In this document: piece after piece, positions 1 to 64,000 of the stretch | Position numbering within the stretch: position 1 is the first letter of the stretch | Layout: each line of letters begins with the position of its first letter | Assembly (NCBI GenBank): GCA_035548815.1 | Contig: DASZSF010000005.1 | Span: 115,741-179,740 of the forward strand | From: Minisyncoccota bacterium | GTDB lineage: Bacteria > Patescibacteriota > Minisyncoccia > Phycocordibacterales > SBAW01 | DNA length: 64,000 bases | Direction: 5' to 3' | Made by a program: the position numbers and the translations under genes | The notes under the pieces: generated by a model | What the model saw: only the letters and a program-made list of their open reading frames with translations | Told to the model about the DNA's origin: nothing | The model's database searches: none

Positions 1-913
1 TGCCGACATCGTCGTCATGGCAGGCTATGGACAGTCGGCCGTCGCATTCCTCAACAACTTGGTGGAAGCAGTCAACAAAGCGATTCCGACACAAGATGTG
101 AGTGCCTCTGAAATCTCCGCATCTCAAACATCAATTGGTTCTGCGCGTAGTGAAGTAGTGTCTGCGCTCTCGAGCTTGGCAACTGCAAAGACCTCGTACG
201 ACAATGCAGTTGCGAGCGCAGCGACGGCAAGCAATACGGCAGGGCAAGGCACGACCAACAGCATCAGTGCCGCACAGGCTCAAGTAACGCAGGCGCAAGG
301 CGCGCTTGACGCAGCACGTTCGGCGCTTGAAAAAACGATCATCCGTTCGCCGATTTCGGGCACTATTGTGAGCCTCCCTATCACGCGCGGGGGCTACATC
401 ATGGCTGGCACGCAGGTCGCTGTTGTTTCAAACCCGAGTGCGCTCCAGGTTGAAGCCTACGTCACGCCAAGCGATGCAAAGACCATTGCCGTTGGCGGCG
501 CGGCAGTGATAGGGCAGGGCACAAAAGGTGTCATCGTATCTATCGCGCCAGCGCTTGACCCGACTATTGGTAAAATTTTGATCAAGATCGGTATCCCTGG
601 CAGTCAGGCATCGCTCACTGATGGCGATACGTTGTCTGTAATGCTGACGCGCGCAAATCCGGCACAAGTTAAAAAGACCGATGCACCTGCGGGGGCAATT
701 CTCATCCCTATTGTTGCGGCAAAAATAACGCCGCAAGGCCCTGTTGTCTTCCAAGTTACGGCGTCATCAACGTTGCAAAGCATCCCTGTGACTCTGGGCA
801 CTATTTTGGGCGAGCAGGTCACGGTCTCAAGCGGGCTCGCGCCAGAGATGGTGATAGTAGATGATGCTCGCGGACTTTCAGATGGCGAAACAGTCGTTGT
901 CGACTCGCAATAA
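1..913 (+). CDS. RND efflux periplasmic adaptor subunit (HlyD/MFP family), 5'-truncated by window edge
   Basis: ORF 17..913 continues upstream of window; C-terminal beta-barrel/MP-proximal motifs (IIRSPISGTIVSL...GTQVAVVSNPSALQVEAYV) typical of membrane-fusion proteins; sits directly upstream of an RND pump. Confidence 0.75.
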   Translation, partial: ADIVVMAGYGQSAVAFLNNLVEAVNKAIPTQDVSASEISASQTSIGSARSEVVSALSSLATAKTSYDNAVASAATASNTAGQGTTNSISAAQAQVTQAQGALDAARSALEKTIIRSPISGTIVSLPITRGGYIMAGTQVAVVSNPSALQVEAYVTPSDAKTIAVGGAAVIGQGTKGVIVSIAPALDPTIGKILIKIGIPGSQASLTDGDTLSVMLTRANPAQVKKTDAPAGAILIPIVAAKITPQGPVVFQVTASSTLQSIPVTLGTILGEQVTVSSGLAPEMVIVDDARGLSDGETVVVDSQ

Positions 914-919
914 AATAGT

Positions 920-3900
920 ATGTTGTGGTTGTGGAACTTCTTCCTTGAACGTAAACAGTTCAGCTATGTGCTCATAGCGACGCTTGTTATCGCCGGTTTT
1001 TATGCGCTCGCAAAAATTCCAAAAGAAAATGCGCCGTCCATCATCATTCCAAACGGCATTGTAACCGCGGCACTTCCGGGCGCATCTGCTGAAGATATTG
1101 AGCGGCTTGTCACTAACAAGCTCGAAGACCAGATCTCGGGGCTTTCTAACCTAGACACAATTTCCTCAAACTCAAGCGATGGCGTCGCTGTAATAAACGT
1201 GCAGTTTAGCGCATCTGCTGATGTAACCCAGTCCATACAGGACTTGCGTGACGCTGTTGCTAAAGCCGTGCCGAACTTGCCGTCTGATGCGACAACGCCG
1301 CAGGTGAGCAAGGTAGACATTACCAATCAGCCCATTCTTGTTATTTCTATTTCTGGCGACCTGCCGCTGCCAGCATTTTCAGCACTTGGGACAGAAGTAT
1401 CCGATGAGTTGAAAGGCATTCCAGGAGTGTCTGAAGTTGATGTTGCTGGTGTGCCCGACCGCGAAGTTGATGTCATCGTCAGCAAAGAAAAACTCGAGCA
1501 GTACGGCTTGCGTTTGGTGGACATCATCGGCGCTATCTCTTCTGCAAACGCTGCGGCGCCTGCAGGCAGCATTTCGATAAACGGCGTTAACTATACGGTC
1601 AACTTTAAAGGCGGGATTGAAGATCCATCCGAGATCCAAAACATCGCGGTCGGCACCAAAACAGGCGTTCCCATTTATGTGCGTGATATTGCGGTTGTGT
1701 CCGACGGGTTAGCGCCTGCCCGAACATATTCGCGCCTTTCGCTTGCTGGAAAACCGAGCAATCAGGCAATGACGCTCATGGTCTTCAAACAATCTGGAGC
1801 AAGTGTGCAGGGAGTTGCGGATGCGTCAAAGAAAAAAATTGATGAGCTCAAAGCAACATCGCTCAAAGGGCTTGATGTGTTCATTTCGCCCTCAACAGAC
1901 CAGGGCGTGCAGGTTTCAAAACAATTAGGCGACTTGGCTGAAACAGGGCTTGAGACTGTCGTGCTCGTGCTCATTGTGTTGCTTGTAACTATCGGGTGGC
2001 GCGAGTCGGTCGTAGCCGGGCTCGCGATTCCGCTGTCGTTCCTCATCGCTTTCATCGGGCTCTACCTTACAGGCAATACGCTCAACTTTATCTCGCTCTT
2101 CGCGCTCATTTTGGCCGTGGGCATCTTGGTCGACTCAGGAATCGTTGTGACAGAGGCCATCCATGCGCGCCGGCCGCTTCATAAAGACTCTATGGATGCT
2201 GCACGCGCGGCGCTTCGCGACTACGCATGGCCGCTCATTGCAGGCACCATGGCAACAGTGGCTGTGTTCGCGCCGCTCTTCTTTATTTCCGGCATCGTCG
2301 GCAAATTCATTGCTGGCATTCCTTACACGCTCATCTTCGTGCTCTTGGCATCCATCTTCGTAGCGCTCGGCATTGTGCCAATAATCGCAGTGCTCTTTTC
2401 GTCGAGCCAGAAGCGAAATCGTCTGGAGGAAGCACAGGAACGATACACGGAAACTGCAACGCATTGGTACAAAGCAAAGCTGCGCACCATATTGGAAAGC
2501 GCTCGCGCACAGCGTCTCTTTTTGCGCGGCTTGGCTATCCTTTTCGTGCTTTCGCTCGCGCTGCCGTTTACGGGTCTTGTACAGACAACATTTTTCCCGC
2601 AGGATGACCAGGACTTCGTCTATATAAATATTCAAAAGCCGGAAGGCACGACGCTCTCACAGACAGACCTTGCGGTGCGTGAAGTTGAAGAGATCTTGTA
2701 CAAGAACCCTGACATCTCGTCGTTTGAAGCAACCGTAGGACAGAGCTCGGGGCTCACCGGTGCAGGCTCCTCGGGCAGCAATCAAGCGAACATTACCGTC
2801 AACCTGCCGCTTGGCCACAAAAAAACAAGCACTGAAATTTCAAATGAGCTGACAGGGCAGCTCGCGGTCGTGACCGATGCCACCGTGCAGGTGCTTCAGG
2901 CAAACAACGGTCCGTCGTCAGGCGCTCCAGTACAGATCCAGTTCAAGGGAGAAAATCTCGATGATTTAATAGTCGCGGCACAAGCAGGGAAGCGTATGCT
3001 TTCGACCATACCTCACGTGCAGAACATTACTGATACAACGCAGAACAACGGCACTGCGTTCGACCTGACAATAGACCGCGGCAAAGCAACAGCGCTTGGC
3101 CTTTCAACACAAATGGTCGCGCAGACATTGCGCGCGGCAATTCAAGGCACCAAGGCAACGAGCATTACACAGCCGCAAAAAGACATCGACGTCATTGTAA
3201 AGCTCAACCTGAACACTAACTACACCGACCCGTCGGACACATCCCGCACAACAATTGATGCAATAAAGAATCTTTCTATCCAAGGGAACAACGGCCCAGT
3301 GCTTTTGGGTTCTGTGTTGGCCGACACCTTGGGTCAAAGCAACGCAGCAATAGCACATAAAGATAAAGTCCGTATTGAAACAGTATCTGCATATCCTGAC
3401 GACAAGACGACAGCGACTGCGGTTGTTTCCGAATTCCAGAAACGAGAGAGCGAACTCAACCTTCCGCCGGGTGTTACTGTTTCGTACGGTGGTGAAACTG
3501 AAGACGTGAATCAGTCGTTCACCGAAATGTTCATCGCGCTCATTGCGGGGCTCGTGCTGATGTTCATGATTCTCATCATTTCGTTCAACTCTATCCGCCA
3601 CACGCTGCAGCTTTTGCTCATCGTACCGCTGTCGCTCATCGGCGTGCTTGATGGTTTGGCGCTCACCGGCCAGCCAGTGTCGTTTACTTCACTTCTTGGC
3701 ATCATCGCGCTTGGCGGCGTCATCATCAACCACGCCATCATCCTTATGGATTCGATGATCCATCAGTTGCATACGTACCCAGAGAAGTCCCTTGTCGATA
3801 TTGTCGTTGACTCATCCGCAACGCGTTTGCGCCCGATCGTGCTCACAACTATCACGACCGTTGTCGGTATGATTCCACTCGCGCTTTCAAACGCAACCTG

Positions 3901-4030
3901 GGGCCCGCTTGCGTATGCCGTCATGTTCGGCCTGGCCTTCGCTATCTGCCTGACGCTTGTGCTCGTGCCCGTACTCTTCTTCCGCTACTGGACCAACATC
4001 CGCGCGAAAAACGTGGCGGCTTCACGCTAG
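920..4030 (+). CDS. RND family efflux transporter permease (AcrB/HAE1-like), 1036 aa, 12 TM
   Basis: N-terminus FFLERKQFSYVLIATLVIAGFYAL..., two large periplasmic loops, paired TM bundles; length and motif layout typical of AcrB family; 7 nt after adaptor gene. Confidence 0.9.
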   Translation: MLWLWNFFLERKQFSYVLIATLVIAGFYALAKIPKENAPSIIIPNGIVTAALPGASAEDIERLVTNKLEDQISGLSNLDTISSNSSDGVAVINVQFSASADVTQSIQDLRDAVAKAVPNLPSDATTPQVSKVDITNQPILVISISGDLPLPAFSALGTEVSDELKGIPGVSEVDVAGVPDREVDVIVSKEKLEQYGLRLVDIIGAISSANAAAPAGSISINGVNYTVNFKGGIEDPSEIQNIAVGTKTGVPIYVRDIAVVSDGLAPARTYSRLSLAGKPSNQAMTLMVFKQSGASVQGVADASKKKIDELKATSLKGLDVFISPSTDQGVQVSKQLGDLAETGLETVVLVLIVLLVTIGWRESVVAGLAIPLSFLIAFIGLYLTGNTLNFISLFALILAVGILVDSGIVVTEAIHARRPLHKDSMDAARAALRDYAWPLIAGTMATVAVFAPLFFISGIVGKFIAGIPYTLIFVLLASIFVALGIVPIIAVLFSSSQKRNRLEEAQERYTETATHWYKAKLRTILESARAQRLFLRGLAILFVLSLALPFTGLVQTTFFPQDDQDFVYINIQKPEGTTLSQTDLAVREVEEILYKNPDISSFEATVGQSSGLTGAGSSGSNQANITVNLPLGHKKTSTEISNELTGQLAVVTDATVQVLQANNGPSSGAPVQIQFKGENLDDLIVAAQAGKRMLSTIPHVQNITDTTQNNGTAFDLTIDRGKATALGLSTQMVAQTLRAAIQGTKATSITQPQKDIDVIVKLNLNTNYTDPSDTSRTTIDAIKNLSIQGNNGPVLLGSVLADTLGQSNAAIAHKDKVRIETVSAYPDDKTTATAVVSEFQKRESELNLPPGVTVSYGGETEDVNQSFTEMFIALIAGLVLMFMILIISFNSIRHTLQLLLIVPLSLIGVLDGLALTGQPVSFTSLLGIIALGGVIINHAIILMDSMIHQLHTYPEKSLVDIVVDSSATRLRPIVLTTITTVVGMIPLALSNATWGPLAYAVMFGLAFAICLTLVLVPVLFFRYWTNIRAKNVAASR

Positions 4031-4072
4031 TGTTGATGACATTTGCGTGAAGGCTCCTATACTAGAAGCAGG

Positions 4073-4672
4073 ATGAATAAGCTACTTGGTATAGCATTAT
4101 TTTTTCTTGCACTTGTGAGTGTGCCTCATCTGTTGAGCGCTGATGATCCTATTCCCACTATTCCCAATGCCGGTACTATTACCGGAACACGTATTGCAAC
4201 GACAACTGCAGCAGTGCAGTCCAAAGCAGAAGTGAAAGCGCCACTTGTGCCGGTGCGCGTGCGCATTCCGGCAATTAAGCTCAACGATAGAATTGTCCCC
4301 GTTGGCAAGACAAAAGACGGCGCCATGGATGTGCCTTCGGGCAACACGAGCGATATTGGGTGGTACAAATATGGCACCACCCCGGGTGACGTGGGCAGTG
4401 CCGTATTTGATGCGCATGTCTTTGCCGCCTTGGCGAATCTCTACAAGCTCAAAGCCGGGGATGACATATACGTCATGATGTCCGACGGCACCGAGCGGCA
4501 CTTTGTCGTTGAGAAAAGTGTCGTCTACAAACTAGCCGACGTGCCTGCGGCAAAACTTTTTGCGCGCGATGACACAGAGCGTTTGAATTTGATTACCTGT
4601 GAGGGCAAGCTTACGCGCGATCATTCAACCTACGACCATCGTCGTGTGGTATACGCAACGCTCGTCCACTAA
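4073..4672 (+). CDS. sortase family transpeptidase
   Basis: N-terminal TM anchor MNKLLGIALFFLALVSV, catalytic-region motifs HV(F)... LNLITCEG ... R; C-terminal TLVH; class typical of small sortases. Confidence 0.8.
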   Translation: MNKLLGIALFFLALVSVPHLLSADDPIPTIPNAGTITGTRIATTTAAVQSKAEVKAPLVPVRVRIPAIKLNDRIVPVGKTKDGAMDVPSGNTSDIGWYKYGTTPGDVGSAVFDAHVFAALANLYKLKAGDDIYVMMSDGTERHFVVEKSVVYKLADVPAAKLFARDDTERLNLITCEGKLTRDHSTYDHRRVVYATLVH

Positions 4673-4929
4673 ACAGTTTTCTTTTGCCGTGCAAGATAGA
4701 GCGTTGCGGCGCCCGCAGCCAGTGCAGCAGCGCCAAGTGCGCTCCATGTTGCTAGTGCGTCACCACCAGCGCCCGTGTTCGGAACGCCTACCGTTGCACC
4801 GGTTGTATCAGTTGTGCTGGTAGTCGTGGTTGTTTGTGCGAGTGCAACACCCGAACCTGCTACAAGTAATGCGAGCGTTGCTGCGGCGCTTCCTGCAATT
4901 GCTTTGTAACGAATGTTTTGAAGAGTCAT
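4669..4929 (-). CDS. minimal sortase substrate: signal peptide + Thr-rich stretch + VPNTG sorting signal + hydrophobic tail + RQKK
   Basis: ATG at 4929 (MTLQNIRYKAIAGSAAATLALLVAGSGVALAQTTTTTSTTDTTGATVGVPNTGAGG...LYLARQKKTV); LPXTG-type tripartite sorting signal; convergent with sortase, stop codons overlap. Confidence 0.55.
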   Translation of the reverse strand: MTLQNIRYKAIAGSAAATLALLVAGSGVALAQTTTTTSTTDTTGATVGVPNTGAGGDALATWSALGAAALAAGAATLYLARQKKTV

Positions 4930-5067
4930 AGTGATATGTTCTAGCTCGTAAATGAACTCACGTAAGTATATGCACGCACTCCTGTAAGCAGGGTGAGGGA
5001 TGATTGACTCATCCAAAATTCTATTGTTGAGCTTGCTTCATCAAACCTACAGAATTATTATGTACGT

Positions 5068-5673
5068 ATGGATAATGACACGACAAAAAAAACTACTACT
5101 AAAAAAATGGAAGCGATTCCGTATTCTGCAATTGAAAGTGCCGTTGCAGAATTGCCGCCGCGCACCCGCACGCTGCGCTACATCGGTTCTGTAACGCGCA
5201 TGATGAACGAACGCGTGATTGGGCAGATCGAAAAAATGCTCGATAAAAACGCTGGCGAAGAGATCGCTTTGTTTATTACCTCGCCTGGGGGTGCCGCGGG
5301 CGTTGCCATGAGCTTTTATGACACCGTGCGGCACGTTTTAAAGCCAAGGCTCGTAACCATTGGCTCGGGCGAAGTCGACTCGTCAGGGATCATCGTTTTT
5401 TTGGCGGGGATGCGCCGTTTTGTTACGAAACGTACAACATTTTTGTTCCACCCCGCAGGCCGCATGTTTGGTAATCAGCGCTACACAACATCTGAAATGG
5501 CCGCAATGCTTGAAGAAGACCGCTTGAAAGATAAGCATTACGCGAGCGTTGTTGCGGAGAATTCAAAAGGAAAACTCACTGTCGAAGATGTACTCCTCAT
5601 GATGGAGCAACATACCGTTCTTTCTGCGGAAGATTTTGTTGCTGCGGGACTTGCTGATGACATCCTAGAATAG
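5068..5673 (+). CDS. ClpP-like serine peptidase (S14/ClpP-crotonase fold), non-canonical
   Basis: motifs ITSPGGAAG (cf. ClpP INSPGG), VDSSGIIVFLAG (Ser), LFHPAG (His) in ClpP order. Confidence 0.55.
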   Translation: MDNDTTKKTTTKKMEAIPYSAIESAVAELPPRTRTLRYIGSVTRMMNERVIGQIEKMLDKNAGEEIALFITSPGGAAGVAMSFYDTVRHVLKPRLVTIGSGEVDSSGIIVFLAGMRRFVTKRTTFLFHPAGRMFGNQRYTTSEMAAMLEEDRLKDKHYASVVAENSKGKLTVEDVLLMMEQHTVLSAEDFVAAGLADDILE

Positions 5674-5753
5674 TCGACTTAACTTTTCCTTAATGTGCAT
5701 GCCGCTACAGTATGCAGGTGGTCGATATTATTGAGCACCTAACGCAAACGTAT

Positions 5754-6005
5754 ATGGAAAACAACAATAATAATCGAAGTGGTCGCGGTTTTGCAGGTAT
5801 GGATCCGGACAAGCAGCGCGAAATTGCAAGCAAAGGCGGCAAAGCCGCACATGAAAAGGGCACAGCGCACGAGTTTGACTCGCAAGAGGCAGCAGAAGCG
5901 GGCGCAAAGGGAGGAAAAGCATCTCACTCAAACGATTCCAACCACAACGGTTCTAACCGTAACCAGGAACGCGACGAGGATGGACGCTTCATGGATGATG
6001 ATTAA
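5754..6005 (+). CDS. KGG-repeat general stress protein (YciG/Con-10 family)
   Basis: repeats SKGGKAAHEKG / GAKGGKASH, Asn/Asp-rich, no TM; start MENNNNN inside ORF 5712..6005. Confidence 0.6.
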   Translation: MENNNNNRSGRGFAGMDPDKQREIASKGGKAAHEKGTAHEFDSQEAAEAGAKGGKASHSNDSNHNGSNRNQERDEDGRFMDDD

Positions 6006-6081
6006 GACGTTTGAGATTAGGAAACCTGACACAAAACGCCCCATTCGGGGCGTTTTGTAGTATAGTTGATACGGTTTTTCT

Positions 6082-7206
6082 ATGGCAAAAAAAAGCACAA
6101 GCGTCCGCCTAATTGTTATCACGGGCTTAGTTGCGTGCGCTGCAGTCGTGTTGTGTGCTGGGCTTGTATATGCAGGCGGCTACAGCATATTGTTTGCTGT
6201 TCGCTATGGTGGTGCGGGCGATGCAGAAGCGTCGAGCACGCCAACGAACGTTGCTGTCGTGCCAACGCTCGACACGCATGCATATGATGTAAAACTTCTT
6301 CAGCTTGCACATGTCGCAACTTCGTCGCCGTGGTACGAATATTTTTTGACTGGTACTACGACTGCGACAACAACCCTAAAAAAATCTTTGTGGCCGGTTA
6401 AAACGACCTACCCAAACTACGGCGCACTGCTGCCGAACAACCGCATCGTCGCCTACTACGGCAACTTCTACTCCAAAGGCATGGGCGTCTTGGGCGAATA
6501 CCCAGAAGATGTGATGTTGCAGAAATTGAAAGACACGGTTGCGCAATGGCAAGCGGCTGACCCGTCGACTCCTGTTATTCCAGCCATCGACTACATCGAT
6601 GTTACAGCGCAGGGGAGTGCGGGGAAGGACGGCAAGTACCGTTTGCGCATGCCGGACTCACAAATTGATAAAGCGCTGGACCTTGCAAGCAAAGTAAATG
6701 GCATCGTGATTTTGGATATACAGGTGGGCTTGAGCAATTTGCAGTCCGAACTCCCACTTATTGAAAAATACTTGGCAATGCCGAATGTACATTTGGCTAT
6801 CGATCCTGAATTTGCCATGCACAATGACACGCCGCCGGGGCGTGTCATTGGCACGATGAGCTCGGCTGATGTGAACTACGCGGCGAACTTCTTGGCAGAT
6901 TTGGTGAAGAGAAATAATCTCCCGCCAAAGATACTCATCGTCCACCGCTTTACCGAAGAAATGGTAACAGGGTATCAAAACATCAAGCCGTTGTCTGAGG
7001 TACAGATCGTCATGGACATGGACGGCTGGGGCTTTGCCGCAAAGAAAATAAATACTTACAACTCTGTTGTGTATTCAGAGCCCGTGCAGTTTACAGGGTT
7101 CAAGCTCTTCTATAAGAACGACTTGAAGCCTCCAAGCACGGCGATGATGACACCCGAACAAGTGTTGAAGCTCACGCCAGCCCCATCGTTTATCCAATAT
7201 CAATAA
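6082..7206 (+). CDS. hypothetical membrane-anchored exported protein (possible TIM-barrel glycoside-hydrolase-like fold)
   Basis: N-terminal TM (LIVITGLVACAAVVLCAGLVYA), 374 aa, no confident family assignment. Confidence 0.5.
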   Translation: MAKKSTSVRLIVITGLVACAAVVLCAGLVYAGGYSILFAVRYGGAGDAEASSTPTNVAVVPTLDTHAYDVKLLQLAHVATSSPWYEYFLTGTTTATTTLKKSLWPVKTTYPNYGALLPNNRIVAYYGNFYSKGMGVLGEYPEDVMLQKLKDTVAQWQAADPSTPVIPAIDYIDVTAQGSAGKDGKYRLRMPDSQIDKALDLASKVNGIVILDIQVGLSNLQSELPLIEKYLAMPNVHLAIDPEFAMHNDTPPGRVIGTMSSADVNYAANFLADLVKRNNLPPKILIVHRFTEEMVTGYQNIKPLSEVQIVMDMDGWGFAAKKINTYNSVVYSEPVQFTGFKLFYKNDLKPPSTAMMTPEQVLKLTPAPSFIQYQ

Positions 7207-7210
7207 TCCT

Positions 7211-7825
7211 ATGACATACGACACGCTCGCATCTGATGATGCAATTGTAGCAACTATTTCTGCGCTCAAGGAGCGAGGAATCGAAGCTGAAGTAGTGAAT
7301 ACGAGAGGAGACGCGCTCGCGAAAGTGAAAGAACTTATCCCAGCCGGCGCATCTGTTAATAACGGCTCATCCACGACGCTCCAGGAGATAGGTTTGGTAG
7401 ATTATTTGAAGGGTGAAACCCCATGGGTGAACTTGCACGCCAAAGTGCTTGCCGAAAGTGATCCTGCCAAACAGAAGCAACTTCGCCAGGAAGCGTATTT
7501 CGCCGACTACTATTTAGGCAGCGTGCATGCGCTCGCGCAAACAGGGGAGATGGTCATCGCATCCAACACATCAAGCCAGCTTCCACCTCTGCTTACGACA
7601 TCGCAGAATGTTATTCTCGTCGTTAGCACACAAAAGATAATGCCAACACTTAATGAAGCGTTAGCGCGTTTGCGCGAATACGTGGTCCCGCTTGAGGACG
7701 CCCGCATGAAGTCGACAGGCGCCTCAGGTACGATTCTTTCCAAGATTGTTATCTTTGAAAAAGAACCGGCGTTCATGGGACGGAAAGTTTGCGTCATCTT
7801 TATAAAAGAAAAGCTCGGATTCTAA
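7211..7825 (+). CDS. LUD-domain protein (LutC/YkgG-like, DUF162)
   Basis: 204 aa; motifs LGSVHALAQTGEMVIASNTSSQ ... ILVVSTQKI typical of LUD domain. Confidence 0.55.
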   Translation: MTYDTLASDDAIVATISALKERGIEAEVVNTRGDALAKVKELIPAGASVNNGSSTTLQEIGLVDYLKGETPWVNLHAKVLAESDPAKQKQLRQEAYFADYYLGSVHALAQTGEMVIASNTSSQLPPLLTTSQNVILVVSTQKIMPTLNEALARLREYVVPLEDARMKSTGASGTILSKIVIFEKEPAFMGRKVCVIFIKEKLGF

Positions 7826-7869
7826 ACGTAAATTGACAAAAACGGCTCAATATATTATTATGTTGGGCA

Positions 7870-9150
7870 ATGGCGTATCACACCCATGCGCGCTCACATA
7901 CAGGGCGCAAGTTCGGAAAAAAGCCCGCACTGGGGCGTTTTTCTGCTACCCGCCCGCACGGAAGCGGTGGCCGTCCTTCGTTTAAGAAGCGCCCGTTTGG
8001 CGGCGGAAACAGGGGAGGCTCAAAAGGCGGATTCAAAGGAGGTTCCTTCTTTGACCTTTCGCAATTCATCAACAAAGCGGTCATCACTGAAGAAGTCGAG
8101 ACGTTTATCCCGGAACACAAGTTCAGCGACTTCCACATCGAGCCGCGTTTGAAAGAAGCGATTGCAGCGAAGGGCTACATCGCGCCGACTCCCATCCAAG
8201 ACCGCGCAATTCCGCACGTGCTCATAGGGCAGGATGTCGTAGGTATTGCAAACACTGGCACCGGCAAGACGGCAACCTTCCTCATCCCGCTCATCAATAA
8301 AATTTTGAAGAATAAAAACGAGCGCGTGCTCGTCATGGTGCCGACGCGCGAACTTGCGGTGCAAATCGGCGACGAGCTTCGCGGTTTTACGCCGGGGCTT
8401 GGCATCTATGCAGCAATCTGCGTGGGTGGTGCAGGCATTGGCCCGCAAATCGGCGCACTTCGCCGCCGCCCGCAGTTTGTTATCGGTACGCCGGGCCGCC
8501 TTAAAGACTTGATCGAGCGCAAAGCATTGAATCTTTCTACGTTTAACACTGCGGTGCTCGATGAGGCAGATCGCATGCTCGACATGGGCTTCATCAATGA
8601 CATGAAGACCATCCTTGCACTCTTGCCGACGCCGCGCCACACGCTCTTTTTCTCGGCAACGCTTTCGCGCGAAATTGAAGCGCTCATTGGCCAATTCTTG
8701 AAAGAGCCCGTCCGTATATCCGTCAAAACACGTGAGACGTCCGCTTCAATTGATCAGGACGTCGTTCGGGTGCCAAAGGGAGCTGACAAACTTAATGTAT
8801 TGCATGATTTGCTGATCACTCCTGAATTTGAAAAGGTGCTGATCTTCGGCCGCACCAAGCATGGGGTAGAGAAGCTTTCAAAAATCTTGAACCAGCGCGG
8901 CTTTAAGTCGGAATCCATTCATGGCAACAAAACACAGGGCGCCCGCCAGCGCGCACTCGACGCATTTAAGAAAGGCCATATGAATATTTTGGTTGCAACA
9001 GACGTTGCAGCGCGCGGTTTGGATATTTCAGGCGTCTCACACGTCATCAACTACGACCTTCCTGCATCGCGTGAAGACTATGTGCACCGCATCGGCCGTA
9101 CCGGCCGGGCAGGGAAGCGCGGAAAGGCTCTAACCTTTATCGAGGCTTAA
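7870..9150 (+). CDS. DEAD-box ATP-dependent RNA helicase with N-terminal Arg/Gly-rich tail
   Basis: Q-motif region GYIAPTPIQ, Walker A TGTGKTATF, DEAD (VLDEADRMLDMGF), SAT, HRIGRTGRAG. Confidence 0.92.
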   Translation: MAYHTHARSHTGRKFGKKPALGRFSATRPHGSGGRPSFKKRPFGGGNRGGSKGGFKGGSFFDLSQFINKAVITEEVETFIPEHKFSDFHIEPRLKEAIAAKGYIAPTPIQDRAIPHVLIGQDVVGIANTGTGKTATFLIPLINKILKNKNERVLVMVPTRELAVQIGDELRGFTPGLGIYAAICVGGAGIGPQIGALRRRPQFVIGTPGRLKDLIERKALNLSTFNTAVLDEADRMLDMGFINDMKTILALLPTPRHTLFFSATLSREIEALIGQFLKEPVRISVKTRETSASIDQDVVRVPKGADKLNVLHDLLITPEFEKVLIFGRTKHGVEKLSKILNQRGFKSESIHGNKTQGARQRALDAFKKGHMNILVATDVAARGLDISGVSHVINYDLPASREDYVHRIGRTGRAGKRGKALTFIEA

Positions 9151-9175
9151 GCCCTGGCCTTCATCGAAGCATAAT

Positions 9176-9454
9176 ATGAACAAGACAAAGAAGACAAAAT
9201 CAAGGGTCGCGCCAAAGAAGGCCGTGAAGGTGATTGTGAAGAAACCTAGTCTAGCCGAGGTGTCAACAACGCCCCGCCCAAACATGCAGCTTCAAGGTCC
9301 GCATAAAACCTTCCAGCAGGACGGCCACTGGATTGAAAAGCCAAACAAAACCGCCATTCTCATCTGCATCTGCGGCAACCGCTATTTGAAGACGCGTCCT
9401 AAACAAGAAAAATGTTTGCGCTGTGTCTCCGCAACGATGACGCTCCGCCGCTAA
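9176..9454 (+). CDS. hypothetical basic protein with C-terminal CxC...CxxC zinc-ribbon-like motif
   Basis: Lys-rich N-terminus, ICICGNRYLKTRPKQEKCLRCV; followed by terminator. Confidence 0.4.
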   Translation: MNKTKKTKSRVAPKKAVKVIVKKPSLAEVSTTPRPNMQLQGPHKTFQQDGHWIEKPNKTAILICICGNRYLKTRPKQEKCLRCVSATMTLRR

Positions 9455-9481
9455 AACTCCCCTACTCTCGGGGAGTTTTTC
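9455..9481 (+). terminator. rho-independent terminator
   Basis: AACTCCCC-TACTCTC-GGGGAGTT stem followed by TTTTT. Confidence 0.6.
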
Positions 9482-9556
9482 GTATCCACACATGTAGAAT
9501 CCTCGAGCTTGCATTATTATGCCCAGTACCTTAATATAAAAAGGTACTAGAAAACT

Positions 9557-9886
9557 ATGACTAACCAGAATGATTTCAGCGCATTGCGCAAAGGCCTGCT
9601 TGAGCTTGTGGTGCTTAAGGTTATTGCTGCACGCAAGTCGTATGCAGCGGAGATCTTGGCGAAGCTTTCCGGCACCGAATTTGCCACGCAGGAAGGCACG
9701 CTCTACCCCCTGCTTTCCAAACTCCGTCGCGACGGTGCTGTTGACTATGAATGGGTTGAATCAGAGCAAGGCCCGCCGCGAAAATATTATTTTCTGACCG
9801 CGAAGGGCAAAGACCGCAGCGACGAACTCGACACCTATTGGAACACATTACACAAAACAATTAATAATTTGAGCAAAAAATCATGA
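9557..9886 (+). CDS. PadR family transcriptional regulator
   Basis: winged-helix motif LELVVLKVI..SYAAEI...TQEGTLYPLLSKLRRDGAVDYEWVESEQGPPRKYYFLTAKG. Confidence 0.85.
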   Translation: MTNQNDFSALRKGLLELVVLKVIAARKSYAAEILAKLSGTEFATQEGTLYPLLSKLRRDGAVDYEWVESEQGPPRKYYFLTAKGKDRSDELDTYWNTLHKTINNLSKKS

Positions 9887-10809
9887 ACAAGGTAGTAACA
9901 ATACATTTGCATGGCACAGCCTTCGAGATCGAAGAAGGCGCCTACGATGCTCTGCGCCGCTACCTCGACGAGGCCGCGCAAAAACTTGAAGGCAATCCTG
10001 ACCGCGACGAAATTGTCGCAGATCTGGAGCAGGCAATTGCCGACAAGTGCGCGCTCTACCGCACACAGCATAAAACGGTCATCACTTCGGCCGACATGGC
10101 AGCCGTGCTCAAAGAAATGGGTGATGTTGATGTAGAAACTGAAAACGAAAGCGGTGAGAAAAAAGGCGAGGGCGACAATGGCAACAAAAGCCACTCGCAT
10201 ACAGGCCCGACACCTAAGCGCCTGTTCCGTTTGGAAGAAGGCAAAGTTTTCTTTGGTGTATGTTCCGGCCTGGCCGCATACTTTGACGTTGATGCCACGC
10301 TCGTGCGTATCCTCTTCATCATCCTCACGATCATCTCACACGGCGCGGGACTCCTGATTTATTTCTTGATGGTGATATTTGTCCCCCGCGCAGCATCACC
10401 CGCTCAAAAGGCGCAGGCCTATGGCACGGTACTTATAAACGCGAGCGAACTTATGCGCCGCGCACGCATGGAATACGAACACTTCAATGCAGAGGACTGG
10501 AAGGAGGGTACGCGCAAACTCAAAGAAGAAGCACAGCAGTGGAAGCGCCAGTGGCGAAAACAGCGCCGCATGCAGGCTAAGATGCATCACACATACAATC
10601 ACAACTATCAATACAAACAGATGTCCCCCTTCTGGCACGCGGTACATTCCCTGCTTGGGATGCTATGGTTCGCGTTCATCATCTTCTGCGGATGGTTCCT
10701 CTATACGCACGTGCCGGGCGCACACCACGCGATGGACTCAGTAGCTATGTGGGTGGCGCATATTTTTGCCAAGATCGGGCACTTTATAGACGCGCACATA
10801 GGTGCATAA
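9883..10809 (+). CDS. PspC-domain membrane protein (PadR-associated)
   Basis: start overlaps padR stop (ATGA); PspC motif KVFFGVCSGLAAYFDVDATLVRILFIILTII; C-terminal TM. Confidence 0.75.
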   Translation: MNKVVTIHLHGTAFEIEEGAYDALRRYLDEAAQKLEGNPDRDEIVADLEQAIADKCALYRTQHKTVITSADMAAVLKEMGDVDVETENESGEKKGEGDNGNKSHSHTGPTPKRLFRLEEGKVFFGVCSGLAAYFDVDATLVRILFIILTIISHGAGLLIYFLMVIFVPRAASPAQKAQAYGTVLINASELMRRARMEYEHFNAEDWKEGTRKLKEEAQQWKRQWRKQRRMQAKMHHTYNHNYQYKQMSPFWHAVHSLLGMLWFAFIIFCGWFLYTHVPGAHHAMDSVAMWVAHIFAKIGHFIDAHIGA

Positions 10810-10847
10810 GTGTAAAAAGACGATTTTTCCTTTGATATCATGGGTTT

Positions 10848-11315
10848 ATGACCCCTGACCAATTGCCTTCGCTGCGCGGACGCGCCACCGTTACTACTGT
10901 CCTCATCGTCGTTATATTGATAGCTCTGTGCCTCGTGTTGTGGATGTACCGCAATACAGAACCTGTCTCCCGCTTCTTTGGTTCGGACACTGAGACGACA
11001 ACGCCGGGTGTTGCCGCAGGCAACACGGTCGTTTCATACTCATGCGACGAAGACAAAAGCTTGAGTGCTGAATATATTGATGGCGGCCCAGCAAGCTCCA
11101 CCCCAGACGGCCGCCCTGTTCCAACAGGCGCAGTCGAGCTTACCTTCTCCGATGGCACGATGCTCCGCTTGCCGCAAACCCTTTCTGCATCTGGCATCCG
11201 CTACGCAAATGCCGACGAGTCGCTTATTTTTTGGAGCAAAGGGGATACTGCGTTCATCCAGCAAGGCATAGGTACAAGCCAGACCGAAACATACTCCAAC
11301 TGCGTCGCACAGTAG
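10848..11315 (+). CDS. MliC-family protein (membrane-bound lysozyme inhibitor of C-type lysozyme)
   Basis: N-terminal TM anchor; YSCDEDKSLSAEYIDG ... SASGIRYANADESLIFWSKGDTAFIQ ... NC, matching MliC/PliC conserved Cys pair and SxSGxRY...W.KGDEA motif. Confidence 0.75.
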   Translation: MTPDQLPSLRGRATVTTVLIVVILIALCLVLWMYRNTEPVSRFFGSDTETTTPGVAAGNTVVSYSCDEDKSLSAEYIDGGPASSTPDGRPVPTGAVELTFSDGTMLRLPQTLSASGIRYANADESLIFWSKGDTAFIQQGIGTSQTETYSNCVAQ

Positions 11316-11345
11316 TAAGTAAAAAAGAAAATCCTGGTTTCAGTA

Positions 11346-11705
11346 ATGTTGCTTCTTCGACGAAACCGAAAAAACTACCTCAAACACAAAGAACTCGCGC
11401 GGGTGTTGGTGCATGCGCGGATTTTATATTTCAACCAGTTCTATAATGTGCCTCTGCGCAAGATCTTCATCAAAAATCACAAGTCGCGCTGGGGGAGTTG
11501 TTCCGAAAAAGGAAATTTAAATTTCAATTACAAACTCGCTTTCCTCCCACCGCATTTGGTCGATTACATTGTTGTGCACGAACTGTGCCATCTGCACCAT
11601 TTCAATCACTCGCCTTCCTTCTGGGCTTTAGTTGCGCAAACTTTGCCAAATCACAAGGCGCTGCGTTTGGAACTTAGAAGGCTTGAGCAACGACGTATTG
11701 CATAA
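11346..11705 (+). CDS. YgjP-like metallopeptidase (DUF45, HExxH), C-terminal half only; possibly truncated
   Basis: KSRWGSCS...NFNYKLAFLPPHLVDYIVVHELCHLHHFNHSPSFW; N-terminal about 100 aa of family missing. Confidence 0.55.
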   Translation: MLLLRRNRKNYLKHKELARVLVHARILYFNQFYNVPLRKIFIKNHKSRWGSCSEKGNLNFNYKLAFLPPHLVDYIVVHELCHLHHFNHSPSFWALVAQTLPNHKALRLELRRLEQRRIA

Positions 11706-11758
11706 AAAGAAAGCGCCGCTCGGGGAGAGCGGCGGGGAAGTTAAGGAAGGTGCAGGGT

Positions 11759-12217
11759 CTAGATCATGGCGTTCAGGATCCAGAGGCACGTGAGCGTGGT
11801 GACCCCGCCTTGTGTGTAGGCGCAGGCATGGGCGTCATATTCACGTAGCTCCTTCGGGAAGTCAGCTGGGACATCCGTCCGGTCGCGGATTTTGGTCTTG
11901 TCGTCGGCCGAGACCCACTTCCGGTTGATCCACGCCTGGATGATGCGAAGGTTCTTGGGATCACGCCGCCAGGTGGTGGGGCGGCACTCACCGTCGTGAC
12001 AGGGACAGTCTTGGTGCGGGAAGTAGTCCTGATAGTGGTCATGCACCCAGTAGTGCATAAACCCGTCGTCCCCCAGCATCCTGCCATCCCTGTCCCTGCC
12101 GGCTCTATCGACCGCCTGTTCGAGGCTCGTCGGCGCCTGCCCCAGCGTGTGGCGGGGCAACATCAGGCCAGGCAGCATCACGGCTGCGGGCAATGCGAGA
12201 AGCGATCTGCGAAGCAT
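11759..12217 (-). CDS. hypothetical secreted protein, high-GC foreign-looking gene (possible Tat/Sec signal, Cys/His cluster)
   Basis: about 62% GC with GC3-rich codons vs roughly 50% background; MLRRSLLALPAAVMLPGLM signal; HYWVHDHYQDYFPHQDCPCHDGEC. Confidence 0.5.
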   Translation of the reverse strand: MLRRSLLALPAAVMLPGLMLPRHTLGQAPTSLEQAVDRAGRDRDGRMLGDDGFMHYWVHDHYQDYFPHQDCPCHDGECRPTTWRRDPKNLRIIQAWINRKWVSADDKTKIRDRTDVPADFPKELREYDAHACAYTQGGVTTLTCLWILNAMI

Positions 12218-12384
12218 GTGCAACTCCCCTGAAATGCGGTTGGTCGGTCTATCCCTCCGTCTGTAAACTGAAGGCCCGTCTTTTTCTGTGTGTGCAGGCT
12301 ATGTTATTTGTACCAAGCTCATCCGTGGCGTCAAATAGCTGGCACTTCACCCTTTCTTTAGCTCAGCAGTAGTACGGTAAAGAG

Positions 12385-12720
12385 ATGGCAGATATCGTCA
12401 CGCGCGACCAATACTATTACCGCGGCTCGTTTATTGCGGGAATCATCAACACGGTGGTTGGAATCATCGAGCTTTTTTTGCTCATACGCATCGTACTCGA
12501 ACTTTTGGGGGCCAATGCCGCATCTCCTATCGTGGCATGGACCTATGCCGTGAGCAGCACATTTATGGGCCCATTTGTCGGAGCATTCCCTGGACTTTAC
12601 CTCACACAGAATTCTATTCTTGATGTTGTGGCAGTTGTTGCGATGATAGGCTACGCGCTTCTAGGCTGGCTCCTCATCGAACTTCTCGGTTTCATCGTCG
12701 GAACAGTGGAGAGGATTTAG
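12385..12720 (+). CDS. YggT-family small membrane protein
   Basis: 111 aa, 2-3 TM, LLIRIVLELLG... pattern of YGGT family; normal GC. Confidence 0.55.
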   Translation: MADIVTRDQYYYRGSFIAGIINTVVGIIELFLLIRIVLELLGANAASPIVAWTYAVSSTFMGPFVGAFPGLYLTQNSILDVVAVVAMIGYALLGWLLIELLGFIVGTVERI

Positions 12721-12850
12721 TCACTGTTTCGGCCTTGCATCCTTGCTATACATAGGAGTACTATCAGATTTAAGAGGAGAGTTTCATTCGCTCAACTCCG
12801 TGATAGTACACAGCCACATCTTTCTTCTCTCGAGCATAGGGGTTACACAG

Positions 12851-13258
12851 ATGACGAAGTTGATGGGACGCGACGCGATCCTGGGCATGGCCACGGCCGC
12901 GCCCACGGTGAGCAACAAGGACATCCTTCTGGCCGCCGCGGCCCTGATCGAGGCCCGCCTGCCCAACCAGCCCGCGTGGTACCGGTTCCACAGCATCGAG
13001 CGTCTCAAGGTCGGCGCGCAGCGCATGCAGCTGATCGAGGGCACCGTCCTGCAGACCCTCGCCGACGCGGCCACCCAGCTGGGTGCTCCGCTGAAGGTCG
13101 GCAAGAAGAGCAAGAAGACCAACGTCGGCCATGTCGTCGATCGCGGTCTGATGACCCTGGAGCAGGTCCATGGCTTCTCCTGTGGCTGCGGCGACGCGAT
13201 CACGGATGCCGACGCGGCCACCGAGATGCGCAAGGTCGCCGACGCCTGCACCACCTGA
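12851..13258 (+). CDS. hypothetical cytoplasmic protein, high-GC foreign-looking gene
   Basis: about 68% GC, nearly every codon ends in G/C; MTKLMGRDAILGMATAAP...; antisense ORF 12784..13365 judged spurious. Confidence 0.5.
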   Translation: MTKLMGRDAILGMATAAPTVSNKDILLAAAALIEARLPNQPAWYRFHSIERLKVGAQRMQLIEGTVLQTLADAATQLGAPLKVGKKSKKTNVGHVVDRGLMTLEQVHGFSCGCGDAITDADAATEMRKVADACTT

Positions 13259-13286
13259 TCGGCTGACGCCGAGATTCGACTTCGAA

Positions 13287-13320
13287 CCCCCGCCTTGCGC
13301 ACCACGCGAGGCGGGGGATC
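13287..13320 (+). terminator. GC-rich hairpin at end of high-GC islet
   Basis: CCCCCGCCTTGCGC-ACCAC-GCGAGGCGGGGG, weak T tract. Confidence 0.4.
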
Positions 13321-13350
13321 ATCATTTGTATAAAAATGTATACTTAGGGT

Positions 13351-13659
13351 ATGTATACACATCACTACGGGTTTGATACGGGCTGGTTTATGAATATTCC
13401 GATTTGGTCGGTTCCGTTTTTGGGATTGGCATTTTTAGCAGCGATTTGGTCGCTCGCATGGAAGGGCATAGCGCTCTGGCATGCAGGGCGCAATAACGAC
13501 GGCTGGTGGTTTATCGCCATTTTGCTCATCAACTCTGTTGGTATTTTGGAAATCGTCTATCTTTTCTTCGTTCTCAAATTGAAGTTCGAAGAAGTGTTCC
13601 CATTCTTAAGACGCGGGCCTCATCACCCTCCGCACCATCACAACCATCCTCACGCATAG
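13351..13659 (+). CDS. small 2-TM membrane protein with His/Pro-rich C-terminus
   Basis: HHPPHHHNHPHA tail; hypothetical. Confidence 0.4.
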   Translation: MYTHHYGFDTGWFMNIPIWSVPFLGLAFLAAIWSLAWKGIALWHAGRNNDGWWFIAILLINSVGILEIVYLFFVLKLKFEEVFPFLRRGPHHPPHHHNHPHA

Positions 13660-13692
13660 CTCTCATCCTCTTATCCACAGAGTGTTGTGTAT

Positions 13693-13713
13693 CTTGTGTA
13701 TTGCACACACAAG
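13693..13713. promoter_or_regulatory. candidate LexA operator / promoter element upstream of lexA
   Basis: CTTGTGT-ATTGCAC-ACACAAG inverted arms overlapping putative -35; TATAGT -10 at 13721. Confidence 0.3.
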
Positions 13714-13732
13714 AACGTGATATAGTTAGTGT

Positions 13733-14413
13733 ATGAACATCCAAAACTTGCTTACCTTTAAGCAGCAGAGGGTATTAAACGCTGTGCGTGAGTATCTATA
13801 TAAGGAAAATGAGTCTCCGACGCTCGAACAGCTTCGTGCGGAGCTCGGCTTCAGCTCACTCCGAACTGTTACGCAGTATTTGGATATCCTTGAACGCAAG
13901 GGTTATATCGTCCGCCGCAAAAATGCCGCGCGAAATATTGAATTGCGCAATGTTGACGGTGCGTGGGGCACGGTCAGCATCCCCGTTATTGCAAATGTTG
14001 GTTGCGACGACTTGTCTGTCTTTGCGCAGAGCTCAAGCGAGGCCGACGAGTTTTTGGAAGTCGACAAACGTATTGTTGAAGAAGACGACGGCGACATCGT
14101 TGCGGTGCGCGCCATCGGCGACAGTATGAATGATGCGGGCATCAACACTGGTGACTACGTGCTCATCCGCTTTACCAACGACGTGTCAAACGGCGACCGT
14201 GTGGCAGCGATAGTCAACGACATGGTCACGGTAAAAAGGTTGGAACGCCGCGAAGGAATGGTCATTTTGTGGCCCGAATCAAAGGACCCAAAGTACAAGC
14301 CCATTATCTTGAAGGATGACTTCACCATAGCGGGCAAAGTGCTGTGCGTTATCCCGAGCTACCAGATGGAGGTTACCGAGGTGGTGCCGCTCCCGGAAGA
14401 GGACTATCAGTAA
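13733..14413 (+). CDS. lexA: LexA repressor (S24 peptidase)
   Basis: N-terminal wHTH (TLEQLRAELGFSSLRTVTQYLDILERKGYI), S24 Ser (AIGDSMNDAGI) and Lys (VTVKRL); longer-than-usual linker. Confidence 0.85.
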   Translation: MNIQNLLTFKQQRVLNAVREYLYKENESPTLEQLRAELGFSSLRTVTQYLDILERKGYIVRRKNAARNIELRNVDGAWGTVSIPVIANVGCDDLSVFAQSSSEADEFLEVDKRIVEEDDGDIVAVRAIGDSMNDAGINTGDYVLIRFTNDVSNGDRVAAIVNDMVTVKRLERREGMVILWPESKDPKYKPIILKDDFTIAGKVLCVIPSYQMEVTEVVPLPEEDYQ

Positions 14414-14444
14414 TTAATTATTAAGTTTGGTATACTAGAGGCAT

Positions 14445-14645
14445 ATGGCAACAGGACAAATCAAAACATTAACGGACCGGGGCTTTGGCTTCATTACACG
14501 TGAGGGAGGTGATAAGGACCTCTTTTTCCACTCAAAAGAATTGAACGGCGTAGCCTTCGATGAGCTTAAGGTTGGAGACACGCTTTCGTTTGAAATAACG
14601 GATGGCCCGAAAGGGCCGAGCGCCGTCAACGTTTCGCGAGCGTAA
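14445..14645 (+). CDS. csp: cold-shock protein (CspA family)
   Basis: GQIKTLTDRGFGFITREGG...DLFFH RNP motifs. Confidence 0.92.
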   Translation: MATGQIKTLTDRGFGFITREGGDKDLFFHSKELNGVAFDELKVGDTLSFEITDGPKGPSAVNVSRA

Positions 14646-14654
14646 CCCCTTTTC

Positions 14655-15344
14655 GTGGTGCGAAAATTTTTCCATTTCAGCGTACTCATCATATTGTTTG
14701 CGGTACTCTGTGCTACCGCAATAGTGGGGTACATTGATGTCACGAGCGAAAAATATATCTATTTATCAAAAAAAGCGCCACCTGCCGAGGTGGCGCTTGT
14801 GCTTGGCGCGTCAGTGACGTCCCGCGGCGTGCTTTCACCGATTTTAAAAGAGCGTGCCGATATGGCGGCTGCGCTGTATCAAAGCGGTACCGTACGAAAG
14901 ATATTGGTGACGGGCGATAACGGCACGCTCACATATGACGAAGTGTACCCGGTGGGCAAATATTTGCTGGCGCTTGGCATCCCGCAGGACGACATATTTT
15001 TAGACTACGCGGGATTTGATACGTACAGCAGTATGTACCGGGCCCGCGACGTGTTCGGCGTTACGTCGGTGCTCATTGTTACGCAAAAATTCCATCTTTC
15101 GCGGGCAGTCTTCATCGCGCGCTCCCTAGGCTTAGAAGCGTATGGCGTGGATGCGGCGGCCCCGGGTGAACGCTTTTTCACCTTGTCGCTGCGCGAAATC
15201 CCCGCTTCGCTTAAGGCTTCATACGATGTGTGGTTCGGCCGCGTGCCTAAGTATCTGGGCGAGCAGTTTCCCGTATCCGGGAGCGGGGTACCTACCTGGG
15301 TTGGCGGCAGCTCACAGATGATATACTTCGGACATGGCCGATGA
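14655..15344 (+). CDS. SanA/YdcF (DUF218) family membrane protein
   Basis: N-terminal TM; KILVTGDNGTLTYDEVYPVGKYLLALGIPQDDIFLDYAGFDTYSSM; LIVTQKFHLSRA. Confidence 0.7.
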   Translation: MVRKFFHFSVLIILFAVLCATAIVGYIDVTSEKYIYLSKKAPPAEVALVLGASVTSRGVLSPILKERADMAAALYQSGTVRKILVTGDNGTLTYDEVYPVGKYLLALGIPQDDIFLDYAGFDTYSSMYRARDVFGVTSVLIVTQKFHLSRAVFIARSLGLEAYGVDAAAPGERFFTLSLREIPASLKASYDVWFGRVPKYLGEQFPVSGSGVPTWVGGSSQMIYFGHGR

Positions 15345-15714
15345 GTGGAAGGAGAAGCTCACACCCCTGCAGTATCGCGTGCTTCGTGAGCGCGGGACCG
15401 AGGCTCCTTTTTCCGGCGAGCTGTTGCACGAAACGCGTGACGGCATGTACCGATGCGCAGCGTGCGGCAACGCTCTGTTCGCCTCTGACGCCAAATTCGA
15501 TTCAGGCACCGGGTGGCCATCGTTTGACCAAGCATTGCCTGGATCGACAAAAATTGTTCCGGACGACAGCCATGGCATGCAGCGCGACGAAGTCGTATGC
15601 GCGCATTGCGGTTCGCATCTAGGACATGTGTTTGCCGATGGTCCGTCGACCACGGGAGAACGTTACTGCATCAATTCAGTATGCTTGGCGCTTGACCCGA
15701 AGGAAAGTAGGTAA
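15334..15714 (+). CDS. msrB: peptide-methionine (R)-S-oxide reductase MsrB
   Basis: CxxC...CxxC zinc motif (CAACGN ... CAHCGSHLGHVF), GTGWPSF, catalytic RYCINS; start overlaps preceding gene. Confidence 0.9.
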   Translation: MADEWKEKLTPLQYRVLRERGTEAPFSGELLHETRDGMYRCAACGNALFASDAKFDSGTGWPSFDQALPGSTKIVPDDSHGMQRDEVVCAHCGSHLGHVFADGPSTTGERYCINSVCLALDPKESR

Positions 15715-15735
15715 TTTACGAGTAACTACATATTT

Positions 15736-16032
15736 ATGTCTACAGTATCGAAATGGATTATTGGGATTTTGTGCCTCGCCGCGCTTGGCTGGCTCGTATG
15801 GTGGAGCGGCTGGTTGAAGAAGCCCGCAACGCAAACTGCGACCGATACAACAACGCAGGCAACAACCACGGCAGAGAATAACGCGCCTATTAACGGCATG
15901 AGTGCCAACAATGACGCGTCTGACACTGCTATTGCACAGGACACTGCGGCAATAGATGCACAGCTCAAGGCGTACTCAACCGACTCGTCAGACGTCGATT
16001 CGAGCATGAATGATAAGCAGGTAACCCAGTAA
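15736..16032 (+). CDS. hypothetical membrane-anchored Thr/Ala-rich protein
   Basis: N-terminal TM; low complexity. Confidence 0.4.
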   Translation: MSTVSKWIIGILCLAALGWLVWWSGWLKKPATQTATDTTTQATTTAENNAPINGMSANNDASDTAIAQDTAAIDAQLKAYSTDSSDVDSSMNDKQVTQ

Positions 16033-16040
16033 TACATCCC

Positions 16041-16880
16041 ATGACTACTATGCAAAAAATAGCCGTACTTCTTTTGACAGTGTTCGGATTCAGTATGGCC
16101 CTTGCTCCGGCCTTCGTATCTGCGCAAACAGGCGCTGCAGCGGATGCAAGTGTAAACGTTACGACGACAGGTGCATCTGCAGGCGTGGGCGTCCAGATGA
16201 GCGCAAAAGCTATGGCAGATGCAAAGACACGCGCCGACAAAGAACTCGACCGCCGCGTCCAGGCGCTAACCTCACTTAATGCGCGTGTACAGGCAATGCA
16301 GAAAGTAACTGACACGTTCAAGACGAGCTTGGCAACCAATATCGATACGCAGATCTCGGCATTTCAGGCACTTAAAACGAAAATTGATGGTGAAACTGAC
16401 GGCACAACTATTAAAGCCGACGTGCAGTCCATCACTGACTCATACCGAGTATACGCGCTCGTGCTTCCGCAAATTCGTATTGCTGCAGCAGCAGACCGTG
16501 AAGTGACCATTTCGTTCATGATGCAAACCTTGGGCAACAAGCTCGCAGCGCGCATCCAAGCTGCAAGTAATGCGGGCGGTGATGTGAAAGCTCTCACCGA
16601 TACCTTGAACGATTTTGCAACGCAGATCTCAACCGCATCTACGAAAGCACAGGCTGCAGTTGAAGTAAGCGCGCCGCTTGCTCCGGACAATGGCGATAAA
16701 GACACCATGGCTAAGAACAAAGCCGCGCTTGCCGAGGCACGCACCGACCTGAATGCGTCTCACACAGCGTTGGTTGCCGGGCGTAAAGACATCGACACCA
16801 TAGTAAAGGCTCTCGTTAAAGTTGAGGCAGCGGTTCGGGCATCCGCAACGGCTTCGAGCACGACAACGGTAGGTCAGTAA
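16041..16880 (+). CDS. hypothetical secreted Ala-rich coiled-coil protein
   Basis: signal peptide MTTMQKIAVLLLTVFGFSMALAPAFVSAQ. Confidence 0.45.
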   Translation: MTTMQKIAVLLLTVFGFSMALAPAFVSAQTGAAADASVNVTTTGASAGVGVQMSAKAMADAKTRADKELDRRVQALTSLNARVQAMQKVTDTFKTSLATNIDTQISAFQALKTKIDGETDGTTIKADVQSITDSYRVYALVLPQIRIAAAADREVTISFMMQTLGNKLAARIQAASNAGGDVKALTDTLNDFATQISTASTKAQAAVEVSAPLAPDNGDKDTMAKNKAALAEARTDLNASHTALVAGRKDIDTIVKALVKVEAAVRASATASSTTTVGQ

Positions 16881-16884
16881 TCGT

Positions 16885-18021
16885 ATGCGGCGATTACTCG
16901 CCATACTTTGCACAGGCGCACTGACATTGTCCGGTGCGTCTGTTGCGTATGCGCAAGCGAATATCGATCCAAGCGACATTGTTACATTCCCAAAAGCACA
17001 AGTCCTACGGGTTTTACATCAAGAGGTGCGTGAAATTCCAGGTACAGGCACTAACACAAATGCCCAGACCATAGAGGCACAGATACTCTCGGGTCCCGAG
17101 ACAGGCAAAGTCGTCACGATAGATAATGACTTTCTGACGCTTAACAAAGGCGATGTATTTTACATGCGACATGAAGTATACGATGCGGAAAGCATTAACA
17201 CGTACGCAGTGCTCGCGCCGTACCGCCTTCCGCAATTGGCATTGATAGTTGGGCTTTTCTTGCTGTGCCTGTTTGTGTTTGGGGGCAAGCAGGGCATACG
17301 CGGCCTTGTAACGCTTGTTGGCAGTCTTTTGTGTATCGGAGTCGTGCTTGTGCCTGGCATCTTGCACGGATTCTCGCCGCTTTTGCTGAGTGCGTGCGTG
17401 GCGGGGCTTATTGTCGTTCTCGGATCGTATATAACCCATGGCTTCAATAGGACAACTACCGCCGCAGTGGTTGGCATGCTATGCACGGTGCTCATTACCG
17501 GATTGCTCGCGTACATGTTCATTCATGCGGCGCGATTGACTGGTTTCTCGAATGAAGAGGCGACGTATTTAAACTTCAACACCGGAGGTTTGATAGATTT
17601 CCAGGGATTATTGCTCGGTGCCATGATAATCGGATTTTTGGGAGTGCTCTATGACGCAGCGATAAGTCAGGCGATTGCCGTCGAAGAGCTGTTTGCGGTA
17701 GGGAAACATCTTCAAAAATGGGATGTATACCGTCGCGCACAGCGCATAGGTCGCGAACATATCGGCGCATTGGTTAATACGCTTGCCATAGCCTATGTAG
17801 CAGTCTCGATGCCTCTACTTCTTCTAGTTGCCTCATCCGCTCAAAATGTCTGGATGACGCTCAACCAGGAACTATTTGCAGAAGAGATAGTCCGCATGAT
17901 GGTGGGTACGATAGGTATTATTCTTGCAGTGCCCATAACGACCGTGGTCGCAGTATATATACGTTCCACCTGGCCACCATCCAAGTTGCCGCGTCATGTG
18001 CACGGCCATTCGCATTCATAA
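16885..18021 (+). CDS. YibE/F-family multi-TM membrane protein
   Basis: signal + large extracytoplasmic domain then 8 TM with LLGAMIIGFLGVLYDAAISQAIAVEEL. Confidence 0.65.
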   Translation: MRRLLAILCTGALTLSGASVAYAQANIDPSDIVTFPKAQVLRVLHQEVREIPGTGTNTNAQTIEAQILSGPETGKVVTIDNDFLTLNKGDVFYMRHEVYDAESINTYAVLAPYRLPQLALIVGLFLLCLFVFGGKQGIRGLVTLVGSLLCIGVVLVPGILHGFSPLLLSACVAGLIVVLGSYITHGFNRTTTAAVVGMLCTVLITGLLAYMFIHAARLTGFSNEEATYLNFNTGGLIDFQGLLLGAMIIGFLGVLYDAAISQAIAVEELFAVGKHLQKWDVYRRAQRIGREHIGALVNTLAIAYVAVSMPLLLLVASSAQNVWMTLNQELFAEEIVRMMVGTIGIILAVPITTVVAVYIRSTWPPSKLPRHVHGHSHS

Positions 18022-18027
18022 AATAAA

Positions 18028-18048
18028 ACCCTCCGCAAAAGCGGAGGG
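18028..18048 (-). terminator. hairpin terminator (T-tract on minus strand)
   Basis: CCCTCCGC-AAAA-GCGGAGGG; revcomp followed by TTTTATTTTA. Confidence 0.55.
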
Positions 18049-18067
18049 GTAGCGGGTTACACGTTGG

Positions 18068-18496
18068 TCAGCAGTCGATATTGATCTGCCAGCGAACCTG
18101 GTCCTCGACGCTCACCTGCACATCCTCCTTGTCAGGGGAAGCGAGGATGCGGCAGCAGTTGGCGAAGCCGAGCGCCATACCGGCCTCGGCGACCATCAGC
18201 GGCCGGGCCGCATCGGTGCCCAGCAACCGGGCGACCTGCTTGCCCACGACCGAGTCGGGGTTGATGTCGACCATGACGCCGCGGCCGCGGCGCTCATGGC
18301 GGAGCACATCATGCCGGTGTTCCGGGGGCAACGCGTTCCTCACCGTGCAGCAGGGGCAGTCGGTCGACGCAGTCGCCGCGGCAGCTGCCATGATGGCCGC
18401 ATAGCCAAGCTTGGTGTCGGTGCGCATCGCATAGGCGAGCGCCGTGTCCGGCGTATCGCCGGCTTTCAGTCGAAGAAGTGCGCTTGGAAAGGACAT
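18068..18496 (-). CDS. hypothetical Cys-rich protein, high-GC foreign-looking gene, downstream of cooC-like ATPase
   Basis: about 63% GC; AGGGAG RBS 6 nt before ATG 18496; motifs DCPCC, FANCC, C-terminal C. Confidence 0.5.
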   Translation of the reverse strand: MSFPSALLRLKAGDTPDTALAYAMRTDTKLGYAAIMAAAAATASTDCPCCTVRNALPPEHRHDVLRHERRGRGVMVDINPDSVVGKQVARLLGTDAARPLMVAEAGMALGFANCCRILASPDKEDVQVSVEDQVRWQINIDC

Positions 18497-18582
18497 GAAC
18501 ATCTCCCTCTGGAGCTTCCGTTTGTTGGCGAACCTGCCAACGTGCCCTCCGCCATATATTTCGGAGGGCACGTTGACAACCT

Positions 18583-19254
18583 CTATATCGCTGCCTCTAT
18601 GTCGCGGGCGGCTTTCGCGGTATCTGCTTCAAGTCCCAATTCTTTATTTTCAACAAGTATGTGCTTGATGCCGGCAAGCTCTAGTTCGTGGCGTATCTGC
18701 TCGGCAACCCGGCGGCTGTTAACGGTCGGTTCGCGAACGATAACTGCCAAGTCCACGCCTGCCAGAATGCCGGTTGCGACAGGATCGGTGCCCGCGCGTT
18801 CGTCTACTATCACAGCTTCGTTTGATTTGAGCTTTAAGAGAGGCAAGTACACCTTGAGCGGCGCAGCCAGCGAATGACTGCATGCCTCTTGGCTGCGAAC
18901 GCGCTGTGTATGAGGCCCGGCGGTCATAATACGTAGACCGCTGTCCACTTCGACAGATATTTGTGCAGTATATGAGTCCGCAGGGAATATGCTGAACAAG
19001 ATGCCGGCTTCGGTGCCTGTGCGCAATGCATCAGCGTACGTTCCTTCGCGCAGAGCGCCAACATGTTCTTTTATTGCATCCGGATCACGGCCTATATACA
19101 CCGAAGGCTCGATTCCGAGACTGTATGTAAGGTCCATATTATGGTCGGCGTCTATCGCAAGAACGCGCATGCCTAGCCCCTGCAAATGCCGCACCATAGC
19201 TGTTGCCATCGTACTTTTGCCCGATCCTCCTTTTCCCAAAAATGCCAATTTCAT
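18583..19254 (-). CDS. CooC/MinD-like P-loop ATPase (CO-dehydrogenase nickel-insertion accessory family)
   Basis: deviant Walker A LGKGGSGKST, AIDADHNMDL, MinD/ParA fold length. Confidence 0.75.
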   Translation of the reverse strand: MKLAFLGKGGSGKSTMATAMVRHLQGLGMRVLAIDADHNMDLTYSLGIEPSVYIGRDPDAIKEHVGALREGTYADALRTGTEAGILFSIFPADSYTAQISVEVDSGLRIMTAGPHTQRVRSQEACSHSLAAPLKVYLPLLKLKSNEAVIVDERAGTDPVATGILAGVDLAVIVREPTVNSRRVAEQIRHELELAGIKHILVENKELGLEADTAKAARDIEAAI

Positions 19255-19334
19255 AAATGCAAATCACTTGCGTTTGTATACTACCTGAGCATCAAACTTA
19301 TTGCAAGTTTATTGCGTTTGTATATACTTGAGGC
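19255..19334. promoter_or_regulatory. divergent promoter region with 13-bp direct repeat TTGCGTTTGTATA x2 and palindromic cores
   Basis: copies at 19267-19279 and 19310-19322; GTATAC / GTATATAC palindromes; candidate Zur operator and promoter (-35 TTGCAA 19299, -10 TATACT 19321). Confidence 0.35.
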
Positions 19335-19664
19335 GTGGATGATTTTGCAGCAAAACTGCGCGCAGCGGGATTTCGGGCCACGCCTGGTCGCGTCAGGCTC
19401 TTGGAAGTGCTGTGGAGAGCGAGCGGTCCTTTAACTGTCGATGAAATAGGACGGAAGTTAGATCTGAATGTGGTCACCGTCTATCGAGCACTACACGATC
19501 TGTCTGGTAAGGGGTTGGTATTGCGGGGTATAGGAGCTGCTGGGGTTGAGGGGGATATGCGGGGCGACATACGTGCAGCGCATTTTTCTTATCCGAAAGC
19601 GACGCATCACCATCACATGGTCTGTAGCGACTGTGGCTTTAGCAGGGGATGTGCGACATGCTAA
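19335..19664 (+). CDS. Fur-family metalloregulator (Zur-like), short form
   Basis: RATPGRVRLLEVL...PLTVDEI...VTVYRALHDLSGKGLV DNA-binding domain; HHHHMVCSDCG metal site. Confidence 0.8.
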   Translation: MDDFAAKLRAAGFRATPGRVRLLEVLWRASGPLTVDEIGRKLDLNVVTVYRALHDLSGKGLVLRGIGAAGVEGDMRGDIRAAHFSYPKATHHHHMVCSDCGFSRGCATC

Positions 19665-19674
19665 TAAAAATCTT

Positions 19675-20406
19675 ATGATACTTACGTTACTTGCAGCAGC
19701 AGCATTTGCAGCCACCATGATAGGAGGCAGCGTTGCACTTAAGCTCCGCGACCGTCTGCATCTCATTCTTGGATTTAGCGCAGGCGCGGTGATCGCAGTG
19801 GCTTTTTTTGATCTGTTGCCTGAATCGCTCGAGCTTGCTGGCGAGAGATATGCTACTTCAGCCATTACTGCATTCGTGGCGCTTGGATTTTTGCTCTATC
19901 TCTTACTCGACCGCTTACTTGTGCTTCATGGTCATGGGCATTCCGATGATGTTCAAGAAGAGCATGGCTCGCATCATCGTGGGCATGTGCGTGCCGGTTC
20001 ACTTTCAATACATAGTTTTCTTGACGGCGTTGGCATAGGTTTGGCATTTCAGGTCTCTCCGACTGTGGGGCTTATTGTTGCGGCCGCTGTGTTAGCCCAT
20101 GATTTCTCTGATGGCATTAATACCGTCAATGTAGTGGTGCGTCATGGGGGTACGCGTACGCAAGCCATGCGCTGGTTGCTTGCCGATGCGGTAGCTCCTG
20201 TCATCGGCATAATAACCGCATCATTTTTTGTAGTGCCTGCGGCAATCCTCGGGCTTTTGCTCGCACTTTTCTGTGGATTTTTTCTCTATATAGGCGCATC
20301 TGACCTTATACCAGAAAGCCACCATGTGCATCCGACATTTTGGACGACATTTATGACACTTGTCGGCGCGGCAGTGCTCTTCGTTGCTATATCAGTAGCA
20401 GGGTAG
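19675..20406 (+). CDS. zupT: ZIP-family zinc transporter (ZupT-like)
   Basis: HSFLDGVGIGLAF...AVLAHDFSDGINT signature; His-rich loop HGHGHSDDVQEEHGSHHRGH; ATG at 19675, 10 nt after zur stop. Confidence 0.85.
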   Translation: MILTLLAAAAFAATMIGGSVALKLRDRLHLILGFSAGAVIAVAFFDLLPESLELAGERYATSAITAFVALGFLLYLLLDRLLVLHGHGHSDDVQEEHGSHHRGHVRAGSLSIHSFLDGVGIGLAFQVSPTVGLIVAAAVLAHDFSDGINTVNVVVRHGGTRTQAMRWLLADAVAPVIGIITASFFVVPAAILGLLLALFCGFFLYIGASDLIPESHHVHPTFWTTFMTLVGAAVLFVAISVAG

Positions 20407-20427
20407 AGGCCGTGCTAAAGTAAAGAC

Positions 20428-20628
20428 ATGAACGAACAGCTTGACCGATTAGAAATGAAGCTCGCAGAACTTGAAGGGAAGGTTGATACTGTTTTTGCCT
20501 CGGTCGAAAAGATGCGGAAGTACACGATGTGGACAGGCATCATCACTGTCGCTGTCATTGTCATTCCACTCTTGCTTTTGCCGCTCTTTGTTCCGTCTTT
20601 TTTGGCCTCGCAAGGTCTAGGTTTGTAA
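20428..20628 (+). CDS. small membrane protein (hypothetical)
   Basis: 66 aa, coiled-coil then TM. Confidence 0.3.
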   Translation: MNEQLDRLEMKLAELEGKVDTVFASVEKMRKYTMWTGIITVAVIVIPLLLLPLFVPSFLASQGLGL

Positions 20629-20726
20629 GTACTTGCGTTTATTTTAATAAGTGGTATGGTAGCTCGGAGCTTCATTTGAAGCTCATGTTTGTTTGTGCAC
20701 TATTAGTCAGAAAACCCTTATTTTAT

Positions 20727-21764
20727 ATGACATTTCGCCGCATAGCTGCGCTCATCATCGCTCCTGCACTCGTAGTAGGGCTTCCTTTGTTTGCATTGGC
20801 ACAGAACGCCCCATACTCGCAGGTCATTATTTCCACACAGACTATCCCGGGAACTCCGGCACCGTCCATCGCGCCGATTGTCTACGTCAACGCGACGACT
20901 CCTTCAATGGCGGGAATACCGAATGTAAACAATTCGACCATCAGCTATGCGTCGGCATTTAACAACGATGTTCGTACAGTAACCTTCACTCCGGGCAGCT
21001 ACAATGTCGTTGCAACGGTTCCTGCGGGATACTACGCAAGCTACTCTCCAGACTGCACTGGCTTTACGCCGCTTTCAGGTGCTATCCGCAGCTGCACCAT
21101 ATTGCTTTCAAATGTCCCTCCGCAGACTGGTCCTGCATGCCCTCAGGGTTGGGTAAGCAACGGCAGTTTCTGCGTACAGCAAAATGTCCAGTACCAGGGC
21201 TCGACAGCTCCTTCGACCTTGAGCTGCGCACCAAGCTACCAGAGCATCGGCGCAGGACAGGCTGCTACCTTTACCGCAACTGGCGGCACGGGTTCGTATA
21301 ACTGGACGACTGCAACCCGCACGAGCTTAAACGTCGGCCCTTCATACACGACTGTCTTCCAGACTAGTGGGCCGCAGACGGTGATTGTTTCGAGCGGCAC
21401 TCAGACTGCAAACTGCACCATCACTGTTGGTTCAGTAAATGGTCCGATAACCTACTCTGGCTCGGGCACATACACGGGCGGCAACACGTACACGTACGCA
21501 AATGGCAATGGCAGCTACACCTACACGAGCGTTGCTCCTACCAACACAACTGTTGCTACGAACTACACGGGCCCAGTTGTTACCTACACGACTGTTTCGA
21601 ACAACCCTTCAGTAACTGCAAGCTACGTTCCTGCATCATTGCCGAACACTGGCTTTGAACCGCAAAACGGCGCTGCGCTTGCCCTTGCCCTTGTCTTCCT
21701 TATCGGTGCTTCTATCTTCGCTGCTCCGTATGTCCGACAAGCATTTGCTGTTGCCCTCCGCTAA
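20727..21764 (+). CDS. LPNTG-anchored surface protein (sortase substrate)
   Basis: signal peptide MTFRRIAALIIAPALVVGLPLFALAQ; Ig-like Thr/Ser-rich body; C-terminal LPNTG + hydrophobic + RQ. Confidence 0.7.
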   Translation: MTFRRIAALIIAPALVVGLPLFALAQNAPYSQVIISTQTIPGTPAPSIAPIVYVNATTPSMAGIPNVNNSTISYASAFNNDVRTVTFTPGSYNVVATVPAGYYASYSPDCTGFTPLSGAIRSCTILLSNVPPQTGPACPQGWVSNGSFCVQQNVQYQGSTAPSTLSCAPSYQSIGAGQAATFTATGGTGSYNWTTATRTSLNVGPSYTTVFQTSGPQTVIVSSGTQTANCTITVGSVNGPITYSGSGTYTGGNTYTYANGNGSYTYTSVAPTNTTVATNYTGPVVTYTTVSNNPSVTASYVPASLPNTGFEPQNGAALALALVFLIGASIFAAPYVRQAFAVALR

Positions 21765-21765
21765 G

Positions 21766-22428
21766 ATGGGCGTTCCTGTTACATCAACAACGCGCCGTGT
21801 GGGCGAATGGATTTTCATCGCGCTCGGTGCTGCAGCCGTACTCTATGGTCTCGTGAATGTGTTGTCTCGTATTTCAGATCGCCTTGATCTTGATTCAAGT
21901 GTCGTACAAACAGCCTTTGCGCCGCTTGGCACCCTGGGTACGAACTCGATATTGCCGCAAACTGCCACCAGCACGACGCCTATCATTCCGACGCGCATCG
22001 TTATTTCTTCGATCGGTGTAAATGCCGCAGTTGAACGCGTGGGTAAAAAGGCCGATGGCTCGATGGCAACCCCGTCGTCGTTTGAGACGACGGGTTGGTA
22101 TGAACTTGGAGCTAAGCCTGGTGAAGCAGGGAATGCAGTCATCGACGGCCACGTCAACAACGCACTCACGAAAGCGGGTGTGTTTGAACATCTCTCTGAC
22201 GTAAAAATAGGGGACACTATTGCCGTATCTGATGCGAGCGGCCGCACTCTTACCTTCGTGGTTTCTGAAACCGACCAATACAATACTGAAAGCGCTCCTG
22301 CGGCAGAGATCTTTACTGCCTCGGGCACATCACAGCTTGTGCTCATTACCTGCGACGGCCAGTGGGATGCCGCTGCGCACTCCTACGACAAGCGCTTTGT
22401 CGTCTACGCAAAGCTGACAACCCGGTAG
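21766..22428 (+). CDS. sortase family transpeptidase (second copy)
   Basis: TM anchor, HVNN... LVLITCDGQW ... R; paralogous to 4073..4672. Confidence 0.8.
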   Translation: MGVPVTSTTRRVGEWIFIALGAAAVLYGLVNVLSRISDRLDLDSSVVQTAFAPLGTLGTNSILPQTATSTTPIIPTRIVISSIGVNAAVERVGKKADGSMATPSSFETTGWYELGAKPGEAGNAVIDGHVNNALTKAGVFEHLSDVKIGDTIAVSDASGRTLTFVVSETDQYNTESAPAAEIFTASGTSQLVLITCDGQWDAAAHSYDKRFVVYAKLTTR

Positions 22429-22561
22429 CCCGGGCCTTACTTGCATTTTCATACGGGAAATGCTCTACTGAGGGCGTTCGAGTAAGTTCTCCATGTGCCA
22501 TTAGGCGTCAGGAGGGTCGCCTTACGAAGGACAGTATTAACCAACTCGTTTTTCGCACACT

Positions 22562-22813
22562 ATGGCACGCAAATTGTTCGTCGGTGGCCTTCCGTACCGC
22601 ACTACGGGGGATGAGCTCCGTGACGCGTTCGCACAGGCAGGCGAAGTCGTTTCAGCATCGATTGTCACCGATCGCGAAACCGGCCGCTCACGCGGTTTCG
22701 GCTTCGTCGAAATGGCAGATGAATCTGCTGATGCAGCTATTTCTATGTGGAATGGCAAGGACTTCGGTGGCCGCATGCTTACCGTCTCCGACGCACGCCC
22801 TAAGGCTCAGTAA
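22562..22813 (+). CDS. RRM (RNP-1) RNA-binding protein
   Basis: KLFVGGLPY (RNP-2) and RGFGFVEM (RNP-1). Confidence 0.88.
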   Translation: MARKLFVGGLPYRTTGDELRDAFAQAGEVVSASIVTDRETGRSRGFGFVEMADESADAAISMWNGKDFGGRMLTVSDARPKAQ

Positions 22814-22837
22814 GACCTATTGAGTCTCGCAAAAACT

Positions 22838-22861
22838 CCGCCCCAGAAGGGCGGTTTTTTT
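22838..22861 (+). terminator. rho-independent terminator
   Basis: CCGCCC-CAGAA-GGGCGG + TTTTTTT. Confidence 0.65.
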
Positions 22862-22923
22862 GTTACCGCTTTTTCTTTTGGTTTGTTTTGTGTACGATTC
22901 CTTACAGACGCTGTTTGTATAAC

Positions 22924-22951
22924 GCCCGATACTCTCGGGCCTTTTTCTTTT
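22924..22951 (+). terminator. rho-independent terminator (second in tandem)
   Basis: GCCCGA-TACTC-TCGGGC + CTTTTTCTTTT. Confidence 0.55.
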
Positions 22952-23033
22952 ATTTTATCGAAATTTTATGATTATTTCAGTAGGTAATTTGCTATTGTAA
23001 GAATGCTCACAGATACCGCTGTGAATTAAGCAA

Positions 23034-23102
23034 GCCAGCAGTACGGTTACAGTAGTAGGATCGGTAACCTAACTACTAAGGGTTCGACTCCCTTTGCTGG
23101 CT
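23034..23102 (+). ncRNA. tRNA-like element: 7-bp acceptor stem and canonical T-arm but non-canonical D/anticodon core; not called as a tRNA
   Basis: GCCAGCA...AAGGG-TTCGACT-CCCTT-TGCTGGC; core replaced by 25-nt hairpin; flanked by imperfect 25-bp inverted repeats 23045-23069 / 23151-23175. Confidence 0.3.
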
Positions 23103-23181
23103 GTAGGAATCTACTTGACTCAATTAGGCTTTGATATATACTAATTTCGAGGTTACCGATTCTACTGTTGTAAACAAAAGT

Positions 23182-23203
23182 CCCGCTTCGGCGGGATTTT
23201 TGT
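23182..23203 (+). terminator. rho-independent terminator
   Basis: CCCGC-TTCG-GCGGG + ATTTTTGTT. Confidence 0.6.
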
Positions 23204-23215
23204 TACCATAGTCTC

Positions 23216-23938
23216 GTGTTACGAGAGCTTAAAAGCTTCTACAAAAAATCCGGCCGCGCGCATTTGCCGTGGAGGAAAACAAAAGATCCGTACAAAATTT
23301 TGGTGTCTGAATTGATGCTCCAGCAGACGCAAGTTGCGCGGGTCATTCCAAAATACACGGCATTTCTAAAAAAGTTCCCAACCTGGAAAGCGCTTGCGAG
23401 CGCCCCACTGTCGGATGTGCTAAAGGAATGGCAGGGCCTAGGCTACAACCGCCGTGCAAAATTCTTGCAGCAAACGGCAAAAATAGTAACAGAAAAATAC
23501 AAAGGGAAGTTTCCAAAACAGGCGAGCGAGATAGAAGAACTGCCTGGCATTGGGCCTTACACCGCTCGCGCCGTCGCAACCTTTGCATTTAACAGCCCCG
23601 AGATATTCATCGAAACCAACATTCGTACCGTCTTTACCCATCACTTTTTTAATGGACGAGGACAGTCCTCGTCAGTGCACGACAAAGAGATTTTGCCGCT
23701 TATTGAGAGGGAATTGAACAAGTCCAAGATGGAGCCGCGAGATTTTTATGCTGCACTCATGGATTACGGCTCGCACTTGAAAGCGAACGGCATTCGGATA
23801 AATAACAAAAGCAAACACTATACCAAACAGTCAAAGTTCGAAGGCTCCCTGCGCCAAAAACGCGCGGCGGCTCTCCGTGTCGCCCTTGCAAAAGGTGTAT
23901 CCGAAGCCGAACTTCTCAAACTCCTAAATACCAAGTAA
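23216..23938 (+). CDS. HhH-GPD base-excision DNA glycosylase (MutY/Nth-like) lacking the 4Fe-4S Cys cluster
   Basis: LPWRKTKDPYKILVSELMLQQTQV, HhH ELPGIGPYTARAV; no C-terminal Cys motif. Confidence 0.75.
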   Translation: MLRELKSFYKKSGRAHLPWRKTKDPYKILVSELMLQQTQVARVIPKYTAFLKKFPTWKALASAPLSDVLKEWQGLGYNRRAKFLQQTAKIVTEKYKGKFPKQASEIEELPGIGPYTARAVATFAFNSPEIFIETNIRTVFTHHFFNGRGQSSSVHDKEILPLIERELNKSKMEPRDFYAALMDYGSHLKANGIRINNKSKHYTKQSKFEGSLRQKRAAALRVALAKGVSEAELLKLLNTK

Positions 23939-24065
23939 TTATACGGGAGGACTCTCCTCCGTATATTTGCAATTGATATTTTTCTGTTACGTTGTATAGT
24001 TGCAATGGCAATAACCTAGGCTCTTTAACAAGTGTTTGTAGAGAGCCGCAACCCGGAGGCAGCAC

Positions 24066-24905
24066 ATGCTGCTCGTTCGCACGGACATCGTCCGCATCCT
24101 CGCCTATATGGTCGGCTTCGCCGTGGGCGCCAAGCTTTCCGAGCTCTTCACCACGAACTTCCAGTGGTGGGCCGCGTGTATCGGCGCCGCCGTGGGTGGC
24201 GCTGTCGCCTACATCGCGTATGACCTGCGCGAAGTCCGCGACGGCCTGCTGCACGCGTACAGGCGCACCATCAACTGGACGCCGTATCGGCCGTACTGGA
24301 GGGCAGTCTTCGCCATGTGCGGAGGTTTTCTGTCCCTCATTTACACTGTGCTGACGGGCGTCATGATTCTGTTCGTCCCTGAGTTCATGCCACTTGGACA
24401 CATGGCCTGGTTCGGTCTCGCCATGTTCGTCTTCGCCACTGTTTTCGGAATCAGTATGGGATTCCTAGTGGTTCGCGATACGAAGCACGATGTTGGCTAC
24501 GTGGAGCATGGCTACTTCCGTCTGTGCAAGCTGGAGAGTGATGGTGTCGAGCTCAGGCGTACCGTTAATCCTGTGACGGCGGTCAGGTTCCTTCTGTCGC
24601 TCCTGAAGATCGTCGTCGTGGAAGCGCCGGGCCTCATCTGGTTCTTCGTGACCGGGACAGCGGGCCGTATGGCGCGCGGCGCTCGCGCAATCGCGCGCTT
24701 CGCCGTCGAGTTCATCGCCTACATCCACTCGAAGAACCGCGCGATCTGCGCGATGGACGTCATGTTCGGCGTCCTCGTCGGCGCTGCTCTGAGCTACACC
24801 TGGCTGGCGTTCGGCGTCGGCCTGCTCGTTGGGCTCGGCTTCGGCATCGTCCACGAACGGTACCTGGCGCCCAAGCTGCTGGCCTGGGCGACGGCGCGCC
24901 GTTAG
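24066..24905 (+). CDS. hypothetical polytopic membrane protein, high-GC foreign-looking gene
   Basis: about 63% GC; 6-8 TM; no family recognised. Confidence 0.5.
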   Translation: MLLVRTDIVRILAYMVGFAVGAKLSELFTTNFQWWAACIGAAVGGAVAYIAYDLREVRDGLLHAYRRTINWTPYRPYWRAVFAMCGGFLSLIYTVLTGVMILFVPEFMPLGHMAWFGLAMFVFATVFGISMGFLVVRDTKHDVGYVEHGYFRLCKLESDGVELRRTVNPVTAVRFLLSLLKIVVVEAPGLIWFFVTGTAGRMARGARAIARFAVEFIAYIHSKNRAICAMDVMFGVLVGAALSYTWLAFGVGLLVGLGFGIVHERYLAPKLLAWATARR

Positions 24906-24928
24906 TCGGCGGCTTCTGCAAACGCGAA

Positions 24929-24959
24929 GGCCCGGAGAAATCCCGGGCCTTTTTCTTTT
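24929..24959 (+). terminator. rho-independent terminator
   Basis: GGCCCGG-AGAAAT-CCGGGCC + TTTTTCTTTT. Confidence 0.6.
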
Positions 24960-25028
24960 CTTTATTTTTATTTATATCGAGGACGGGTCCTTGATAAACC
25001 TCGAAAAAGAAAACGCCTCCGACTTTCG

Positions 25029-25292
25029 TCAGGGCGTTTGTGTCTGGTCAGCGTAGAGGACGTCCATTTGGACACGGCCGACGTCGACCTGGTTAGTCAC
25101 TTTTGTCGAAATGCGGCCGATTTCCTCCATGGTCATCCCATCGGGAAATTTGATGAAAACGCACGTGAAGTGCTTGCGCGCGTCTCCCATTGTGGCGACT
25201 GCTTTTGGCCCCAGGCCGGTAACAGTACAGCCATAGGGCTCGACTACTGCAGTGACCGCGTCCCACAACTCTTTGTCGTCGGTTTCTCCCAT
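25029..25292 (-). CDS. hypothetical small protein downstream of rnj
   Basis: 87 aa, no family recognised. Confidence 0.4.
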   Translation of the reverse strand: MGETDDKELWDAVTAVVEPYGCTVTGLGPKAVATMGDARKHFTCVFIKFPDGMTMEEIGRISTKVTNQVDVGRVQMDVLYADQTQTP

Positions 25293-25334
25293 CGACAGAA
25301 GCCCTCCTTAGCTTCTACTTGGACTATAGCAACG

Positions 25335-27209
25335 CTATACTCCGAGGACAACGGGGATAACGATTGGGCGTTTGTTTGTCTTTTCGAAGAGGAAGCGGGC
25401 GACGGCGTCGGTGACGTTGTTTTTAACGTAGTCGAAGTTGATAGGCTGCATGCCGCGGGTCGTGTCTTCGATGGTCTTTTTAACAATGAGGCGCGTTTGC
25501 GAAAGCAATTCCTGATTTTCGCGCAAATAGACGAAACCACGCGAGATGATGTCCGGACTCTTGCGCAGGCGGCCGTTTTTCGGGTTGACCGTCGCAATAA
25601 TGACGAACATGCCTTCCTGTGCGAGCACGCTTCTGTCGCGAATGACCACCTCTTGGATGTCGCCGATAGAAAAGCCATCTACCAAACGCAGGCTGTTAGG
25701 GGCATGCTCTTTGAGTCGAGTGATGGTCTGGCCCTCATCGCGGATTTCAATGACGGTGCCATTGTCTGGAATGATGACGTCTTCTTCGCGGCGGCCGCAG
25801 GCTTTCGCGATTTCACCATGCGTGCGGAGCATGTAGTGATAGCCGTGCATTGGCATAAAGAAGCGCGGGTTGACATGCATGTGGATCCACACAAGCTCAT
25901 CCCGGTTTGCGTGGCCCGATGCATGGATGTCCATCGTTTTGCGGTGGATTATCTTAGCGCCTTGGCGCGAAATGTTGTCTTTGAGTTTTTGCACCGAGCG
26001 TTCGTTGCCCGGGATGACCGACGAGGAAAGCAGCACGATGTCGGTCGGTTTTATCTTGATGTATTTGTGCGTCTTCATCGCTATGCGCATGAGCGCGGCG
26101 AATTCGTCACCCTGTGCGCCCGTCGCCAAAACAATAATCTTGCTGTCAGGGAGACTTTCAAGTTCTTGCGGACCGATGAAGGTCTTTTCCGGCAGTTTGA
26201 GCATGCCGAGCTGTTTGACGATGTCGATGTTGACCTTCATTGAGCGCCCTTCGACAAGCACGTGCTTGCCGGCGTTGGCTGCAGTTTCGATGATATGGAT
26301 GAGACGCTCAAGCTGTGACGAGAAGGTGCCAATGATAAGGCGGCCTTTGGTCGACGTGATGACCTCTTCCATGTTCTTGCGAACGGTGCGTTCTGGAAGT
26401 GAGAATCCAGGCTCTTCGCAGTTAGTCGAGTCTGCCATGAGCATCAAGACGTTCATGTCTTTGAAAATTGCCCACTCCTTTTCTTCCGTCTCGGTCGGAA
26501 CGCCGTTGATGTGGTCGAGTTTCAAGTCGCCGGTTGCAACGATGTTGCCGTGCGGGGTTTCGATGATGATACCCATCGAGTCGGGGATGGTGTGCGTCAC
26601 AGAGAAGAAGCGCACTTTTATTTTGCCTGCGCGGACGGTCTCATTCTTTTCAACCTCGTGCATGGTCAAAGGCTTCAGGTTAGGAAATTCCTCCTGGCGC
26701 TTCTTGATCATTATTGATGTTAAAAGGCGTGTGTATACAGGCGGGTAGCCGATACGGTCGATGATATAGGGGATGCCGCCGATGTGATCGAGGTGGCCGT
26801 GGGTGATGAACATGCCGCGGATTTTGTCGCGACGTTCTTCGAGGTAGCGCGTGTTAGGCAAGATGTAGTCGATGCCCGGGGTATCGTCTTCTCGGAATTG
26901 GAAACCGCAGTCGATGATCAAAATGTCATCGCCGTATTCAACGGCCGTCATGTTGCGGCCGATTTCCTCGACGCCGCCAAGCGGAATGATGCGGATATTG
27001 CCTGCTTCAAGCTGTGGAACTGGCTTTTCGTCGCCATTGCCTGCAGTTTGCGGCTCACCATCTTTTATTTCGCGTACCGGGTGAGGTTGATGAGGTTTTG
27101 GACCGCCGCGTCGGTTAAAGTCGTTGCGTCGGCCTCTGTTACGGCCTGCGCCTCTTGCGTGATTTCTTCCCTCGCCGTGCCCCGCTTTGCGGGGTTTCTT
27201 TTCTTCCAT
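25335..27209 (-). CDS. rnj: ribonuclease J (metallo-beta-lactamase/beta-CASP) with N-terminal Arg/Gly-rich extension
   Basis: ITHGHLDHIGG motif, beta-CASP and C-terminal domain order; 80-aa RG-rich N-terminus. Confidence 0.92.
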   Translation of the reverse strand: MEEKKPRKAGHGEGRNHARGAGRNRGRRNDFNRRGGPKPHQPHPVREIKDGEPQTAGNGDEKPVPQLEAGNIRIIPLGGVEEIGRNMTAVEYGDDILIIDCGFQFREDDTPGIDYILPNTRYLEERRDKIRGMFITHGHLDHIGGIPYIIDRIGYPPVYTRLLTSIMIKKRQEEFPNLKPLTMHEVEKNETVRAGKIKVRFFSVTHTIPDSMGIIIETPHGNIVATGDLKLDHINGVPTETEEKEWAIFKDMNVLMLMADSTNCEEPGFSLPERTVRKNMEEVITSTKGRLIIGTFSSQLERLIHIIETAANAGKHVLVEGRSMKVNIDIVKQLGMLKLPEKTFIGPQELESLPDSKIIVLATGAQGDEFAALMRIAMKTHKYIKIKPTDIVLLSSSVIPGNERSVQKLKDNISRQGAKIIHRKTMDIHASGHANRDELVWIHMHVNPRFFMPMHGYHYMLRTHGEIAKACGRREEDVIIPDNGTVIEIRDEGQTITRLKEHAPNSLRLVDGFSIGDIQEVVIRDRSVLAQEGMFVIIATVNPKNGRLRKSPDIISRGFVYLRENQELLSQTRLIVKKTIEDTTRGMQPINFDYVKNNVTDAVARFLFEKTNKRPIVIPVVLGV

Positions 27210-27248
27210 GAATCTGGTGAATCTATCTTCTAATGAATAAAATATTTT

Positions 27249-29000
27249 TTATCGTGCAAACAGCGGCCACACCTGGTCCGTCTCTTTGTGCCAGAGCTGC
27301 GCGCTTAAGAATCTATCGCTAGGTGTCTCGACAAGTCCGAGCGTCACTCCGCGTAGGTCGTTAGGTACAATATACACGAAATCCGGTGCATAGAGAAATA
27401 CGGCAGGAATGTCTTTTTTGAGCTCCGTATTGAACTGTGTATAGAGCGTTGCGCGCTTGCCTTGGTCGCTTGTCTGGCGAAGCTGCTCAAGCAGAGTGTC
27501 GGCAGTTGAGTTTGCGTAGCCGGCAATGTTGAGCCCTGGGTCATTGCGCTGGCTTGAGTGCCAGAAGGCGAACAGGTCGAGCTCACGGCCCACAACTTCG
27601 CCAAACAACAGCGCGTCGTATTTGCGCGGGCGGATGATATTCTGTGAGAGGTCGCCTTGATCGTAAATTTGAATAGTAACGTCGGCGCCTACGCGGCCCC
27701 AGATGGTCTTTACGTAGTCAGCGGCAGCGCGGAGTTCCGGTACGTTGCCTGTGGCAAGCGTAAACTCCAAACGTTCCGTCTTTGCTGTTTTGCCAGAGCC
27801 GGTCGTCTTAATCATGATGCCGTCGGGTCCAAGCTTCCATCCTGCTTTTATGAGCTCGTCCTGCGCTTTGGCAATTGCCATATCAATATCGGTGGTCGTG
27901 CTTTCAGCTTGGCGGCCCAAGATGCTTGGAGGGACGGGGCCGTCAAGCGGCGTGCCGAATCCACCCAGTATTTTTTGCACTAAATCGTCGCGGTCTATCG
28001 CATCGTTCAAGGCTCTTCGTACGGCTGTTTCGCGCAAGACTACAGATTGGTTTTGATTAAAGAAGACACCAAATACGCGGTTGAGCGACGAATGTTCAAC
28101 GCGGAATGCTGAAAGGGCCGACAGTGCTGCGGGCGAGATACCGCTCGCAGCTTCGACTGCGCCGCTTTTGAGGGCGCTGATAAGGTCGCTCTCGTTTTGA
28201 TAAAAGCGGAATGTGATGTCATCCATGTACGGTTTGCCGAGCGCGTATCCGTTGAACGCCACAAGTTTGTACGAAGAGGGGACGCCCGACGATGTGCGCT
28301 CTATTGAGGTAACGCGGAAAGGGCCGGAACCCACAGGCGAGACGTTCAACTCGCTGAACGGAAATTCGTCATCGCTGATATTTTGCCAGAGATTTTTCGG
28401 CAAAATACCAAGCGTTGCATTTTCGATAAACGGAGCATATGGACCTTTGAGCACGAATGTCACGGTGTACGGATCAGAAGAGGATACGACGACACCATCC
28501 CAATTAGCACGGACAGGGCTTTTGAGCGCGGCATCTTGGGTCTTTTGAATAGTAAATATGACATCGTCTGCGGTGATGGGCGTACCGTCATGAAAGGTTG
28601 TATCGTGGCGCAGGTGGAAGGTGTAGGTGCGGCCATCGGATGAAATGTCATAACTTTCTGCGATGTCAGGCACATAGGAACCTTCGGGCGTTGCTTTGAG
28701 GAGGCCTGAATAGACCAAGGCAGAAAGGTCGCGGTCTGCGTCAGAAATTGCCAATACCGGATTTATAAAACGAGGTGCGCCAACGATGCCTTCTGCAAGC
28801 GAGCCGCCATGCGCGGGGACATTTACAAGTAGAGACTGGTTAAGCAAAAATACGAGGCCGACGGCGCTTACGACAAGTAGGGATGCAAAAAATATGAACA
28901 AGGCCCGGCCGCTTGCTGAAAACGAACGGTAGGTATCTTCCGCTTTTTGGATGAACGTGAATCGAGAACGACCCTGTTGTGTGTGCCAAAACGCACGCAT
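27249..29000 (-). CDS. ABC transporter substrate-binding protein, family 5 (peptide/nickel type), orphan
   Basis: N-terminal TM anchor; PEGSYVPDIAESYDISSDGRTYTFHLRHDTTFHDGTPITADDV signature; no adjacent permease genes. Confidence 0.85.
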   Translation of the reverse strand: MRAFWHTQQGRSRFTFIQKAEDTYRSFSASGRALFIFFASLLVVSAVGLVFLLNQSLLVNVPAHGGSLAEGIVGAPRFINPVLAISDADRDLSALVYSGLLKATPEGSYVPDIAESYDISSDGRTYTFHLRHDTTFHDGTPITADDVIFTIQKTQDAALKSPVRANWDGVVVSSSDPYTVTFVLKGPYAPFIENATLGILPKNLWQNISDDEFPFSELNVSPVGSGPFRVTSIERTSSGVPSSYKLVAFNGYALGKPYMDDITFRFYQNESDLISALKSGAVEAASGISPAALSALSAFRVEHSSLNRVFGVFFNQNQSVVLRETAVRRALNDAIDRDDLVQKILGGFGTPLDGPVPPSILGRQAESTTTDIDMAIAKAQDELIKAGWKLGPDGIMIKTTGSGKTAKTERLEFTLATGNVPELRAAADYVKTIWGRVGADVTIQIYDQGDLSQNIIRPRKYDALLFGEVVGRELDLFAFWHSSQRNDPGLNIAGYANSTADTLLEQLRQTSDQGKRATLYTQFNTELKKDIPAVFLYAPDFVYIVPNDLRGVTLGLVETPSDRFLSAQLWHKETDQVWPLFAR

Positions 29001-29036
29001 AAGTTGTAGGCGCCGGGAGGCGCGAATAAGCTCTAG

Positions 29037-29285
29037 TTAGTGTATGACGAGCGCGAGGAGTGCGCACAGTGCGAAGAGCACCGCGATTACAATAGACGTC
29101 CAGAAGAGATATTTCTCCATGCCGCGGCGCGTATGATATGCCGCACTGAAGTTGTCTCCGCCAAACGCGCCGCCCAAGGACGCACCTGTCTGCTGGAGCA
29201 GGATACATATAATGAGGGCGACCGAAAGCACTATCTGTATGTAGGGCAACACGCCCGCTATCGTCATTACCAATAACGCTACCAT
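29037..29285 (-). CDS. secG: preprotein translocase subunit SecG
   Basis: LLQQTGASLGGAFGGDNFSAAYHTRRGMEKYL with two TM. Confidence 0.7.
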   Translation of the reverse strand: MVALLVMTIAGVLPYIQIVLSVALIICILLQQTGASLGGAFGGDNFSAAYHTRRGMEKYLFWTSIVIAVLFALCALLALVIH

Positions 29286-29352
29286 AGAGAAAGGTGGCCT
29301 GCAATAGCGGCGTTCTTGATTTCCAAGCCTTTTGTAGTAGAGTATTTCCACT

Positions 29353-29739
29353 ATGGCAAAAGCTAAAAACAAGAAAAAAGCCCGTTCGACAAGCTCAGGG
29401 CAAGCAGCAAAAAAGAAGGTTAAGGCTCCTGCAAAAGCGTCTGTAAAAAAGAGCGCGTTGGGAACCCCCTATGGCAACCGCGTGCTGGTGAAGCCTGCAA
29501 AAGTTGAGCAGACGACATCATTCGGTCTTATCTTGCCTGACTCGGGCAAGCTCACTCCAGAGACTGGTGTTGTTGTGGCAGTTGGAAACGGCCGACGCAC
29601 GAGCGACGGAAACCTCACTCCTATTGATGTGAACGTTGGCGACACTATTATGTTCAATAAGTACGGCTACGACGAAGTAAAGATCAACGGGGAAGAATAC
29701 TTCCTGATAAGCGAAGACAGTGTCACCTACATATTTTAG
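29353..29739 (+). CDS. groES: co-chaperonin GroES with about 35-aa Lys/Ala-rich N-terminal extension
   Basis: core PYGNRVLVKPAKVEQTTSFGLILPDSGK...VVAVGNG; no in-frame ATG nearer the core (TTG at 29458 possible). Confidence 0.85.
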   Translation: MAKAKNKKKARSTSSGQAAKKKVKAPAKASVKKSALGTPYGNRVLVKPAKVEQTTSFGLILPDSGKLTPETGVVVAVGNGRRTSDGNLTPIDVNVGDTIMFNKYGYDEVKINGEEYFLISEDSVTYIF

Positions 29740-29753
29740 TTCGCCCGAATTAA

Positions 29754-31421
<1,668 letters not shown>

Positions 31422-31449
31422 CATTCCTTATATATAGAAAAGAAGAAGG

Positions 31450-31475
31450 CTCGCGATGGACTCGCGGGCCTTTTG
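31450..31475. terminator. weak bidirectional hairpin between groEL and convergent NYN gene
   Basis: CGCGA-TGGAC-TCGCG then GGCCTTTT. Confidence 0.4.
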
Positions 31476-32003
31476 CTACGACTGCACGTAGCGGAGTGCG
31501 GGGAAGAACGGTTTCATGTCGACCCAGGTGAAGAGGCCGCATGTCAGAAAACGCCGCAGTGTCTTCCCGATGCTAGGAAAGCCTTTGGCGTTGACGCTGT
31601 CGGCTATGAACCAACAAATGCTGACGCCTTCCTTGTGCTGCTCCCACAACGGGCGCAGGTAGCGATGATCAGCGCCAACCATCACTATCCGGCCAACCTT
31701 TGACCGATCCACGGCGTCAATTCTCCTGCATAAATGATGATCATCCTCTTCGCTCAAGGTCCCGGAAGGGATAACCTCAAACCCCTTCTTTCTAAATGCT
31801 TCGCCAATCGGGTTATCGGCCAAATGTGGAAGCATAGTTATGACCGGCGGCAATAGGCGTTTTGACTGAGTTTTGGTATGCAAAAGCGTATAGAGGACGG
31901 CTGCGTCGATTTGGGTTATGCCGTGTTGGGCTGCACATTTGTGCAGAGACGCGCCATCAATGAGCGCGAGGGTTTTACGATCGTCCATAGTCTTGCTCCC
32001 CAT
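31476..32003 (-). CDS. NYN-domain (LabA/DUF88-like) putative nuclease
   Basis: LALIDGASLH ... RIVMVGADHRYLRPL acidic-residue pattern of NYN/PIN-like fold. Confidence 0.6.
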   Translation of the reverse strand: MGSKTMDDRKTLALIDGASLHKCAAQHGITQIDAAVLYTLLHTKTQSKRLLPPVITMLPHLADNPIGEAFRKKGFEVIPSGTLSEEDDHHLCRRIDAVDRSKVGRIVMVGADHRYLRPLWEQHKEGVSICWFIADSVNAKGFPSIGKTLRRFLTCGLFTWVDMKPFFPALRYVQS

Positions 32004-32141
32004 TACTGTTGAGGAATTTCAACTTTCTAGACGCTCTTACTCAACGTACTACGCACCTGCGGCAACCATACTCCTTCATGAAGATAGGATTTATTTGAAA
32101 TGTGGATAAGTTGAAGTAGATGAGGTAACTTGGTACGTATT

Positions 32142-32229
32142 GGAGGCGTCGCATAGTGGTCTAGTGCACACGCTTGGAAAGCGTGCAACCCGCAAGGGTT
32201 CGAGAGTTCGAATCTCTCCGCCTCCGCCA
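32142..32229 (+). tRNA. tRNA-Ser(GGA): tRNA-Ser (anticodon GGA), type II with long variable arm, CCA encoded
   Basis: acceptor GGAGGCG/CGCCTCC, anticodon arm CACGC-TTGGAAA-GCGTG, variable arm AACCC-GCAA-GGGTT, T-arm GAGAG-TTCGAAT-CTCTC, G73, CCA. Confidence 0.88.
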
Positions 32230-32292
32230 GAAGGTTTTAGTATCGGAGGTATGCGAGAGCATACCTCTTTAGAGTACTGCGAAGGCTTACCA

Positions 32293-32322
32293 TTGAACTT
32301 CTAATGTCTTCCACACTATAAT
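32293..32322 (+). promoter_or_regulatory. sigma70-like promoter for DUF4238 gene (leaderless-type spacing)
   Basis: -35 TTGAAC (32293-98), 18-bp spacer, -10 TATAAT (32317-22) 6 nt before GTG start at 32329. Confidence 0.4.
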
Positions 32323-32328
32323 CACGGC

Positions 32329-33297
32329 GTGGCTAAGAAGAATAAAAAGAAAAACAAAGGGCCGCGCGACCAGCATTTTGTCCCGCGTTGTTATCTATCT
32401 GAATTCACCGATCCCAACACCCCTTTAGGCCAAGAGCCTTACGTGTGGGTGTTCGACAAGGACGGCAAGAATCCGCGTAAGCGGGCTCCTAAAAACGTAT
32501 TTACCGAGACCCATTTATATACCTTCGAGTTCAATGGTGAAAAGGATTTCTCCATGGAACAAAGTCTCTCTACTATCGAGGCCAAGTACGCATATATCTT
32601 TAGGCATAAAATCAAACAAAAGAAGCCTCTGACCGAAACGGAACACGCCTACCTATGTGCGTTCGTCGCGGCTCAGATGGTCCGTACGCCGCGCTTTAAG
32701 GAGAACCAAGAGAACTTCATCCAGCAGCTCATCGACCATGGCACTCAGATGGCGCTCGCGCACGGCGTAACCAATTCGCCGCAGGTGCGCCAGTGGCGGG
32801 AGTACAAAAAGGACGCACACAAGATCCAAATGGTGGATAGCATCCCGTACATCGCGAACATACTGCTGCAAATGAGCGTGGCATTTCTCTGCATCAAAGG
32901 TCCGAGCAAACACTGGTTCATTACTTCGGACGACCCTTGCGTATTTTTCAATCCGGATCTTCAATGGCAGCGGTTTTATGGCCCCGGCTTCGGTCAACAA
33001 AACGTGCAGCTCACACTCGCACTCAGTCCGGAGGTAACAGTGATGTTTACGTGGGCGAACTTTCGCGGCTACTCGTATGTGAGCGGCGGCAACGTCGAGA
33101 GTATGCTCAACCGTATGACACGCTTTCACTCAAACAAAGAATTTATATCTCCATACCCCAAGAAAAAGTGGGTCTGGTTTAGTCGCGTGCCGCTCGACCC
33201 GTTCTTCCTCTGGAAGGTAGTGAAGAATGAGACGAAAATACGGCTTCACAAGCTCCGCAACCGATGGCGCTACCGCAAAATGTATGCCAAACGATAA
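32329..33297 (+). CDS. DUF4238-family protein (Rst_DUF4238-type anti-phage defence candidate), GTG start
   Basis: N-terminal HFVPRCYLSEF matches DUF4238 signature; Lys-rich N-tail. Confidence 0.7.
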   Translation: MAKKNKKKNKGPRDQHFVPRCYLSEFTDPNTPLGQEPYVWVFDKDGKNPRKRAPKNVFTETHLYTFEFNGEKDFSMEQSLSTIEAKYAYIFRHKIKQKKPLTETEHAYLCAFVAAQMVRTPRFKENQENFIQQLIDHGTQMALAHGVTNSPQVRQWREYKKDAHKIQMVDSIPYIANILLQMSVAFLCIKGPSKHWFITSDDPCVFFNPDLQWQRFYGPGFGQQNVQLTLALSPEVTVMFTWANFRGYSYVSGGNVESMLNRMTRFHSNKEFISPYPKKKWVWFSRVPLDPFFLWKVVKNETKIRLHKLRNRWRYRKMYAKR

Positions 33298-34171
33298 CAT
33301 CGAACAAAATATAAAAGATATTGTCGAGTCTGGCGCGACCCCAGATGAGAAGATCTCCTCGCTTAACGACCTGATTGCGGGACTCAGCTTTGTGCATCAG
33401 GTCGCAGAAGCTCGACGTGTCGCGGAAGCAGGTGCGCTTATTGCTGCAAAGGCTGGTAAGACGGAAATGGCAGCACAATTTTGCTTTATGCGTGCAAAGG
33501 CGGAGATTGCAGAAGCAGGCAAATTCATCGGCGAGATGAAAAACATTACTATGGCGATCAACTGGTTCGAGTTCGGGCTTGAGGCAGAGAAAAAACGATT
33601 TAAAGAACTTGATGCAAAACTGCAAACCAACTGGGGCATCACTCAAAAGGTTATGAATATGGGGTATGATTTTATCAATAAAAAACCCTACATTGGCGCT
33701 GGTGCTTATTGCCAGCGAACCGCCGGACAGATATATGGCACTTATTACCTCCAGCTAAAGCTACACTATTTCACAACCGGTCATCCGTGGCGCGCGCGTT
33801 TCGGGAATTATGCGCTGTCTCGTTGGGTCGGCATAGATGACTTGTTCATTCTCAGTAAGAAATCTCGCGCTCACCTGCGAAGTGTTAAACGAGACTGTCT
33901 CAAGTCTCTCCATCAAGCAAAGCGTCTGTTTAAACAAATAAAAGCATATGATTACCTTGTTGAGACATACTTTGACCTCGCGCTGGAACACCATTCATTC
34001 AATGACTCTCTCCGCAGTAAGTTTTATCTCTGGTGGGGATGGTTGTTAATGAAATGGCACCGACTTCAGGAGCCACGCCTCGCAGAAAGCTTCGCGTCAC
34101 TTCGCGAATTGCCACTCATCGGAAGCAATCGTGACGGCAGACCTATGGATGAGCTGCAACCGCAGCTGTAA
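33284..34171 (+). CDS. hypothetical alpha-helical protein translationally coupled to DUF4238 gene
   Basis: ATG 33284 overlaps upstream stop by 14 nt; 295 aa, no recognisable domain. Confidence 0.5.
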   Translation: MPNDNIEQNIKDIVESGATPDEKISSLNDLIAGLSFVHQVAEARRVAEAGALIAAKAGKTEMAAQFCFMRAKAEIAEAGKFIGEMKNITMAINWFEFGLEAEKKRFKELDAKLQTNWGITQKVMNMGYDFINKKPYIGAGAYCQRTAGQIYGTYYLQLKLHYFTTGHPWRARFGNYALSRWVGIDDLFILSKKSRAHLRSVKRDCLKSLHQAKRLFKQIKAYDYLVETYFDLALEHHSFNDSLRSKFYLWWGWLLMKWHRLQEPRLAESFASLRELPLIGSNRDGRPMDELQPQL

Positions 34172-34175
34172 TCTT

Positions 34176-35543
34176 CTAATTGTCTTGGTCTATCGTCACA
34201 ATTCCTTTTGTGATTTTGAGCTTTGATTTGAAACATCCCATCAACTCGCGCTTCTCCTGGTCCGTCCCTTCCTTCAGCGTGTACTTCGCATAGGTTTTGA
34301 GATCTACTTCGTCGTGCGTTTTTGAGGCGCTGGACATACCCAACACTGCTCGTTGGAATTTGTTAAAGCGCTTTAGCTCTTCCTCAAACTTGTGCTGAAT
34401 GCCGATGCCATTGAGGTCGATTTGGTCGAGTGCTTTTATCATCTGGTCGATTAGTTCCTCCTCGCGCAGGTAGGTATTCTTGCAGTGCAGATTACGCGCT
34501 CGCCCGCAGCCGTAATAGATATACTTTCGCATCGTACCGTCTTTGAGCTGTTTGTACTTTTCCTCCGCGCTGAACATTGATCCGCACAGTCCGCAGGTGA
34601 CGAGCTTGGTAAACGCGAACTCGTGGCTTTGGCGCACAATGCTATCGCGCTTGAGTTGGGCCTGCACCGCATCAAAGAGTTCTTTGGTGATGAGCGGCTC
34701 GTGCTTGCCCTGATACCAATTGCCGGAGTTTTTCGGGTACTCGAACGTGCCGTAATAGAAATGATTGGTGAGCGTGCGATATACGTTGCCGCAGGTAAGC
34801 GGCTTGTTGCCGGTTGTATGAAAGTTTAAGTCGAACCTAAGCCAGTGGTAGACGCGACGGCCCGACCACTTTTCGTAAGCAACCTTCTCAAACATTTTCT
34901 TGATAACTGGTCCTCGCTCCGGATCGACAATCACCTGACATTTTTTGTCCATCATTTTTTGTGTCAGATATCCAGTGGGCGGCGTAGTTGGCCACAAGCC
35001 CATTTCGACCCTCGTTCGCAAACCGCGCTTAACATTGATTCCACGATTATCGTTTTCGAGCTTCGCTTGTGACCCGAGAATCATCAACAGGAACTTCTCG
35101 TTCGGGTTATTGCGGAAGCTCTGGCTGTATGTCCGAATTTCCTGCAAGCCTCCGGAGTCCATCAAATCCACGACCTTGCCGAGGTCGCCTGCGTTGCGCG
35201 AAATTCTATCAGCTGCCCATGTCAAAATTCCGTTGTATTTGCCAGCTTTGATCTCCTCGATAACTTCATTGAAGACTGGTCGCTGACCCGTCTCTTTTGC
35301 AGAGTGCGATTCGCGCTTCATCGCGACCACCTCTAGGCCTTCTCGCTCGGAGAGCTGTAGCATTTCCTTTATCTGCGAATCAATCGAAAGCACCTGTCGC
35401 TCTTCCGATTCGGTGCTCTTTCTCGCATAGAGGCAATACCTCACTTTTACCGCCTCTGGTACGACCTGTTTGCCAATAATACCCACGGCCCTTGTTGTAG
35501 TTTCCATACCCCAAGGGATGACGCTGACGCCTATGGGAGTCAA
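34176..35543 (-). CDS. large serine recombinase (resolvase/integrase family with recombinase domain and zinc ribbon)
   Basis: catalytic region YARKSTESEERQVLSIDSQ, ...RISRN; C-terminal CGLCGS...YYGCGRARNLHC. Confidence 0.85.
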   Translation of the reverse strand: MTPIGVSVIPWGMETTTRAVGIIGKQVVPEAVKVRYCLYARKSTESEERQVLSIDSQIKEMLQLSEREGLEVVAMKRESHSAKETGQRPVFNEVIEEIKAGKYNGILTWAADRISRNAGDLGKVVDLMDSGGLQEIRTYSQSFRNNPNEKFLLMILGSQAKLENDNRGINVKRGLRTRVEMGLWPTTPPTGYLTQKMMDKKCQVIVDPERGPVIKKMFEKVAYEKWSGRRVYHWLRFDLNFHTTGNKPLTCGNVYRTLTNHFYYGTFEYPKNSGNWYQGKHEPLITKELFDAVQAQLKRDSIVRQSHEFAFTKLVTCGLCGSMFSAEEKYKQLKDGTMRKYIYYGCGRARNLHCKNTYLREEELIDQMIKALDQIDLNGIGIQHKFEEELKRFNKFQRAVLGMSSASKTHDEVDLKTYAKYTLKEGTDQEKRELMGCFKSKLKITKGIVTIDQDN

Positions 35544-35595
35544 GAGCGTCCCCAGAACCTAGCTGTTGGTAACTTAAACAAGCTGGAGCCTATAT

Positions 35596-36123
35596 TTAAA
35601 GATTCTTCAATATAAAATCTGCCCGCTCTTCCGGCGGCAGTACAGGCACGTGTACAACCGGTGATGGCAGTGATTCATAAACTTCAGTAATGAAGTCGTG
35701 GATTTGCTTCTGTGCGGCCGCGTCTTCGGTGCGGGCGTAGTCATTCACTAGCGGCAATGGATCTAAAATGAAAACCTTTTTATATGATGCCTTCCTCATC
35801 GCCAACAGGATTTTGCCGTCTTCGGGGAGATTAGTAAATCGATAATATGCTAAAGCGTCAGGGATTGCCCGATCAAGAAAAACGACTTCGTTCGGTGAAA
35901 GTTCCCGCTCTTGTGCGATCTGCATACCAAGCACACCTTGCTGAAAAGCCAGCTGGTTTTGCCTAATCTCTTCTACAGTTTTACCCGTGATTCGTTGTGT
36001 ATCAATAAAATGCCGTGCATGCTCAATCGTGGTCTTGTAGCCACGTTCTTTGAGAAGGTTTACCGTAGTTGTCTTACCGGAGCCCGGGCCTCCAGTTATT
36101 ACGTACCAGTTCGTTGCGTCCAT
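35596..36123 (-). CDS. P-loop NTPase / predicted kinase (AAA_28/NadR-like)
   Basis: Walker A ITGGPGSGKTT, Walker B VVFLD. Confidence 0.55.
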   Translation of the reverse strand: MDATNWYVITGGPGSGKTTTVNLLKERGYKTTIEHARHFIDTQRITGKTVEEIRQNQLAFQQGVLGMQIAQERELSPNEVVFLDRAIPDALAYYRFTNLPEDGKILLAMRKASYKKVFILDPLPLVNDYARTEDAAAQKQIHDFITEVYESLPSPVVHVPVLPPEERADFILKNL

Positions 36124-36392
36124 TAGCCGATTTTATGTGATCCACTCCAGTTATAGCAATGCGCGAAGCAATATCCCAATACAAAACCAAAAATGACACT
36201 GGCAATAATGCCTTCAACCCACGCCTGTACTGAACCAAGAGGGGCGGCCGTGAACAGAGCGAGCCACATATGTGTGAACTGTGCCCCAGGCAAAATAATC
36301 TGTGCAATGGCACATAGTACGAACGCGACAACCAAGGTGCCAGCGAGTGCGATACCAGTCCGAACCGTCGACAATCGAGTAATGTTTTCCAT
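36123..36392 (-). CDS. small 2-TM membrane protein
   Basis: 89 aa hydrophobic; start overlaps kinase. Confidence 0.4.
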   Translation of the reverse strand: MENITRLSTVRTGIALAGTLVVAFVLCAIAQIILPGAQFTHMWLALFTAAPLGSVQAWVEGIIASVIFGFVLGYCFAHCYNWSGSHKIG

Positions 36393-36424
36393 AAAATTTA
36401 TTAATTTCTAAATAATGTCGGCAA

Positions 36425-36553
36425 CTACTTCTTAGAAATCTGCTGCCAGAGCCAGATTCCCACTAGCACTAGATCAACGAGGACAACAATCCACGTGAGT
36501 AGGCCGAAGACACCTGCGCCGCCCATCATCCCCTCATATCCATAACCCATCAT
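36425..36553 (-). CDS. tiny glycine-zipper membrane peptide (42 aa), below ORF-track cutoff
   Basis: MMGYGYEGMMGGAGVFGLLTWIVVLVDLVLVGIWLWQQISKK read from minus strand. Confidence 0.25.
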   Translation of the reverse strand: MMGYGYEGMMGGAGVFGLLTWIVVLVDLVLVGIWLWQQISKK

Positions 36554-36624
36554 AATATGTAATTGTTATTTTTTTAATAATCTCGACCTAAGCACATGGT
36601 ACCGCTGACGGCCACTTTACACAA

Positions 36625-36641
36625 ATACCCCATGGGGGTAT
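36625..36641. promoter_or_regulatory. CsoR operator (GC-rich pseudo-palindrome) 10 nt upstream of csoR
   Basis: ATACCCC-ATG-GGGGTAT near-perfect inverted repeat, resembling known CsoR operators (TACCC...GGGTA). Confidence 0.6.
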
Positions 36642-36650
36642 CATAAGGTC

Positions 36651-36923
36651 ATGAAAGTAGACGCGAAAAGAAAGGTACTCCGTCGCCTCAGTCTAATCCG
36701 GGGCCAACTCAACGGCCTTATCAAAATGGTAGATGCTGAACGCTACTGCGTCGACATCATTACGCAATCGAGCGCGATTAAGGAGGCACTTTCAGGAGTG
36801 GAAGACGTCATGCTCGAAAACCATCTCACGACGCACGTTATAGACCAGATCAAATCAGGGAGGAGTAAGAAGGCGGTCGAAGAGATATTGAAAGTTTATA
36901 AGTTAGCACAAAAGAAAAAGTGA
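36651..36923 (+). CDS. csoR: copper-sensing repressor CsoR (CsoR/RcnR DUF156 family)
   Basis: VLRRLSLIRGQLNGLIKMVDAERYCVDIITQSSAIKEAL...HLTTH; conserved Cys and His ligands. Confidence 0.85.
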   Translation: MKVDAKRKVLRRLSLIRGQLNGLIKMVDAERYCVDIITQSSAIKEALSGVEDVMLENHLTTHVIDQIKSGRSKKAVEEILKVYKLAQKKK

Positions 36924-36924
36924 T

Positions 36925-37131
36925 ATGAAAAATACCACCGTGCGTTGGGTAATTATTGGTCTACTTATAGTCGCAGGAGTTTATCTCGCTGTTGACCACG
37001 GTCAGCATATTGCGCCCTATTTGCCATTTGCTTTTTTGTCAGGCTGCCTTTTTATGCACCTGTTCGGCCACGGAGCACATGGTCATCATGGGAACCATGG
37101 CGGGCATGAGCATGAAGACGCAAAACAATGA
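36925..37131 (+). CDS. DUF2933-like small membrane protein with His-rich tail (metal-resistance associated)
   Basis: TM then CLFMHLFGHGAHGHHGNHGGHEHED. Confidence 0.5.
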   Translation: MKNTTVRWVIIGLLIVAGVYLAVDHGQHIAPYLPFAFLSGCLFMHLFGHGAHGHHGNHGGHEHEDAKQ

Positions 37132-37967
37132 AAAATATTTTAATCACCAAAGCATCTGGCGAACGTGAGGCATTTTCGGAGTCGAAATTGCGCCGCTCTC
37201 TACAGCGCGTGCACGCACCTTCAAATCTTGTAGACGAAATCGTCGCCCAGATCGAGACTGAATTGAGCGAAGGTATGAATACGTCGGAGATATATCGGAA
37301 AGCGTTTTCTCTGCTCAGGAAAAAAGCGAGACCTGTCGCGGCACGCTACAGTCTTAGAAGCGCACTAATGGAATTGGGACCGACCGGCAGGCCATTCGAG
37401 CGCTTTGTGGGTGAGCTTTTGAAGTCGGAGGGATTTGCCGTAGAAGTAGCGAAGATTGTGCCAGGAGTCTGCATCAAGCATGAAGTTGATGTCGTCGGCA
37501 CCAAAGGAGATCGACATATTATGGTGGAATGCAAATTTCATAATCAACCCGGATTGCGATCGGACGTAAAAATATCGCTCTATGTACAGGCTCGATTTGA
37601 GGATATCGAGCGCCAATGGAAGAAACAACTGCATCACGGAGAGAAATTCCACGAAGTATGGCTTGTCACTAATACGAAACTTACTTCTGATGCCACTGAT
37701 TATGCGAAATGCGTCGGGATGCATGCTATTGGCTGGAATTATCCTGCCACTGGCAGCTTGGAAGAGCTAATTGAGCAGCATAATCTCCATCCTTTGACAT
37801 GTCTAACGCGTCTGAATCGTTTACAGAAACAAGAACTTTTAAAACAAGGGCTCATTCTTTGCACTGATCTCCTAGAGGAACGAGACACTTTGCAGAAAAT
37901 TGTTGGAACTTCCGTGCGTGTAGATGAAATAGTGCAAGAGGTAAAGAAGCTACTAAAAATCGTATGA
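37128..37967 (+). CDS. ATP-cone domain fused to Mrr-like (restriction endonuclease-fold) nuclease domain
   Basis: N-terminal KASGEREAFSESKLRRSLQRV (ATP-cone); central ERFVGELLKSEGFAVEVAKIVPG...HEVDVVGTKGDRHIMVECKFH (Mrr_cat D-x-E-x-K). Confidence 0.65.
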   Translation: MKNILITKASGEREAFSESKLRRSLQRVHAPSNLVDEIVAQIETELSEGMNTSEIYRKAFSLLRKKARPVAARYSLRSALMELGPTGRPFERFVGELLKSEGFAVEVAKIVPGVCIKHEVDVVGTKGDRHIMVECKFHNQPGLRSDVKISLYVQARFEDIERQWKKQLHHGEKFHEVWLVTNTKLTSDATDYAKCVGMHAIGWNYPATGSLEELIEQHNLHPLTCLTRLNRLQKQELLKQGLILCTDLLEERDTLQKIVGTSVRVDEIVQEVKKLLKIV

Positions 37968-38215
37968 AAGAATTAGAACGCCGATCCTTCAATAATTTCA
38001 TGCAGGCGGGGCTCGTTGGATTTACGATGCTCGGCTTCTTACTTACGTCGCTTAAGATGCCCCAATATGGCGTCGTTGCGAATTTAATCTCAGAAGTCTT
38101 CTGGCTATACAGCACGTACAAGGCGTGGAAAGAAGCAAATCAGGTTGGCATGTTTATAAACACCCTGATTGTGACGGCAATCCTCATTTTTGGAGTTATC
38201 AACTATTGGCTCTAG
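37964..38215 (+). CDS. small 2-TM membrane protein
   Basis: 83 aa, overlaps neighbours by 4 nt. Confidence 0.4.
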   Translation: MKELERRSFNNFMQAGLVGFTMLGFLLTSLKMPQYGVVANLISEVFWLYSTYKAWKEANQVGMFINTLIVTAILIFGVINYWL

Positions 38216-38226
38216 CAATATAAATT

Positions 38227-40428
38227 ATGAATCACGACGACCACAAAAATCACAAACACAGAGCCCATGGCATGGAGCAATACACCTGCCCGATGCATCC
38301 TGAAGTAATAAAACATGAGCCGGGCAAATGTCCGGGATGCGGCAAGGATTTGATTCCCAAGGAAAAGGGGGTAGGCGGTGAACATGCCGGGCACGATATG
38401 TCGAAAATGAGCCACATGGATCACGAGGCAGCGATGACGAACCCACAGATGGCGAAGGCAATGGAGGCCGATATGCGCCGCCGGTTCTGGATTTCATTCG
38501 TACTCTCGATACCCATTTTCTTGTATTCGCCCGTCGGCGTGAACCTGTTGAAGCTCCATCTGCCCGCGCCGATACCGGTCAGCTGGATACTCTTCATCCT
38601 CACGACACCGATAGTTTTCTGGACCGGCTCCATATTCATCACGGGCACGTACTACTCGCTCAAAGCCAAGAAGCTCAACATGGCGGTCTTGATCGCGACA
38701 GGCGTCCTTGCCGCGTACCTCTTTAGCGTGCTTCTCACGCTGATACAGCCTGCGAGCGAGACGTTCTACGAAGCCGCCGCGCTTCTTGTCACCTTCGTTC
38801 TTTTTGGGCATTGGATGGAGATGAAATCCCGCAAAGGCACATCGGACTCGCTCCGAGCCCTCTTTGATCTGGTACCGCCTCAGGCCCGAGTCATCCGCGA
38901 CGGAAAAGAGATGAGCATACCGAGCGCGGAAATAATCAAGGGGGACGTCGTCGTGTTGCGTCCTGGCGACAAAGTGCCGGTTGACGGAGAAATCATTGAG
39001 GGTGATTCATCGATCGATGAATCACTTGTGACCGGCGAATCCATCCCTGTCTCGAAGGCGAAAGGAGACAAAATAGTGGGAGGTTCGGTCAACCTCACCG
39101 GCGCGGTGCAATTCAAGGCGACAAAAGTCGGCGCGGATACTGTCTTGGCACAGATCATCAAGATGGTAGAGACTGCACAGAACTCCAAAGCGCCCGGGCA
39201 GCGTATCGCCGACAAGGCTGCCGCCATTCTGGTGGTGGTCGCCATTGGCTCCGGACTTGCCGCATTCTTTGGCTGGTATTTCTTCGGAGGTGCGGGACTT
39301 CTCGCCGCCCTTACCTTTGCCGTATCGACTGTTGTCATTGCATGCCCTGATGCATTAGGGCTCGCGACGCCAACAGCCGTTGCGGTGGGCACCGGCTTGG
39401 GTGCCAAGCACAACATTCTCATCAAAGATGCCGCAACGCTTGAAAATACTTCCAAACTCAATGCTATCGTGCTTGATAAGACAGGTACGCTCACCGAAGG
39501 GAAACCGAAAGTAACCGAGGTTGTTTCCACAAATTCTTATACCAAAGAGGACGTGCTTGCATACGCGTCTGCCGTTGAGCGGAACTCGAATCATCCCATT
39601 AGTCTCGCGATTATCAACGAAGCATCGAAGCGTAGCGTGTCCATCGAGAAGAAAGTCGAGAAATTTGAATCAATCGGCGGTCATGGCGTGCGTGCTGTTG
39701 CCGATGGCAAGACGGTCATTGCGGGCACTGAGCGCTTGATGAAGCAAAGCACTATTGATCTCTCACCACTCAAAAAGGAAATCGACCGTCTGCTTGGCAC
39801 AGGCAACACCATCAGCATCGTCGCGATTGACGGCAAGGTGGCGGGTGCCATCGGCGTCGCAGACACGGTACGTGAATCCGCACAGAAAACAGTATCCAAA
39901 CTAAAAGATATGGGTTTGGAAGTCGTCATGATCACTGGCGATCACGAACAGGTCGCTAAGGCAGTTGCAGGACAGCTTGGGATTGAACGCTACTTCGCAC
40001 AAGTGCTTCCTGAGGAGAAAGCGAAGTACGTGAAGAAGTTGCAAGACGAAGGTAAAAACGTAGCAATGGTCGGTGACGGCATCAACGATGCACCTGCCTT
40101 GGCGCAATCCGATATCGGCATCGCGATTGGTGCAGGCACCGACGTCGCCATCGAGACCGGCAACATCGTCCTGATGAAGTCCGATCCTTACGACATCGTG
40201 GCCGCCATCCGATTGTCTAAAGCAACTGTCACGAAGATGAAACAGAATCTATTTTGGGCTGCTATCTACAATGTTCTCGCAATTCCCGTGGCCGCAGGAG
40301 TTTTCTACTCAAGCTTGGGTTGGTCATTGCGACCTGAAATTTCCGCACTCCTCATGTCCGCTTCCTCAATCATCGTTGCTACAAACGCGGTTCTGCTCAA
40401 ACGGGTGGAGCCGCGCTTGAAGGAATGA
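38227..40428 (+). CDS. copA: heavy-metal (probably copper) P1B-type ATPase; TM6 motif CPD instead of CPC; N-terminal TRASH/YHS-like CPMHP...CPGCG
   Basis: TGES, IACPDALGLATP, DKTGTLT, GDGINDAPAL, 8 TM. Confidence 0.9.
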   Translation: MNHDDHKNHKHRAHGMEQYTCPMHPEVIKHEPGKCPGCGKDLIPKEKGVGGEHAGHDMSKMSHMDHEAAMTNPQMAKAMEADMRRRFWISFVLSIPIFLYSPVGVNLLKLHLPAPIPVSWILFILTTPIVFWTGSIFITGTYYSLKAKKLNMAVLIATGVLAAYLFSVLLTLIQPASETFYEAAALLVTFVLFGHWMEMKSRKGTSDSLRALFDLVPPQARVIRDGKEMSIPSAEIIKGDVVVLRPGDKVPVDGEIIEGDSSIDESLVTGESIPVSKAKGDKIVGGSVNLTGAVQFKATKVGADTVLAQIIKMVETAQNSKAPGQRIADKAAAILVVVAIGSGLAAFFGWYFFGGAGLLAALTFAVSTVVIACPDALGLATPTAVAVGTGLGAKHNILIKDAATLENTSKLNAIVLDKTGTLTEGKPKVTEVVSTNSYTKEDVLAYASAVERNSNHPISLAIINEASKRSVSIEKKVEKFESIGGHGVRAVADGKTVIAGTERLMKQSTIDLSPLKKEIDRLLGTGNTISIVAIDGKVAGAIGVADTVRESAQKTVSKLKDMGLEVVMITGDHEQVAKAVAGQLGIERYFAQVLPEEKAKYVKKLQDEGKNVAMVGDGINDAPALAQSDIGIAIGAGTDVAIETGNIVLMKSDPYDIVAAIRLSKATVTKMKQNLFWAAIYNVLAIPVAAGVFYSSLGWSLRPEISALLMSASSIIVATNAVLLKRVEPRLKE

Positions 40429-40488
40429 GTCGTACCCGGTCGAGGTACGATGAAGGTAGAGATTAAAAAAAAATAAACCAATCAACAT

Positions 40489-40707
40489 ATGAAATTCTCA
40501 AAATTAATGCATGTAGCCAGCGTTGTAGTGGGGTTTGCAGGCGTGTTCGTGTTCATCGTTACCGTTGTCGGGGGCGATGCTAACATCTTCGGTATTACAA
40601 AAATGGACGCACTCGCTTGTGCCGCCATTCTTATACTCATCGCAACTTGGACTCAGATCGCGACTATCCATCACATGATGCTTGAACGCAAAGGTGAACT
40701 TATCTAG
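40489..40707 (+). CDS. small membrane protein
   Basis: 72 aa, 2 TM. Confidence 0.35.
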   Translation: MKFSKLMHVASVVVGFAGVFVFIVTVVGGDANIFGITKMDALACAAILILIATWTQIATIHHMMLERKGELI

Positions 40708-40709
40708 CC

Positions 40710-41354
40710 ATGTGCTTCTCGGCCACAGCAAGCTTCGTAGCAGGTGGAACGTTGTCGGCAGCAGGGGCTCTTACTCTTACTCAAGCGAAAACTAAGAAAG
40801 AGCTCCCATTCGCCGCAATACCGCTCTTGTTTGGCGTGCAACAGACTATCGAAGGATTCGTGTGGCTCTCATTCGGCTCTGCATTCTGGAATGTCGCACT
40901 GACATACGCGTACTCGATGTTCTCGCACGTATTGTGGCCGATATTCGTTCCCATTTCAGTTTTGCTACTAGAGACAGACCCAACCCGAAAGAAGATCCTG
41001 CGATCCTTTTCGGTTATTGGTGCGGCGGTGGGACTATACCTTCTATACTTCATCATCGTTGATCCGGTGACGGCGCATGTCGTTAACCACAGCATCGCGT
41101 ATCACTCGCCGCACTTTTATGCTCTTCCGACAATGTTTCTTTATTTGATCGCGACATGTGGTAGCTGTCTTGCGTCGAGCCATAAAATCATCAAAGTGTT
41201 CGGGGTCGTGCTTCTTACTTCGTTCGCTATCGCCGCGTGGTTCTACACCGAAACATTCTTCTCGGTTTGGTGTTTCTTCGCAGCAATTCTTAGCGTTATC
41301 GTCTGCTGGTATTTCAGGAATAAAAATATGCAAAAATCTCACGTTTCGGTATAA
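40710..41354 (+). CDS. hypothetical 6-TM membrane protein
   Basis: 214 aa hydrophobic. Confidence 0.45.
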   Translation: MCFSATASFVAGGTLSAAGALTLTQAKTKKELPFAAIPLLFGVQQTIEGFVWLSFGSAFWNVALTYAYSMFSHVLWPIFVPISVLLLETDPTRKKILRSFSVIGAAVGLYLLYFIIVDPVTAHVVNHSIAYHSPHFYALPTMFLYLIATCGSCLASSHKIIKVFGVVLLTSFAIAAWFYTETFFSVWCFFAAILSVIVCWYFRNKNMQKSHVSV

Positions 41355-41361
41355 TCGATCT

Positions 41362-41772
41362 ATGCGAAGTTTTTACCCGTATCTAAAGATATTCATTGCG
41401 ACCGCGCTCCTCGCATTTCTTCTCTTTGGCTCTGCGGGAGCGATGCATTTTGGCATGAATATGGGAGCAGATGGCAAGATGGCTCCTTGCCCGTTCTCTG
41501 GCGAAGGGGCGATTTGCACCATGAATCCGCTTGAGCACATCGCCGCATGGCAGAATGCATTTACCACGACAGTCCAAAACGAGCGCGATATTGCTTTTCT
41601 CCTCATCGCCCTCACACTCCTTTTCACCGTCGGCTTTTGGCGAGAGCTTTTTACAAAACGAGACTTACGCTCGTTGCAGAAGTGGCATAGCGTCCTGCGC
41701 GAGGAGTTCAGTATCTTCGACCCGCTCCAAGAAGCGTTTTCAAACGGCATCCTAAATCCAAAAGTATTTTAG
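41362..41772 (+). CDS. hypothetical small membrane/exported protein with CPFSGEGAIC motif
   Basis: ATG 41362 in-frame within ORF 41158..41772. Confidence 0.4.
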   Translation: MRSFYPYLKIFIATALLAFLLFGSAGAMHFGMNMGADGKMAPCPFSGEGAICTMNPLEHIAAWQNAFTTTVQNERDIAFLLIALTLLFTVGFWRELFTKRDLRSLQKWHSVLREEFSIFDPLQEAFSNGILNPKVF

Positions 41773-41812
41773 GTAGGCACTCCTCGCCGCGTCATTCGTC
41801 GCGGATTATTCG

Positions 41813-42547
41813 GTGCTATCTAATCTACTCATGGAAACAACACAAGAATCTAAAAGTATCGTATCGACTCCTGTCGCTATTATCATCGCAGGAGTCATCA
41901 TCGCTGGCGCGGTCATCTTCGCGACAAAGCAACCCGCCGCTCAACCGGCCGCGGCTAACGCTCAACCGCAAGCCCCAGTCGCCGTCGATGTAAGTAAAGT
42001 TAAAACCGACAGCGAGCCGTTCATCGGCAACGCCAATGCGCCCGTAACCATGGCCTACTGGTACGATTACCAATGCCCATTCTGCCAGCGCAACGAAGAG
42101 GATACGATGCCGCAGATCGTTAAAAATTATGTCGATACCGGCAAGCTCAAGGTCGTGTTCAAGGATTACGAATTTCTTGGCCCCGACTCGCAAACGCTCG
42201 GACAGTTTTCCCGCGCCGTATGGGCCGTCGCTCCCGACAAATTCTATCAATGGCACAAAGCCATCTACGACAACCAGGGTACCGAGAATACCGGCTGGGC
42301 GACGCAGAACAAGATTCTCTCGATTACTACTAGTGTGCTTGGTGCCGGCGACACAGCAAAAGTGGCTGCGTTCGTGAAGAGCAATGGAGCCGAGTATCAG
42401 AAAGCAATGGATGCGGATAAAGCTGAAGGCACGGCCATGGGCATCAGCGGCACTCCCGGCGCAATCATCGGCAAGCAGTTAATCTCCGGAGCGCAGCCAT
42501 ACGCGGCATTCCAAGCGGCGATAGATGCGGCTCTGAAAAACCAGTAG
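41813..42547 (+). CDS. DsbA-family thiol:disulfide oxidoreductase (thioredoxin fold)
   Basis: N-terminal TM; CPFC active site in YDYQCPFCQRNEE. Confidence 0.75.
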   Translation: MLSNLLMETTQESKSIVSTPVAIIIAGVIIAGAVIFATKQPAAQPAAANAQPQAPVAVDVSKVKTDSEPFIGNANAPVTMAYWYDYQCPFCQRNEEDTMPQIVKNYVDTGKLKVVFKDYEFLGPDSQTLGQFSRAVWAVAPDKFYQWHKAIYDNQGTENTGWATQNKILSITTSVLGAGDTAKVAAFVKSNGAEYQKAMDADKAEGTAMGISGTPGAIIGKQLISGAQPYAAFQAAIDAALKNQ

Positions 42548-42551
42548 ACCT

Positions 42552-43214
42552 ATGCGTACTCAATATGTTCCTGTCCTCATCATCGCTCTCGCGGTGCTCG
42601 TAGGCGGATATCTTATCGCAAGATCGCATACGCCGGTCGCCAATGCGGAAGTTGCCGCAGAGTATGCAAAGATCCCGACAGCGAGCGGCAAAGCGCTCTT
42701 CATGGCGCAGAGCAAAAATCTGACAGAGAGTGTCGACCCAACCATTGTCGATCTCGATTCCCAGCTCATCACCTGCGCTCCGAATGTTGATAGCTTGCTC
42801 TCAACAAATCCTTCAATCGGCGGCAGTTGTGTTGCGGACGGCATGAATCTTGCTTCGACCACTGGTATGTATTTAGGCGGTCAGTGCTGCGGTCCCATGA
42901 AAGACCTTACGGAGTACAACGAAGAATTAAAAAATCTACAGCAGTACAAAGACATTCCCGACGTGCCGATGAATCCGTACAAGACATCGATTGGGATTGC
43001 GAAGAAATGGATCGACTACGACAACGCCACCATGCTCACACCGCAAGAACAAGTGGTCATGGATCAGGCGATGAAAACGTCGAAAGAAGGTCCGTGCTGC
43101 TGCAAGTGTTGGCACTACTTCGTCAATGAGGGCATCGCAAAAAAAATGATCAAAGATTACCACTACAGTGCGCAGCAAATCGCCGCGTATTGGGATACGT
43201 CGAGTATCTGTTAA
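42552..43214 (+). CDS. hypothetical secreted Cys-rich protein
   Basis: GGQCCGPMKD, EGPCCCKCWHY motifs; in copper cluster. Confidence 0.45.
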   Translation: MRTQYVPVLIIALAVLVGGYLIARSHTPVANAEVAAEYAKIPTASGKALFMAQSKNLTESVDPTIVDLDSQLITCAPNVDSLLSTNPSIGGSCVADGMNLASTTGMYLGGQCCGPMKDLTEYNEELKNLQQYKDIPDVPMNPYKTSIGIAKKWIDYDNATMLTPQEQVVMDQAMKTSKEGPCCCKCWHYFVNEGIAKKMIKDYHYSAQQIAAYWDTSSIC

Positions 43215-43226
43215 CTAAATAACATT

Positions 43227-43682
43227 ATGAAAACAATCATTATTACTACCGCAGCCGCGGTACTGCTTCTTGTTGGCGGCACGTTGTGGTCGAAGAGTAT
43301 CTCAAACAGCGACCCTAATGTCGTCGCCTCAGGCGGCATACATTGGCACCCGCAGCTCACGATCTATATCAAGGGCGTGAAGCAAGATATTCCAGCGAAC
43401 CTCGGCATCGGTCCGCAATTCGCGGGCACCAACGGTTACGATCCGCAAATGCAGATGGCGGCTGTACACACCCACGAGGATCTTCCGCTCATTCATCTCG
43501 AATTCATGAGCGGTCCCGTACGCAAAGAAGATGTCACGCTCGGCCAATTCTTCAAGATATGGGGCAAGGACATGCATTCACTTGGTACGAACATGCGCAT
43601 GATGGTCAACGGTAAAGCGAACACCGATTACGAGAATTACGTCATGCATGATGGAGATAAGATAGAATTGAATTATGACTAA
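43227..43682 (+). CDS. hypothetical membrane-anchored protein (His-containing, possible metal binding)
   Basis: IHWHP, HTHED; no family recognised. Confidence 0.4.
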   Translation: MKTIIITTAAAVLLLVGGTLWSKSISNSDPNVVASGGIHWHPQLTIYIKGVKQDIPANLGIGPQFAGTNGYDPQMQMAAVHTHEDLPLIHLEFMSGPVRKEDVTLGQFFKIWGKDMHSLGTNMRMMVNGKANTDYENYVMHDGDKIELNYD

Positions 43683-45255
43683 GAAATATCTCTACATTGC
43701 CATAATTGCTGTGGTAGTCATTGCCGGCATCGTTCTCTACCAAAAATCTCCGCTTGCCGTATCAGCGTATGTCAGTACCGATGTCGTCGGACTGTCGGAG
43801 GTAAAAGCGCCCGAGACTGTTGAGCTAAAGAATGGCGATACCTACACACTCACAGCAAGTTATGTCTCAAAAAACATCAACGGCATGAACTACCGAATGC
43901 TTGCGTACAATGGATCGATTCCTGGGCCTGTAATCAAAGTTCCGCAAGGAGCACGGGTAACCATCAACTTCAAGAACGATACCGACATGCCGACCCTGCT
44001 CCACTCGCACGGCGTGCGGATGGATAATCAATTTGACGGCTCGCAGACATCGCAAGACCCGATACCGCCGGGCGGCTCGTTCGCGTACACGCTCAAATTC
44101 CCAGACGCTGGTATGTACTGGTACCACCCGCATGTGCGCGAGGACCTTGAGCAGGAACTTGGTCTCTACGGCAACTTTCTGGTCGTGCCAACCGATGGCA
44201 ATTATTGGGACCCTGTAAATCAGGAGGTGCCGCTTACGCTCGATGACATTCTCATCCAGAACGGCAAGATTGATTTGAGCAAACAAGCAGCTGACCACAC
44301 GCTCATGGGCCGCTACGGCAATGTCATGCTCGTGAATGGGCAGACAGATTACTCACTTTCAGCAAAGAAAGGAGAAATCGTCCGCTTCTACATCACTAAC
44401 GTGGCAAACGCTCGGCCGTTCAACTTTGCGATTGAGAGCGCGAAACTCAAGCTGGTCGGTTCTGACGGCGGTGCGTATGAGCAAGACCAATGGAAGGACT
44501 CGGTAGTCATTGGGCCCTCGGAGCGCGCCATCGTCGAAGTCCTTTTTGACAAAAGCGGCACGTTCGCCATCGAAAACAAAACACCGGACCAAACCTATAC
44601 AATTGGCTCCGTAGCGGTGTCTAATGAGTCAGCGTCCGTCTCGTACGCAAAGGAGTTCTCCGTGCTCAAAACGCATACTGCAACAGTAACGAGCATCGAC
44701 CCTCTACGTTCCTACTTCGACAAAGCGCCTGACAAGAAAATTGCCATCTCAATCACCATGAACGGAGCACCCGCACAAATGCAGATGAGTATGGGAGGAG
44801 GCCACATGATGCCGGACGGCACCATGATGGGTGGCTCGATGATGAGCACGAGCCCCGATGGTATCGAATGGAACGACACAAACATGATGTCTGGTGGCAT
44901 GTCTACAACTGATAACGTGAAGTGGACAATCACCGATCAGGATACGGGGAAGGTGAACAGCGATATCAAGTGGACGTTCAAAAAGAATCAACCGGTGAAG
45001 ATTGAAATATACAATGACCCGCATTCAATGCACCCGATGCAGCATCCCATTCACTTCCACGGCCAGCAGTTCTTGGTACTCTCAGTCAACGGAGTAAAAC
45101 AAACAGACTTGGTGTGGAAAGACACCGTGCTCGTGCCGTCTGGTCAAACGGTCGACATTCTTCTATATCCGACAAATCCGGGCACATGGATGGCACACTG
45201 CCACATCGCCGAGCATTTGGAGGACGGGATGATGTTCACGTATACGGTGGAATAG
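43675..45255 (+). CDS. multicopper oxidase (CueO/laccase-like) with Met-rich insert
   Basis: Cu sites HSHG, HPHV, HPIHFHG, HCHIAEHLEDGMM; Met-rich MQMSMGGGHMMPDGTMMGGSMMS. Confidence 0.9.
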   Translation: MTKKYLYIAIIAVVVIAGIVLYQKSPLAVSAYVSTDVVGLSEVKAPETVELKNGDTYTLTASYVSKNINGMNYRMLAYNGSIPGPVIKVPQGARVTINFKNDTDMPTLLHSHGVRMDNQFDGSQTSQDPIPPGGSFAYTLKFPDAGMYWYHPHVREDLEQELGLYGNFLVVPTDGNYWDPVNQEVPLTLDDILIQNGKIDLSKQAADHTLMGRYGNVMLVNGQTDYSLSAKKGEIVRFYITNVANARPFNFAIESAKLKLVGSDGGAYEQDQWKDSVVIGPSERAIVEVLFDKSGTFAIENKTPDQTYTIGSVAVSNESASVSYAKEFSVLKTHTATVTSIDPLRSYFDKAPDKKIAISITMNGAPAQMQMSMGGGHMMPDGTMMGGSMMSTSPDGIEWNDTNMMSGGMSTTDNVKWTITDQDTGKVNSDIKWTFKKNQPVKIEIYNDPHSMHPMQHPIHFHGQQFLVLSVNGVKQTDLVWKDTVLVPSGQTVDILLYPTNPGTWMAHCHIAEHLEDGMMFTYTVE

Positions 45256-45580
45256 TCCTCCTATCCCACCTCAAGACCCTTAAGAGCCTCCTTGTTGGCA
45301 AACCCCCTTCGCAAATCCCTGGGGTCTGCTAGGGTGCAAAGCGATAGCATAAAGTGCTATCATGTTCGTGCACAACTAAATATAAGCCGACCTAACCCCT
45401 CAGGCCTCAAAACCTCAGGATATGGTCGCAAATCCCGCTAGAGATCAAAGGACTCCTGGTCAGAGTCACTCTAGCGGGTCGTATCGGGAAACCGGTACGG
45501 GCTCGGCCGAAAGGTCGGGTCGCGATGGCCAGGAGCCTTTTGATTAGGGCTCACTCCGTCGATAAAACCCGCTAGAATTC

Positions 45581-46516
45581 ATGGAAGAAATCGCCCCCAA
45601 GAAAAAGGGTAACGTTCTCAAATGGATAGGTATCGTGTTAGGCGTTTTGGTACTTCTCGCCATTATCAGCGCAGCTGGTTCCAGTTCCTCGTCTTCGGGC
45701 GGAAGTGCTACTGTGCCGTCCGATACGGGGATTTGTGGTACTAATCCGCAGGCGCTAAAAAAAGAAGCGTTTGTTCCAAATTATAAACAGCTCGCAAAGG
45801 ATCCGAGCGTATCTCAAGGCACCGTTGCCACGTTCACCGGTCAGATAGTGCAGATTGAGCAAAGCGGCAATGAAGGCATCATGCGTCTTTCCGTCACGAA
45901 AGAATCGTACGGTTGGAGTCTTAGCGATATCGTGTACGTAACGTATCATCAGGCGACGAATGCCGTCGACGGTGACGTTGTCTCCGTTACGGGGAAATTA
46001 ACCGGAAGCCAAACATATACGTCGCAGGCAAACTTTCAGATCACTATACCGAGCATTGATGTTTGCACCGTCGATACAAAACCGGTCGTATCAGCTCAAA
46101 CGACAACTCCCAAATCAAAGACGACCACACCGACTCCAAACACTTCTTCAAATCAGTCGAGCCAGCAAACTTACACTACTCCGAGTGGCGCGACAGTGAA
46201 CAATAGCGGTAATGTCGTCACGCCGCCGCCTGCGCCTCCGGCATCGTGGCACACGGTACAGACTTTCAGCGGCCAGACGCAAAAGAACACCGCTCCATTT
46301 ACCATTCAAGGGTCGCAGTGGCGAATTAGCTGGCAAGAAACGGGCGATGGTTACTTTGGTGCCAACGCGCAGAGTCCCGATGGAAGCAACTATTGCTCCA
46401 TCGCCAATCTGGTCGGTTCCGGCTCCGACTCTACGTACTGCTATGGCTCTGGGACGTATTACGTCTCGGTCAATACCGCAAATTCTTGGACGATCACCGT
46501 CGAAGACTACTACTAG
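45581..46516 (+). CDS. hypothetical membrane-anchored Thr/Pro-rich protein
   Basis: TM after Lys-rich N-terminus; low-complexity linker. Confidence 0.45.
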   Translation: MEEIAPKKKGNVLKWIGIVLGVLVLLAIISAAGSSSSSSGGSATVPSDTGICGTNPQALKKEAFVPNYKQLAKDPSVSQGTVATFTGQIVQIEQSGNEGIMRLSVTKESYGWSLSDIVYVTYHQATNAVDGDVVSVTGKLTGSQTYTSQANFQITIPSIDVCTVDTKPVVSAQTTTPKSKTTTPTPNTSSNQSSQQTYTTPSGATVNNSGNVVTPPPAPPASWHTVQTFSGQTQKNTAPFTIQGSQWRISWQETGDGYFGANAQSPDGSNYCSIANLVGSGSDSTYCYGSGTYYVSVNTANSWTITVEDYY

Positions 46517-48231
46517 TGTCCTCGCACTCGCTGTCGCATAAGTTGGCCGTACACCTGTAGATTGTATTGGCTCATTCGTCTCGCCTCATCCTCGGCTTCT
46601 TTGCGTCTCTGTTCGCGGATGACAGCCGTCTCGAGATCAATCTTGCGCTTGCGCCATTGCTCTTGTGCGGAGAACCATTCCTGATTCGGAATCCGTCCTT
46701 GCATCCACGCCTGTCTGACATCGGCGAGCCACAGATCATTCTTTCGCAATTCGTTTTCATCTGCGGTGCCTGATAACGCGGGCTGCGACGGGAATACAAA
46801 TCCCGGCTCTGTGATTTTCGACATTATCATGTGTGCCGCGATGGCGAACGCATCGACAAGATCGTCGTGTCGTTCCGCACCGAAGTTCACGAGTTGGAGA
46901 ATTAGCTCCTCGCACCCGTGCTCGGGGAAAACGATAATACCTTCTTGAATAAGGTGCGTGATGAGCGTCAATCGCTGGCGCTTATCCTGTCCATATACCT
47001 TGAATTCTTCGGCAGGAAAACCGTCATGCCGCAGGTCCTGCGGCATTGCTCTTTGATATTGCACGGATTCGATATAGAGCGAGGTCGGGTGGCCGTTCCC
47101 CAGATAGCGCGAAAGCATTTTGAGCTTCGCACGCGCCTCGGGGAATAGGAGGCGGTCGTTGAGCGGGTATTGGTGTACGTACGCTTTCCACGCGCCTTCT
47201 CTGTTGCGGAAAAGCGAAATTGAGACGGCGGCCGTGCAATCCGCCTTCGTATCTTCCGTGATGGCTAGATCGACGCCGGTTAAAGTGACGAAGAAATCAG
47301 GGTTGCCCTCAATCGAGGGCATGTCCGCGTAGCGTTGAATCCACTCGCGCTTCACGACCGATTCTTCGTCGTCGATGATTTTCAGAAGATACTCTCGCGA
47401 CCACGTCTGTATGCTGGGCACCGTTTTACGAAGGGCTTCAATCGCCGCCGTATCAGGGAATTTCGAGAACCATGCGATCTTGCCATCCTCGATCAACGGA
47501 TACGACTTGAAAATGCCATCAAGCTGATCCTCGTCGATATCACGCCGCAAGCGCATGATGATCCCGTCGTCATGCAATCGTGTGCCGATCACGACGACTC
47601 TGGTGCCAAGGTCGCCCATAGGCACGATGTCTCCAAAAAGTTGTGTGTACAGCTTGTCCCGATTTTCTTTTACCTTCACCGACGTGAGGTCTTCGAGGTC
47701 GTCGAACACCATCAGGTCCGGCCGGAATGAGCCGTGCTTGATGCCACGAATCGATGTGTCGAGCGACACGGCGGTGATACGCGCGTCGTACTTTGGAATG
47801 ACGATGGACGTCTGCCGCCACTCGTCGTCTGGCTCATCGAACGGTCCCAGTTCGCTTTTGAGCAATTCGTTGTCAGTGAGTTCATCGGTGATGTTTTTCA
47901 TCGTTTGTCGCGCCTGCTGCTGCGTCTTGCAGACGATGAGCACGAATTTTTTCTGCTGGACGCCGATGATCGACCAGATAGGAAGGCTCGTGGCCATGAT
48001 CGTGCTTTTGGCGCTGCCACGGAACGCCTCGACGACCAGAAATTTCTTACCTTGATCCTGTGTGAGCGCGAAGAGTTCCTTTTGAAACGGCGCGGTCTTG
48101 TACTTGGCGTGGTGGCCGAGAAATGCATGGAAGAAGAACAGATGACTACGCCGCGCCGCCTCCCGACGCAGCTTCTTGTTCGTTCTGATTTGCTCCAACT
48201 CCGTCGGAGCCTTTTGCTGAATCTTTTTCAT
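46513..48231 (-). CDS. phage terminase large subunit
   Basis: Walker A EAFRGSAKST, Walker B LMVFDDLED, C-terminal RNase-H-like nuclease acidic residues (DLAITEDT ... HDDLVDAF); ATG 48231 preferred over TTG 48285. Confidence 0.8.
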   Translation of the reverse strand: MKKIQQKAPTELEQIRTNKKLRREAARRSHLFFFHAFLGHHAKYKTAPFQKELFALTQDQGKKFLVVEAFRGSAKSTIMATSLPIWSIIGVQQKKFVLIVCKTQQQARQTMKNITDELTDNELLKSELGPFDEPDDEWRQTSIVIPKYDARITAVSLDTSIRGIKHGSFRPDLMVFDDLEDLTSVKVKENRDKLYTQLFGDIVPMGDLGTRVVVIGTRLHDDGIIMRLRRDIDEDQLDGIFKSYPLIEDGKIAWFSKFPDTAAIEALRKTVPSIQTWSREYLLKIIDDEESVVKREWIQRYADMPSIEGNPDFFVTLTGVDLAITEDTKADCTAAVSISLFRNREGAWKAYVHQYPLNDRLLFPEARAKLKMLSRYLGNGHPTSLYIESVQYQRAMPQDLRHDGFPAEEFKVYGQDKRQRLTLITHLIQEGIIVFPEHGCEELILQLVNFGAERHDDLVDAFAIAAHMIMSKITEPGFVFPSQPALSGTADENELRKNDLWLADVRQAWMQGRIPNQEWFSAQEQWRKRKIDLETAVIREQRRKEAEDEARRMSQYNLQVYGQLMRQRVRGH

Positions 48232-48649
48232 GGTTATTTTCTTTATCGTTAGTAACGCTGGTAATCTCCACTGTCTCGCTTTCAAGCATCGCGAGCCCGC
48301 GTTCTACGAGCGCATCCTGCTCAGCGTCCAACGCCTCACGCTCTTCTGGGGTACGCGCGGTGATCTCGAGTTTGTCTTTGAACTTCGGGTTGCGGTGCCG
48401 CAGCCAGAATTGGATCGATGGATAATGGCGCTCCAACATGAGGGAATACAGTTGATTCTCGCCGAGGTCGTTCAGCATCGCCTCGCCCTCGGCGAGCGCG
48501 TCTTCCATTGCTTTGCGGAATTCCTCGTCTTCATCGCGCCACTTGTACACGGTCGAGCGTGCGACGCCAACTTGCTCGACGGCGGCCTGAATATTCGGGA
48601 TCTTTTTCAGATGTTCGAGAAACAAGTCTTTGATGCGATCTTTTTTCAT
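48146..48649 (-). CDS. putative terminase small subunit / HTH DNA-binding protein
   Basis: MKKDRIKDLFLEHLKKIPNIQAAVEQVGVARSTVYKWRDEDEEF HTH; immediately upstream of large terminase, 3' overlap. Confidence 0.5.
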   Translation of the reverse strand: MKKDRIKDLFLEHLKKIPNIQAAVEQVGVARSTVYKWRDEDEEFRKAMEDALAEGEAMLNDLGENQLYSLMLERHYPSIQFWLRHRNPKFKDKLEITARTPEEREALDAEQDALVERGLAMLESETVEITSVTNDKENNHEKDSAKGSDGVGANQNEQEAASGGGAA

Positions 48650-49917
48650 ACACGTTTTGCCTTCAGCTTTGTAAGTGCTTCCCATCGGCGGATGGTGAGG
48701 TCCGCAAAAAGCGGTTCGAGCTCGACCACATATGCACGACGCTTCAACATTTCCGCACTTATCAACGTGCTGCCCGACCCCGAAAAGGAATCGAGAATTA
48801 TGTCGTTCACCTTCGTGCAACGCCTAATTGCTTTCTGGTGGAGTGTCGGGGGCTTCGCGGTTGCGTGCGTGTACTCTTTGCCCGCGAGGCGCTTCACAAG
48901 CCACACGTTGAAGTGGTCGATGATGTCTTCGATGAGGCGATTGCCGGTTCCGATTTCCTTGTTCAGTACCTCGTTGAGGTTCGTGATGTTTTTAGTGAGA
49001 TGAGGTTTGCCGCGCGTCGCGTAGATGCAAGGCTCGTATGCTTTTGAAAACGCGACGCCCGGCGTCGGGTTTTGCCCGTTCTTGATCCACAGGCATACGC
49101 GACGATTTGTGAGCCCCAGTTCGGCGAAGAGTCCCTGCACGAGGCCGATCTGTGATTCATCGTTCCAATAGAAAACATGGGCGTCGTCTTTTGTGACGGC
49201 TAGAGCCGCTTCCATGCTTTGTTTCAAGAATGCGCGGTACTCGTCCGGCGTGCGCGTGTCGTTGACCTCGCCACCGTAATTCGCGCGACCGCCGACGCCG
49301 CGCGAATAATCGATCGAGAGATTATAAATCGGGTCGGAATAAACCATGGAGGCACGCTCGGAGCCGAAGAGTTTTTTGAGTACCGACGGGTCAGTCGCGT
49401 CCCCAACTGCGAGACGGTGAGGTCCGAGTTGATATACCTCACCGACCTTGCTTTTCGGTTTCTTGATGCGAGCGATTTCTTTTTCAACATCGAATCCGTC
49501 ATCTTGCGTCTCCAAAGTGCTGTCCCATGCCGCCGCGATGACCGCATCATCGACGCCGATATCCATGAGGAGTTTTGCGTCGAATGCTTTGAGCTTCTCG
49601 AAATCCCACGATCCGCCGAGAGCGTTAGACGCGACGAGGTAACGGCGCGCCTCGGCTTCGGAGAGCTGGCGCGATGGAATACGGACCGGAATCTTCTCCT
49701 CGCCGCGCCCGAGGAGTTGGAGCGCCTTGATGCGCTGGTGGCCCGCAAGGATGCGGCCATCGCTATTTATTGCGGGAATTTCCGCGAGATTGAAGCGCTC
49801 GATATTGCGCTTCAAGTCTTCGAGCTGCTTGGATGAAATTCTCCTCGGATTTTCATCATGGGGTACGAGATCGTTTACGGTGCGCTCGACCGTGGACCAG
49901 AATAATTTTTTAGCCAT
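48646..49917 (-). CDS. ParB-like nuclease domain fused to N6A/N4C DNA methyltransferase
   Basis: ParB N-domain (RISSKQLEDLKRNIERFNL...GHQRIKAL); MTase motif IV SDPIYN and motif I ILDSFSGSGST. Confidence 0.8.
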   Translation of the reverse strand: MAKKLFWSTVERTVNDLVPHDENPRRISSKQLEDLKRNIERFNLAEIPAINSDGRILAGHQRIKALQLLGRGEEKIPVRIPSRQLSEAEARRYLVASNALGGSWDFEKLKAFDAKLLMDIGVDDAVIAAAWDSTLETQDDGFDVEKEIARIKKPKSKVGEVYQLGPHRLAVGDATDPSVLKKLFGSERASMVYSDPIYNLSIDYSRGVGGRANYGGEVNDTRTPDEYRAFLKQSMEAALAVTKDDAHVFYWNDESQIGLVQGLFAELGLTNRRVCLWIKNGQNPTPGVAFSKAYEPCIYATRGKPHLTKNITNLNEVLNKEIGTGNRLIEDIIDHFNVWLVKRLAGKEYTHATAKPPTLHQKAIRRCTKVNDIILDSFSGSGSTLISAEMLKRRAYVVELEPLFADLTIRRWEALTKLKAKRV

Positions 49918-50008
49918 AGCGGGTATGTGCTAGCGAATAAGCAGGAAGGCAGTACTCCCTCCTACTTACATTGGACGTAGGGTGAACCCGATTTTGGTTG
50001 CGGCCTGT

Positions 50009-50287
50009 TTAATTCAATACGTACGAGGGAAGCTCGTATGCGTACATCTCGTATCGCTCGCGCACGCCAGCCTTCCTCAGCAGGTCCTTTATGCGGTTTT
50101 TCAGGATAGCGCGAACGTAGGTTTTGAGGGACGCCCCATTCTTTCCCTTGAAGTTGATCTTGCGGGTGAGAAGAGTGAGGGCAAGTTCGTCTTTGATGTC
50201 GTCCGCGGTCATCTCCGGAATCCACGTATGTTTCGCGATTCGGTCGATCAGAGGGAGAAATTCAAGACACAGTTCGTTATTCGACAT
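50009..50287 (-). CDS. small sigma-factor-like / phage transcriptional regulator (hypothetical)
   Basis: 92 aa, helical, weak sigma region-4-like. Confidence 0.35.
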   Translation of the reverse strand: MSNNELCLEFLPLIDRIAKHTWIPEMTADDIKDELALTLLTRKINFKGKNGASLKTYVRAILKNRIKDLLRKAGVRERYEMYAYELPSYVLN

Positions 50288-50386
50288 AGCGGGTGGGGCA
50301 GATGATGGTACATGCCCTTACTATAATTATATGAGAAAAACAGCAATTTTATTTAGGCGTCATCAGTTATAGTATGATTACGAATC

Positions 50387-50593
50387 ATGAATGAATCAGC
50401 AACGAGTTCCGGTGAAGGCAGTCCGGCGGTCGAACAGGCGGAAAAGCAAGTGCTGGGAAACCAGAACTACCAGAAGGTAGAAGTCGTACATCGTTTTGCC
50501 GATTCTCATCCGTGGGTCCATCCAGCCCTGTTGGGTGGAATCGCGTTGATCGCTGCGGCTGCAATCATCTTCGTTGTTCGTCGTTCACGCTAG
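50387..50593 (+). CDS. small membrane protein
   Basis: 68 aa, C-terminal TM. Confidence 0.3.
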   Translation: MNESATSSGEGSPAVEQAEKQVLGNQNYQKVEVVHRFADSHPWVHPALLGGIALIAAAAIIFVVRRSR

Positions 50594-51188
50594 TAATAAC
50601 ATGAATCACAACCAACTTTTGCAAAGAGGCCTTCTCCTCGAATATATAACTCTCGCCTGGAACGTAGTTGGCACGGCCGTCGCGGTTTGGGCTGGGATAC
50701 AGGCGGCCTCGCTTTCTTTGTTCGGTTTCGGCATTGATTCAGCCATAGAGATTTTTGCTTCGATAGTTGTCGTGTGGCAACTGAAGGCTATCAACAAAAA
50801 CAACGAGAGATTCGCCCTAAAGCTCATTGGAGGTGCATTCATGGCCCTCTCTCTTTATCTATTGGTGCGGGCGCTTCAGGTTCTCGTTGCAGGAGTGCAT
50901 CCGCAGCCTTCCGTGCTCGGAGCTGCCTGGTTGTTTATAACTGCAATCGCGATGCTCTTGCTGGCCTACGGAAAGCGCAAAATTGGGAAGCAGATACCAA
51001 ATAGGACGCTCATGGAAGAAGCGATCGTGACGTTGATAGACGGCCTGCTTGCTTTAGCACTTCTTGTCGGGGTACTGCTCGATATGTATTTCGGTTTTTG
51101 GTGGGCAGATCCGGTTGCAAGTCTGATTCTTGTATTCTTGGGTGCTCGCGAGGCACTCCATATTTTCAACGGAGAGCATAATCATTAG
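50574..51188 (+). CDS. cation diffusion facilitator family protein, TM domain only
   Basis: DSAIEIFASIVVVW metal-site motif; about 200 aa, lacks cytoplasmic CTD. Confidence 0.6.
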   Translation: MFVVHASNNMNHNQLLQRGLLLEYITLAWNVVGTAVAVWAGIQAASLSLFGFGIDSAIEIFASIVVVWQLKAINKNNERFALKLIGGAFMALSLYLLVRALQVLVAGVHPQPSVLGAAWLFITAIAMLLLAYGKRKIGKQIPNRTLMEEAIVTLIDGLLALALLVGVLLDMYFGFWWADPVASLILVFLGAREALHIFNGEHNH

Positions 51189-51457
51189 GGTCTAATGGCC
51201 TCTCAGAAAACGGACACATGAATGTCCGATTCTTGTGTCTGATTTGTCTACTTTTCAAAAAATAACCCCTTGCTGTCGAGGGCTCGACTCTCCACCGCAA
51301 AAGCAGCTAAAATATCCTTACGGTTACTAGACGATGGGGTACTAACTGCTGACTGCCCGCTGAGATTTTTAAAGAGTGTTTCTATTGACAAAATAGAAAA
51401 TAGTAAGTATTGTTTATTTGATTGGTACAAGTTTGGAATCAACTGCAGGAGTGTGCG

Positions 51458-52009
51458 ATGGCAATTTTCTCAAGAAACGAAGCCAACCGGAACGGCCACA
51501 CCGTTCTGCAAGTGACGAGCCTCGACAGCCGTACGGGCGAGGAAGAACTCGAGCAACTCAAGAAAGCCGGCGTGCCCGTTGAAGGGCCTGTGACGGCCTG
51601 CTTGCAGGCACGCCATTACCGCTATCACAAGCTCGCCGAGGACCACGAGTACACGGTTGTCATCATCCCTGGCTCAAACGTCCCACCGGAGGCGGGGAGT
51701 ACTGTCGAAGGCTTGGCGACATGGGCGTCCAAAACCTACAAGTATGCGCGGGCAAGGGCAGGTATTGCCCTCCGGCTTCGCGACCTGCTCTCGGTTTCGC
51801 CCGAGCTCATGGAAAAGCTGAAGCTGGAGCGGATTATCGTTGTACATGACCCAACTGATACCCGCAAAGAAGGTGCGCGTGTCTTCGGTGTTAGGGTCGA
51901 GGGTGCTGAAGGGTTCCTCGATGCGTATGCCGAGGACGAGACGGCTTATGGCGAAGGCACGGGTTTCGCCTTCATCGACCTCCACCATGTCTGGAGCAAG
52001 CGCTCGTAG
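51458..52009 (+). CDS. hypothetical protein, elevated GC (about 59%)
   Basis: MAIFSRNEANRNGHTVLQVTSLD...; no family recognised. Confidence 0.4.
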   Translation: MAIFSRNEANRNGHTVLQVTSLDSRTGEEELEQLKKAGVPVEGPVTACLQARHYRYHKLAEDHEYTVVIIPGSNVPPEAGSTVEGLATWASKTYKYARARAGIALRLRDLLSVSPELMEKLKLERIIVVHDPTDTRKEGARVFGVRVEGAEGFLDAYAEDETAYGEGTGFAFIDLHHVWSKRS

Positions 52010-52128
52010 TTTTCTCGCTCGACAGTTCTCGGGCTCCGCTATGGCGCGGGGCCTTTTCTTTTTGTGAACCCTTCCAGATTTCTTCAGCGTAAGAAAACCG
52101 CAACACTCGAGTCTTCGTATACATAAGT

Positions 52129-53043
52129 ATGAACAAAACTCTTCTGTGGTACAAACAGCGTGCACGGAGAAATTTTGGCGTGGTAAGCACTACCATGGGC
52201 ATGCTCTTGTTGCTTGTTTCACCGCTTGCTGCATTTGCACAAACCTCACGCACCTCTGCAGGAGATGCAGCACCAGCGTTCGTCGCGGCACAAGGTGCTG
52301 ATGCATCACTCAACTGGGCAGGGTATGTTGCGAACAAAAAGGGGAGTACATATACATCGGTGTCTGCGACATGGACAGTGCCAAAAATTTCAACCGCAAG
52401 CACAACAGGCAACTCCGCTGATGCAACATGGGTCGGCATCGGCGGAGTTTCGTCAGACGATTTGATTCAGGCGGGGACGCAAGCACTCGTAAACAACAAT
52501 CGCGTCACGTATCAAGCGTGGTACGAATTGTTGCCCGACTATCAGACACCAATCGCACTTGCTGTGCATGCAGGCGACTCGGTGAGTGTCTCCATACACG
52601 AAGTATCTGCCAACAATTGGGAAGTGATTTTTATAAACAACACTACGGGTCAAAAATATCAAAAAACATTTTCATACGAATCAGCACGATCGTCTGCTGA
52701 GTGGATACAAGAGATGCCGGTCGGAGGCAGCTCACGTCATCTCAGCTACATTCCCTTGGATGACTTTGGCAGCGTCACATTTGTCGGAGCGAACGCGGTC
52801 GTGGACGGAGTTGCTCATTTGCTTGGCGACCTCGAGGCCACTCCGCTCACAATGCTCGGCACTCGTTCGCAAACGCTCGCAGTGCCATCGAAATTGCATG
52901 CCGACGGATCGAGCTTCTCTGTTGCTCGCACACAAGGAAATAATTTTTCATCAACTGTGCGTACACGTAGTGCGCATCCCATCGATCGAGATGTATATCA
53001 AACCAGCAACGGTACCACTGTCATCAAAGTGATGGTATGGTAA
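52129..53043 (+). CDS. secreted peptidase G1 (eqolisin / scytalidoglutamic peptidase-like)
   Basis: signal peptide; SLNWAGYV, WVGIGG, LIQAGT, YQAWYELLPD, AEWIQEMP in family order. Confidence 0.6.
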   Translation: MNKTLLWYKQRARRNFGVVSTTMGMLLLLVSPLAAFAQTSRTSAGDAAPAFVAAQGADASLNWAGYVANKKGSTYTSVSATWTVPKISTASTTGNSADATWVGIGGVSSDDLIQAGTQALVNNNRVTYQAWYELLPDYQTPIALAVHAGDSVSVSIHEVSANNWEVIFINNTTGQKYQKTFSYESARSSAEWIQEMPVGGSSRHLSYIPLDDFGSVTFVGANAVVDGVAHLLGDLEATPLTMLGTRSQTLAVPSKLHADGSSFSVARTQGNNFSSTVRTRSAHPIDRDVYQTSNGTTVIKVMVW

Positions 53044-53047
53044 CTGC

Positions 53048-53533
53048 ATGAAGCAGAAGAATATACTCATCATATTTGTTTCTCTTGCGGTCATTGTGTG
53101 TGCTGGAATTTTTCTTGCATATTATGTTTCGCATAGAAGCGAACACAGAGGTGTAGTAAACTCGGGACTACCTATGGAAACTGTCAGCATTGGTGGTGTC
53201 CTCATTGACGTCGAAATCGCATCGAACGATGAGCAGCGCGAACTTGGACTTTCCAACCGTGCATCGTTGGCAGAGGGGAAGGGAATGTTGTTTGTATTTG
53301 ATCCGCCTCGGGATGTCGGATTTTGGATGAAGGATATGAACTTTTCGCTCGATATGATTTTTGCAAATACGGACGGCGTGATCCTCAATATTGCGCATGA
53401 TGTATCGCCAGACACCTATCCAAACCAGTTATTCCACTCCGCAGGGGAGGTCAGATACGTTCTTGAGGTACCAGCCGGCTATGCAGAAAAAGAGGGCATT
53501 GCCGTCGGTCAGGTGATTGAAGTTCGAAAGTAA
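53048..53533 (+). CDS. DUF192 (COG1430) family protein
   Basis: MLFVFD...PLDMIFANTDGVILNI...EVRYVLEVPAG signature. Confidence 0.75.
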   Translation: MKQKNILIIFVSLAVIVCAGIFLAYYVSHRSEHRGVVNSGLPMETVSIGGVLIDVEIASNDEQRELGLSNRASLAEGKGMLFVFDPPRDVGFWMKDMNFSLDMIFANTDGVILNIAHDVSPDTYPNQLFHSAGEVRYVLEVPAGYAEKEGIAVGQVIEVRK

Positions 53534-53566
53534 ATTCTCTTTAATATTCTATCTCGAATTGCCGAG

Positions 53567-53607
53567 ATATATTGCAAAATAAAACTTTTTCATAAAAATC
53601 TCGGCAA
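53567..53607. repeat. 10-bp inverted repeat TTGCCGAGAT / ATCTCGGCAA with 21-bp AT-rich spacer upstream of giant gene
   Basis: seen directly; possible operator or hairpin. Confidence 0.3.
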
Positions 53608-53767
53608 CGATAGCGAATAGCGCGTATATATATATTTATCACAGTCCAGGTTCAGAATTCCGACGGGTTTTGTATTCACAGAAGCTATTCATGAAATCTT
53701 AAAAATTTTATCCACATGAAAAGTAGAAAATAGTGTTAAACCATAGGGTTATTTTGTCGTATACTGT

Positions 53768-56700
53768 TTGCAACAGGGCAATCGCGATCGCGATATGCCT
53801 TTTTCTTTTTTACAACCAACAAAAAACACTGTCCCGCATGCGGGACGTTCTTTGTTGTACAAGGGAATAATTCTTGTACTCATGTGCGCACTCACATGTT
53901 CGTCTTTTTCAATTCCTGCACGTGCAGCGGGCGCTCCTCCGACGATTATTTCGTACCAAGGCCGTCTCACCGATGGAAGTGGAAATTTACTTGGAGATTT
54001 GGGCACAACGTACTATCTGAAATTTTCTATTTGGGATAGTCCGACCGTGGGTGCGGGTAATCGTGTGTGGCCAACGACAACAAGCGTTGCAACGACGAGC
54101 GTTACGGTGACGCAAGGCCTCTTCACCGTTAACATTGGCGACACTGCGAACGGATATCCAACTGCGCTTAACTTGAACGTCGCAAACAATACGCAGCTCT
54201 ATTTGCAGGTGGAAGTTTCTGCGGATAACAATTCGTCTGAAACGTTGTCTCCACGCCAGCAACTCACATCGTCCGTATTCTCGCTCCTTTCGAGTGCAGT
54301 TGTCGGTACAACGACACCGTCGCTCTTTGGAACCACAACCCCGATAGGTTCATCGTTCATCACAGCGCAAGCAACAAGCGCGACGTCCATCCCACTGACA
54401 CTTGCAGGCACTTCAGGACAGACAGCGAATCTTTTCCAAGTTTTGAATAATTCTCTTTCGAACTTGTTTTCGATATCCAGCAACGGTACTGTCACCTTTG
54501 CGACGCTGACGTCAGGTTTGCATGCAGCATCACCAAGCGGTGCTGTGTACTCTGCGGCGACATCATCGCTTTCACTGTCGGGACCGTTCTCCGGGTTTGC
54601 ATCGCTCGGCGCACTTGTCGGCGGTTCGAACTCAACGATAACGTGGACCGGCCTTGCAACGACATCACAACCATCATCAAGCAACCTGCTTGTTTCAAAC
54701 GGAGGAGCGGGTGTGTACGGCGTCGCAACATCGACGCTCACTGCGTCGTCGCCACTCACTGGATCATTCACTGTGCTGGGAAGCGGCGGAAGTTTGGGAT
54801 GCCAAACTGCAAACGGTTCGCAAGCAGGATGTCTTTCGTCGGCAGACTGGACGACATTCAACAGCAAATCGAGTTTTGCATACCCGTTCAACATTGCCGG
54901 AAATGCAACCTCAACACTGACACAGTTCAACGGGGGACTTACTGCGTACGCGTCAACAACCATCGGCAACGGCGGCCAAGGCAGTGGCTTGACCATCAAC
55001 GGAGGCGCGACGACAACAGGAAATGCATACGTGAACGGGAACCTTACGGTGGGCACTACGGGAGCACTCGTTGCAAGTGCAGGTAATATAGTTCATCAAG
55101 TTGGTAACTTCCAATTCTACAATTCTACCATTGTCGTTCCAAGCGGTGCCTCTATTATTCCAAGCAACAACATCAGAACGTTTACGTTCTATGGGAACCC
55201 AACCTATTCAACCGGCAACGGTCTGGATTTTACGGCAGGGGACCCGGGTAATGCAGTGACTGTAAGCGCTTCGACAAACTATGGTTCGCCCGATATGAAT
55301 GTATCCATCGCGTTCCTCCCTAAAGGTGCGGGCAACATCGGTATTGCTACCTCCTCGCCCTTCGCCAAACTTTCGGTCGCGGGTTCAGCATACATCGGAG
55401 GCAATCTGACCGCGACGGGCACTCTCGCGGTTGCTGGCATCAGCACGTTTTCGAGCAATATCGGCGTGGGCACGACCTCACCGTGGAAGATGTTGTCAGT
55501 GGGCACGGGCACCACCGGCACTTTCGTCATTGCAACCTCAACCGCAGGCTGCGCACAGTTCAGTGCTTTTGGTGAACTCTACTCGACGGGTTCAAACTGT
55601 GGTGGAGGATCGCTTACAGGTACCACCGGTCAGATTCCGTGGTTCAGCGGCACGAACACCGCAGTGGGCACATCATCGTTGTTCCTCAACTCGTCTACAG
55701 GGAACTTCGGCATTGGAACCACATCGCCGCTTGCGAAACTTGATGTTTTTGGCAACGTAACCTTGTCTGGCTCAAGTCGCTATTTGAACTTCGGCGCGAC
55801 CTCGACCGCCGGTATTGGTTCAACTGGCTATGGTCTTCGTGATAATGCCGGTGTCCTTGAGTTCAAGAACTCCGGTGGTTCATGGCAAGGTGTGTCATCG
55901 GTTGCAACAAGCGGACCGGCCTTCTCCGTGGATAAAAATGGCACTGACCAAACAATTTCAACAGCCACATATACACCTCTCACTTGGTCTCACGAAATCT
56001 TCGACACCAACAACAACTTCGACACGGGGACCGGCCGATTCACTCCAACAGTGCCGGGCAAGTATCTCATTAAGCTCAATGTGTACTGTGGCGCAGTTTC
56101 TAGCTGCTACGCAGGTATCGCAAAAAACGGTTCTGCCCTGGCAAACATAGTTTCGCAGACAGGCTCCCAAGGGAACGTCACCATTGCGACGGCGGTCGCT
56201 ATCGTCGACATGAATGGTACGACGGACTACATCGTAGGCGACGGCTATTCGGATGTAAGCACAACTATTGTTGGTACGGTTATCAATACCAACTTCTCAG
56301 GTGCTCTCATTGCCCCCGTCAGCGCGGGTACGGTCAACGGCACAGGTTCAAATGGTCAGATCACCTTCTGGAACAGTGCAAACTCAGCAACAGGCGACGC
56401 CGACTTCGTCTGGGACAGCACCAACAGCCGCCTTGGCATCGGCACCTCATCGCCATGGGCAAAGCTTTCGGTTGTTACGGATGCAACTACTGGTCCAGGC
56501 AGTGTCGTCGATGCAAGTTCAATCACGGACGGAGTGGGTCTGCGCCTTGAGTTCAATAGCTCAACGATGACCACCAACGGCCGTGTCTTCAGCATTGTCG
56601 ACAAAGCTTTCAACAGCACCTTCTTCGAAGTCAACGAAAACGGTCAGACCGGCATCCGCACCTTCGGCAACCTCGGTAGCAACTTCTCATCACTCACGGT

Positions 56701-58828
56701 TGCAACGGGCTTCGACAGCTTCACGGGCATCTCAGTGCGCGCCAACAGCGGTTCGCAGACTGGCAACTTGCAAGAATGGCAGGATTCGTCAGGCAATCCG
56801 CTGGTGGTTGTGGACCCGACGGGAAAGGTTGGCGTCGGTACCTCAACTCCTCACTGGAACCTCCAAGTCGCCGGCACGCGTCCGTCATTCGCGCTCTCAG
56901 ACACATCGGCAGGCACAAACTTGAAACACTGGGTCTTCTCATCGATGGGCGGCAACCTCTACATCGGTACCTCAACCGATGCGTTCGGCACGTCGAGCCC
57001 TGCAGTCTTCTCAATCTCAAGCACGGGTTCAACGACTGCAGCAAACGGCATCAACATCAACAACGGCTGCTTTGCTATCAAAGGTGCGTGTATCGGCTAC
57101 ACGGTGAAGCTTGCAGCTGTATATGCGACTTCGACTGCGGGTACGAATGCAACAGTCCAGTTCACCGGCGCACCAGGCAGTGCTCCGAGCTTTGCTACAG
57201 GGGCGCCGGGCACGCTCACCCTTCCATCCAACACCTCATATATTGTTGTTGAAACCCGCGGTGGTGGTGGCGGTGGTGGTAACAACGGTAGCACGAGCGC
57301 AATCAAAGCAGCCGGCGGCGGCGGCCAAGGTGGATACTCGCGCGCACTTATCAAAGCGCCTACCGGCACCTACAAGTACACCGTTGGCTTGGGCGGCGCT
57401 GGCGGTACAGGTACCGGAGCAGTAACAGGCACCGCAGGCGGCGCAAGCTGCTTTGGCACTAACGCAACCGCATGTACGTCGTCTTCAGTGCAAGCAGCGG
57501 GCGGTTCAGGAGGCGTTGGAACTAACTCTGCAGGAGCAATTTCAGGGGGCGCTGGCGGTTCGTCGGCAGCGGTAGGTACTGTCGGTGATTACGAAGAAGA
57601 CGGTGCTCCCGGAGGTGACAGCAGTGCAGCAACAAACGGTATCCAAAGCGGTGCCGGAGGCGGCCAAGGCGGAGGTCTCGGACGCACTACTTCAGGCAAT
57701 GGTAACCCTGGTATAAACGGCGGCGGCGGCTCAGGCGGCTTGCTTACAGCAGCAGCTGCTACACAAGAAACCGGCGGCAAGGGCGGCGACGGCGTCCTTA
57801 TCATATCCGTCTACGCAACGTCGTCTGCAAACGCAACAGGCAACGACTATGCTGAAATGTTCCCAGTTTCCGACTCGTCAATTTCTTCAGGCGACATCGT
57901 CGCAGTCGACAACACGACTCCAGTTTCGATGCGCATGGCACGAGGAGGCGAGCATGCGTCGCTTGCAGGCATCGTCTCAACTGCACCAGGCCAGATCCTT
58001 GGCGATGCGTCAGCACCAGGTCAAAAACCGATCGCGTTCTCTGGTCGCGTTCCGACCAAGGTCAACCTGGAGAACGGTCCTATTCATGTCGGTGACCGCA
58101 TCGCGCCGTCATTCGTTGCTGGGGTTGGTAAGAAGGCGGGTCCTCTGGATGACTCGGTCGGTATCGCGCTTGAAGCATACGATGGCACATCTGATTCCAA
58201 TCAGATATTGGTATTCCTCGATCTTCACCAAGGTATTGATATAAGCTCGCTTGCAGGACAGCTCTTCTCGTCCGAAGTGCTTCAGAATATATCAAGCTCT
58301 CTCCCTATTGATTCGACATCAACTTCTGCATCGATGCTCATGGGTACGACTAGCCCTGAAACAGGCACGGACTTTGTTGGCGCCATCTTTGGCGCCATCA
58401 TCGCTCGCATGCAAAACTTCGGGATCTTTATTACAAAAACGGCAACCCACATCACGACCCTTATGGTGAGTCACTTTACGGTCGGCTCGTCTGATGCGCC
58501 TGAAGGGATCACCATTTACGACAGACAAGGCCGCGCAGGGTGTCTTATTGCTGATGATGTAACAACAGGCAAGATGCAATTGCTTGAAGGCATGTGCGGT
58601 ACACAAACCGCGAGCGTAGGAAATGCTACATTGCAAGATGGCGGAGGAAATGACAACGATACTGGCACCAGCACGCCTGCTGTGGAGCCTATTGGCCAAA
58701 ACAGCAGCGACACCGCTACGAGCACGTCTTCTGATATAGGCGCTGGAAGCGACGAGCCTGCGACACCAGACACTCCAAGCGACACGGGCAACTCTGACAT
58801 GGCATCATCAACTGACACCGGAGTCTAG
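53768..58828 (+). CDS. giant (1686 aa) secreted surface protein with Thr/Ser/Gly-rich beta-repeats and phage tail-fibre-like glycine-rich domain
   Basis: signal peptide; YIVVETRGGGGGGGNNG...AAGGGGQGG...GLGGAGGTG glycine-rich segment; conserved C-terminal globular domain. Confidence 0.75.
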   Translation: MQQGNRDRDMPFSFLQPTKNTVPHAGRSLLYKGIILVLMCALTCSSFSIPARAAGAPPTIISYQGRLTDGSGNLLGDLGTTYYLKFSIWDSPTVGAGNRVWPTTTSVATTSVTVTQGLFTVNIGDTANGYPTALNLNVANNTQLYLQVEVSADNNSSETLSPRQQLTSSVFSLLSSAVVGTTTPSLFGTTTPIGSSFITAQATSATSIPLTLAGTSGQTANLFQVLNNSLSNLFSISSNGTVTFATLTSGLHAASPSGAVYSAATSSLSLSGPFSGFASLGALVGGSNSTITWTGLATTSQPSSSNLLVSNGGAGVYGVATSTLTASSPLTGSFTVLGSGGSLGCQTANGSQAGCLSSADWTTFNSKSSFAYPFNIAGNATSTLTQFNGGLTAYASTTIGNGGQGSGLTINGGATTTGNAYVNGNLTVGTTGALVASAGNIVHQVGNFQFYNSTIVVPSGASIIPSNNIRTFTFYGNPTYSTGNGLDFTAGDPGNAVTVSASTNYGSPDMNVSIAFLPKGAGNIGIATSSPFAKLSVAGSAYIGGNLTATGTLAVAGISTFSSNIGVGTTSPWKMLSVGTGTTGTFVIATSTAGCAQFSAFGELYSTGSNCGGGSLTGTTGQIPWFSGTNTAVGTSSLFLNSSTGNFGIGTTSPLAKLDVFGNVTLSGSSRYLNFGATSTAGIGSTGYGLRDNAGVLEFKNSGGSWQGVSSVATSGPAFSVDKNGTDQTISTATYTPLTWSHEIFDTNNNFDTGTGRFTPTVPGKYLIKLNVYCGAVSSCYAGIAKNGSALANIVSQTGSQGNVTIATAVAIVDMNGTTDYIVGDGYSDVSTTIVGTVINTNFSGALIAPVSAGTVNGTGSNGQITFWNSANSATGDADFVWDSTNSRLGIGTSSPWAKLSVVTDATTGPGSVVDASSITDGVGLRLEFNSSTMTTNGRVFSIVDKAFNSTFFEVNENGQTGIRTFGNLGSNFSSLTVATGFDSFTGISVRANSGSQTGNLQEWQDSSGNPLVVVDPTGKVGVGTSTPHWNLQVAGTRPSFALSDTSAGTNLKHWVFSSMGGNLYIGTSTDAFGTSSPAVFSISSTGSTTAANGININNGCFAIKGACIGYTVKLAAVYATSTAGTNATVQFTGAPGSAPSFATGAPGTLTLPSNTSYIVVETRGGGGGGGNNGSTSAIKAAGGGGQGGYSRALIKAPTGTYKYTVGLGGAGGTGTGAVTGTAGGASCFGTNATACTSSSVQAAGGSGGVGTNSAGAISGGAGGSSAAVGTVGDYEEDGAPGGDSSAATNGIQSGAGGGQGGGLGRTTSGNGNPGINGGGGSGGLLTAAAATQETGGKGGDGVLIISVYATSSANATGNDYAEMFPVSDSSISSGDIVAVDNTTPVSMRMARGGEHASLAGIVSTAPGQILGDASAPGQKPIAFSGRVPTKVNLENGPIHVGDRIAPSFVAGVGKKAGPLDDSVGIALEAYDGTSDSNQILVFLDLHQGIDISSLAGQLFSSEVLQNISSSLPIDSTSTSASMLMGTTSPETGTDFVGAIFGAIIARMQNFGIFITKTATHITTLMVSHFTVGSSDAPEGITIYDRQGRAGCLIADDVTTGKMQLLEGMCGTQTASVGNATLQDGGGNDNDTGTSTPAVEPIGQNSSDTATSTSSDIGAGSDEPATPDTPSDTGNSDMASSTDTGV

Positions 58829-59815
58829 TTACATGTTTTGGTATGCGAGCGATGATAGATCCTCGATAATTGAAAGAAGGGACTCAAAATTTGAACCTTG
58901 AGTCATGACGCAGATGATATATGGGTTCGGGTCTTTGTATACGATGCCACAGTCATGAAGTTCGCGGATTGGTCCTGCCGACGATATGGTTTCGCGTTCG
59001 CCAAATTTGTGAGATACGATCACATCTTGCGGCAGCAACGCAGCAAGTCCTTTAAAGGAAGAGCTGCTCATAAGCGAAAGTACCGCCTGCGATGAGTCGC
59101 GATTAAGGTACGAAGCATTATAAAGTATGCGCAGTATACCTGCATACGTCTTGGCGGTCATGTAGTCGACCGTATTTTGGTTGACAGGCAGCGTAATGCC
59201 AAGGTCGACGATTGTTTGCTTGAAAATATCTGGATTTATTTGTGACTGTAAAAGAGTTGCTGCGGCATTGTCCGAGTCTACCATCATCCGCGTAAGAAGA
59301 TCAGATACGGTGTAGGTGCCAGGGCTCAGTGTTTCTGGCGCTGCAAAGTGCTCTATATATTGTGACTTTGCGCCATTGTATGAAAGTTTTGCCGAAAATA
59401 TCGACGGGTCGAGGCTGCGTATTTTGTAGTAGGTGATAAGCAGTGGCAGCTTCATCAGCGAGGCTGGCGTATAGGTTTCGTTTTCGTTACTTGCTGCCCA
59501 CTGCTGGCTTACAAGATCACGAATGAAGATTGAAATGCGTTTTGCTTTGCCTTCTTTTACATACAGATCAGTTGTGGAATCGAGCAATATGTCGAGCGAA
59601 CGCAGACGTTCCGTCGTATCGTCGAGCGTGACACAGCCGATACTGCGACTGATAAGAGGATATTGGTCATGACAGTTATCGCGCGCACGTTTTGCAACGA
59701 CATAGGCGCGCGTGCCGGTTACGACATAGATAAAAAAAAGCAGACCGGCGCCGGCGACAACACCAAGCACGACATAGCGCCAATGAGACTTAATACCACG
59801 TGAGAACTCCTTCAT
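58829..59815 (-). CDS. class A beta-lactamase-like serine hydrolase, membrane-anchored
   Basis: SxxK (ASLMK), SDN (VDSDNAAA), xxG triad (HKFG); N-terminal TM. Confidence 0.75.
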   Translation of the reverse strand: MKEFSRGIKSHWRYVVLGVVAGAGLLFFIYVVTGTRAYVVAKRARDNCHDQYPLISRSIGCVTLDDTTERLRSLDILLDSTTDLYVKEGKAKRISIFIRDLVSQQWAASNENETYTPASLMKLPLLITYYKIRSLDPSIFSAKLSYNGAKSQYIEHFAAPETLSPGTYTVSDLLTRMMVDSDNAAATLLQSQINPDIFKQTIVDLGITLPVNQNTVDYMTAKTYAGILRILYNASYLNRDSSQAVLSLMSSSSFKGLAALLPQDVIVSHKFGERETISSAGPIRELHDCGIVYKDPNPYIICVMTQGSNFESLLSIIEDLSSLAYQNM

Positions 59816-59843
59816 TGGTCTTCAATATACTATACTGTTTAGT

Positions 59844-60890
59844 ATGTCGAGGTTGTTCTTTGCTCTATATATAGTGTTTGCGCTTGTTGCTACGTACACC
59901 GCGAGCGTCCCAGCATATGCGGATGTAACTTCAACGCACTATAGAATTGAAAATCCAACAATTAGTCCCGGCGGCACAGGTTCGTCAGCAAGCTACAAAC
60001 TTTCAGGCACGGCAGGCGAGACTGCGCACAATGGTGGGTCAGCTTCAAGTTATCGATTACAGCTCGGGTTCTTCTCGTTCCCGGTCGTAACAGCGCCGGT
60101 ACTATCGGTGCAGGTCGGAAATGCGAACGGCCGGGCGGATCTTTCGTGGAGCGCCGCCATTCCATATTTGGGATACACGGTTTCGGCGTATAAAGTCGGC
60201 TACGCAACCGCGTCGGGAGGACCCTACACATATATATCGGTAGGCAATGTGCTTGCGTACGATGTGGGGTCGCTGGTGAACGGTACGCCATACTACTTTA
60301 TTGTTACTGCGCTCGACAATGCGAGCATCACAATAGCGACCTCAAGCGAGGTGACCGCGACACCAGTGGCGCCGTCCCTTACATTTGTTATAGACTCAGG
60401 CACTCAAGCATTGCCAAACTTAACGCCAGGCACGCTCACGTCGACCTCGAGTATTTTGAGTATCAAAACGAATAACCCGACAGGCTTTGTCACGACCCTT
60501 GCACGTTCAAACGTAAATAACACGCTGTTATTAAACACGGATTCGAGCGTTGCGATACCCGACAAGACTGACTGGACTGCACCACCAGCCACGACGACAA
60601 ACGGCTCCGCATCGGCGTCAACAACCCAGCCTCTGACACTTCAATTCCGCCTATGGAAGGCTATGACCGATTCGGCAAACTATTCAACAAACTGGTGGGG
60701 AGCTGACGACACAACATCGGGTGCATTATTTGCGGGCATACCATCAACAACGCAAGCGATTTCGAATCGTTCAGTGTCAGCAGTGTCGACGACTACCACT
60801 CGTGTGTTGTATGACCTGAACGTTCCAAACAGCCAAAAGAACGGCACCTATAGCGGCGATGTTGTATATACCGTTACCGTCAATCCATGA
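59844..60890 (+). CDS. secreted protein: FN3-like domain + C-terminal WxL-like domain (paralogue 1)
   Basis: signal peptide; C-terminal TNWWGADD...LFAGI...GTYSGDVVYTVTVNP shared with next gene. Confidence 0.45.
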   Translation: MSRLFFALYIVFALVATYTASVPAYADVTSTHYRIENPTISPGGTGSSASYKLSGTAGETAHNGGSASSYRLQLGFFSFPVVTAPVLSVQVGNANGRADLSWSAAIPYLGYTVSAYKVGYATASGGPYTYISVGNVLAYDVGSLVNGTPYYFIVTALDNASITIATSSEVTATPVAPSLTFVIDSGTQALPNLTPGTLTSTSSILSIKTNNPTGFVTTLARSNVNNTLLLNTDSSVAIPDKTDWTAPPATTTNGSASASTTQPLTLQFRLWKAMTDSANYSTNWWGADDTTSGALFAGIPSTTQAISNRSVSAVSTTTTRVLYDLNVPNSQKNGTYSGDVVYTVTVNP

Positions 60891-60966
60891 TGACATATGG
60901 GGATAAGCAGAATGTGTGAAATAGCTTGTGATATATACTTAATAGGCGATTGAACGTAATGAAATT

Positions 60967-61671
60967 TTGATGAACCCCTTTTCGATTTCTTTTTCATATG
61001 TGCATCGAATTGATAGGACAGACTTTGCCAAGTCGTTTATAGCAACAGCGCTTCTTTTTGGCGTTTTCGTATTAGCCATTCAGGCGTACGCATCGACGGT
61101 AACCCTTTCAGTTGTAGTTCAAACCTCCCTTACCTTTACAAGTACGACCGACAACTTCACCACCATAACGCCAGGGACTCCCGTATACGCCACGACGACT
61201 CTTTCAGTGCTCACGAACGATTCAAGCGGTTATAACGTTACGCTTTCGGGCGACAATAAGAGCACGAGCAATAACAACTTGCAGCTATCGGGCAACACAT
61301 CGGTGCAGATCACCGACCAGACCGAATGGGTACCGAACGCTGCCACATCAAGTCCGGGCAATGCCGTCGCTGTTGCTAGCTTCACGAACTCGGGCAATGT
61401 ACTTGCATTCCGAGTCATGAGCGCTTCGTCGACAAATGGTGCGGGCTTCCTTTCGACGTCATGGTGGGGAACGGCCGACTACTCTTCCTCAAACTCGCTG
61501 TGGGCAGGTATTTCAAGCTCAACTGTAGCTCGTCGTATTGGCAATGCGGGCTCAGGCACGTATAGTTCATCTGCGCATTTAAACAGCGTTCAATACTACT
61601 TGAATGTCTCAAGCAGCCAACAGACCGGTACCTACAACGCACCTATTACCTATACCGCCACAGGCAATTAA
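60967..61671 (+). CDS. secreted WxL-like domain protein (paralogue 2)
   Basis: STSWWGTAD...LWAGI...GTYNAPITYTATGN; signal peptide. Confidence 0.45.
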   Translation: MMNPFSISFSYVHRIDRTDFAKSFIATALLFGVFVLAIQAYASTVTLSVVVQTSLTFTSTTDNFTTITPGTPVYATTTLSVLTNDSSGYNVTLSGDNKSTSNNNLQLSGNTSVQITDQTEWVPNAATSSPGNAVAVASFTNSGNVLAFRVMSASSTNGAGFLSTSWWGTADYSSSNSLWAGISSSTVARRIGNAGSGTYSSSAHLNSVQYYLNVSSSQQTGTYNAPITYTATGN

Positions 61672-61675
61672 CGCT

Positions 61676-62587
61676 ATGGTACTGCGGCGACTGGCATATA
61701 TAACCGCTACAGGCGTCGCCCTCCTTCTATATGGATTTTCATTTGTGCCTGCGCTTGCAGCAACGGGCCTTTCTATACAACCGGTCAAGATAGATCAAAC
61801 ACTTAACCCAGGCGACGTGCTCGATGGCAGCATTTTGCTTTCCAATGCAAGCGATGGTCCGGTAAATGTTGAACTGAGCCTACAGGATTTCGTGCCCACA
61901 GCGGGAGCTGATGGTATTCAGTTCATCGGCCGCACGGAGGGAGTGACGAGTGTCATCGATTGGATCCATGTCGAGACCAAACCAACGTTCTCTCTGGATG
62001 TCGGCGAACAGATTAGCATCCCGTACACCATTACAGCGCCTCAAAATGCTGAACCAGGTAGCCACTTGGGAGTTATTTTGTTCAAAGCTGCACCAAAAAA
62101 CGCTGTGGCAGGCAGTCTTAAGGTTGGTACGCAGGTTGGAACGCTTGTAATGATCGCAATTCCGGGCAACCACCTTGAAAAAGGAAATATACTCGACTTT
62201 ACAGTGCCTCTATTTTCTCAAAAAGGGCCGATCCCATTTGATATAAAATTCCAAAACACCGGCACCGTCCATTTCGAGCCGAAAGGATCGATTGTCATCC
62301 GCAATATGTTTGGGCAGAAGGCTGGCGAAGTGCCCATTACTGGTCAAGTTGCACTTCCAACGAGCGTAAAAGAACTTAAATTCGCATGGAATCCGGGAGC
62401 GTTTGCGCTTGGGCGTTACACTGCGAGCGCAACTATCTACGACGGCGAAGGAGATGCGCTTACGTCCCGTGAAGTGAGTTTCTACGTAGTTCCTGTGTGG
62501 TATATCATCGGATTCCTCGTAGTAATTACATTGATCTACCTCCTCTTGCGCTACCTCAAACGACACGTACGTCTGACCTTGCAATAG
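61676..62587 (+). CDS. DUF916/DUF3324-like cell-surface protein with C-terminal TM anchor (CscA-like)
   Basis: GLSIQPVKIDQTLNPGDVLDGSILLSNASDGPVNVELSLQDF; C-terminal VWYIIGFLVVITLIYLLLRYLKRH. Confidence 0.55.
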   Translation: MVLRRLAYITATGVALLLYGFSFVPALAATGLSIQPVKIDQTLNPGDVLDGSILLSNASDGPVNVELSLQDFVPTAGADGIQFIGRTEGVTSVIDWIHVETKPTFSLDVGEQISIPYTITAPQNAEPGSHLGVILFKAAPKNAVAGSLKVGTQVGTLVMIAIPGNHLEKGNILDFTVPLFSQKGPIPFDIKFQNTGTVHFEPKGSIVIRNMFGQKAGEVPITGQVALPTSVKELKFAWNPGAFALGRYTASATIYDGEGDALTSREVSFYVVPVWYIIGFLVVITLIYLLLRYLKRHVRLTLQ

Positions 62588-62593
62588 ACTGCC

Positions 62594-63181
62594 ATGAATG
62601 GCCCACGCCTTGGCACAGCAATTCTTATTGGTCTGGCATTATGCCTCATGGCATATGGATTTCGCATCATTACAGCGACGGGCACTGTTGATGTTCGGCA
62701 TCTATTGTCGGCCACCGATATGCTGGTGGTATATGTATCTAACCCAAGCTGTGAAGCAAATGCAGGAACCGTGTGCCAGTCAGATCAAAACATGTGTGGG
62801 CAGATCAATTCAGGAATCTTTTTGTGCGACGGGACATGCTCGGCAGTGACTCCGCCTGATTCGCAGTGTCCGGTTGAACCTCCACCAAACACTGGAGGTG
62901 GCGGAGGCGGGGGTGGCGGAGGCCCGATAGTTGCCGTCACACCTCCTACGCCTACTCCTATGACGCCCGAAGATGAAACAGCGCTTCGGTGCACTGAGCG
63001 AAGAAAAATCGGCGACTTTAACTGCAGCGGCAGGGTAGACATACAGGACTTCAGCATCCTTGCATATTGGTTTAAACGACCGCTTACAGACCTGGCATAT
63101 GCGACGGGGGTGGACTTAAATCATGACCAAAAAGCGACTCTCGCGGATTTCAGCATCCTCGCATATTATTGGGGGAAATAG
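62594..63181 (+). CDS. secreted Cys-rich protein with poly-Gly linker and two dockerin-type Ca-binding repeats
   Basis: DFNCSGRVDIQDFSILAYWF and DLNHDQKATLADFSILAYYW match type-I dockerin repeat pattern. Confidence 0.6.
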   Translation: MNGPRLGTAILIGLALCLMAYGFRIITATGTVDVRHLLSATDMLVVYVSNPSCEANAGTVCQSDQNMCGQINSGIFLCDGTCSAVTPPDSQCPVEPPPNTGGGGGGGGGGPIVAVTPPTPTPMTPEDETALRCTERRKIGDFNCSGRVDIQDFSILAYWFKRPLTDLAYATGVDLNHDQKATLADFSILAYYWGK

Positions 63182-63184
63182 AGT

Positions 63185-63736
63185 ATGAAGATATACAGCA
63201 TTTTTGCCACCGTTGCGCTATTCATTCCCGCCGTTGCGTCTGCGGCGACGCTTTCGTTTGATCCGCCTCATGCGCATGTGAAAGCAGGGGACGCTATTTC
63301 GTTTAGCGTTATGTTGAGCGCAGACGACAGTATTAATGCTGTAGGAACTGCGGTGCAGGTCCCTGCGGGACTCTCATTTATTTCCTCTTCCAAGGGAAAT
63401 GTATTTACGCAATGGGTAGAAACTCCCAGTTTTGATGCGAAGACGAGCACTGTTGAATTTTCGGGGATAATGACAGGAGGTTGGACAGGCAAAGACCAAG
63501 TGCTCGCAACTATTACCCTGAAGGCACAGCAGGATGGGGACTATACGCTTGTGTATGACCCTTCGCAGACAGAATTGTATAAGAACGATGGAAAGGCGAC
63601 TCCGGATACGGTGACGTTCGGCACTATAGCGACACCCCTTGCGGGCCGTGTACTTCTTGGCTTGGTCGCTGCGTTCGCCGCCGTACTCTTGTTCTTCTTA
63701 CTGCTGCGACGAAAAGTAATGGTACGATTTGTCTAA
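63185..63736 (+). CDS. cohesin-like domain protein with C-terminal TM anchor
   Basis: ATLSFDPPHAHVKAGDAISFSVMLSADDSINAVGTAVQVPAGLSFIS beta-sandwich pattern; C-terminal TM + RRK. Confidence 0.55.
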   Translation: MKIYSIFATVALFIPAVASAATLSFDPPHAHVKAGDAISFSVMLSADDSINAVGTAVQVPAGLSFISSSKGNVFTQWVETPSFDAKTSTVEFSGIMTGGWTGKDQVLATITLKAQQDGDYTLVYDPSQTELYKNDGKATPDTVTFGTIATPLAGRVLLGLVAAFAAVLLFFLLLRRKVMVRFV

Positions 63737-64000
63737 TGCGATTTCTTCGGCATGCCTGTTTTTGTCTTGTGTTGCTGCTGGCACTGCCAGTTGCGGCACA
63801 CGCTGCAACGCTGACGTTTGGCGGCCCTGTTCAGGTGATGGTCGGCGACATGGTGAGCGTGCCGGTATTGCTTTCAACTTCCGGAAGTGAGAGCGCGAAT
63901 GCCGTCTCTGCAACCATTAGCTACTCGACCAACCTGCTGACACTCGTCTCTATTTCCAAAGCTCAAAGTATTATCACGCTGTGGGCTCAAGAGCCCACTA
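63736..64000 (+). CDS. second cohesin-like protein, 3'-truncated by window end
   Basis: ATG overlaps previous stop (TAATG); ATLTFGGPVQVMVGDMVSVPVLLSTSGSESANAVSATISYSTNLLTLVSIS. Confidence 0.45.
   Translation, partial: MRFLRHACFCLVLLLALPVAAHAATLTFGGPVQVMVGDMVSVPVLLSTSGSESANAVSATISYSTNLLTLVSISKAQSIITLWAQEPT

Follow-up and report, generated by a model that had tools for sequence, protein, structure and literature searches.

The window, by which is meant the whole 64-kb stretch of DNA that was analysed, contains a convergent pair of genes that encode a sortase and a protein of 86 amino acids. Judged from its sequence, the small protein is probably a domain-less sortase substrate, with the convergent class-F-like sortase as its dedicated partner and a short peptide attached to peptidoglycan as the outcome. 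This reading agrees with the preliminary description of a minimal sortase substrate or cell-wall-anchored peptide, which is now supported by the architecture of the protein, its conservation, its coding signature and the invariable adjacency of a sortase in relatives.

The small substrate gene

The small substrate gene (4669..4929, minus strand), labelled "hypothetical protein" by NCBI, begins with ATG at 4929 and ends with a TAG stop codon that is the reverse complement of 4669-4671. Its product reads MTLQNIRYKAIAGSAAATLALLVAGSGVALA, then QTTTTTSTTDTTGATVGVPNT, then GAGGDALATWSALGAAALAAGAATLYLARQKKTV. Residues 1-31 (4837..4929, minus strand) form a signal peptide with the n-region MTLQNIRYK, an h-region and a predicted cleavage site between ALA and Q; the predicted mature peptide (4774..4836, minus strand) has 21 residues, of which 12 are threonine and none is lysine; the sorting motif VPNTG (aa 49-53; 4771..4785, minus strand) would be cut between Thr52 and Gly53, a position taken from sortase biochemistry; and the post-cleavage segment (4672..4773, minus strand), made up of GAGGDA, a membrane helix and an ARQKKTV tail, shows position-specific conservation across 161 clusters. 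With VPNTG, a 25-residue segment rich in Ala, Gly and Leu, and RQKKTV, the C-terminus has the tripartite layout of an LPXTG-type anchor. When all six frames of the 64-kb window were scanned for ORFs ending in xPxTG with a hydrophobic stretch and a basic tail, only two were found, both of which abut a sortase ORF. The preliminary description placed the small ORF convergent with the sortase ORF, with overlapping stop codons, and the ORF coordinates bear this out in every detail: the overlap between the genes is 4 nt, of which 2 nt are common to both stop codons.

No match to PF00746 at E<=0.01 was found for the small ORF, and its score against TIGR01167 is 14.9 (cutoff 15.9); it lacks the Leu expected at motif position 1. 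When family members were compared with TIGR01167/PF00746, five of 16 reached E<=0.1. The sub-cutoff TIGR01167 score and the missed PF00746 thus account for the "hypothetical" annotation of the family.

The small ORF has no Pfam or NCBIfam match above cutoff, a scan 5′ of it found no Shine-Dalgarno sequence, and the gene caller picked the opposite strand in GCA_029288895.1, as might be expected of a spurious open frame opposite an intergenic or low-complexity region. That reading is scarcely credible and was rejected on the strength of family conservation, synonymous-only divergence and retained sortase adjacency. Hundreds of homologs have the conserved modules, a sortase stays adjacent in two different gene orders, and the threonine codons are mixed (ACA, ACC, ACG and ACT) rather than forming a simple repeat. 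The small genes of close relatives (locus L008 versus loci L009 and L010) differ by 12-13 synonymous and no non-synonymous codon changes. Between the window and its ortholog in L023, the C-terminal block of the small gene has 10 identical, 12 synonymous and 11 non-synonymous codons, and the sortase has a similar pattern (51 identical, 59 synonymous and 89 non-synonymous). These comparisons indicate that the 86-aa ORF is a genuine gene under purifying selection. The preliminary description had named an unconserved ORF without coding signature as the outcome that would count against it; the hundreds of relatives and the synonymous-only divergence of L008 from L009 and L010 are the contrary outcome.

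A family of mini-proteins in Patescibacteria

An initial search returned 15 homologs, 70-96 aa long, that share the three modules of the window ORF. A profile search against 1.84 billion representatives, with clusters at 50% identity, returned 541 clusters at E<=1e-3, of which 169 reach E<=1e-10; among the best 150 of the 541 matches, lengths run from 60 to 138 aa. All named matches belong to Patescibacteria (Paceibacterota, Adlerbacteria). The xPxTG motif is placed 18-45 aa from the C-terminus in 161 of 163 sequences, and the signal peptide ends in A-x-A followed by Q in 160 of 161 members. The mature region is a Thr/Ser/Gly-rich spacer of variable length (median 23 aa, 38% Thr, 11% Ser), from which lysine is absent in 156 of 160 members and present in four. 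The family sorting signal is T-P-G-[V/T/A]-P-N-T-G-A-G-G-[D/N], followed by a membrane helix and an Arg/Lys tail; motif position 1 is V, T or A in about 90% and Leu in 7 of 161. Counted from that position, the residues conserved in the 161 clusters are AGG[DN] (AGG at 73-99%), N12, L16, S19, G26, Y29, L30 and R32, the apparent conservation of the helix being inflated because the sequences were picked by a profile that contains it. The spacer on the N-terminal side is conserved in composition only, and the strongest positional constraint lies after the cleavage site.

Neither Pfam nor NCBIfam contains the family, and no description of it was found in the literature searched (PNTG-type motifs, CPR/Patescibacteria sortases, class F sortase); a preprint of 2026 that describes a new CPR pilus deals with donor-strand pilins of the Ig-like type, not with the Thr-rich mini-proteins. 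The same sorting signal is carried by larger proteins (L016, L033, L037) that, unlike the small substrates, do not adjoin sortase genes. Searching with only the 40-aa consensus of the sorting signal returned two candidates, too few to give a length distribution. The search for related loci was built on a 7-sequence subset, the full 16-sequence alignment having no conserved stretch, and two Lysobacter matches in the genome scan were rejected as chance occurrences of PNTGAGGDA within a GH18 chitinase. Beyond what the preliminary description contained, the small ORF thus belongs to a large family that is specific to Patescibacteria and has an extended sorting signal of its own, which longer passengers also carry.

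The adjacent sortase and a second pair

The sortase gene (4073..4672, plus strand; ATG at 4073, TAA at 4670-4672) encodes 199 aa, with an N-terminal membrane anchor (aa 1 to about 22) and a catalytic domain (aa ~60-199), and matches the Pfam Sortase family PF04203 at 60.9 bits (cutoff 26.6, E=1.3e-16). NCBI names the enzyme "class F sortase"; the NCBIfam class F model NF033748 gives 107 bits and the runner-up class 22 bits, a lead of more than 70 bits for class F, although the score stays below the curated cutoff of 166. Each of nine sortases compared with the class models scored best with class F (99-145 bits, against <=40 for any other class), and all of them fell below the same cutoff. The window enzyme is a divergent class-F-like sortase of what is here called subtype II, the hallmark of which is DAHVFAA with a 6-aa deletion after the catalytic His, ITCEGKLTRDHSTYDHR. 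The catalytic residues His115 (codon cat, 4415..4417, plus strand), Cys176 (tgt, 4598..4600, plus strand; in LITC, a TLxTC-type motif) and Arg190 (cgt, 4640..4642, plus strand) are invariant in alignments of 8 and 40 sequences. An AF2 model (pLDDT 86 overall, ~95 over aa 60-199) predicts the eight-stranded beta-barrel fold of sortases; the best 50 PDB matches listed by Foldseek are all sortases, spanning classes C, E, A and D (E 3e-9 to 1e-7, probability 1.00, TM ~0.5-0.6). A single-sequence PDB search found no solved structure for the window sortase, and a profile search found distant class C, D and E sortases only (best E=4.8e-7), with no class F structure for comparison.

The juxtamembrane linker of the sortase carries a sorting-signal-like IPNAG (aa 30-34; 4160..4174, plus strand). 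Such motifs are enriched among homologs, xP[NDEQS]T[GASN] occurring at this site in 38 of 86 full-length sequences versus 5.3 expected from shuffles, and a similar linker motif is present in L023, L024, L026 and L038. Just 5′ of the sortase start is a promoter-like ATGACA-16-TATACT (4036..4063, plus strand), a putative site, weakly indicated by a 10/12 consensus match, that would leave the sortase a very short leader or none; promoter and terminator scans gave weak or negative signals only.

The second sortase/LPNTG pair that the preliminary description reported at 20727-22428 is present. Its substrate (20727..21764, plus strand) is a 345-aa secreted protein with LPNTG, a hydrophobic stretch and an Arg tail, in which no Pfam domain was found; its sortase (21766..22428, plus strand; 220 aa), class-F-like at 134 bits and with LPQTA in the linker, is co-directional and starts 2 nt past the substrate's stop. 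This second pair, together with the intact His115/Cys176/Arg190 of the first, suggests that the system is in use, as had been proposed. The sorting signals of the two pairs differ (VPNTG-AGGD versus LPNTG-FEPQ), and the occurrence of two pairs with different signals in one window argues for dedicated pairing.

Gene order in relatives

The search for the small ORF beside sortases in related genomes, suggested in the preliminary description, found a sortase within 80 nt of every small substrate with enough flanking sequence, at 23 distinct loci. Subtype I sortases are always downstream of the substrate on the same strand, and subtype II sortases (window, L023, L024, L026, L038) are always convergent with it, so that convergence, too, goes beyond the earlier account in being specific to one sortase subtype. 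L023 is a syntenic relative of the window (AcrB-sortase-X-ClpP), with the small gene at the corresponding position, likewise convergent, and a longer Thr/Gly spacer. Co-variation of sortase subtype with the post-cleavage residue (Trp/Asn) was inconsistent, L024, L026 and L038 having Asn with subtype II. The window pair, being convergent, is not co-transcribed; a subtype I enzyme is the co-transcribed partner in most relatives, and the adjacent subtype II enzyme may therefore not be the only or the true processor, its choice among the sortases of the genome being presumptive.

Proposed processing and its alternatives

In the favoured reading, the precursor would be exported by Sec and cut by signal peptidase I after ALA31, exposing an N-terminal Gln, and would be held in the membrane by its C-terminal helix and RQKK tail. 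Cys176 of the sortase would attack the Thr52-Gly53 bond of VPNTG, the GAGGD-helix fragment would stay in the membrane, and the thioacyl intermediate would be resolved by the presumed acceptor, a free amine in the stem peptide of lipid II. The end product would be the 21-residue QTTTTTSTTDTTGATVGVPNT covalently joined to peptidoglycan. Lacking a folded head and spanning about 7 nm when completely stretched, this peptide would be a wall modification, a hydroxyl-rich and probably O-glycosylated "brush", and not a displayed protein.

The "minimal pilin" of the preliminary description did not hold up: the mature part is without Lys in 156 of 160 members and contains no folded domain, and the partner enzyme does not belong to class C. 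Sortase-assembled pilin was accordingly rejected for the window protein, with its Lys-free mature peptide of 21 aa, its lack of a CnaB or CnaA domain and a class C HMM score of 14.8 bits for the sortase. A related proposal is that the peptides are joined head-to-tail through the amine of the N-terminal Gln into a Thr-rich fibre, or that the sortase works as a maturation protease, with a released or cyclic ~21-aa peptide as its product. The nearly invariant Gln at +1 and the class C polymerases among the fold-search matches favour it. Nevertheless, it is very unlikely: a Lys nucleophile is missing from 156 of 160 mature regions, there is neither a pilin motif nor an Ig-like domain, the class C score is low, and length and composition vary, unlike those of signalling peptides. 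Cyclisation to pyroglutamate, to which an N-terminal Gln is prone, would block the amine. Gln at +1 is also found in other secreted proteins of the window (20727, 52129, 16885) and may therefore be a lineage habit.

The composition of the mature region, with its abundant Thr and Ser, variable length and no other conserved feature, might be that of a glycan carrier, in which extracytoplasmic O-glycosylation would load the Thr run heavily with sugars supplied on undecaprenyl phosphate, and the sortase would fix this mini-mucin to the wall. By analogy this is a possibility, if a doubtful one. A GT2 glycosyltransferase is nearby in six distinct subtype I loci (L003, L007, L012, L014, L020, L025); PAP2, or instead the undecaprenyl-pyrophosphate phosphatase BacA, is encoded directly 5′ of the small gene in five of these but no such phosphatase in L025; and a GT4 is further upstream in L007, L012 and L025. 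Precedents are GspA of Actinomyces oris, which is sortase-anchored and glycosylated by LcpA (PMC6381275), and the O-glycosylated Thr-rich clusters by the C-terminal sorting signal of haloarchaeal S-layer proteins (PMC6098224). However, the GT2/PAP2 neighbourhood is limited to one sub-clade, where it may be plain synteny, and is missing at subtype II loci (window, L023, L024) and at L008-L011. No glycosyltransferase, GT-C or LCP enzyme was found among the 36 window ORFs scanned against Pfam, and the glycosylation part of the favoured reading is therefore weak. The suggestion in the preliminary description that the Thr run is a glycosylation target thus gains support from genes beside some relatives and none from the window itself.

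Since the strongest constraint lies in the membrane-retained part, the functional product could be something other than the anchored peptide. It would then be the retained C-terminal fragment, or processing itself would be what matters. On this view the small protein, for which the preliminary description had suggested a capping or placeholder role, is a regulatory or "placeholder" substrate that might keep the sortase charged, consume lipid II acceptor amines and so tune cross-linking, or yield a GAGGD-helix peptide that a membrane kinase detects. Sensing of a C-peptide by a membrane kinase reportedly has a streptococcal precedent in Streptococcus gordonii. In L003, L007, L012, L014 and L020, a MASE1 membrane-sensor hybrid histidine kinase is encoded directly downstream of and convergent to the sortase, and in L025 it is nearby; the adjacency of small substrates to sortase genes, not shared by the large proteins with the same signal, also fits. 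We nonetheless consider a regulatory role unlikely: no kinase adjoins the window pair or its syntenic relatives, the conserved helix may merely be a recognition element of this sortase clade, and its conservation is inflated by the way in which the 161 sequences were selected.

Significance

Patescibacteria live attached to other cells, so that the covering of their wall matters for host recognition. A speculative extension of the favoured reading, which we think rather improbable, is that dedicated class-F-like sortases, instead of displaying proteins, graft a ribosomally encoded, Thr-rich (glyco)peptide of ~10-50 residues onto patescibacterial peptidoglycan in bulk, as a genetically encoded wall polymer in place of teichoic-acid-like decoration, with built-in regulation by the precursor helix and the substrate-mimicking motif in the sortase linker. 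Unless this or the regulatory reading is true, the locus remains a sortase-substrate pair at a modest distance from known biology. CPR/Patescibacteria are enriched in sortases (PMC6744442), the substrates of which are uncharacterised. The locus defines a large family of "hypothetical" proteins (541 clusters) with an extended sorting signal and genes strictly linked to those of two sortase subtypes, which can be annotated by the simple rule of [V/T/A]PNTG-AGG[D/N] plus the conserved helix. The peptide TTPGVPNTGAGGDA is a candidate substrate for class-F-like sortase biochemistry, and QT..PNT-muropeptides are a concrete target for mass spectrometry of CPR enrichments.

Comparison with known systems

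The class F prototype, SrtF of Propionibacterium (Cutibacterium) acnes, has in common with the window enzyme the His-Cys-Arg triad, the N-terminal anchor and a length of ~200 aa. SrtF itself has a housekeeping role with LPXTG signals (PMC8225981), whereas here one substrate lies beside each sortase and the signal known from genomic pairing is [V/T/A]PNTG-AGG[D/N]; what class F enzymes do in the cell is, according to PMC13251363, still unknown. The family resembles the canonical LPXTG signal (TIGR01167/PF00746) in its pentapeptide, hydrophobic helix and basic tail, with 29-41 residues past TG, but differs from it in the rarity of Leu, TPG before the motif, AGG[D/N] after it and a helix conserved position by position.

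A. oris GspA is a sortase substrate that apparently carries glycan to the wall, with the modifying enzyme encoded adjacent (PMC6381275). In contrast to the GspA-SrtA-LcpA system, no LCP gene is near the window pair, and the CPR proteins are far smaller and without a folded part. The long chaplins of Streptomyces and SspA of Actinoplanes are small or disordered wall-anchored substrates of sortase E that function through bulk surface properties and not through a binding domain (PMC8225981; PMC13293333). Chaplins have a hydrophobic amyloid-forming domain (~40 aa, two Cys), LAXTG and class E sortases, whereas the window protein is hydrophilic, Thr-rich and Cys-free; with no Pfam match either, identity with chaplins was rejected.

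PGF-CTERM and PEP-CTERM proteins differ in their unrelated enzymes and signals and in attachment to lipid instead of peptidoglycan, but likewise have a low-complexity, hydroxyl-rich stretch right before the C-terminal sorting signal. Dedicated enzyme-target gene pairs of archaeosortases and exosortases are reportedly known from the work of Haft. In haloarchaeal S-layer glycoproteins, the Thr-rich stretch that precedes the sorting signal is O-glycosylated (PMC6098224).

The small convergent gene and its family

The window belongs to a metagenome-assembled genome of Candidatus Paceibacterota (CPR/Patescibacteria), GCA_964570245.1. A 199-aa sortase (4073-4672, + strand; Pfam Sortase domain, E=1.3e-16) is encoded convergently with an 86-aa protein (4669-4929, - strand; product MTLQNIRYKAIAGSAAATLALLVAGSGVALA / QTTTTTSTTDTTGATVGVPNT / GAGGDALATWSALGAAALAAGAATLYLARQKKTV). 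The genes overlap by 4 nt, and the stop codons TAA (4670-4672, + strand) and TAG (reverse complement of 4669-4671) have two bases in common, so that the ORF coordinates and sequence bear out the overlapping convergent pair of the preliminary description. The second pair that it placed at 20727-22428 is also present, as a 345-aa LPNTG protein (20727-21764) and a 220-aa sortase (21766-22428) that starts 2 nt after it. When all six frames of the window were scanned for xPxTG together with a hydrophobic stretch and a basic tail, these two substrate ORFs alone were found, and each touches a sortase ORF.

The 86-aa ORF was called by NCBI and two other sources, and is labelled "hypothetical protein" because its score against TIGR01167 (14.9 bits) falls narrowly below the cutoff of 15.9 and PF00746 does not match it. 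By word-indexed search, 15 relatives sharing the three modules were recovered, 70-96 aa in length. Run against 1.84 billion cluster representatives, a profile of these relatives matched 541 proteins with E<=1e-3, of which 169 had E<=1e-10; the best 150 of the 541 are 60-138 aa long. A 74-aa member of the family occurs on three contigs with 12-13 codon differences, every one synonymous. Between the window gene and its ortholog in a relative (L023), the codons of the C-terminal block are 10 identical, 12 synonymous and 11 non-synonymous, much like those of the neighbouring sortase gene (51, 59 and 89, respectively). The preliminary description had made the reality of the gene depend on conservation and a coding signature; relatives were found, and the closest of those compared differ at synonymous codons only, so both are present. 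On these comparisons the small ORF is a real gene, and a spurious ORF is improbable in the extreme. All named family matches belong to Patescibacteria (Paceibacterota, Adlerbacteria, Minisyncoccia and "Parcubacteria group"); two Lysobacter matches were rejected as a chance nonapeptide within chitinase.

In none of nine loci (window 4930-4970 and 40 nt upstream in eight relatives) does a Shine-Dalgarno-like sequence precede the start codon of the small gene by 20 nt or less. The DNA there is rich in A and T, and in some loci it has a TATTAT-like box 15-27 nt from the start, which suggests short-leader or non-Shine-Dalgarno initiation.

An extended sorting signal

In 163 pooled sequences of the family, xPxTG lies 18-45 residues from the C-terminus (161 of 163) and a signal-peptidase site A-x-A↓Q is present (160 of 161). 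Predicted mature parts are 10-76 aa long (median 23 aa) and consist of 38% Thr, 12% Gly, 11% Ser and 10% Pro; only four members have Lys there. The motif-anchored consensus is T-T-P-G-[V47/T24/A19%]-P-N(84%)-T-G-A(73)-G(99)-G(88)-[D53/N13/E9]-A-A-x-N(73)-x-L-L-L(80)-G-x-S(62)-A-...-G(72)-x-x-Y(74)-L(80)-x-R(69)-R, in which the motif's P, T and G, like the Gln at +1, were imposed by the search patterns, but 161 of 163 and 160 of 161 sequences fitted these; the first motif position is Leu in only 7 of 161. The same signal ends a cupredoxin-like protein of at least 204 aa (L016) and proteins of at least 327 aa (L033, L037), none with an adjoining sortase. Therefore, as judged from these sequences, the PNTG-AGG-type signal is general for the sortase clade, and the domain-less proteins are those tied to the enzyme genes. 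A Tyr/Gly-rich passenger of ~100 aa (...YYYGNGTYYD...GGSV...) with a PNTGAGGD sorting signal, assigned to no family, recurs at L015, L041 and L043/L044.

Orientation-specific coupling to two sortase subtypes

The loci examined comprised six homologs from a contig index, 28 more that pattern scans had picked out in GTDB genomes and JGI metagenomes, and three reached through homologs of the window sortase. The association of the small ORF with sortases, which the preliminary description had proposed to look for in related genomes, was found in 23 of 23 distinct loci with enough sequence: the low-complexity substrate has a sortase ORF no more than about 80 nt away, with gaps of -29 to +69 nt (L024, with substrates of 168 and 108 aa in tandem, is counted by the proximal one). 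Subtype I sortases (GHVDNGLGLxGVF...ITCxGxW) are always encoded directly downstream of the substrate on the same strand, and subtype II sortases (DAHVFAA with a 6-residue deletion, ITCxGKLTxDxSTYDHR) always convergently with it (window, L023, L024, L026, L038). Hence, across these loci, the convergent layout is a conserved trait; the stop-codon overlap is not conserved. The 149-aa substrate of L015 (2695-3144), with the Tyr/Gly-rich passenger, is flanked by both subtypes.

L023 (GCA_029288895.1, contig JARIGK010000004.1) retains the full AcrB-sortase-substrate-ClpP synteny of the window. Its 115-aa ortholog (4656-5003, - strand; TPNTGLGGDA) has a Thr/Gly spacer more than twice as long, giving a mature length of 50 aa versus 21 aa in the window. 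This gene is unannotated, the gene call being an 85-aa ORF on the opposite, wrong strand; low-complexity Thr/Gly genes of the family are probably under-called across CPR genomes.

The sortases

The catalytic residues His115, Cys176 (LITC) and Arg190 are invariant in sortase alignments. An AlphaFold2 model built from 40 homologs (pLDDT 86 overall, about 95 over residues 60-199) matched solved sortases C, E, A and D about equally by Foldseek (E~1e-9, ~20% identity, TM 0.5-0.6); single-sequence search of the PDB gave no match and a profile search gave distant sortases only.

The juxtamembrane linker of the window sortase contains a pentapeptide that resembles a sorting signal, IPNAG (aa 30-34; 4160-4174), its substrate having VPNTG; that of the second sortase contains LPQTA (aa ~63-67), its substrate having LPNTG. 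Linker pentapeptides in relatives are IPDAG (L023), PPDTG (L024 and L026) and APNTG (L038). The linkers of 38 of 86 full-length homologs have xP[NDEQS]T[GASN], whereas shuffling of the linkers predicts only 5.3; the median distance from the membrane anchor is 12 residues, and VPNTA and similar pentapeptides also occur. The motif may serve as a pseudo-substrate lid, or as a site at which the enzyme cleaves itself.

Predicted processing and role

From established sortase biochemistry, the small precursor would be exported by Sec, cut by signal peptidase after Ala31, and retained in the membrane by its C-terminal helix and basic tail. Cys176 of the sortase, presumably that encoded alongside, would then attack the Thr52-Gly53 bond, and the acyl-peptide would be passed to the putative acceptor, a lipid II stem-peptide amine, leaving a Thr-rich 21-residue peptide fixed to peptidoglycan. 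This chain of export, sortase action and attachment is the favoured account of the 86-aa protein, held with some confidence. The anchored peptide is read as a wall modification and not a displayed protein, because the predicted product, about 7 nm long at most, has no fold, is conserved in composition alone and differs in length even between orthologs.

As a refinement, the peptide might carry a glycan, a tentative proposal that the Thr/Ser richness and the precedent of A. oris GspA would fit. One sub-clade (L003, L007, L012/L013, L014, L020, L025) has a conserved gene order: GT4, alpha/beta hydrolase, GT2, PAP2, the small substrate and its sortase, which converges with the gene of a MASE1 hybrid histidine kinase. 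GT2 and PAP2 here lie directly upstream of the substrate, with GT4 further upstream in L007, L012 and L025 and the phosphatase missing from L025. BacA replaces PAP2 in L012/L013, and the presence of two unrelated undecaprenyl-pyrophosphate phosphatases in one slot hints at functional coupling to the lipid-carrier cycle. However, no glycosyltransferase or LCP gene is found among the 36 window ORFs scanned.

In five loci the MASE1 sensor kinase is encoded right next to the sortase, and the segment after the cleavage site is the most conserved part of the protein, as would be expected if what mattered were the C-peptide left in the membrane, or processing as such. This reading is unlikely; the kinase is absent from the window and its syntenic relatives, and selection by profile inflates the conservation of the helix. 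It is more doubtful still that the product is a polymer or a released peptide: the invariant Gln at the N-terminus hints at this, but there is no Lys, and several other secreted proteins encoded in the window likewise have Gln at signal-peptide position +1.

Genomic neighbourhood

Directly upstream of the window sortase are an HlyD-type membrane-fusion protein (17-913) and a 1036-aa AcrB/RND pump (920-4030), a synteny kept in the 62%-identical relative (L023 1-3937); the CPR organism is presumably monoderm. A ClpP-like protease (5068-5673) and a KGG stress protein (5712-6005) immediately adjoin the pair and are syntenic in relatives. Elsewhere in the window are a Peptidase_A4 protein with an AFA↓QTS signal peptide (52129-53043), a class A beta-lactamase-family protein (58829-59815), and a secreted 1686-aa protein (53768-58828, + strand) with a C1q domain (E=2.5e-6), unusual for bacteria, and a Gly_rich_2 domain, possibly a large adhesin or tail-fibre-like protein. 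A copper-handling cluster (38227-45255) encodes a heavy-metal P-type ATPase (HMBD domain), DUF6629, a DsbA-like thioredoxin and a three-domain multicopper oxidase. The regions 32329-37967 and 46513-49917 encode a DUF4238 protein, a large serine recombinase (34176-35543, - strand), an N6/N4 DNA methylase, an ATP-cone and Mrr_cat restriction-endonuclease-like protein and a 590-aa protein without family, and may form a mobile or defence island.

Comparison with known sortase systems

Three features are absent from Pfam, NCBIfam and the papers searched: this large family of domain-less substrates with an extended signal of its own, its confinement to Patescibacteria, and its coupling, in an orientation-specific way, to class-F-like sortases of two subtypes. 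According to the literature, CPR are enriched in sortases (PMC6744442), and the roles of class F sortases are still described as unknown (PMC13251363). Class F was the top NCBIfam class for nine of nine sortases (99-145 bits versus at most 40 for any other class), and none reached its curated cutoff of 166 bits; they are accordingly termed class-F-like, being by these scores divergent sortases and not certified members of class F. The system is a sortase-substrate pairing, and hence of a known sort.

Follow-up and report, generated by a model that had tools for sequence, protein, structure and literature searches.

The stretch of DNA analyzed here, referred to as the window (64,000 nt; GC content, 51.5%), carries four high-GC single-gene islets that belong to a lineage-restricted, patchy accessory gene set located in fixed gaps between core genes. 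We consider the chances about even that each is a flexible islet of one gene and that recombination exchanges these islets within a Paceibacterota gene pool, with a high-GC source that did not surface in our searches. The features on which the analysis is based are the following:

11714..11734, minus strand: intrinsic-terminator hairpin of ORF1, CGCCGCUC-UCCCC-GAGCGGCG, then CUUUCUUUUU
11759..12217, minus strand: ORF1 (NCBI VG984_01530), high-GC islet gene for a predicted secreted Cys/His protein of 152 amino acids
12218..12345, minus strand: 5' leader/promoter region of ORF1, host-like GC of about 0.50 (GC bins)
12385..12720, plus strand: YggT-like core membrane gene between ORF1 and ORF2, GC 0.50, GC3 0.56
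12721..12850, plus strand: 5' region of ORF2, AT-richer (GC 0.446), with AGGGG 9 nt upstream of the ATG
12851..13258, plus strand: ORF2 (NCBI VG984_01540), high-GC islet gene for a near-orphan protein of 135 amino acids
13284..13320, plus strand: GC-rich 3' stem-loop of ORF2, stem of 13 to 16 bp, weak U tract (AUCAUCAUUUGU), inverted repeat I4
18068..18571, minus strand: ORF3, same islet class, GC 0.649, GC3 0.81, terminator hairpin at the 3' side
24066..24905, plus strand: ORF4, same islet class, membrane protein of 279 amino acids, GC 0.624, GC3 0.82, terminator hairpin at the 3' side

Composition and coding status of the islet genes

ORF1 (459 nt) and ORF2 (408 nt) have GC contents of 62.3% and 67.4%, with GC1/GC2/GC3 values of 0.61/0.46/0.80 and 0.64/0.47/0.91, respectively. 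Relative to the GC3 of the 64 background ORFs of the window (0.558 ± 0.063; maximum, 0.673), they are outliers with z scores of 3.8 and 5.6. These data agree with a preliminary description made from the sequence, according to which both genes are GC-rich within a genome of roughly 50% GC, flank a YggT-like gene of normal GC, and include a second member with a GC-rich hairpin at its end. We place this hairpin, with a GC stem of 13 bp, at about 13287-13317. The statement of the preliminary description that almost every codon ends in G or C is accurate for ORF2 (91%) but goes a little too far for ORF1 (80%). The foreign-looking composition that it reported is seen at all three codon positions and in amino acid usage: GC1 and GC2 of the islet genes are raised as well as GC3, the fraction of GARP residues is 0.31 to 0.35, compared to 0.26 ± 0.03 in core genes, and that of FYMINK residues is 0.17 to 0.20, compared to 0.26 ± 0.05. 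The composition of the entire coding sequences (GC1, GC2, GC3, and amino acids) is that expected of genes native to a genome of 62 to 66% GC. Furthermore, the four islets have one codon usage signature in common, which correlates with that of the higher-GC L019 and L026 (loci and contigs of other genomes are given as L numbers) with r values of 0.74 to 0.90 and with that of the core genes of the window with r values of 0.59 to 0.74.

The step in GC content begins at the start codon and ends just past the 3' hairpin. Since the upstream noncoding DNA is host-like, an inserted fragment must have carried essentially no promoter of its own, unless its 5' part was remodeled afterwards. The 3' hairpins of the islets, which are dispersed singly, are short perfect stems of the terminator type. 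That of ORF1 has 8 pairs, 7 of which are G-C, plus a U tract (terminator scan), and folds at -15.8 kcal/mol (z = -3.8), and the 90-nt region containing that of ORF2 folds at -40.7 kcal/mol (z = -5.7); the latter escaped the terminator scan, in which a T-rich tail is mandatory. A Shine-Dalgarno-like motif, GGGGAG, can be read 8 nt upstream of the ATG of ORF1 at 12217. The gene between the two islets matches the Pfam YGGT profile with 23.6 bits (gathering score, 27); PF02325 is precomputed for the identical gene in L035 and for an orthologue in a JGI contig, and the orthologues in L003 and L006 to L009 share 57 to 66% identity.

The source genome is a MAG. One alternative to be considered is that chimeric assembly or binning contamination inserted high-GC fragments, or that the ORFs are noncoding or shadow frames. 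An independent Logan assembly (SRR12170511) matches positions 11531 to 15217 of the window at 100%, including both islets and all junctions, and contigs of relatives from other samples show the same gene juxtapositions. Because the independent assembly reproduces every junction, an assembly artefact is excluded, and we rejected a chimera on both grounds. As to the reading frames, the strand of ORF2 differs between gene callers (antisense in Logan, plus in PGAP), and long antisense ORFs are present, as expected for GC3-rich DNA. However, the pattern of GC1 > GC2 << GC3 and the conservation across genomes favor the annotated frames. In comparison with its sole homologue, which is located in the same slot of a sister lineage (L001:8639-9019, minus strand; 46% identity), ORF2 has a tblastn E value of 8e-33 in the sense frame versus 6e-12 in the antisense frame, and its substitutions in the annotated frame decrease from position 3 to position 1 to position 2. 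The antisense frames gave no Pfam match at E < 0.05 and stayed well below gathering scores. Genes on the opposite strand and shadow ORFs were therefore discarded, the antisense frames being free of domains and less well conserved, as were structured RNAs and tRNAs, since no Rfam family or tRNA was found at the islets. Comparison of ORF1 with its L001 copy (pN, 0.26; pS, 0.80; pN/pS, 0.32) indicates a real gene under purifying selection. ORF2 is likewise a real gene; its small product evolves fast and is mostly helical. Taken together, an artefactual origin of the islets is so improbable as to be almost negligible. Calls on the wrong strand in GC3-rich islet genes nevertheless have a consequence, as they hide homologues from protein databases.

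Proteins encoded by the islets

ORF1 represents a family of secreted Cys/His proteins that has no name so far and comprises at least 84 clusters (84 retrieved in the family profile search). Its N terminus resembles a signal peptide, and the His and Cys residues of the cluster quoted in the preliminary description, which had assigned a secreted Cys/His-cluster protein to this locus, are invariant across the family. The invariant residues are H54, H58, Y61, F65, C70, C72, G75, C77, R78, P79, A128, H129, C131, and C143. On the basis of an AF2 model (pLDDT, 83) with a beta-barrel core, the product is most likely a small secreted protein composed of a helix and a beta-barrel, in which the invariant three His and five Cys residues are predicted most likely to form a metal site and/or disulfides. 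In being small and secreted, in having such a core, and in its conserved His/Cys residues that could bind metal, it resembles CusF-type periplasmic Cu(I)/Ag(I) chaperones and small beta-barrels of the OB/cold-shock-like type; no significant fold or sequence similarity to CusF-like metallochaperones was detected, and a search for structural relatives of the family returned none. Homologues of ORF1 are found in L001 (the closest), L002, L003, and one JGI contig. All five family members on contigs of sufficient length for inspection (L028, L029, L032, L033, and L001) lie in Paceibacterota-like neighborhoods, and these contigs have a loose synteny of PadR-PspC ... SelR in common with the window. 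The closest relatives (59% identity) have a lower, not a higher, GC3 than the window copy; the GC3 of the L001 copy is 0.61 (z = 2.7).

ORF2 is located just upstream of the DUF5652-LexA genes. It has a conserved C-terminal block, VGHxxDRGLMT...FSCxCGxAI, and its high GC3 is matched in L001 (0.91 in the window and 0.905 in L001; z = 7.3). Searches of 5.8 billion proteins and of JGI metagenome DNA, viral contigs, plasmids, and phages yielded no relative besides that of L001. A looser DNA pattern gave a single match in metagenomes, L034, which is an RpoC fragment and was dismissed as chance. The single-sequence AF2 model (pLDDT, 45) was unusable.

ORF3 has homologues in the same slot of L009 (76% identity; GC3, 0.82; z = 6.5) and L021 (30% identity). 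The copies of the window and L009 match PF20704 (SCO5389 family; gathering score, 27) with 18.8 and 18.2 bits, respectively, and the syntenic homologue of L021 does so with 29.7 bits (E = 6.5e-7), which marks ORF3, by profile similarity, as a probable distant member of this family. The same-slot homologue of ORF4 in L005 shares 27% identity, compared to 72% for the flank, and has a GC3 of 0.79 (z = 5.6). The slot of ORF4 is empty in L006 and L008; ORF4 is absent from L006 although L006 is 87% identical to L005.

Variable slots between core genes

For each of the four islet genes, other Adlerbacteria carry a homologue in the corresponding intergenic slot, and these copies are also GC3 outliers. 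Their distribution is nonetheless patchy. ORF1 and ORF2 are absent from the other 22 loci, L004 to L026 (21 Adlerbacteria-type relatives and the distant L026), and, among the loci compared, sharing is confined to L001 for ORF2, to L009 and L021 for ORF3, and to L005 for ORF4. Since the lineages that share islets are about equidistant from the window (67 to 72% core amino acid identity), this patchiness fits no single tree. High-GC homologues conserved within the lineage, a finding that the preliminary description had set against transfer, do occupy the corresponding slot in one or two sister lineages, whereas most of the 22 relatives sampled lack them. In addition, all four genes are absent within ±10 kb of LexA in the higher-GC clade members L019, L012, L013, L017, and L026.

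The gaps between core genes are variable slots, the cargo of which differs by genome. (i) The minimal arrangement, MliC-DUF5652-LexA, is seen in L005 and L010. (ii) The YgjP-YggT slot contains ORF1 in the window and a different high-GC gene of 99 amino acids in L008 (L008:4829-5128), and it is empty in L009, with YgjP and YggT about 45 bp apart. Alignment with this empty slot shows that the 5' region of ORF1 ends at the start of a conserved YggT leader (CTTCACC.TTTCT). (iii) The YggT-DUF5652 slot contains ORF2 in the window and a different high-GC gene of 83 amino acids in L009 (L009:2355-2606). (iv) L007 and L008, a single close pair, have flanks that are 94 to 100% identical and, between them, a mosaic, recombination-like tract of about 1 kb at 72 to 90% identity. 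This tract spans the 3' end of YgjP, the islet, and YggT and contains indels, one of about 370 bp and one of about 570 bp. A 5' leader common to ORF1 and the L009 islet gene (ATTTCAGGG(G)AGT) was considered and found no support in blastn-short or pattern searches.

No integrase, tRNA, target-site duplication, or common boundary motif or repeat was found at the islets; the only tRNA in the window is at 32142, and direct repeats at the islets are short and of chance level. An 11-nt near-repeat, TTGCATAAAAA / TTGTATAAAAA, at 11698 and 13326 brackets ORF1-YggT-ORF2 and was evaluated as a target-site duplication; since YggT is a gene conserved at this position, we attribute the repeat to chance. 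The 64-kb window contains neither paralogous copies nor IS-like repeats of the islets, nor any template-repeat/variable-repeat copy of islet segments of the kind that defines diversity-generating retroelements, and DGR, IS, and MITE were rejected since a second copy of any islet segment is absent from it. An origin from phages, plasmids, or defense systems was likewise rejected, as no matches were obtained in IMG/VR, INPHARED, PLSDB, PHROGs, or PADLOC, except that ORF4 weakly matched a PHROG whose function is not known (E = 8e-4).

In replacement-type flexible genomic islands, which are present in marine bacteria such as Alteromonas and Prochlorococcus, the same locus carries different or highly divergent cargo of persistently atypical GC content. 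The slots described here hold different or highly diverged cargo at the same position, and the similarity extends to conserved flanks, presence or absence varying among close relatives, a divergence of the cargo that far exceeds that of the flanks where the cargo is not simply different, an atypical composition that does not converge on that of the host, and, in the L007/L008 pair, a mosaic tract reaching into the flanks. The islets differ from the islands of Alteromonas and Prochlorococcus in consisting of a single small gene with its own terminator instead of a multigene cluster, in an upward (about +12 to +16 points) instead of downward GC deviation, in their reduced CPR host, and in their cargo, which comprises small Cys-motif proteins that are secreted or of unknown function instead of glycosylation genes. 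Classical horizontally acquired islands are recognized by their deviation in GC or GC3, which is subject to amelioration (Lawrence & Ochman model). With these the islets share a sharp deviation in base composition and codon usage, a patchy distribution among close relatives, and an accessory function; they differ in having no integrase, tRNA target, direct repeats, or identifiable donor and in a deviation that is undecayed despite saturated synonymous sites between copies. The CPR have tiny genomes, and the means by which they gain and exchange genes, as well as the mediators of host contact, are poorly understood. The locus shows accessory genes entering or persisting as single-gene units in a few fixed core-gene gaps, without recognizable mobile-element machinery. 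The base composition of these units departs sharply from that of their surroundings and persists without decay.

Possible origins: donor pool, host transfer, or vertical descent

In the reading to which we give even chances, each islet would be a self-contained unit of one coding sequence and its own 3' hairpin in a fixed core-gene gap, with cargo that may have been acquired and replaced horizontally. Likely routes would be homologous recombination via the conserved flanks or DNA uptake and illegitimate insertion beside a host promoter. The cargo would come from a pool of genes in circulation among Paceibacterota, one that includes an unsampled higher-GC lineage, and the high GC content would be a signature of this donor pool that is renewed by continual turnover, not the decaying trace of one old transfer. 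If so, the slots would be convenient markers of gene flow in the phylum. Against this reading, no donor lineage was found among the searches; for ORF1 and ORF2, none outside the recipient clade could be identified. The lower GC3 of the closest ORF1 relatives, the absence of the islet genes near LexA in the higher-GC clade members, the lack of mobility signatures, the host-like upstream DNA, and the similarity of ORF3 to its flanks in identity and saturation also count against it. In its favor are the composition and common codon usage of the islets, the variable slots, the patchiness, the high GC3 of same-slot homologues, the mosaic tract of L007 and L008, and the Paceibacterota-like surroundings of the ORF1 relatives. 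Also in its favor, a survey of single-gene transfers into Patescibacteria attributed about 83% of the detectable events to other Patescibacteria and one event to Actinomycetota (PMC12455944). The islets resemble the intraphylum transfers of that survey in being single genes of old divergence whose relatives are mainly other Patescibacteria, whereas the survey defined donor-recipient pairs by phylogeny, a donor that did not emerge for the islets, and does not describe recurring high-GC single-gene slots.

The preliminary description had instead raised the possibility that, if the organism is an epibiont (for example, one of the Saccharibacteria on Actinomyces), these genes were transferred from an Actinobacteria-like, high-GC host to the symbiont. 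In the model evaluated here, this transfer was recent, with too little time for amelioration. Its composition argument stands, since the islet genes fit a donor of 62 to 66% GC at all codon positions. The organism is a CPR bacterium, and CPR bacteria are generally epibionts; it is, however, not a member of the Saccharibacteria but carries the NCBI label Candidatus Paceibacterota and is of the Adlerbacteria type, its relatives being labeled Candidatus Adlerbacteria. ORF3, which is outside the ORF1/ORF2 pair, may also be cited in favor, given that PF20704 has been reported from Actinobacteria to Cyanobacteria. In contrast, protein, profile, NCBIfam, Pfam, and plasmid searches with ORF1 and ORF2 gave no actinobacterial match, and no other non-CPR homologue was detected in any search. 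The top matches, which this model would place in Actinobacteria, are in sister Adlerbacteria and Paceibacterota-like contigs, the latter carrying the relatives of ORF1. Neither can the transfer have been recent: because the synonymous sites between the window and L001 are as saturated as those of flanking core genes (residual codon identity between islet gene copies, 0.03 to 0.31, versus about 0.1 in the flanks), the homologous copies are old. The rarity of Actinomycetota as donors to Patescibacteria (PMC12455944) points in the same direction. For ORF1 and ORF2, this model is largely contradicted, and we consider it very unlikely.

The same saturation is compatible with vertical inheritance, that is, with islet genes that have been in their slots since the common Adlerbacteria ancestor, were lost many times, and are kept at high GC, against the mutational equilibrium of the genome, by a gene-specific force. 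Selection acting on mRNA or on codon composition is one candidate for this force, and a GC-biased process of local action is another. Several observations argue for it. (i) Homologues occupy the same slots, and distant relatives of ORF1 are loosely positioned after PadR-PspC. (ii) Core genes track the GC3 of the genome and ORF2 does not; the GC3 of LexA, for example, is 0.64 in the window and 0.44 in L001. (iii) A simple neutral amelioration estimate for copies from a common ancestor gives a GC3 of at most 0.59 to 0.71, compared to the 0.80 to 0.91 observed. (iv) The identity of ORF3 between the window and L009 (76%) matches that of its flanks (66% and 77%); together with the similar synonymous saturation, this fits codivergence at least as well as independent acquisition. 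(v) The GC step is limited to the coding sequence and its hairpin, and a donor was not found.

Other observations argue against vertical inheritance with maintained GC. Translational selection for GC-ending codons was rejected, since the highly expressed CSD (cold-shock) gene has the lowest GC3 and thus points in the opposite way. A drift of weakly constrained genes to high GC was rejected as well, because other fast-evolving core genes (w20529, w21843, and w22362; 44 to 71% identity to their orthologues) keep an ordinary GC3 of 0.51 to 0.55. GC-biased gene conversion is disfavored by YggT, which lies between the islets in the same recombining tract and retains a normal GC content. Furthermore, amino acid composition is shifted too, which selection on synonymous sites would not cause, and the patchy distribution demands many independent losses. 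To our knowledge, no mechanism is available by which a bacterium of roughly 50% GC could keep a small number of its genes GC-rich. We rank vertical inheritance as the main rival of the donor-pool reading, though rather unlikely.

Somewhat more doubtful still is the specific proposal that Adlerbacteria-type CPR carry fast-evolving, fixed-slot Cys-motif genes that are actively held at about 65% GC (GC3, 0.8 to 0.9) beyond synonymous saturation. We know of no gene-specific GC-maintaining process that has been described in bacteria. Were the proposal correct, such a process would be specific to islet genes and distinct from donor residue, translational selection, and ordinary GC-biased gene conversion, and active maintenance would challenge the usual dating of horizontal transfers by GC deviation. 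The non-islet genes of these genomes track an equilibrium of 44 to 57% GC3.

Composition and reading frames of the high-GC islets

The window has a GC content of 51.5%, and GC3 in a greedy set of 64 background ORFs is 0.558 ± 0.063 (maximum, 0.673). Against this background, the preliminary description of two high-GC, GC3-rich genes flanking a YggT-like gene of normal GC was borne out far beyond chance (GC3 z=3.8 for ORF1 and z=5.6 for ORF2). The GC-rich hairpin that it placed at the end of the second gene was also found, and ORF1 has one too. Two further genes, ORF3 and ORF4, have the same properties.

High-GC islet genes and associated features of the window
11734..11714, minus strand: terminator of ORF1, a classic GC-rich stem-loop with a U tract
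11759-12217, minus strand: ORF1; 62.3% GC; GC1/GC2/GC3, 0.61/0.46/0.80
12385-12720: YggT-like gene between ORF1 and ORF2; GC 0.50, GC3 0.56; Pfam YGGT, 23.6 bits
12851-13258, plus strand: ORF2; 67.4% GC; GC1/GC2/GC3, 0.64/0.47/0.91
About 13287-13317: stem-loop 3' of ORF2; 13-bp GC-rich stem, weak U tract; fold z=-5.7
18068-18571, minus strand: ORF3; GC3 0.81; terminator hairpin
24066-24905, plus strand: ORF4; GC3 0.82; terminator hairpin

The rise in GC sets in at the start codon and continues to just past the 3' hairpin, and the noncoding DNA 5' of the islets has host-like GC (0.42-0.57). Islet proteins are enriched in GARP residues (0.31-0.35 versus 0.26 ± 0.03) and poor in FYMINK residues (0.17-0.20 versus 0.26 ± 0.05); GC1, GC2, and amino acid usage are shifted as in the proteomes of genomes with 62-66% GC. 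One codon signature is common to all four islets and is nearer to L019 and L026, naturally higher-GC clade members, than to the window core genes; it is largely a GC3 effect and signals compatibility, not proof. Another GC-rich stretch (57203-57754; 552 bp, 61% GC) is a local domain of a 1,686-amino-acid ORF (53768-58828) with ordinary overall GC3 (0.54) and not an islet gene. The interior of ORF3 contains palindromic segments at 18535-18578 (44 nt, 86% self-complementarity) and 18271-18299 (30 nt, 93%).

An assembly artifact was rejected, since the independent Logan assembly of SRR12170511 matches window positions 11531-15217 at 100%, spanning YgjP-ORF1-YggT-ORF2-DUF5652-LexA-CSD-DUF218, and the same gene juxtapositions are present in contigs from other samples. 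Both ORF1 and ORF2 show GC1 > GC2 << GC3, the pattern of genuine high-GC coding sequence, and no Rfam family or tRNA overlaps the islets. Comparison of ORF1 with its homologue in L001, a sister lineage, indicates purifying selection (pN 0.26, pS 0.80). The Logan gene caller chose the antisense strand of ORF2 in L001 (8687-9061, plus) and in L035, a contig identical to the window region (2047-2448, plus), corresponding to window 12770-13171 (minus); NCBI PGAP, unlike this caller, places ORF2 on the plus strand. The opposite-strand reading was rejected because tblastn conservation was weaker in the antisense (E=6e-12) than in the sense frame (E=8e-33) and no domains were found in the antisense frames of the islet genes. 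Substitutions in ORF2 rank by codon position as 3 > 1 > 2 (0.43/0.37/0.30), and the high dN/dS (about 0.8) indicates that its protein evolves fast. The antisense call also explains why a protein search with ORF2 returned the query alone; strand miscalls in GC3-rich genes conceal homologues from protein databases.

Gene families and conserved slots

ORF1 has three homologues at about 59% identity in the same neighborhood of related contigs, flanked by MliC/YgjP and, on the opposite side, by YggT or DUF1428. Profile searching of 1.84 billion representative proteins extended the family to 84 clusters of small secreted proteins, to which no source checked gives a name. Its invariant residues are H54, H58, Y61, F65, C70, C72, G75, C77, R78, P79, A128, H129, C131, and C143; that ORF1 may be a secreted metal-binding and/or disulfide-stabilized protein is a lead and not a result. 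The four distant members on contigs of readable length (L028, L029, L032, and L033) are all in Paceibacterota-like contexts, the carriers being classified by gene content and synteny. L032 has the order PadR-PspC-[ORF1-like]-x-SelR-MaoC-BipA and the window PadR-PspC-MliC-YgjP-[ORF1] ... SelR, and 20 of the 41 genes of L032 and L033 have homologues in a small Adlerbacteria sample. The member has its host's composition in L032 (GC3 0.67 versus 0.67) and L028 (0.71 versus 0.75) and lies about 2 SD above its host in L033 and L029.

The sole detectable relative of ORF2 (L001:8639-9019, minus; 46% identity) lies directly upstream of LexA in the same orientation as in the window and has 68% GC and a GC3 of 0.905, versus a gene average of 0.43 in L001. 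No further relative emerged from 5.8 billion proteins or from two scans of JGI metagenome contigs, and ORF2 was unmatched in viral contigs, plasmids, phages, Pfam, NCBIfam, PHROGs, PADLOC, and PDB.

In these Adlerbacteria, a DUF5652 membrane protein and, directly downstream, a LexA-like repressor form a conserved pair (window 13351-14413 and relatives), and the variable slots sit just upstream of it. The minimal arrangement, MliC-DUF5652-LexA (L005, L010), is extended in other genomes by YgjP, YggT, DUF1428, and assorted larger genes. Nonhomologous small high-GC genes occupy the exact ORF1 slot in L008 (4829-5128, GC 0.60) and the exact ORF2 slot in L009 (2355-2606, minus; with its own hairpin). 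The ORF1 slot is empty in L009, with about 45 bp from YgjP to the conserved YggT leader. The YgjP-like gene there (L009:1537-1882) aligns to the window protein as two overlapping pieces that differ in frame, as a frameshift would produce, through either pseudogenization or a sequencing error.

ORF3, with CPCC and NCC motifs, has homologues between YibE_F and the w18583 gene in L009 (8733-9191, minus; 76% identity, GC3 0.82) and L021 (19102-19470, minus; 30%). Against PF20704/NCBIfam SCO5389 (gathering threshold, 27), a former AntiFam shadow-ORF entry that was later reinstated, the L021 copy scores 29.7 bits and the window copy 18.8 bits; the ORF3 family is a predicted distant member. In the same post-YibE_F slot, L001 (3515-3826, plus) and L006 (14273-14536, plus) carry a small high-GC Cys-rich gene (N terminus M.KK..CGGCPPCC..C) that has no family match and looks like a precursor or metal-binding peptide. 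ORF4, a 279-amino-acid multipass membrane protein with a weak match to phrog_27351 (function not assigned; E=8e-4), has a homologue after the w23216 gene in L005 (19297-20145, plus; 27% identity, GC3 0.79; flank, 72%). Its slot is empty in L008 and in L006, whose core proteins share 87% identity with those of L005. The window, L001, L004, {L005, L006, L010}, {L007, L008}, and L009 are about equidistant (67-72% core identity), and the islet genes tie the window to another lineage each time.

Persistence of composition and origin of the islets

Where the window and its relatives encode the same amino acid, their codon identity is near the prediction from each gene's own codon usage, in islets (z, 0.3-3.1) as in flanking genes (z, -0.1 to 2.5), so that synonymous sites are essentially saturated. 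Core genes follow the GC3 of their own genome (LexA, 0.64 in the window and 0.44 in L001), whereas ORF2 remains at 0.91 and 0.905, respectively. By a rough neutral estimate of amelioration, in which the square root of residual identity serves as the decay per lineage, copies from a common ancestor should have a GC3 of at most 0.59-0.71, versus 0.80-0.91 observed; a single ancestral, not-yet-ameliorated transfer therefore does not fit. This leaves renewal of the copies from a high-GC pool once the lineages had split, or maintenance of their composition. Several observations bear on these readings. (i) The shifted GC1, GC2, and amino acid usage argue against selection on synonymous sites alone. 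(ii) GC3 is lowest in CSD, a highly expressed gene, and is ordinary in other genes that evolve fast, observations that speak against both translational selection and weakly constrained drift. (iii) Between L007 (5200-6260) and L008 (4290-6270), a close pair with flanks of 94-100% identity, a mosaic tract of ~1 kb (72-90% identity) runs from the YgjP 3' end through a high-GC islet gene into YggT and includes indels of ~370 and ~570 bp (extra segments in L008), which indicates probable recombinational exchange in the region; YggT, though inside the tract, has ordinary GC, which speaks against GC-biased gene conversion. The main rival, vertical inheritance in which GC is actively maintained, is favored by the homologues in the same slots, by an ORF3 divergence like that of its flanks, and by the failure to find a donor, but no mechanism is known for it, and we consider it rather unlikely.

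Searches turned up no integrase, tRNA, repeat, or boundary motif. A near-identical 11-mer in direct orientation (TTGCATAAAAA at 11698-11708 and TTGTATAAAAA at 13326-13336) brackets the ORF1-YggT-ORF2 block; chance is the probable cause, as YggT is conserved at this position in other genomes.

Of the 23 loci retrieved when genomes were scanned with the neighboring LexA, 22 were relatives (66-90% identity), most of them labeled "Candidatus Adlerbacteria," of the Patescibacteria/Parcubacteria group; the NCBI label of the source, whose contig is 291 kb long, is "Candidatus Paceibacterota bacterium." The organism is thus a CPR bacterium, but not one of the Saccharibacteria offered as an example. 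Recent transfer of ORF1 and ORF2 from an actinobacterial host, also proposed, was not supported and is highly improbable, since the ORF1 relatives on contigs of readable length lie in Paceibacterota-like contexts and synonymous sites are essentially saturated. With roughly even confidence, we favor single-gene flexible islets in conserved slots: cargo exchange within a Paceibacterota gene pool, which would include an unsampled higher-GC source, would fill fixed slots with single genes. In line with this, about 83% of the single-gene transfers detectable in Patescibacteria as recipients are reported to be intraphylum, with Actinomycetota rare (PMC12455944). Against this trend, PF20704, in which the ORF3 family is a predicted distant member, has been reported from Actinobacteria to Cyanobacteria (PMC9710616), so that the islet cargo may ultimately be of mixed and ancient origin.

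What the first reader, a model, noticed from the sequence alone, without database searches (positions are those of the whole stretch)
32142..36400. Integrative island at tRNA-Ser carrying a DUF4238 defence module and a large serine recombinase
A complete type-II tRNA-Ser(GGA) is followed within 100 nt by a promoter (TTGAAC-18-TATAAT) and a leaderless-spaced GTG-start DUF4238 gene. A large serine recombinase with a zinc ribbon is then encoded on the opposite strand, with a P-loop kinase beyond it. A tRNA, defence cargo and site-specific recombinase in this order is the classic layout of a small genomic island or satellite. DUF4238 is the signature domain of the single-gene Rst_DUF4238 anti-phage system catalogued from P4-like hotspots. 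Finding it in a small-genome monoderm (possibly CPR) would be unusual.
Basis: partly seen in the sequence, partly recalled or inferred. Interest (0 to 1): 0.7.

Follow-up and report, generated by a model that had tools for sequence, protein, structure and literature searches.

The report
Serine-recombinase element at tRNA-Ser carrying defence cargo
The flagged 4 kb is the tRNA-side end of a roughly 19.5-kb mobile element in a Patescibacteria genome, from a large uncharacterised family whose serine recombinase inserts right after tRNA-Ser genes and carries swappable cargo, here a two-gene DUF4238 module (probably anti-phage) and a copper-resistance cluster.

Summary
In detail: tRNA-Ser(GGA), a DUF4238 gene, a convergent large serine recombinase (LSR) and an AAA_28 P-loop gene are all present.

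- **Size.** Distant relatives keep tRNA-Ser(GGA) 1-6.5 kb from DUF192; here the gap is 20.8 kb. The element probably runs from 32230 to about 51686, not 4 kb.
- **Family.** The LSR has at least 555 metagenomic relatives. In 41 of 80 untrimmed loci the first downstream feature is a tRNA, always on the opposite strand, and 40 of 41 are tRNA-Ser. A conserved end motif sits in fixed register with the tRNA 3' end.
- **Backbone.** About 40% of members share ParB-methylase, TerS, TerL, then LSR, without recurrent capsid or portal genes, and often with the orphan LOOT RNA.
- **Cargo.** The slots mostly hold restriction-modification and other defence genes, or CsoR-CopA copper resistance.
- **DUF4238.** The pair is 90% identical in DNA to a copy beside an LSR only 67% identical.

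A defence role is inferred, not shown. DUF4238 is common in this phylum.

The parts
32142..32229 (+). tRNA-Ser(GGA), the host target gene; its 3' end forms the B arm of the attachment junction
   Evidence: ARAGORN; Rfam tRNA 55.9 bits. The same tRNA lies downstream of GroEL in relatives that lack the element.
32225..32262 (+). Element end, an attL-like junction: the last 5 nt of the tRNA plus the conserved P'-arm motif (TTTAGTATCGGAGG...)
   Evidence: A PWM built from 34 distinct junctions scores 22.1 bits here, and nothing else in the window exceeds 10 bits on either strand. The motif is in fixed register with the tRNA 3' end in 35 of 41 metagenome junctions and is absent from 8 empty sites.
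32293..32322 (+). Promoter-like site of the DUF4238 cassette (TTGAAC-18-TATAAT)
   Evidence: Consensus scan, 10/12. The stretch from 32244 onwards is conserved at 73% DNA identity with the cassette leader in L123. Function not shown.
32329..33297 (+). DUF4238 protein (322 aa), the first gene of the two-gene cargo cassette; presumed effector
33284..34171 (+). ORF295, an obligate partner of this DUF4238 clade; TPR/14-3-3-like helical repeat protein, presumed sensor or adaptor
34176..35543 (-). Large serine recombinase, the integrase of the element
   Evidence: Resolvase + Recombinase + Zn_ribbon_recom; phrog_95 integrase 4.5e-63. At least 555 metagenomic relatives, 40 of 41 tRNA-linked ones next to tRNA-Ser.
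35596..36392 (-). AAA_28 P-loop NTPase (35596-36123) and DUF5676 2-TM protein (36123-36392); cargo specific to this element
   Evidence: Pfam. No homologue in any of the 115 family loci.
36651..45255 (+). Copper-resistance cargo block: CsoR, DUF2933, ATP-cone/Mrr-like protein, CopA P-type ATPase, DUF6629, DsbA-like protein, multicopper oxidase and small ORFs
   Evidence: Pfam and precomputed Pfam. CsoR-CopA(-MCO) lies next to related LSRs in L123, L132, L145, L158, L189, L190, L191 and L193.
45389..45521 (+). LOOT RNA (Rfam RF03000), antisense to the backbone, 60 nt upstream of p311
   Evidence: 73.3 bits against a gathering score of 46.4. Above gathering score in 9 of 33 viral loci and L123, and found by a family HMM in 13 of 80 metagenome loci, 13 of 13 on the strand opposite the LSR.
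45581..46516 (+). p311, unknown function
   Evidence: phrog_26645 9e-23, function unknown. Weak homologue downstream of LOOT in L197.
46513..48285 (-). Terminase large subunit
   Evidence: phrog_38 8e-71; Terminase_6C weak. 38-48% identical homologues lie directly upstream of related LSRs.
48146..48820 (-). Terminase small subunit. The true start is probably near 48650, because homologues align from about residue 55.
   Evidence: phrog_4044 5e-12. Homologous to the gene between the MTase and TerL in 25 loci.
48646..49917 (-). ParB-like N6/N4 DNA methyltransferase, the first gene of the backbone packaging module
   Evidence: N6_N4_Mtase 2.9e-25; phrog_498 5e-79 plus ParB phrogs; present in 34 family loci.
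50009..50287 (-). p92, a small sigma-70 region-2-like protein upstream of the packaging module; a possible regulator
   Evidence: Sigma70_r2 8.5e-6. No homologue in other loci.
51687..51714 (+). Relic of an older cassette or element end (CCGGAGG...GAGTACTGTCGAAGGCTT); probable outer limit of the present element
   Evidence: 17/18 match to 32272-32288 plus the adjacent CGGAGG, and 'CACCGGAGG' shared with the L123 cassette leader. Zero such hits in 5.6 Mb of other loci. It lies in p195, an ORFan with no homologue.

Best explanation
The flagged segment is the tRNA-proximal end of one integrated element of about 19.5 kb (32230 to about 51686) in a Patescibacteria chromosome.

Mechanism:
1. The element's large serine recombinase recognises the 3' end of tRNA-Ser genes as one arm of attB, and recombines at or a few bases past the tRNA end. 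The tRNA stays intact and no long direct repeat is made. A conserved roughly 35-nt arm (...TTTAnTATCGG...) then abuts the tRNA.
2. The backbone on the minus strand is sigma-like p92, ParB-methylase, TerS, TerL, then LSR.
3. There are two cargo slots, TerL-to-LSR and LSR-to-tRNA, that turn over quickly. Here the first holds AAA_28, DUF5676, a copper-resistance cluster, LOOT RNA and p311. The second holds a self-promoted two-gene cassette, DUF4238 plus the TPR-like ORF295.
4. That cassette most likely acts as an anti-phage or anti-competitor module, with ORF295 as sensor or adaptor and DUF4238 as effector.
5. Because the family carries a terminase but no recurrent capsid genes, it most likely spreads by packaging into a helper phage's capsids, like a satellite. 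A decayed-prophage origin is not excluded.

Shown: gene identities, tRNA-Ser linkage and orientation, the end motif, the conserved architecture, the nature of the cargo, the obligate DUF4238-partner pairing, and cassette exchange.

Inferred: the crossover position, the distal boundary, the defence function, and the mode of transfer.
For: - **Insertion.** Relatives have tRNA-Ser(GGA) followed by DUF192 at 1.1, 1.4, 3.7 and 6.5 kb, against 20.8 kb here, and none has an LSR in that interval.
- **tRNA targeting.** In 80 untrimmed metagenome loci (LSRs 64-93% identical), 41 have a tRNA as the first downstream feature. All 41 are on the opposite strand, 40 are tRNA-Ser, and only 2 of 80 loci have any tRNA upstream. 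Viral contigs show 12 further cases by ARAGORN, plus a truncated tRNA at the end of L024 by Rfam, all on the opposite strand. Among these viral contigs, LSRs only 42-53% identical sit at Gln, Asn, Trp or Glu tRNAs and have a different motif.
- **End motif.** TATCGG is in identical register with the tRNA end in 35 of 41 junctions. The window scores 22 bits. Eight empty sites lack the motif.
- **Basal state.** Eight loci have only 114-142 nt between the LSR stop and the tRNA, including L141, which shares SecG, SBP and RNase J synteny with the window. The cassette is therefore an insertion into that gap.
- **Serial integration.** In L211 three same-orientation motifs are each preceded by 17-20 nt resembling a tRNA-Ser 3' end.
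- **Backbone.** ParB-MTase, TerS, TerL, then LSR are co-directional in most viral loci and in 9 of 22 metagenome loci with at least 8 kb upstream.
- **Gene families.** Only four families recur widely across 115 loci: LSR 114, ParB-MTase 34, TerL 27, TerS 25. No portal or capsid family recurs.
- **Cargo.** Type I, III-like, ISP and IIG restriction-modification, an SNF2-PLD protein, a reverse transcriptase and a C5 methylase, and CsoR-CopA in 8 loci.
- **Cassette pairing.** The partner gene overlaps DUF4238 by 11-23 nt in every context examined, down to 47-49% DUF4238 identity (L213, L028).
- **Cassette exchange.** 89.8% DNA identity to L121 over exactly 32328-34171, while the adjacent LSRs are 67% identical.
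- **LSR decay.** Only a remnant of the LSR C-terminus follows the pair in L128/L130.
- **Defence-island context.** In L213 the pair sits with a Type ISP enzyme, a Shedu SduA_C protein, an Mrr nuclease and a LexA-like protein.
- **Precedent.** A DUF4238 protein gave strong T7 resistance in E. coli (PMC9122126).
Against: - No closely related genome with an empty site was found. The best GroEL match is 76% identical, so insertion is inferred from distant synteny only.
- The distal end rests on one 28-nt relic inside an ORFan, and no recognisable inverted P arm was found.
- The copper block could be a separate older insertion.
- The PADLOC DUF4238 model matches only residues 169-256 at 37 bits. 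No phage-database homologue exists, and no fold neighbour hints at the biochemistry.
- No replication, excision-factor or regulator gene was identified in the window's element.
- Only +/-10 kb around each LSR was seen, so structural genes further away in some members cannot be excluded.
- Serial integration into an occupied site is not standard LSR behaviour.
Confidence: 0.7

Rival explanations
1. One reading: a small 4-kb island (tRNA-Ser, DUF4238, ORF295, LSR, perhaps AAA_28 and DUF5676). The copper cluster and the terminase/methylase genes would be older, unrelated insertions pushed outward.
For: Minimal islands of exactly this composition exist: L121 (about 4.7 kb) and L215-217, seen on 23 contigs. 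Tandem arrays of elements and relics are common at these sites.
Against: The gene order ParB-MTase, TerS, TerL, [reverse-strand cargo], LSR is the family norm, with TerL-to-LSR gaps of 0.1-9 kb. No internal end motif scores above 10 bits anywhere between 32263 and 64000. CsoR-CopA directly abuts related LSRs in 8 other loci. There is only one LSR in the window.
Confidence: 0.2
2. A decayed temperate prophage. The LSR and the ParB-MTase/TerS/TerL genes would be the surviving ends of a once-complete phage whose structural genes were replaced by cargo. The element would then be immobile and the genes domesticated.
For: TerL phrog_38 8e-71, plus TerS and a ParB-MTase typical of phage packaging modules. 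IMG/VR classifies 33 related contigs as viral. Decay is seen elsewhere, for example the LSR remnant in L128. No replication or lysis genes were found here.
Against: No portal, capsid or tail family recurs in 115 loci, whereas the four-gene backbone does, which suggests a maintained capsid-less design. The LSR is intact with its catalytic motif. The DUF4238 cassette was exchanged recently (90% against 67% DNA identity), so the system is active at the population level.
Confidence: 0.25
3. The DUF4238-ORF295 pair is not an anti-phage system. It could instead be an addiction or toxin-antitoxin-like module, or an accessory factor of the element such as a recombination-directionality or superinfection-exclusion function.
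For: Six of the seven distinct contexts examined are at tRNA-Ser/LSR sites, the window included, so the pair is tightly tied to this element family. The pair persists after LSR loss (L128, L211), as addiction modules do. The PADLOC match is weak.
Against: Only the window itself, L028 and L121 among the 115 LSR-family loci carry it, plus L215-217, which were fetched through the DUF4238 protein. It is therefore not needed for recombination. It occupies the same slots as restriction-modification and reverse-transcriptase systems, and in L213 it sits in a Shedu/Type ISP island without an LSR. A DUF4238 protein is experimentally anti-T7.
Confidence: 0.25

Closest known systems
Large serine recombinase integrases of temperate phages and islands (SPbeta SprA/YokA, A118/LI, TP901-1, Bxb1, phiC31, CcrAB)
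   Same: Same three-domain architecture and YxRxS catalytic motif. SprA/YokA is the closest solved relative, E=3e-10 over residues 39-381. The gene lies at the element end next to the attachment site. There are no long direct repeats at the junctions.
   Different: Known LSRs insert into protein-coding genes or specific intergenic sites. [quoted passage not shown] This clade is linked to tRNA-Ser 3' ends in 40 of 41 tRNA-linked loci. Sequence identity to characterised LSRs is low.
Rst_DUF4238 / PADLOC 'DUF4238-Pers' single-gene anti-phage system (Rousset et al. 2022)
   Same: Contains the PF14022 domain. It sits in a variable cargo hotspot of an integrated element. The validated protein blocks T7.
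   Different: Here it is an obligate two-gene operon with a TPR-like partner. The defence HMM matches only residues 169-256 at 37 bits. The host is Patescibacteria, and the hotspot belongs to an LSR element rather than a P2 prophage.
Phage satellites (PICI/SaPI, cf-PICI, P4, PLE) and virion-packaged integrative elements
   Same: Small integrative elements at fixed chromosomal sites, with an integrase at one end, packaging genes (TerS in SaPIs; TerS plus TerL in cf-PICIs), and defence cargo in hotspots, as in P4.
   Different: The integrase is a serine recombinase. TerS and TerL are present without the capsid, portal and connector genes of cf-PICIs. No primase/replicase or AlpA/Stl-type regulator was found. 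A ParB-methylase and LOOT RNA are part of the backbone. Packaging by a helper phage is an inference only.
Tycheposons of Prochlorococcus (Hackl et al.)
   Same: tRNA-proximal, cargo-carrying integrative elements whose integrase type correlates with the tRNA targeted. Some carry terS. A minority use a large serine recombinase. They accumulate in islands next to tRNAs.
   Different: 910 of 937 use tyrosine recombinases and leave partial tRNA copies, and many carry replication genes. None of that is seen here. The host phylum and hallmark genes differ.

Membership tests
Large serine recombinase (LSR) integrase | N-terminal resolvase catalytic domain with the catalytic serine, plus Recombinase and zinc-ribbon domains | tested here: met
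   PF00239 1.8e-18, PF07508 8e-14, PF13408 1.4e-8. YARKS aligns with YLRRS of SprA/YokA.
Large serine recombinase (LSR) integrase | Element junctions without long direct repeats (2-bp crossover), with the recombinase gene next to one junction | tested here: met
   No repeat of the tRNA or its flank at the other end, in the window or in L121. The LSR lies 114-142 nt from the tRNA in basal loci.
Large serine recombinase (LSR) integrase | Demonstrated attP x attB recombination | not testable with these tools
   Needs an assay, or reads spanning excision junctions.
Classical tRNA-gene genomic island (Islander definition) | Tyrosine-recombinase integrase | tested here: not met
   The only recombinase present is of the serine family.
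Classical tRNA-gene genomic island (Islander definition) | A displaced tRNA 3' fragment as a direct repeat at the far end | tested here: not met
   No tRNA fragment of 12 nt or more in direct orientation in the window. Only 17-20-nt tRNA-like arms are seen before internal motifs in L211.
Rst_DUF4238 / DUF4238-Pers defence system | Protein with the PF14022 (DUF4238) domain | tested here: met
   E=9e-34, 117.6 bits.
Rst_DUF4238 / DUF4238-Pers defence system | Full-length match to the defence-system HMM | tested here: inconclusive
   PADLOC PDLC03000 at 6.2e-10 and 37 bits; best stretch is residues 169-256 of 322. The DefenseFinder model was not available.
Rst_DUF4238 / DUF4238-Pers defence system | Single-gene system | tested here: not met
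   Conserved overlapping partner gene in every context examined.
Rst_DUF4238 / DUF4238-Pers defence system | Protection against phage | not testable with these tools
   Experimental. Only guilt by association is available.
Intact tailed prophage | Portal, major capsid, tail and lysis genes | tested here: not met
   None found between 32230 and 53047. No such family recurs in 115 loci.
Phage satellite (PICI / cf-PICI type) | Integrase plus packaging gene(s) in an element too small to encode a virion | tested here: met
   LSR, TerS and TerL in an element of about 19.5 kb without structural genes.
Phage satellite (PICI / cf-PICI type) | Own replication module (primase/replicase) and a helper-responsive regulator | tested here: not met
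   No such domains in the window's element. Some relatives carry a LexA/S24-like repressor beside the LSR.
Phage satellite (PICI / cf-PICI type) | Helper-dependent induction and encapsidation | not testable with these tools
   Needs virome or induction data.
LOOT RNA (Rfam RF03000) | Score above the Rfam gathering threshold across the full model | tested here: met
   73.3 bits against 46.4, model positions 1-121 of 121.

The most novel reading that the evidence does not exclude
A large, undescribed family of Patescibacteria mobile elements uses a serine integrase clade that specifically reads the 3' end of tRNA-Ser genes, with sister clades reading other tRNAs. It builds outward-growing arrays of cargo next to those tRNAs, and moves as a capsid-less satellite carrying its own terminase, a ParB-methylase and the orphan LOOT RNA. 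Within it, DUF4238 works only together with a TPR-like sensor partner as a new two-component anti-phage system.
Probability: 0.4. Interest if true: 0.8.

Novelty: new variant of a known kind. Interest (0 to 1): 0.62.

Why it matters
- **tRNA-specific serine integrases.** tRNA genes are the textbook target of tyrosine integrases. A widespread clade of serine integrases with tRNA-Ser specificity would add a new class of programmable, directional integrases with a conserved and easily predicted attB.
- **Genome plasticity in CPR.** It would show how the tiny genomes of CPR/Patescibacteria, thought to be poor in mobile elements, acquire defence and metal-resistance genes.
- **LOOT RNA.** It gives a genomic home and a testable context to the orphan LOOT RNA.
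- **DUF4238.** It indicates that the poorly understood DUF4238 defence protein has a partner-dependent form, which offers a handle on its mechanism.

Tried and rejected
1. **Strain-level empty site.** Exact-protein look-ups found only the source MAG (GCA_964570245.1) and 100%-identical Logan contigs from SRR12170511. Their break inside the tRNA is explained by tRNA conservation in the assembly graph.
2. **Reference-genome scan with the 170-aa neighbour of the tRNA.** No relatives found.
3. **attL/attR direct repeats.** None found by repeat finder or short-word BLAST, in the window or in L121.
4. **Inverted copy of the end motif as the distal P arm.** Nothing above background with a 6-sequence or a 34-sequence PWM.
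5. **'T-arm-like' fragments inside elements as displaced tRNA ends.** They are palindromic hairpins in only 4 of 41 loci, so this was rejected.
6. **TerL-centred scan of viral contigs.** No hits, because the exact peptide patterns were too specific.
7. **DUF4238 in viral contigs and cultured-phage records.** Nothing found. The LSR has only distant matches (27-28% identity) in two unannotated phage records.
8. **Sequence search of both cassette proteins against the PDB.** Nothing significant.
10. **LOOT as a leader of one gene family.** Rejected, because the downstream genes are heterogeneous.
11. **Published description of LOOT.** Not in the held text or supplements.
12. **p195 as a conserved gene that would contradict the relic.** It is an ORFan.
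13. **Base composition.** It gives no clear island signal (46-53% GC against about 51% for the window).

Full report
**Observation.**
- tRNA-Ser(GGA) lies at 32142-32229.
- A TTGAAC-18-TATAAT site lies at 32293-32322 and ends 6 nt before a GTG.
- The GTG opens a 322-aa DUF4238 protein (PF14022, E=9e-34).
- A convergent 455-aa large serine recombinase (LSR) has Resolvase, Recombinase and zinc-ribbon domains.
- An AAA_28 P-loop gene follows.
- The window comes from a 283-kb contig of MAG GCA_964570245.1.

**Host and insertion.** GroEL places the host among Patescibacteria/Paceibacteria; the best match is 76% identical. Relatives keep the order SBP, GroES, GroEL, a few genes, tRNA-Ser(GGA). In four of them DUF192 follows the tRNA at 1.1, 1.4, 3.7 and 6.5 kb. 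In the window the distance is 20.8 kb. None of the relatives has an LSR or DUF4238 in that interval. The relatives are distant, so this supports insertion of about 18-20 kb but does not prove a single event. No same-species empty site was found.

**A tRNA-Ser-linked LSR family.**
- The LSR has 33 relatives in IMG/VR contigs and at least 555 in JGI metagenome contigs.
- In the 80 best untrimmed loci (64-93% identity), 41 have a tRNA as the first feature downstream of the LSR. All 41 are on the opposite strand, and 40 are tRNA-Ser of five anticodons. Only 2 of 80 loci have any tRNA upstream.
- Eight loci show a basal state with 114-142 nt between the LSR stop and the tRNA. The rest have 0.8-6.2 kb in between.
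- Immediately 3' of the tRNA lies a conserved sequence, CGCCAnGACAATTTAnTATCGGnGT(G)A(C)CC. TATCGG is in identical register in 35 of 41 junctions. The window (32225-32262) scores 22 bits and nothing else in 64 kb exceeds 10 bits.
- Eight tRNA-Ser(GGA) sites in relatives lack the motif. One (L053) has a variant and is probably a decayed occupied site.
- In the viral contigs, LSRs only 42-53% identical sit next to tRNA-Gln, Asn, Trp or Glu, with a different shared motif. Recombinase type therefore tracks tRNA type.
- In L211, three same-orientation motifs follow three tRNA-Ser genes, and each internal motif is preceded by 17-20 nt resembling a tRNA-Ser 3' end.
- I read these tRNA-like stretches as the P arms of successive elements, which mimic the tRNA (B) arm. 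That implies serial integration at or just past the tRNA end, with older elements pushed outward and decaying. This is inference. The crossover dinucleotide is not determined.

**Architecture.**
- Window genes at 46513-49917 on the minus strand are TerL (phrog_38, 8e-71), TerS and a ParB-N6/N4 methylase.
- In the viral loci these genes lie co-directionally just upstream of the LSR, in the order ParB-MTase, (second MTase), TerS, TerL, LSR, tRNA. The TerL-to-LSR gap ranges from about 0.1 to 9 kb.
- 9 of 22 metagenome loci with at least 8 kb upstream also have the module.
- Across 115 loci only four families recur widely: LSR 114, ParB-MTase 34, TerL 27, TerS 25. No portal or capsid family was found.
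- The variable slots hold type I (HsdR/M/S), type III-like, Type ISP and type IIG restriction-modification, an SNF2-PLD protein, a reverse transcriptase and a C5 methylase. They also hold CsoR-CopA(-multicopper oxidase) in eight loci.
- The window follows this plan. On its minus strand the order is p92 (sigma-70 r2-like), ParB-MTase, TerS and TerL. An 11-kb slot follows, then the LSR, then a 1.9-kb slot, then the tRNA.
- The 11-kb slot holds p311, LOOT RNA, the copper cluster, DUF5676 and AAA_28.

**Distal end.** No inverted copy of the motif was found. At 51687-51714 there is CCGGAGG...GAGTACTGTCGAAGGCTT. It matches the cassette leader at 32245-32288, apart from a 22-nt hairpin, and it shares CACCGGAGG with the L123 cassette leader. 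The L123 leader is itself preceded by a tRNA-3'-like remnant. The 17-mer has no other hit (at most 1 edit) in the window or in 5.6 Mb of other loci. It lies in ORF p195, which has no homologue among 5.8 billion proteins. I take it as the relic of an older element end, so the present element spans about 32230-51686. This is the weakest link in the argument.

**The DUF4238 cassette.**
- ORF295 has 29 homologues and no Pfam domain; the few named ones are from Patescibacteria or Pacebacteria MAGs.
- Every DUF4238 context examined has a partner of 282-311 aa overlapping by 11-23 nt. The partners are 97% to 22% identical to ORF295.
- Six of seven distinct contexts, the window included, are tRNA-Ser/LSR sites:
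  - L121: tRNA-Ser(TGA), motif, pair, a 235-aa gene, LSR.
  - L215-217: tRNA-Ser, motif, pair, LSR, seen on 23 contigs.
  - L128/130: the pair followed by only an LSR remnant.
  - L211: an array of relics.
  - L123: inside an array next to a ParB-MTase, TerS, LSR, CsoR, CopA element.
  - The seventh context (L213) is a defence island with a Type ISP enzyme, Shedu SduA_C, an Mrr nuclease and a LexA-like protein.
- The window's cassette is 89.8% identical in DNA to L121 over exactly the two genes, while the neighbouring LSRs are 67% identical. The cassette was therefore exchanged recently.
- The PADLOC DUF4238 model matches weakly and partially.
- The only experimental anchor is that a single DUF4238 protein from the P2 hotspot protects E. 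coli from T7 (PMC9122126).

**Comparison with known systems.** The recombinase is a bona fide LSR; its closest solved relative is SPbeta SprA/YokA. [quoted passage not shown] Tycheposons are the nearest functional analogue, but they mostly use tyrosine recombinases. The terminase-bearing, capsid-less design resembles satellites. It lacks the replication and regulator genes that define PICIs, and the capsid genes that define cf-PICIs.

**Verdict.** The element is real, about five times larger than proposed, and a member of a large uncharacterised family. DUF4238 is one half of a two-gene cargo cassette whose defence role is plausible but unproven. DUF4238 is common, not unusual, in this phylum.

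Noticed in passing
window 45389-45521 (+); also L009, L011, L014, L017, L020, L021, L023, L025, L034, L123 and 13 of L131-L210: LOOT RNA (Rfam RF03000), an orphan metagenome-only motif, is a recurrent component of these LSR elements. It is above the gathering score in 9 of 33 viral loci and in L123, and is found by a family HMM in 13 of 80 metagenome loci. It is almost always antisense to the LSR, usually in the divergent gap between an LSR or ParB-MTase start and the first reverse-strand cargo gene. The downstream genes are heterogeneous.
   Followed up: partly
window 37128-37967 (+): A 279-aa protein with an ATP-cone, an Mrr_cat-type nuclease fold and an AF1548-like C-terminal domain sits inside the copper operon, between DUF2933 and CopA, with overlapping stop and start codons. 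This is an odd passenger for a metal-resistance cluster.
   Followed up: no
window 13733-14413 (+); L136, L137, L149, L192, L202, L204, L021, L213: The window's LexA-like repressor (LexA_DNA_bind + Peptidase_S24) has 25-38% identical paralogues encoded right beside the LSR in several family elements, and next to the DUF4238 pair in L213. This hints at SOS-responsive control in some members. The window's own element has none.
   Followed up: partly
window 11346-11705 (+); L016, L207, L178, L012: A 119-aa YgjP-like metallopeptidase fragment in the window is 56-59% identical to a gene that follows TerL in other LSR elements. It may be a relic of another mobile element at about 11 kb.
   Followed up: no
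L009/L010, L016, L027/L028, L157, L191, L207: Two or three LSR genes, or LSR fragments, of this family occur on one contig, sometimes each next to its own tRNA-Ser. In L157 a full LSR sits at tRNA-Ser(ACT) and an LSR fragment abuts tRNA-Ser(GGA). These look like tandem or neighbouring elements.
   Followed up: partly
window 51422-52009 (+): p195 is an ORFan whose only database match is itself. It has promoter-like and terminator-like flanks, and it contains the relic of the cassette leader. It may be a young or spurious ORF formed over element debris.
   Followed up: partly
window 53768-58828 (+): A 1686-aa Gly/Ser/Thr-rich repetitive protein with an N-terminal signal-like segment lies just beyond DUF192. 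It was not annotated.
   Followed up: no
L038 13706-13811 (+): A SAM riboswitch lies immediately on the host side of the tRNA-Gln next to a distantly related LSR element.
   Followed up: no
window 29353-29739 (+): GroES carries a roughly 35-residue lysine/alanine-rich N-terminal extension (128 aa in total).
   Followed up: no
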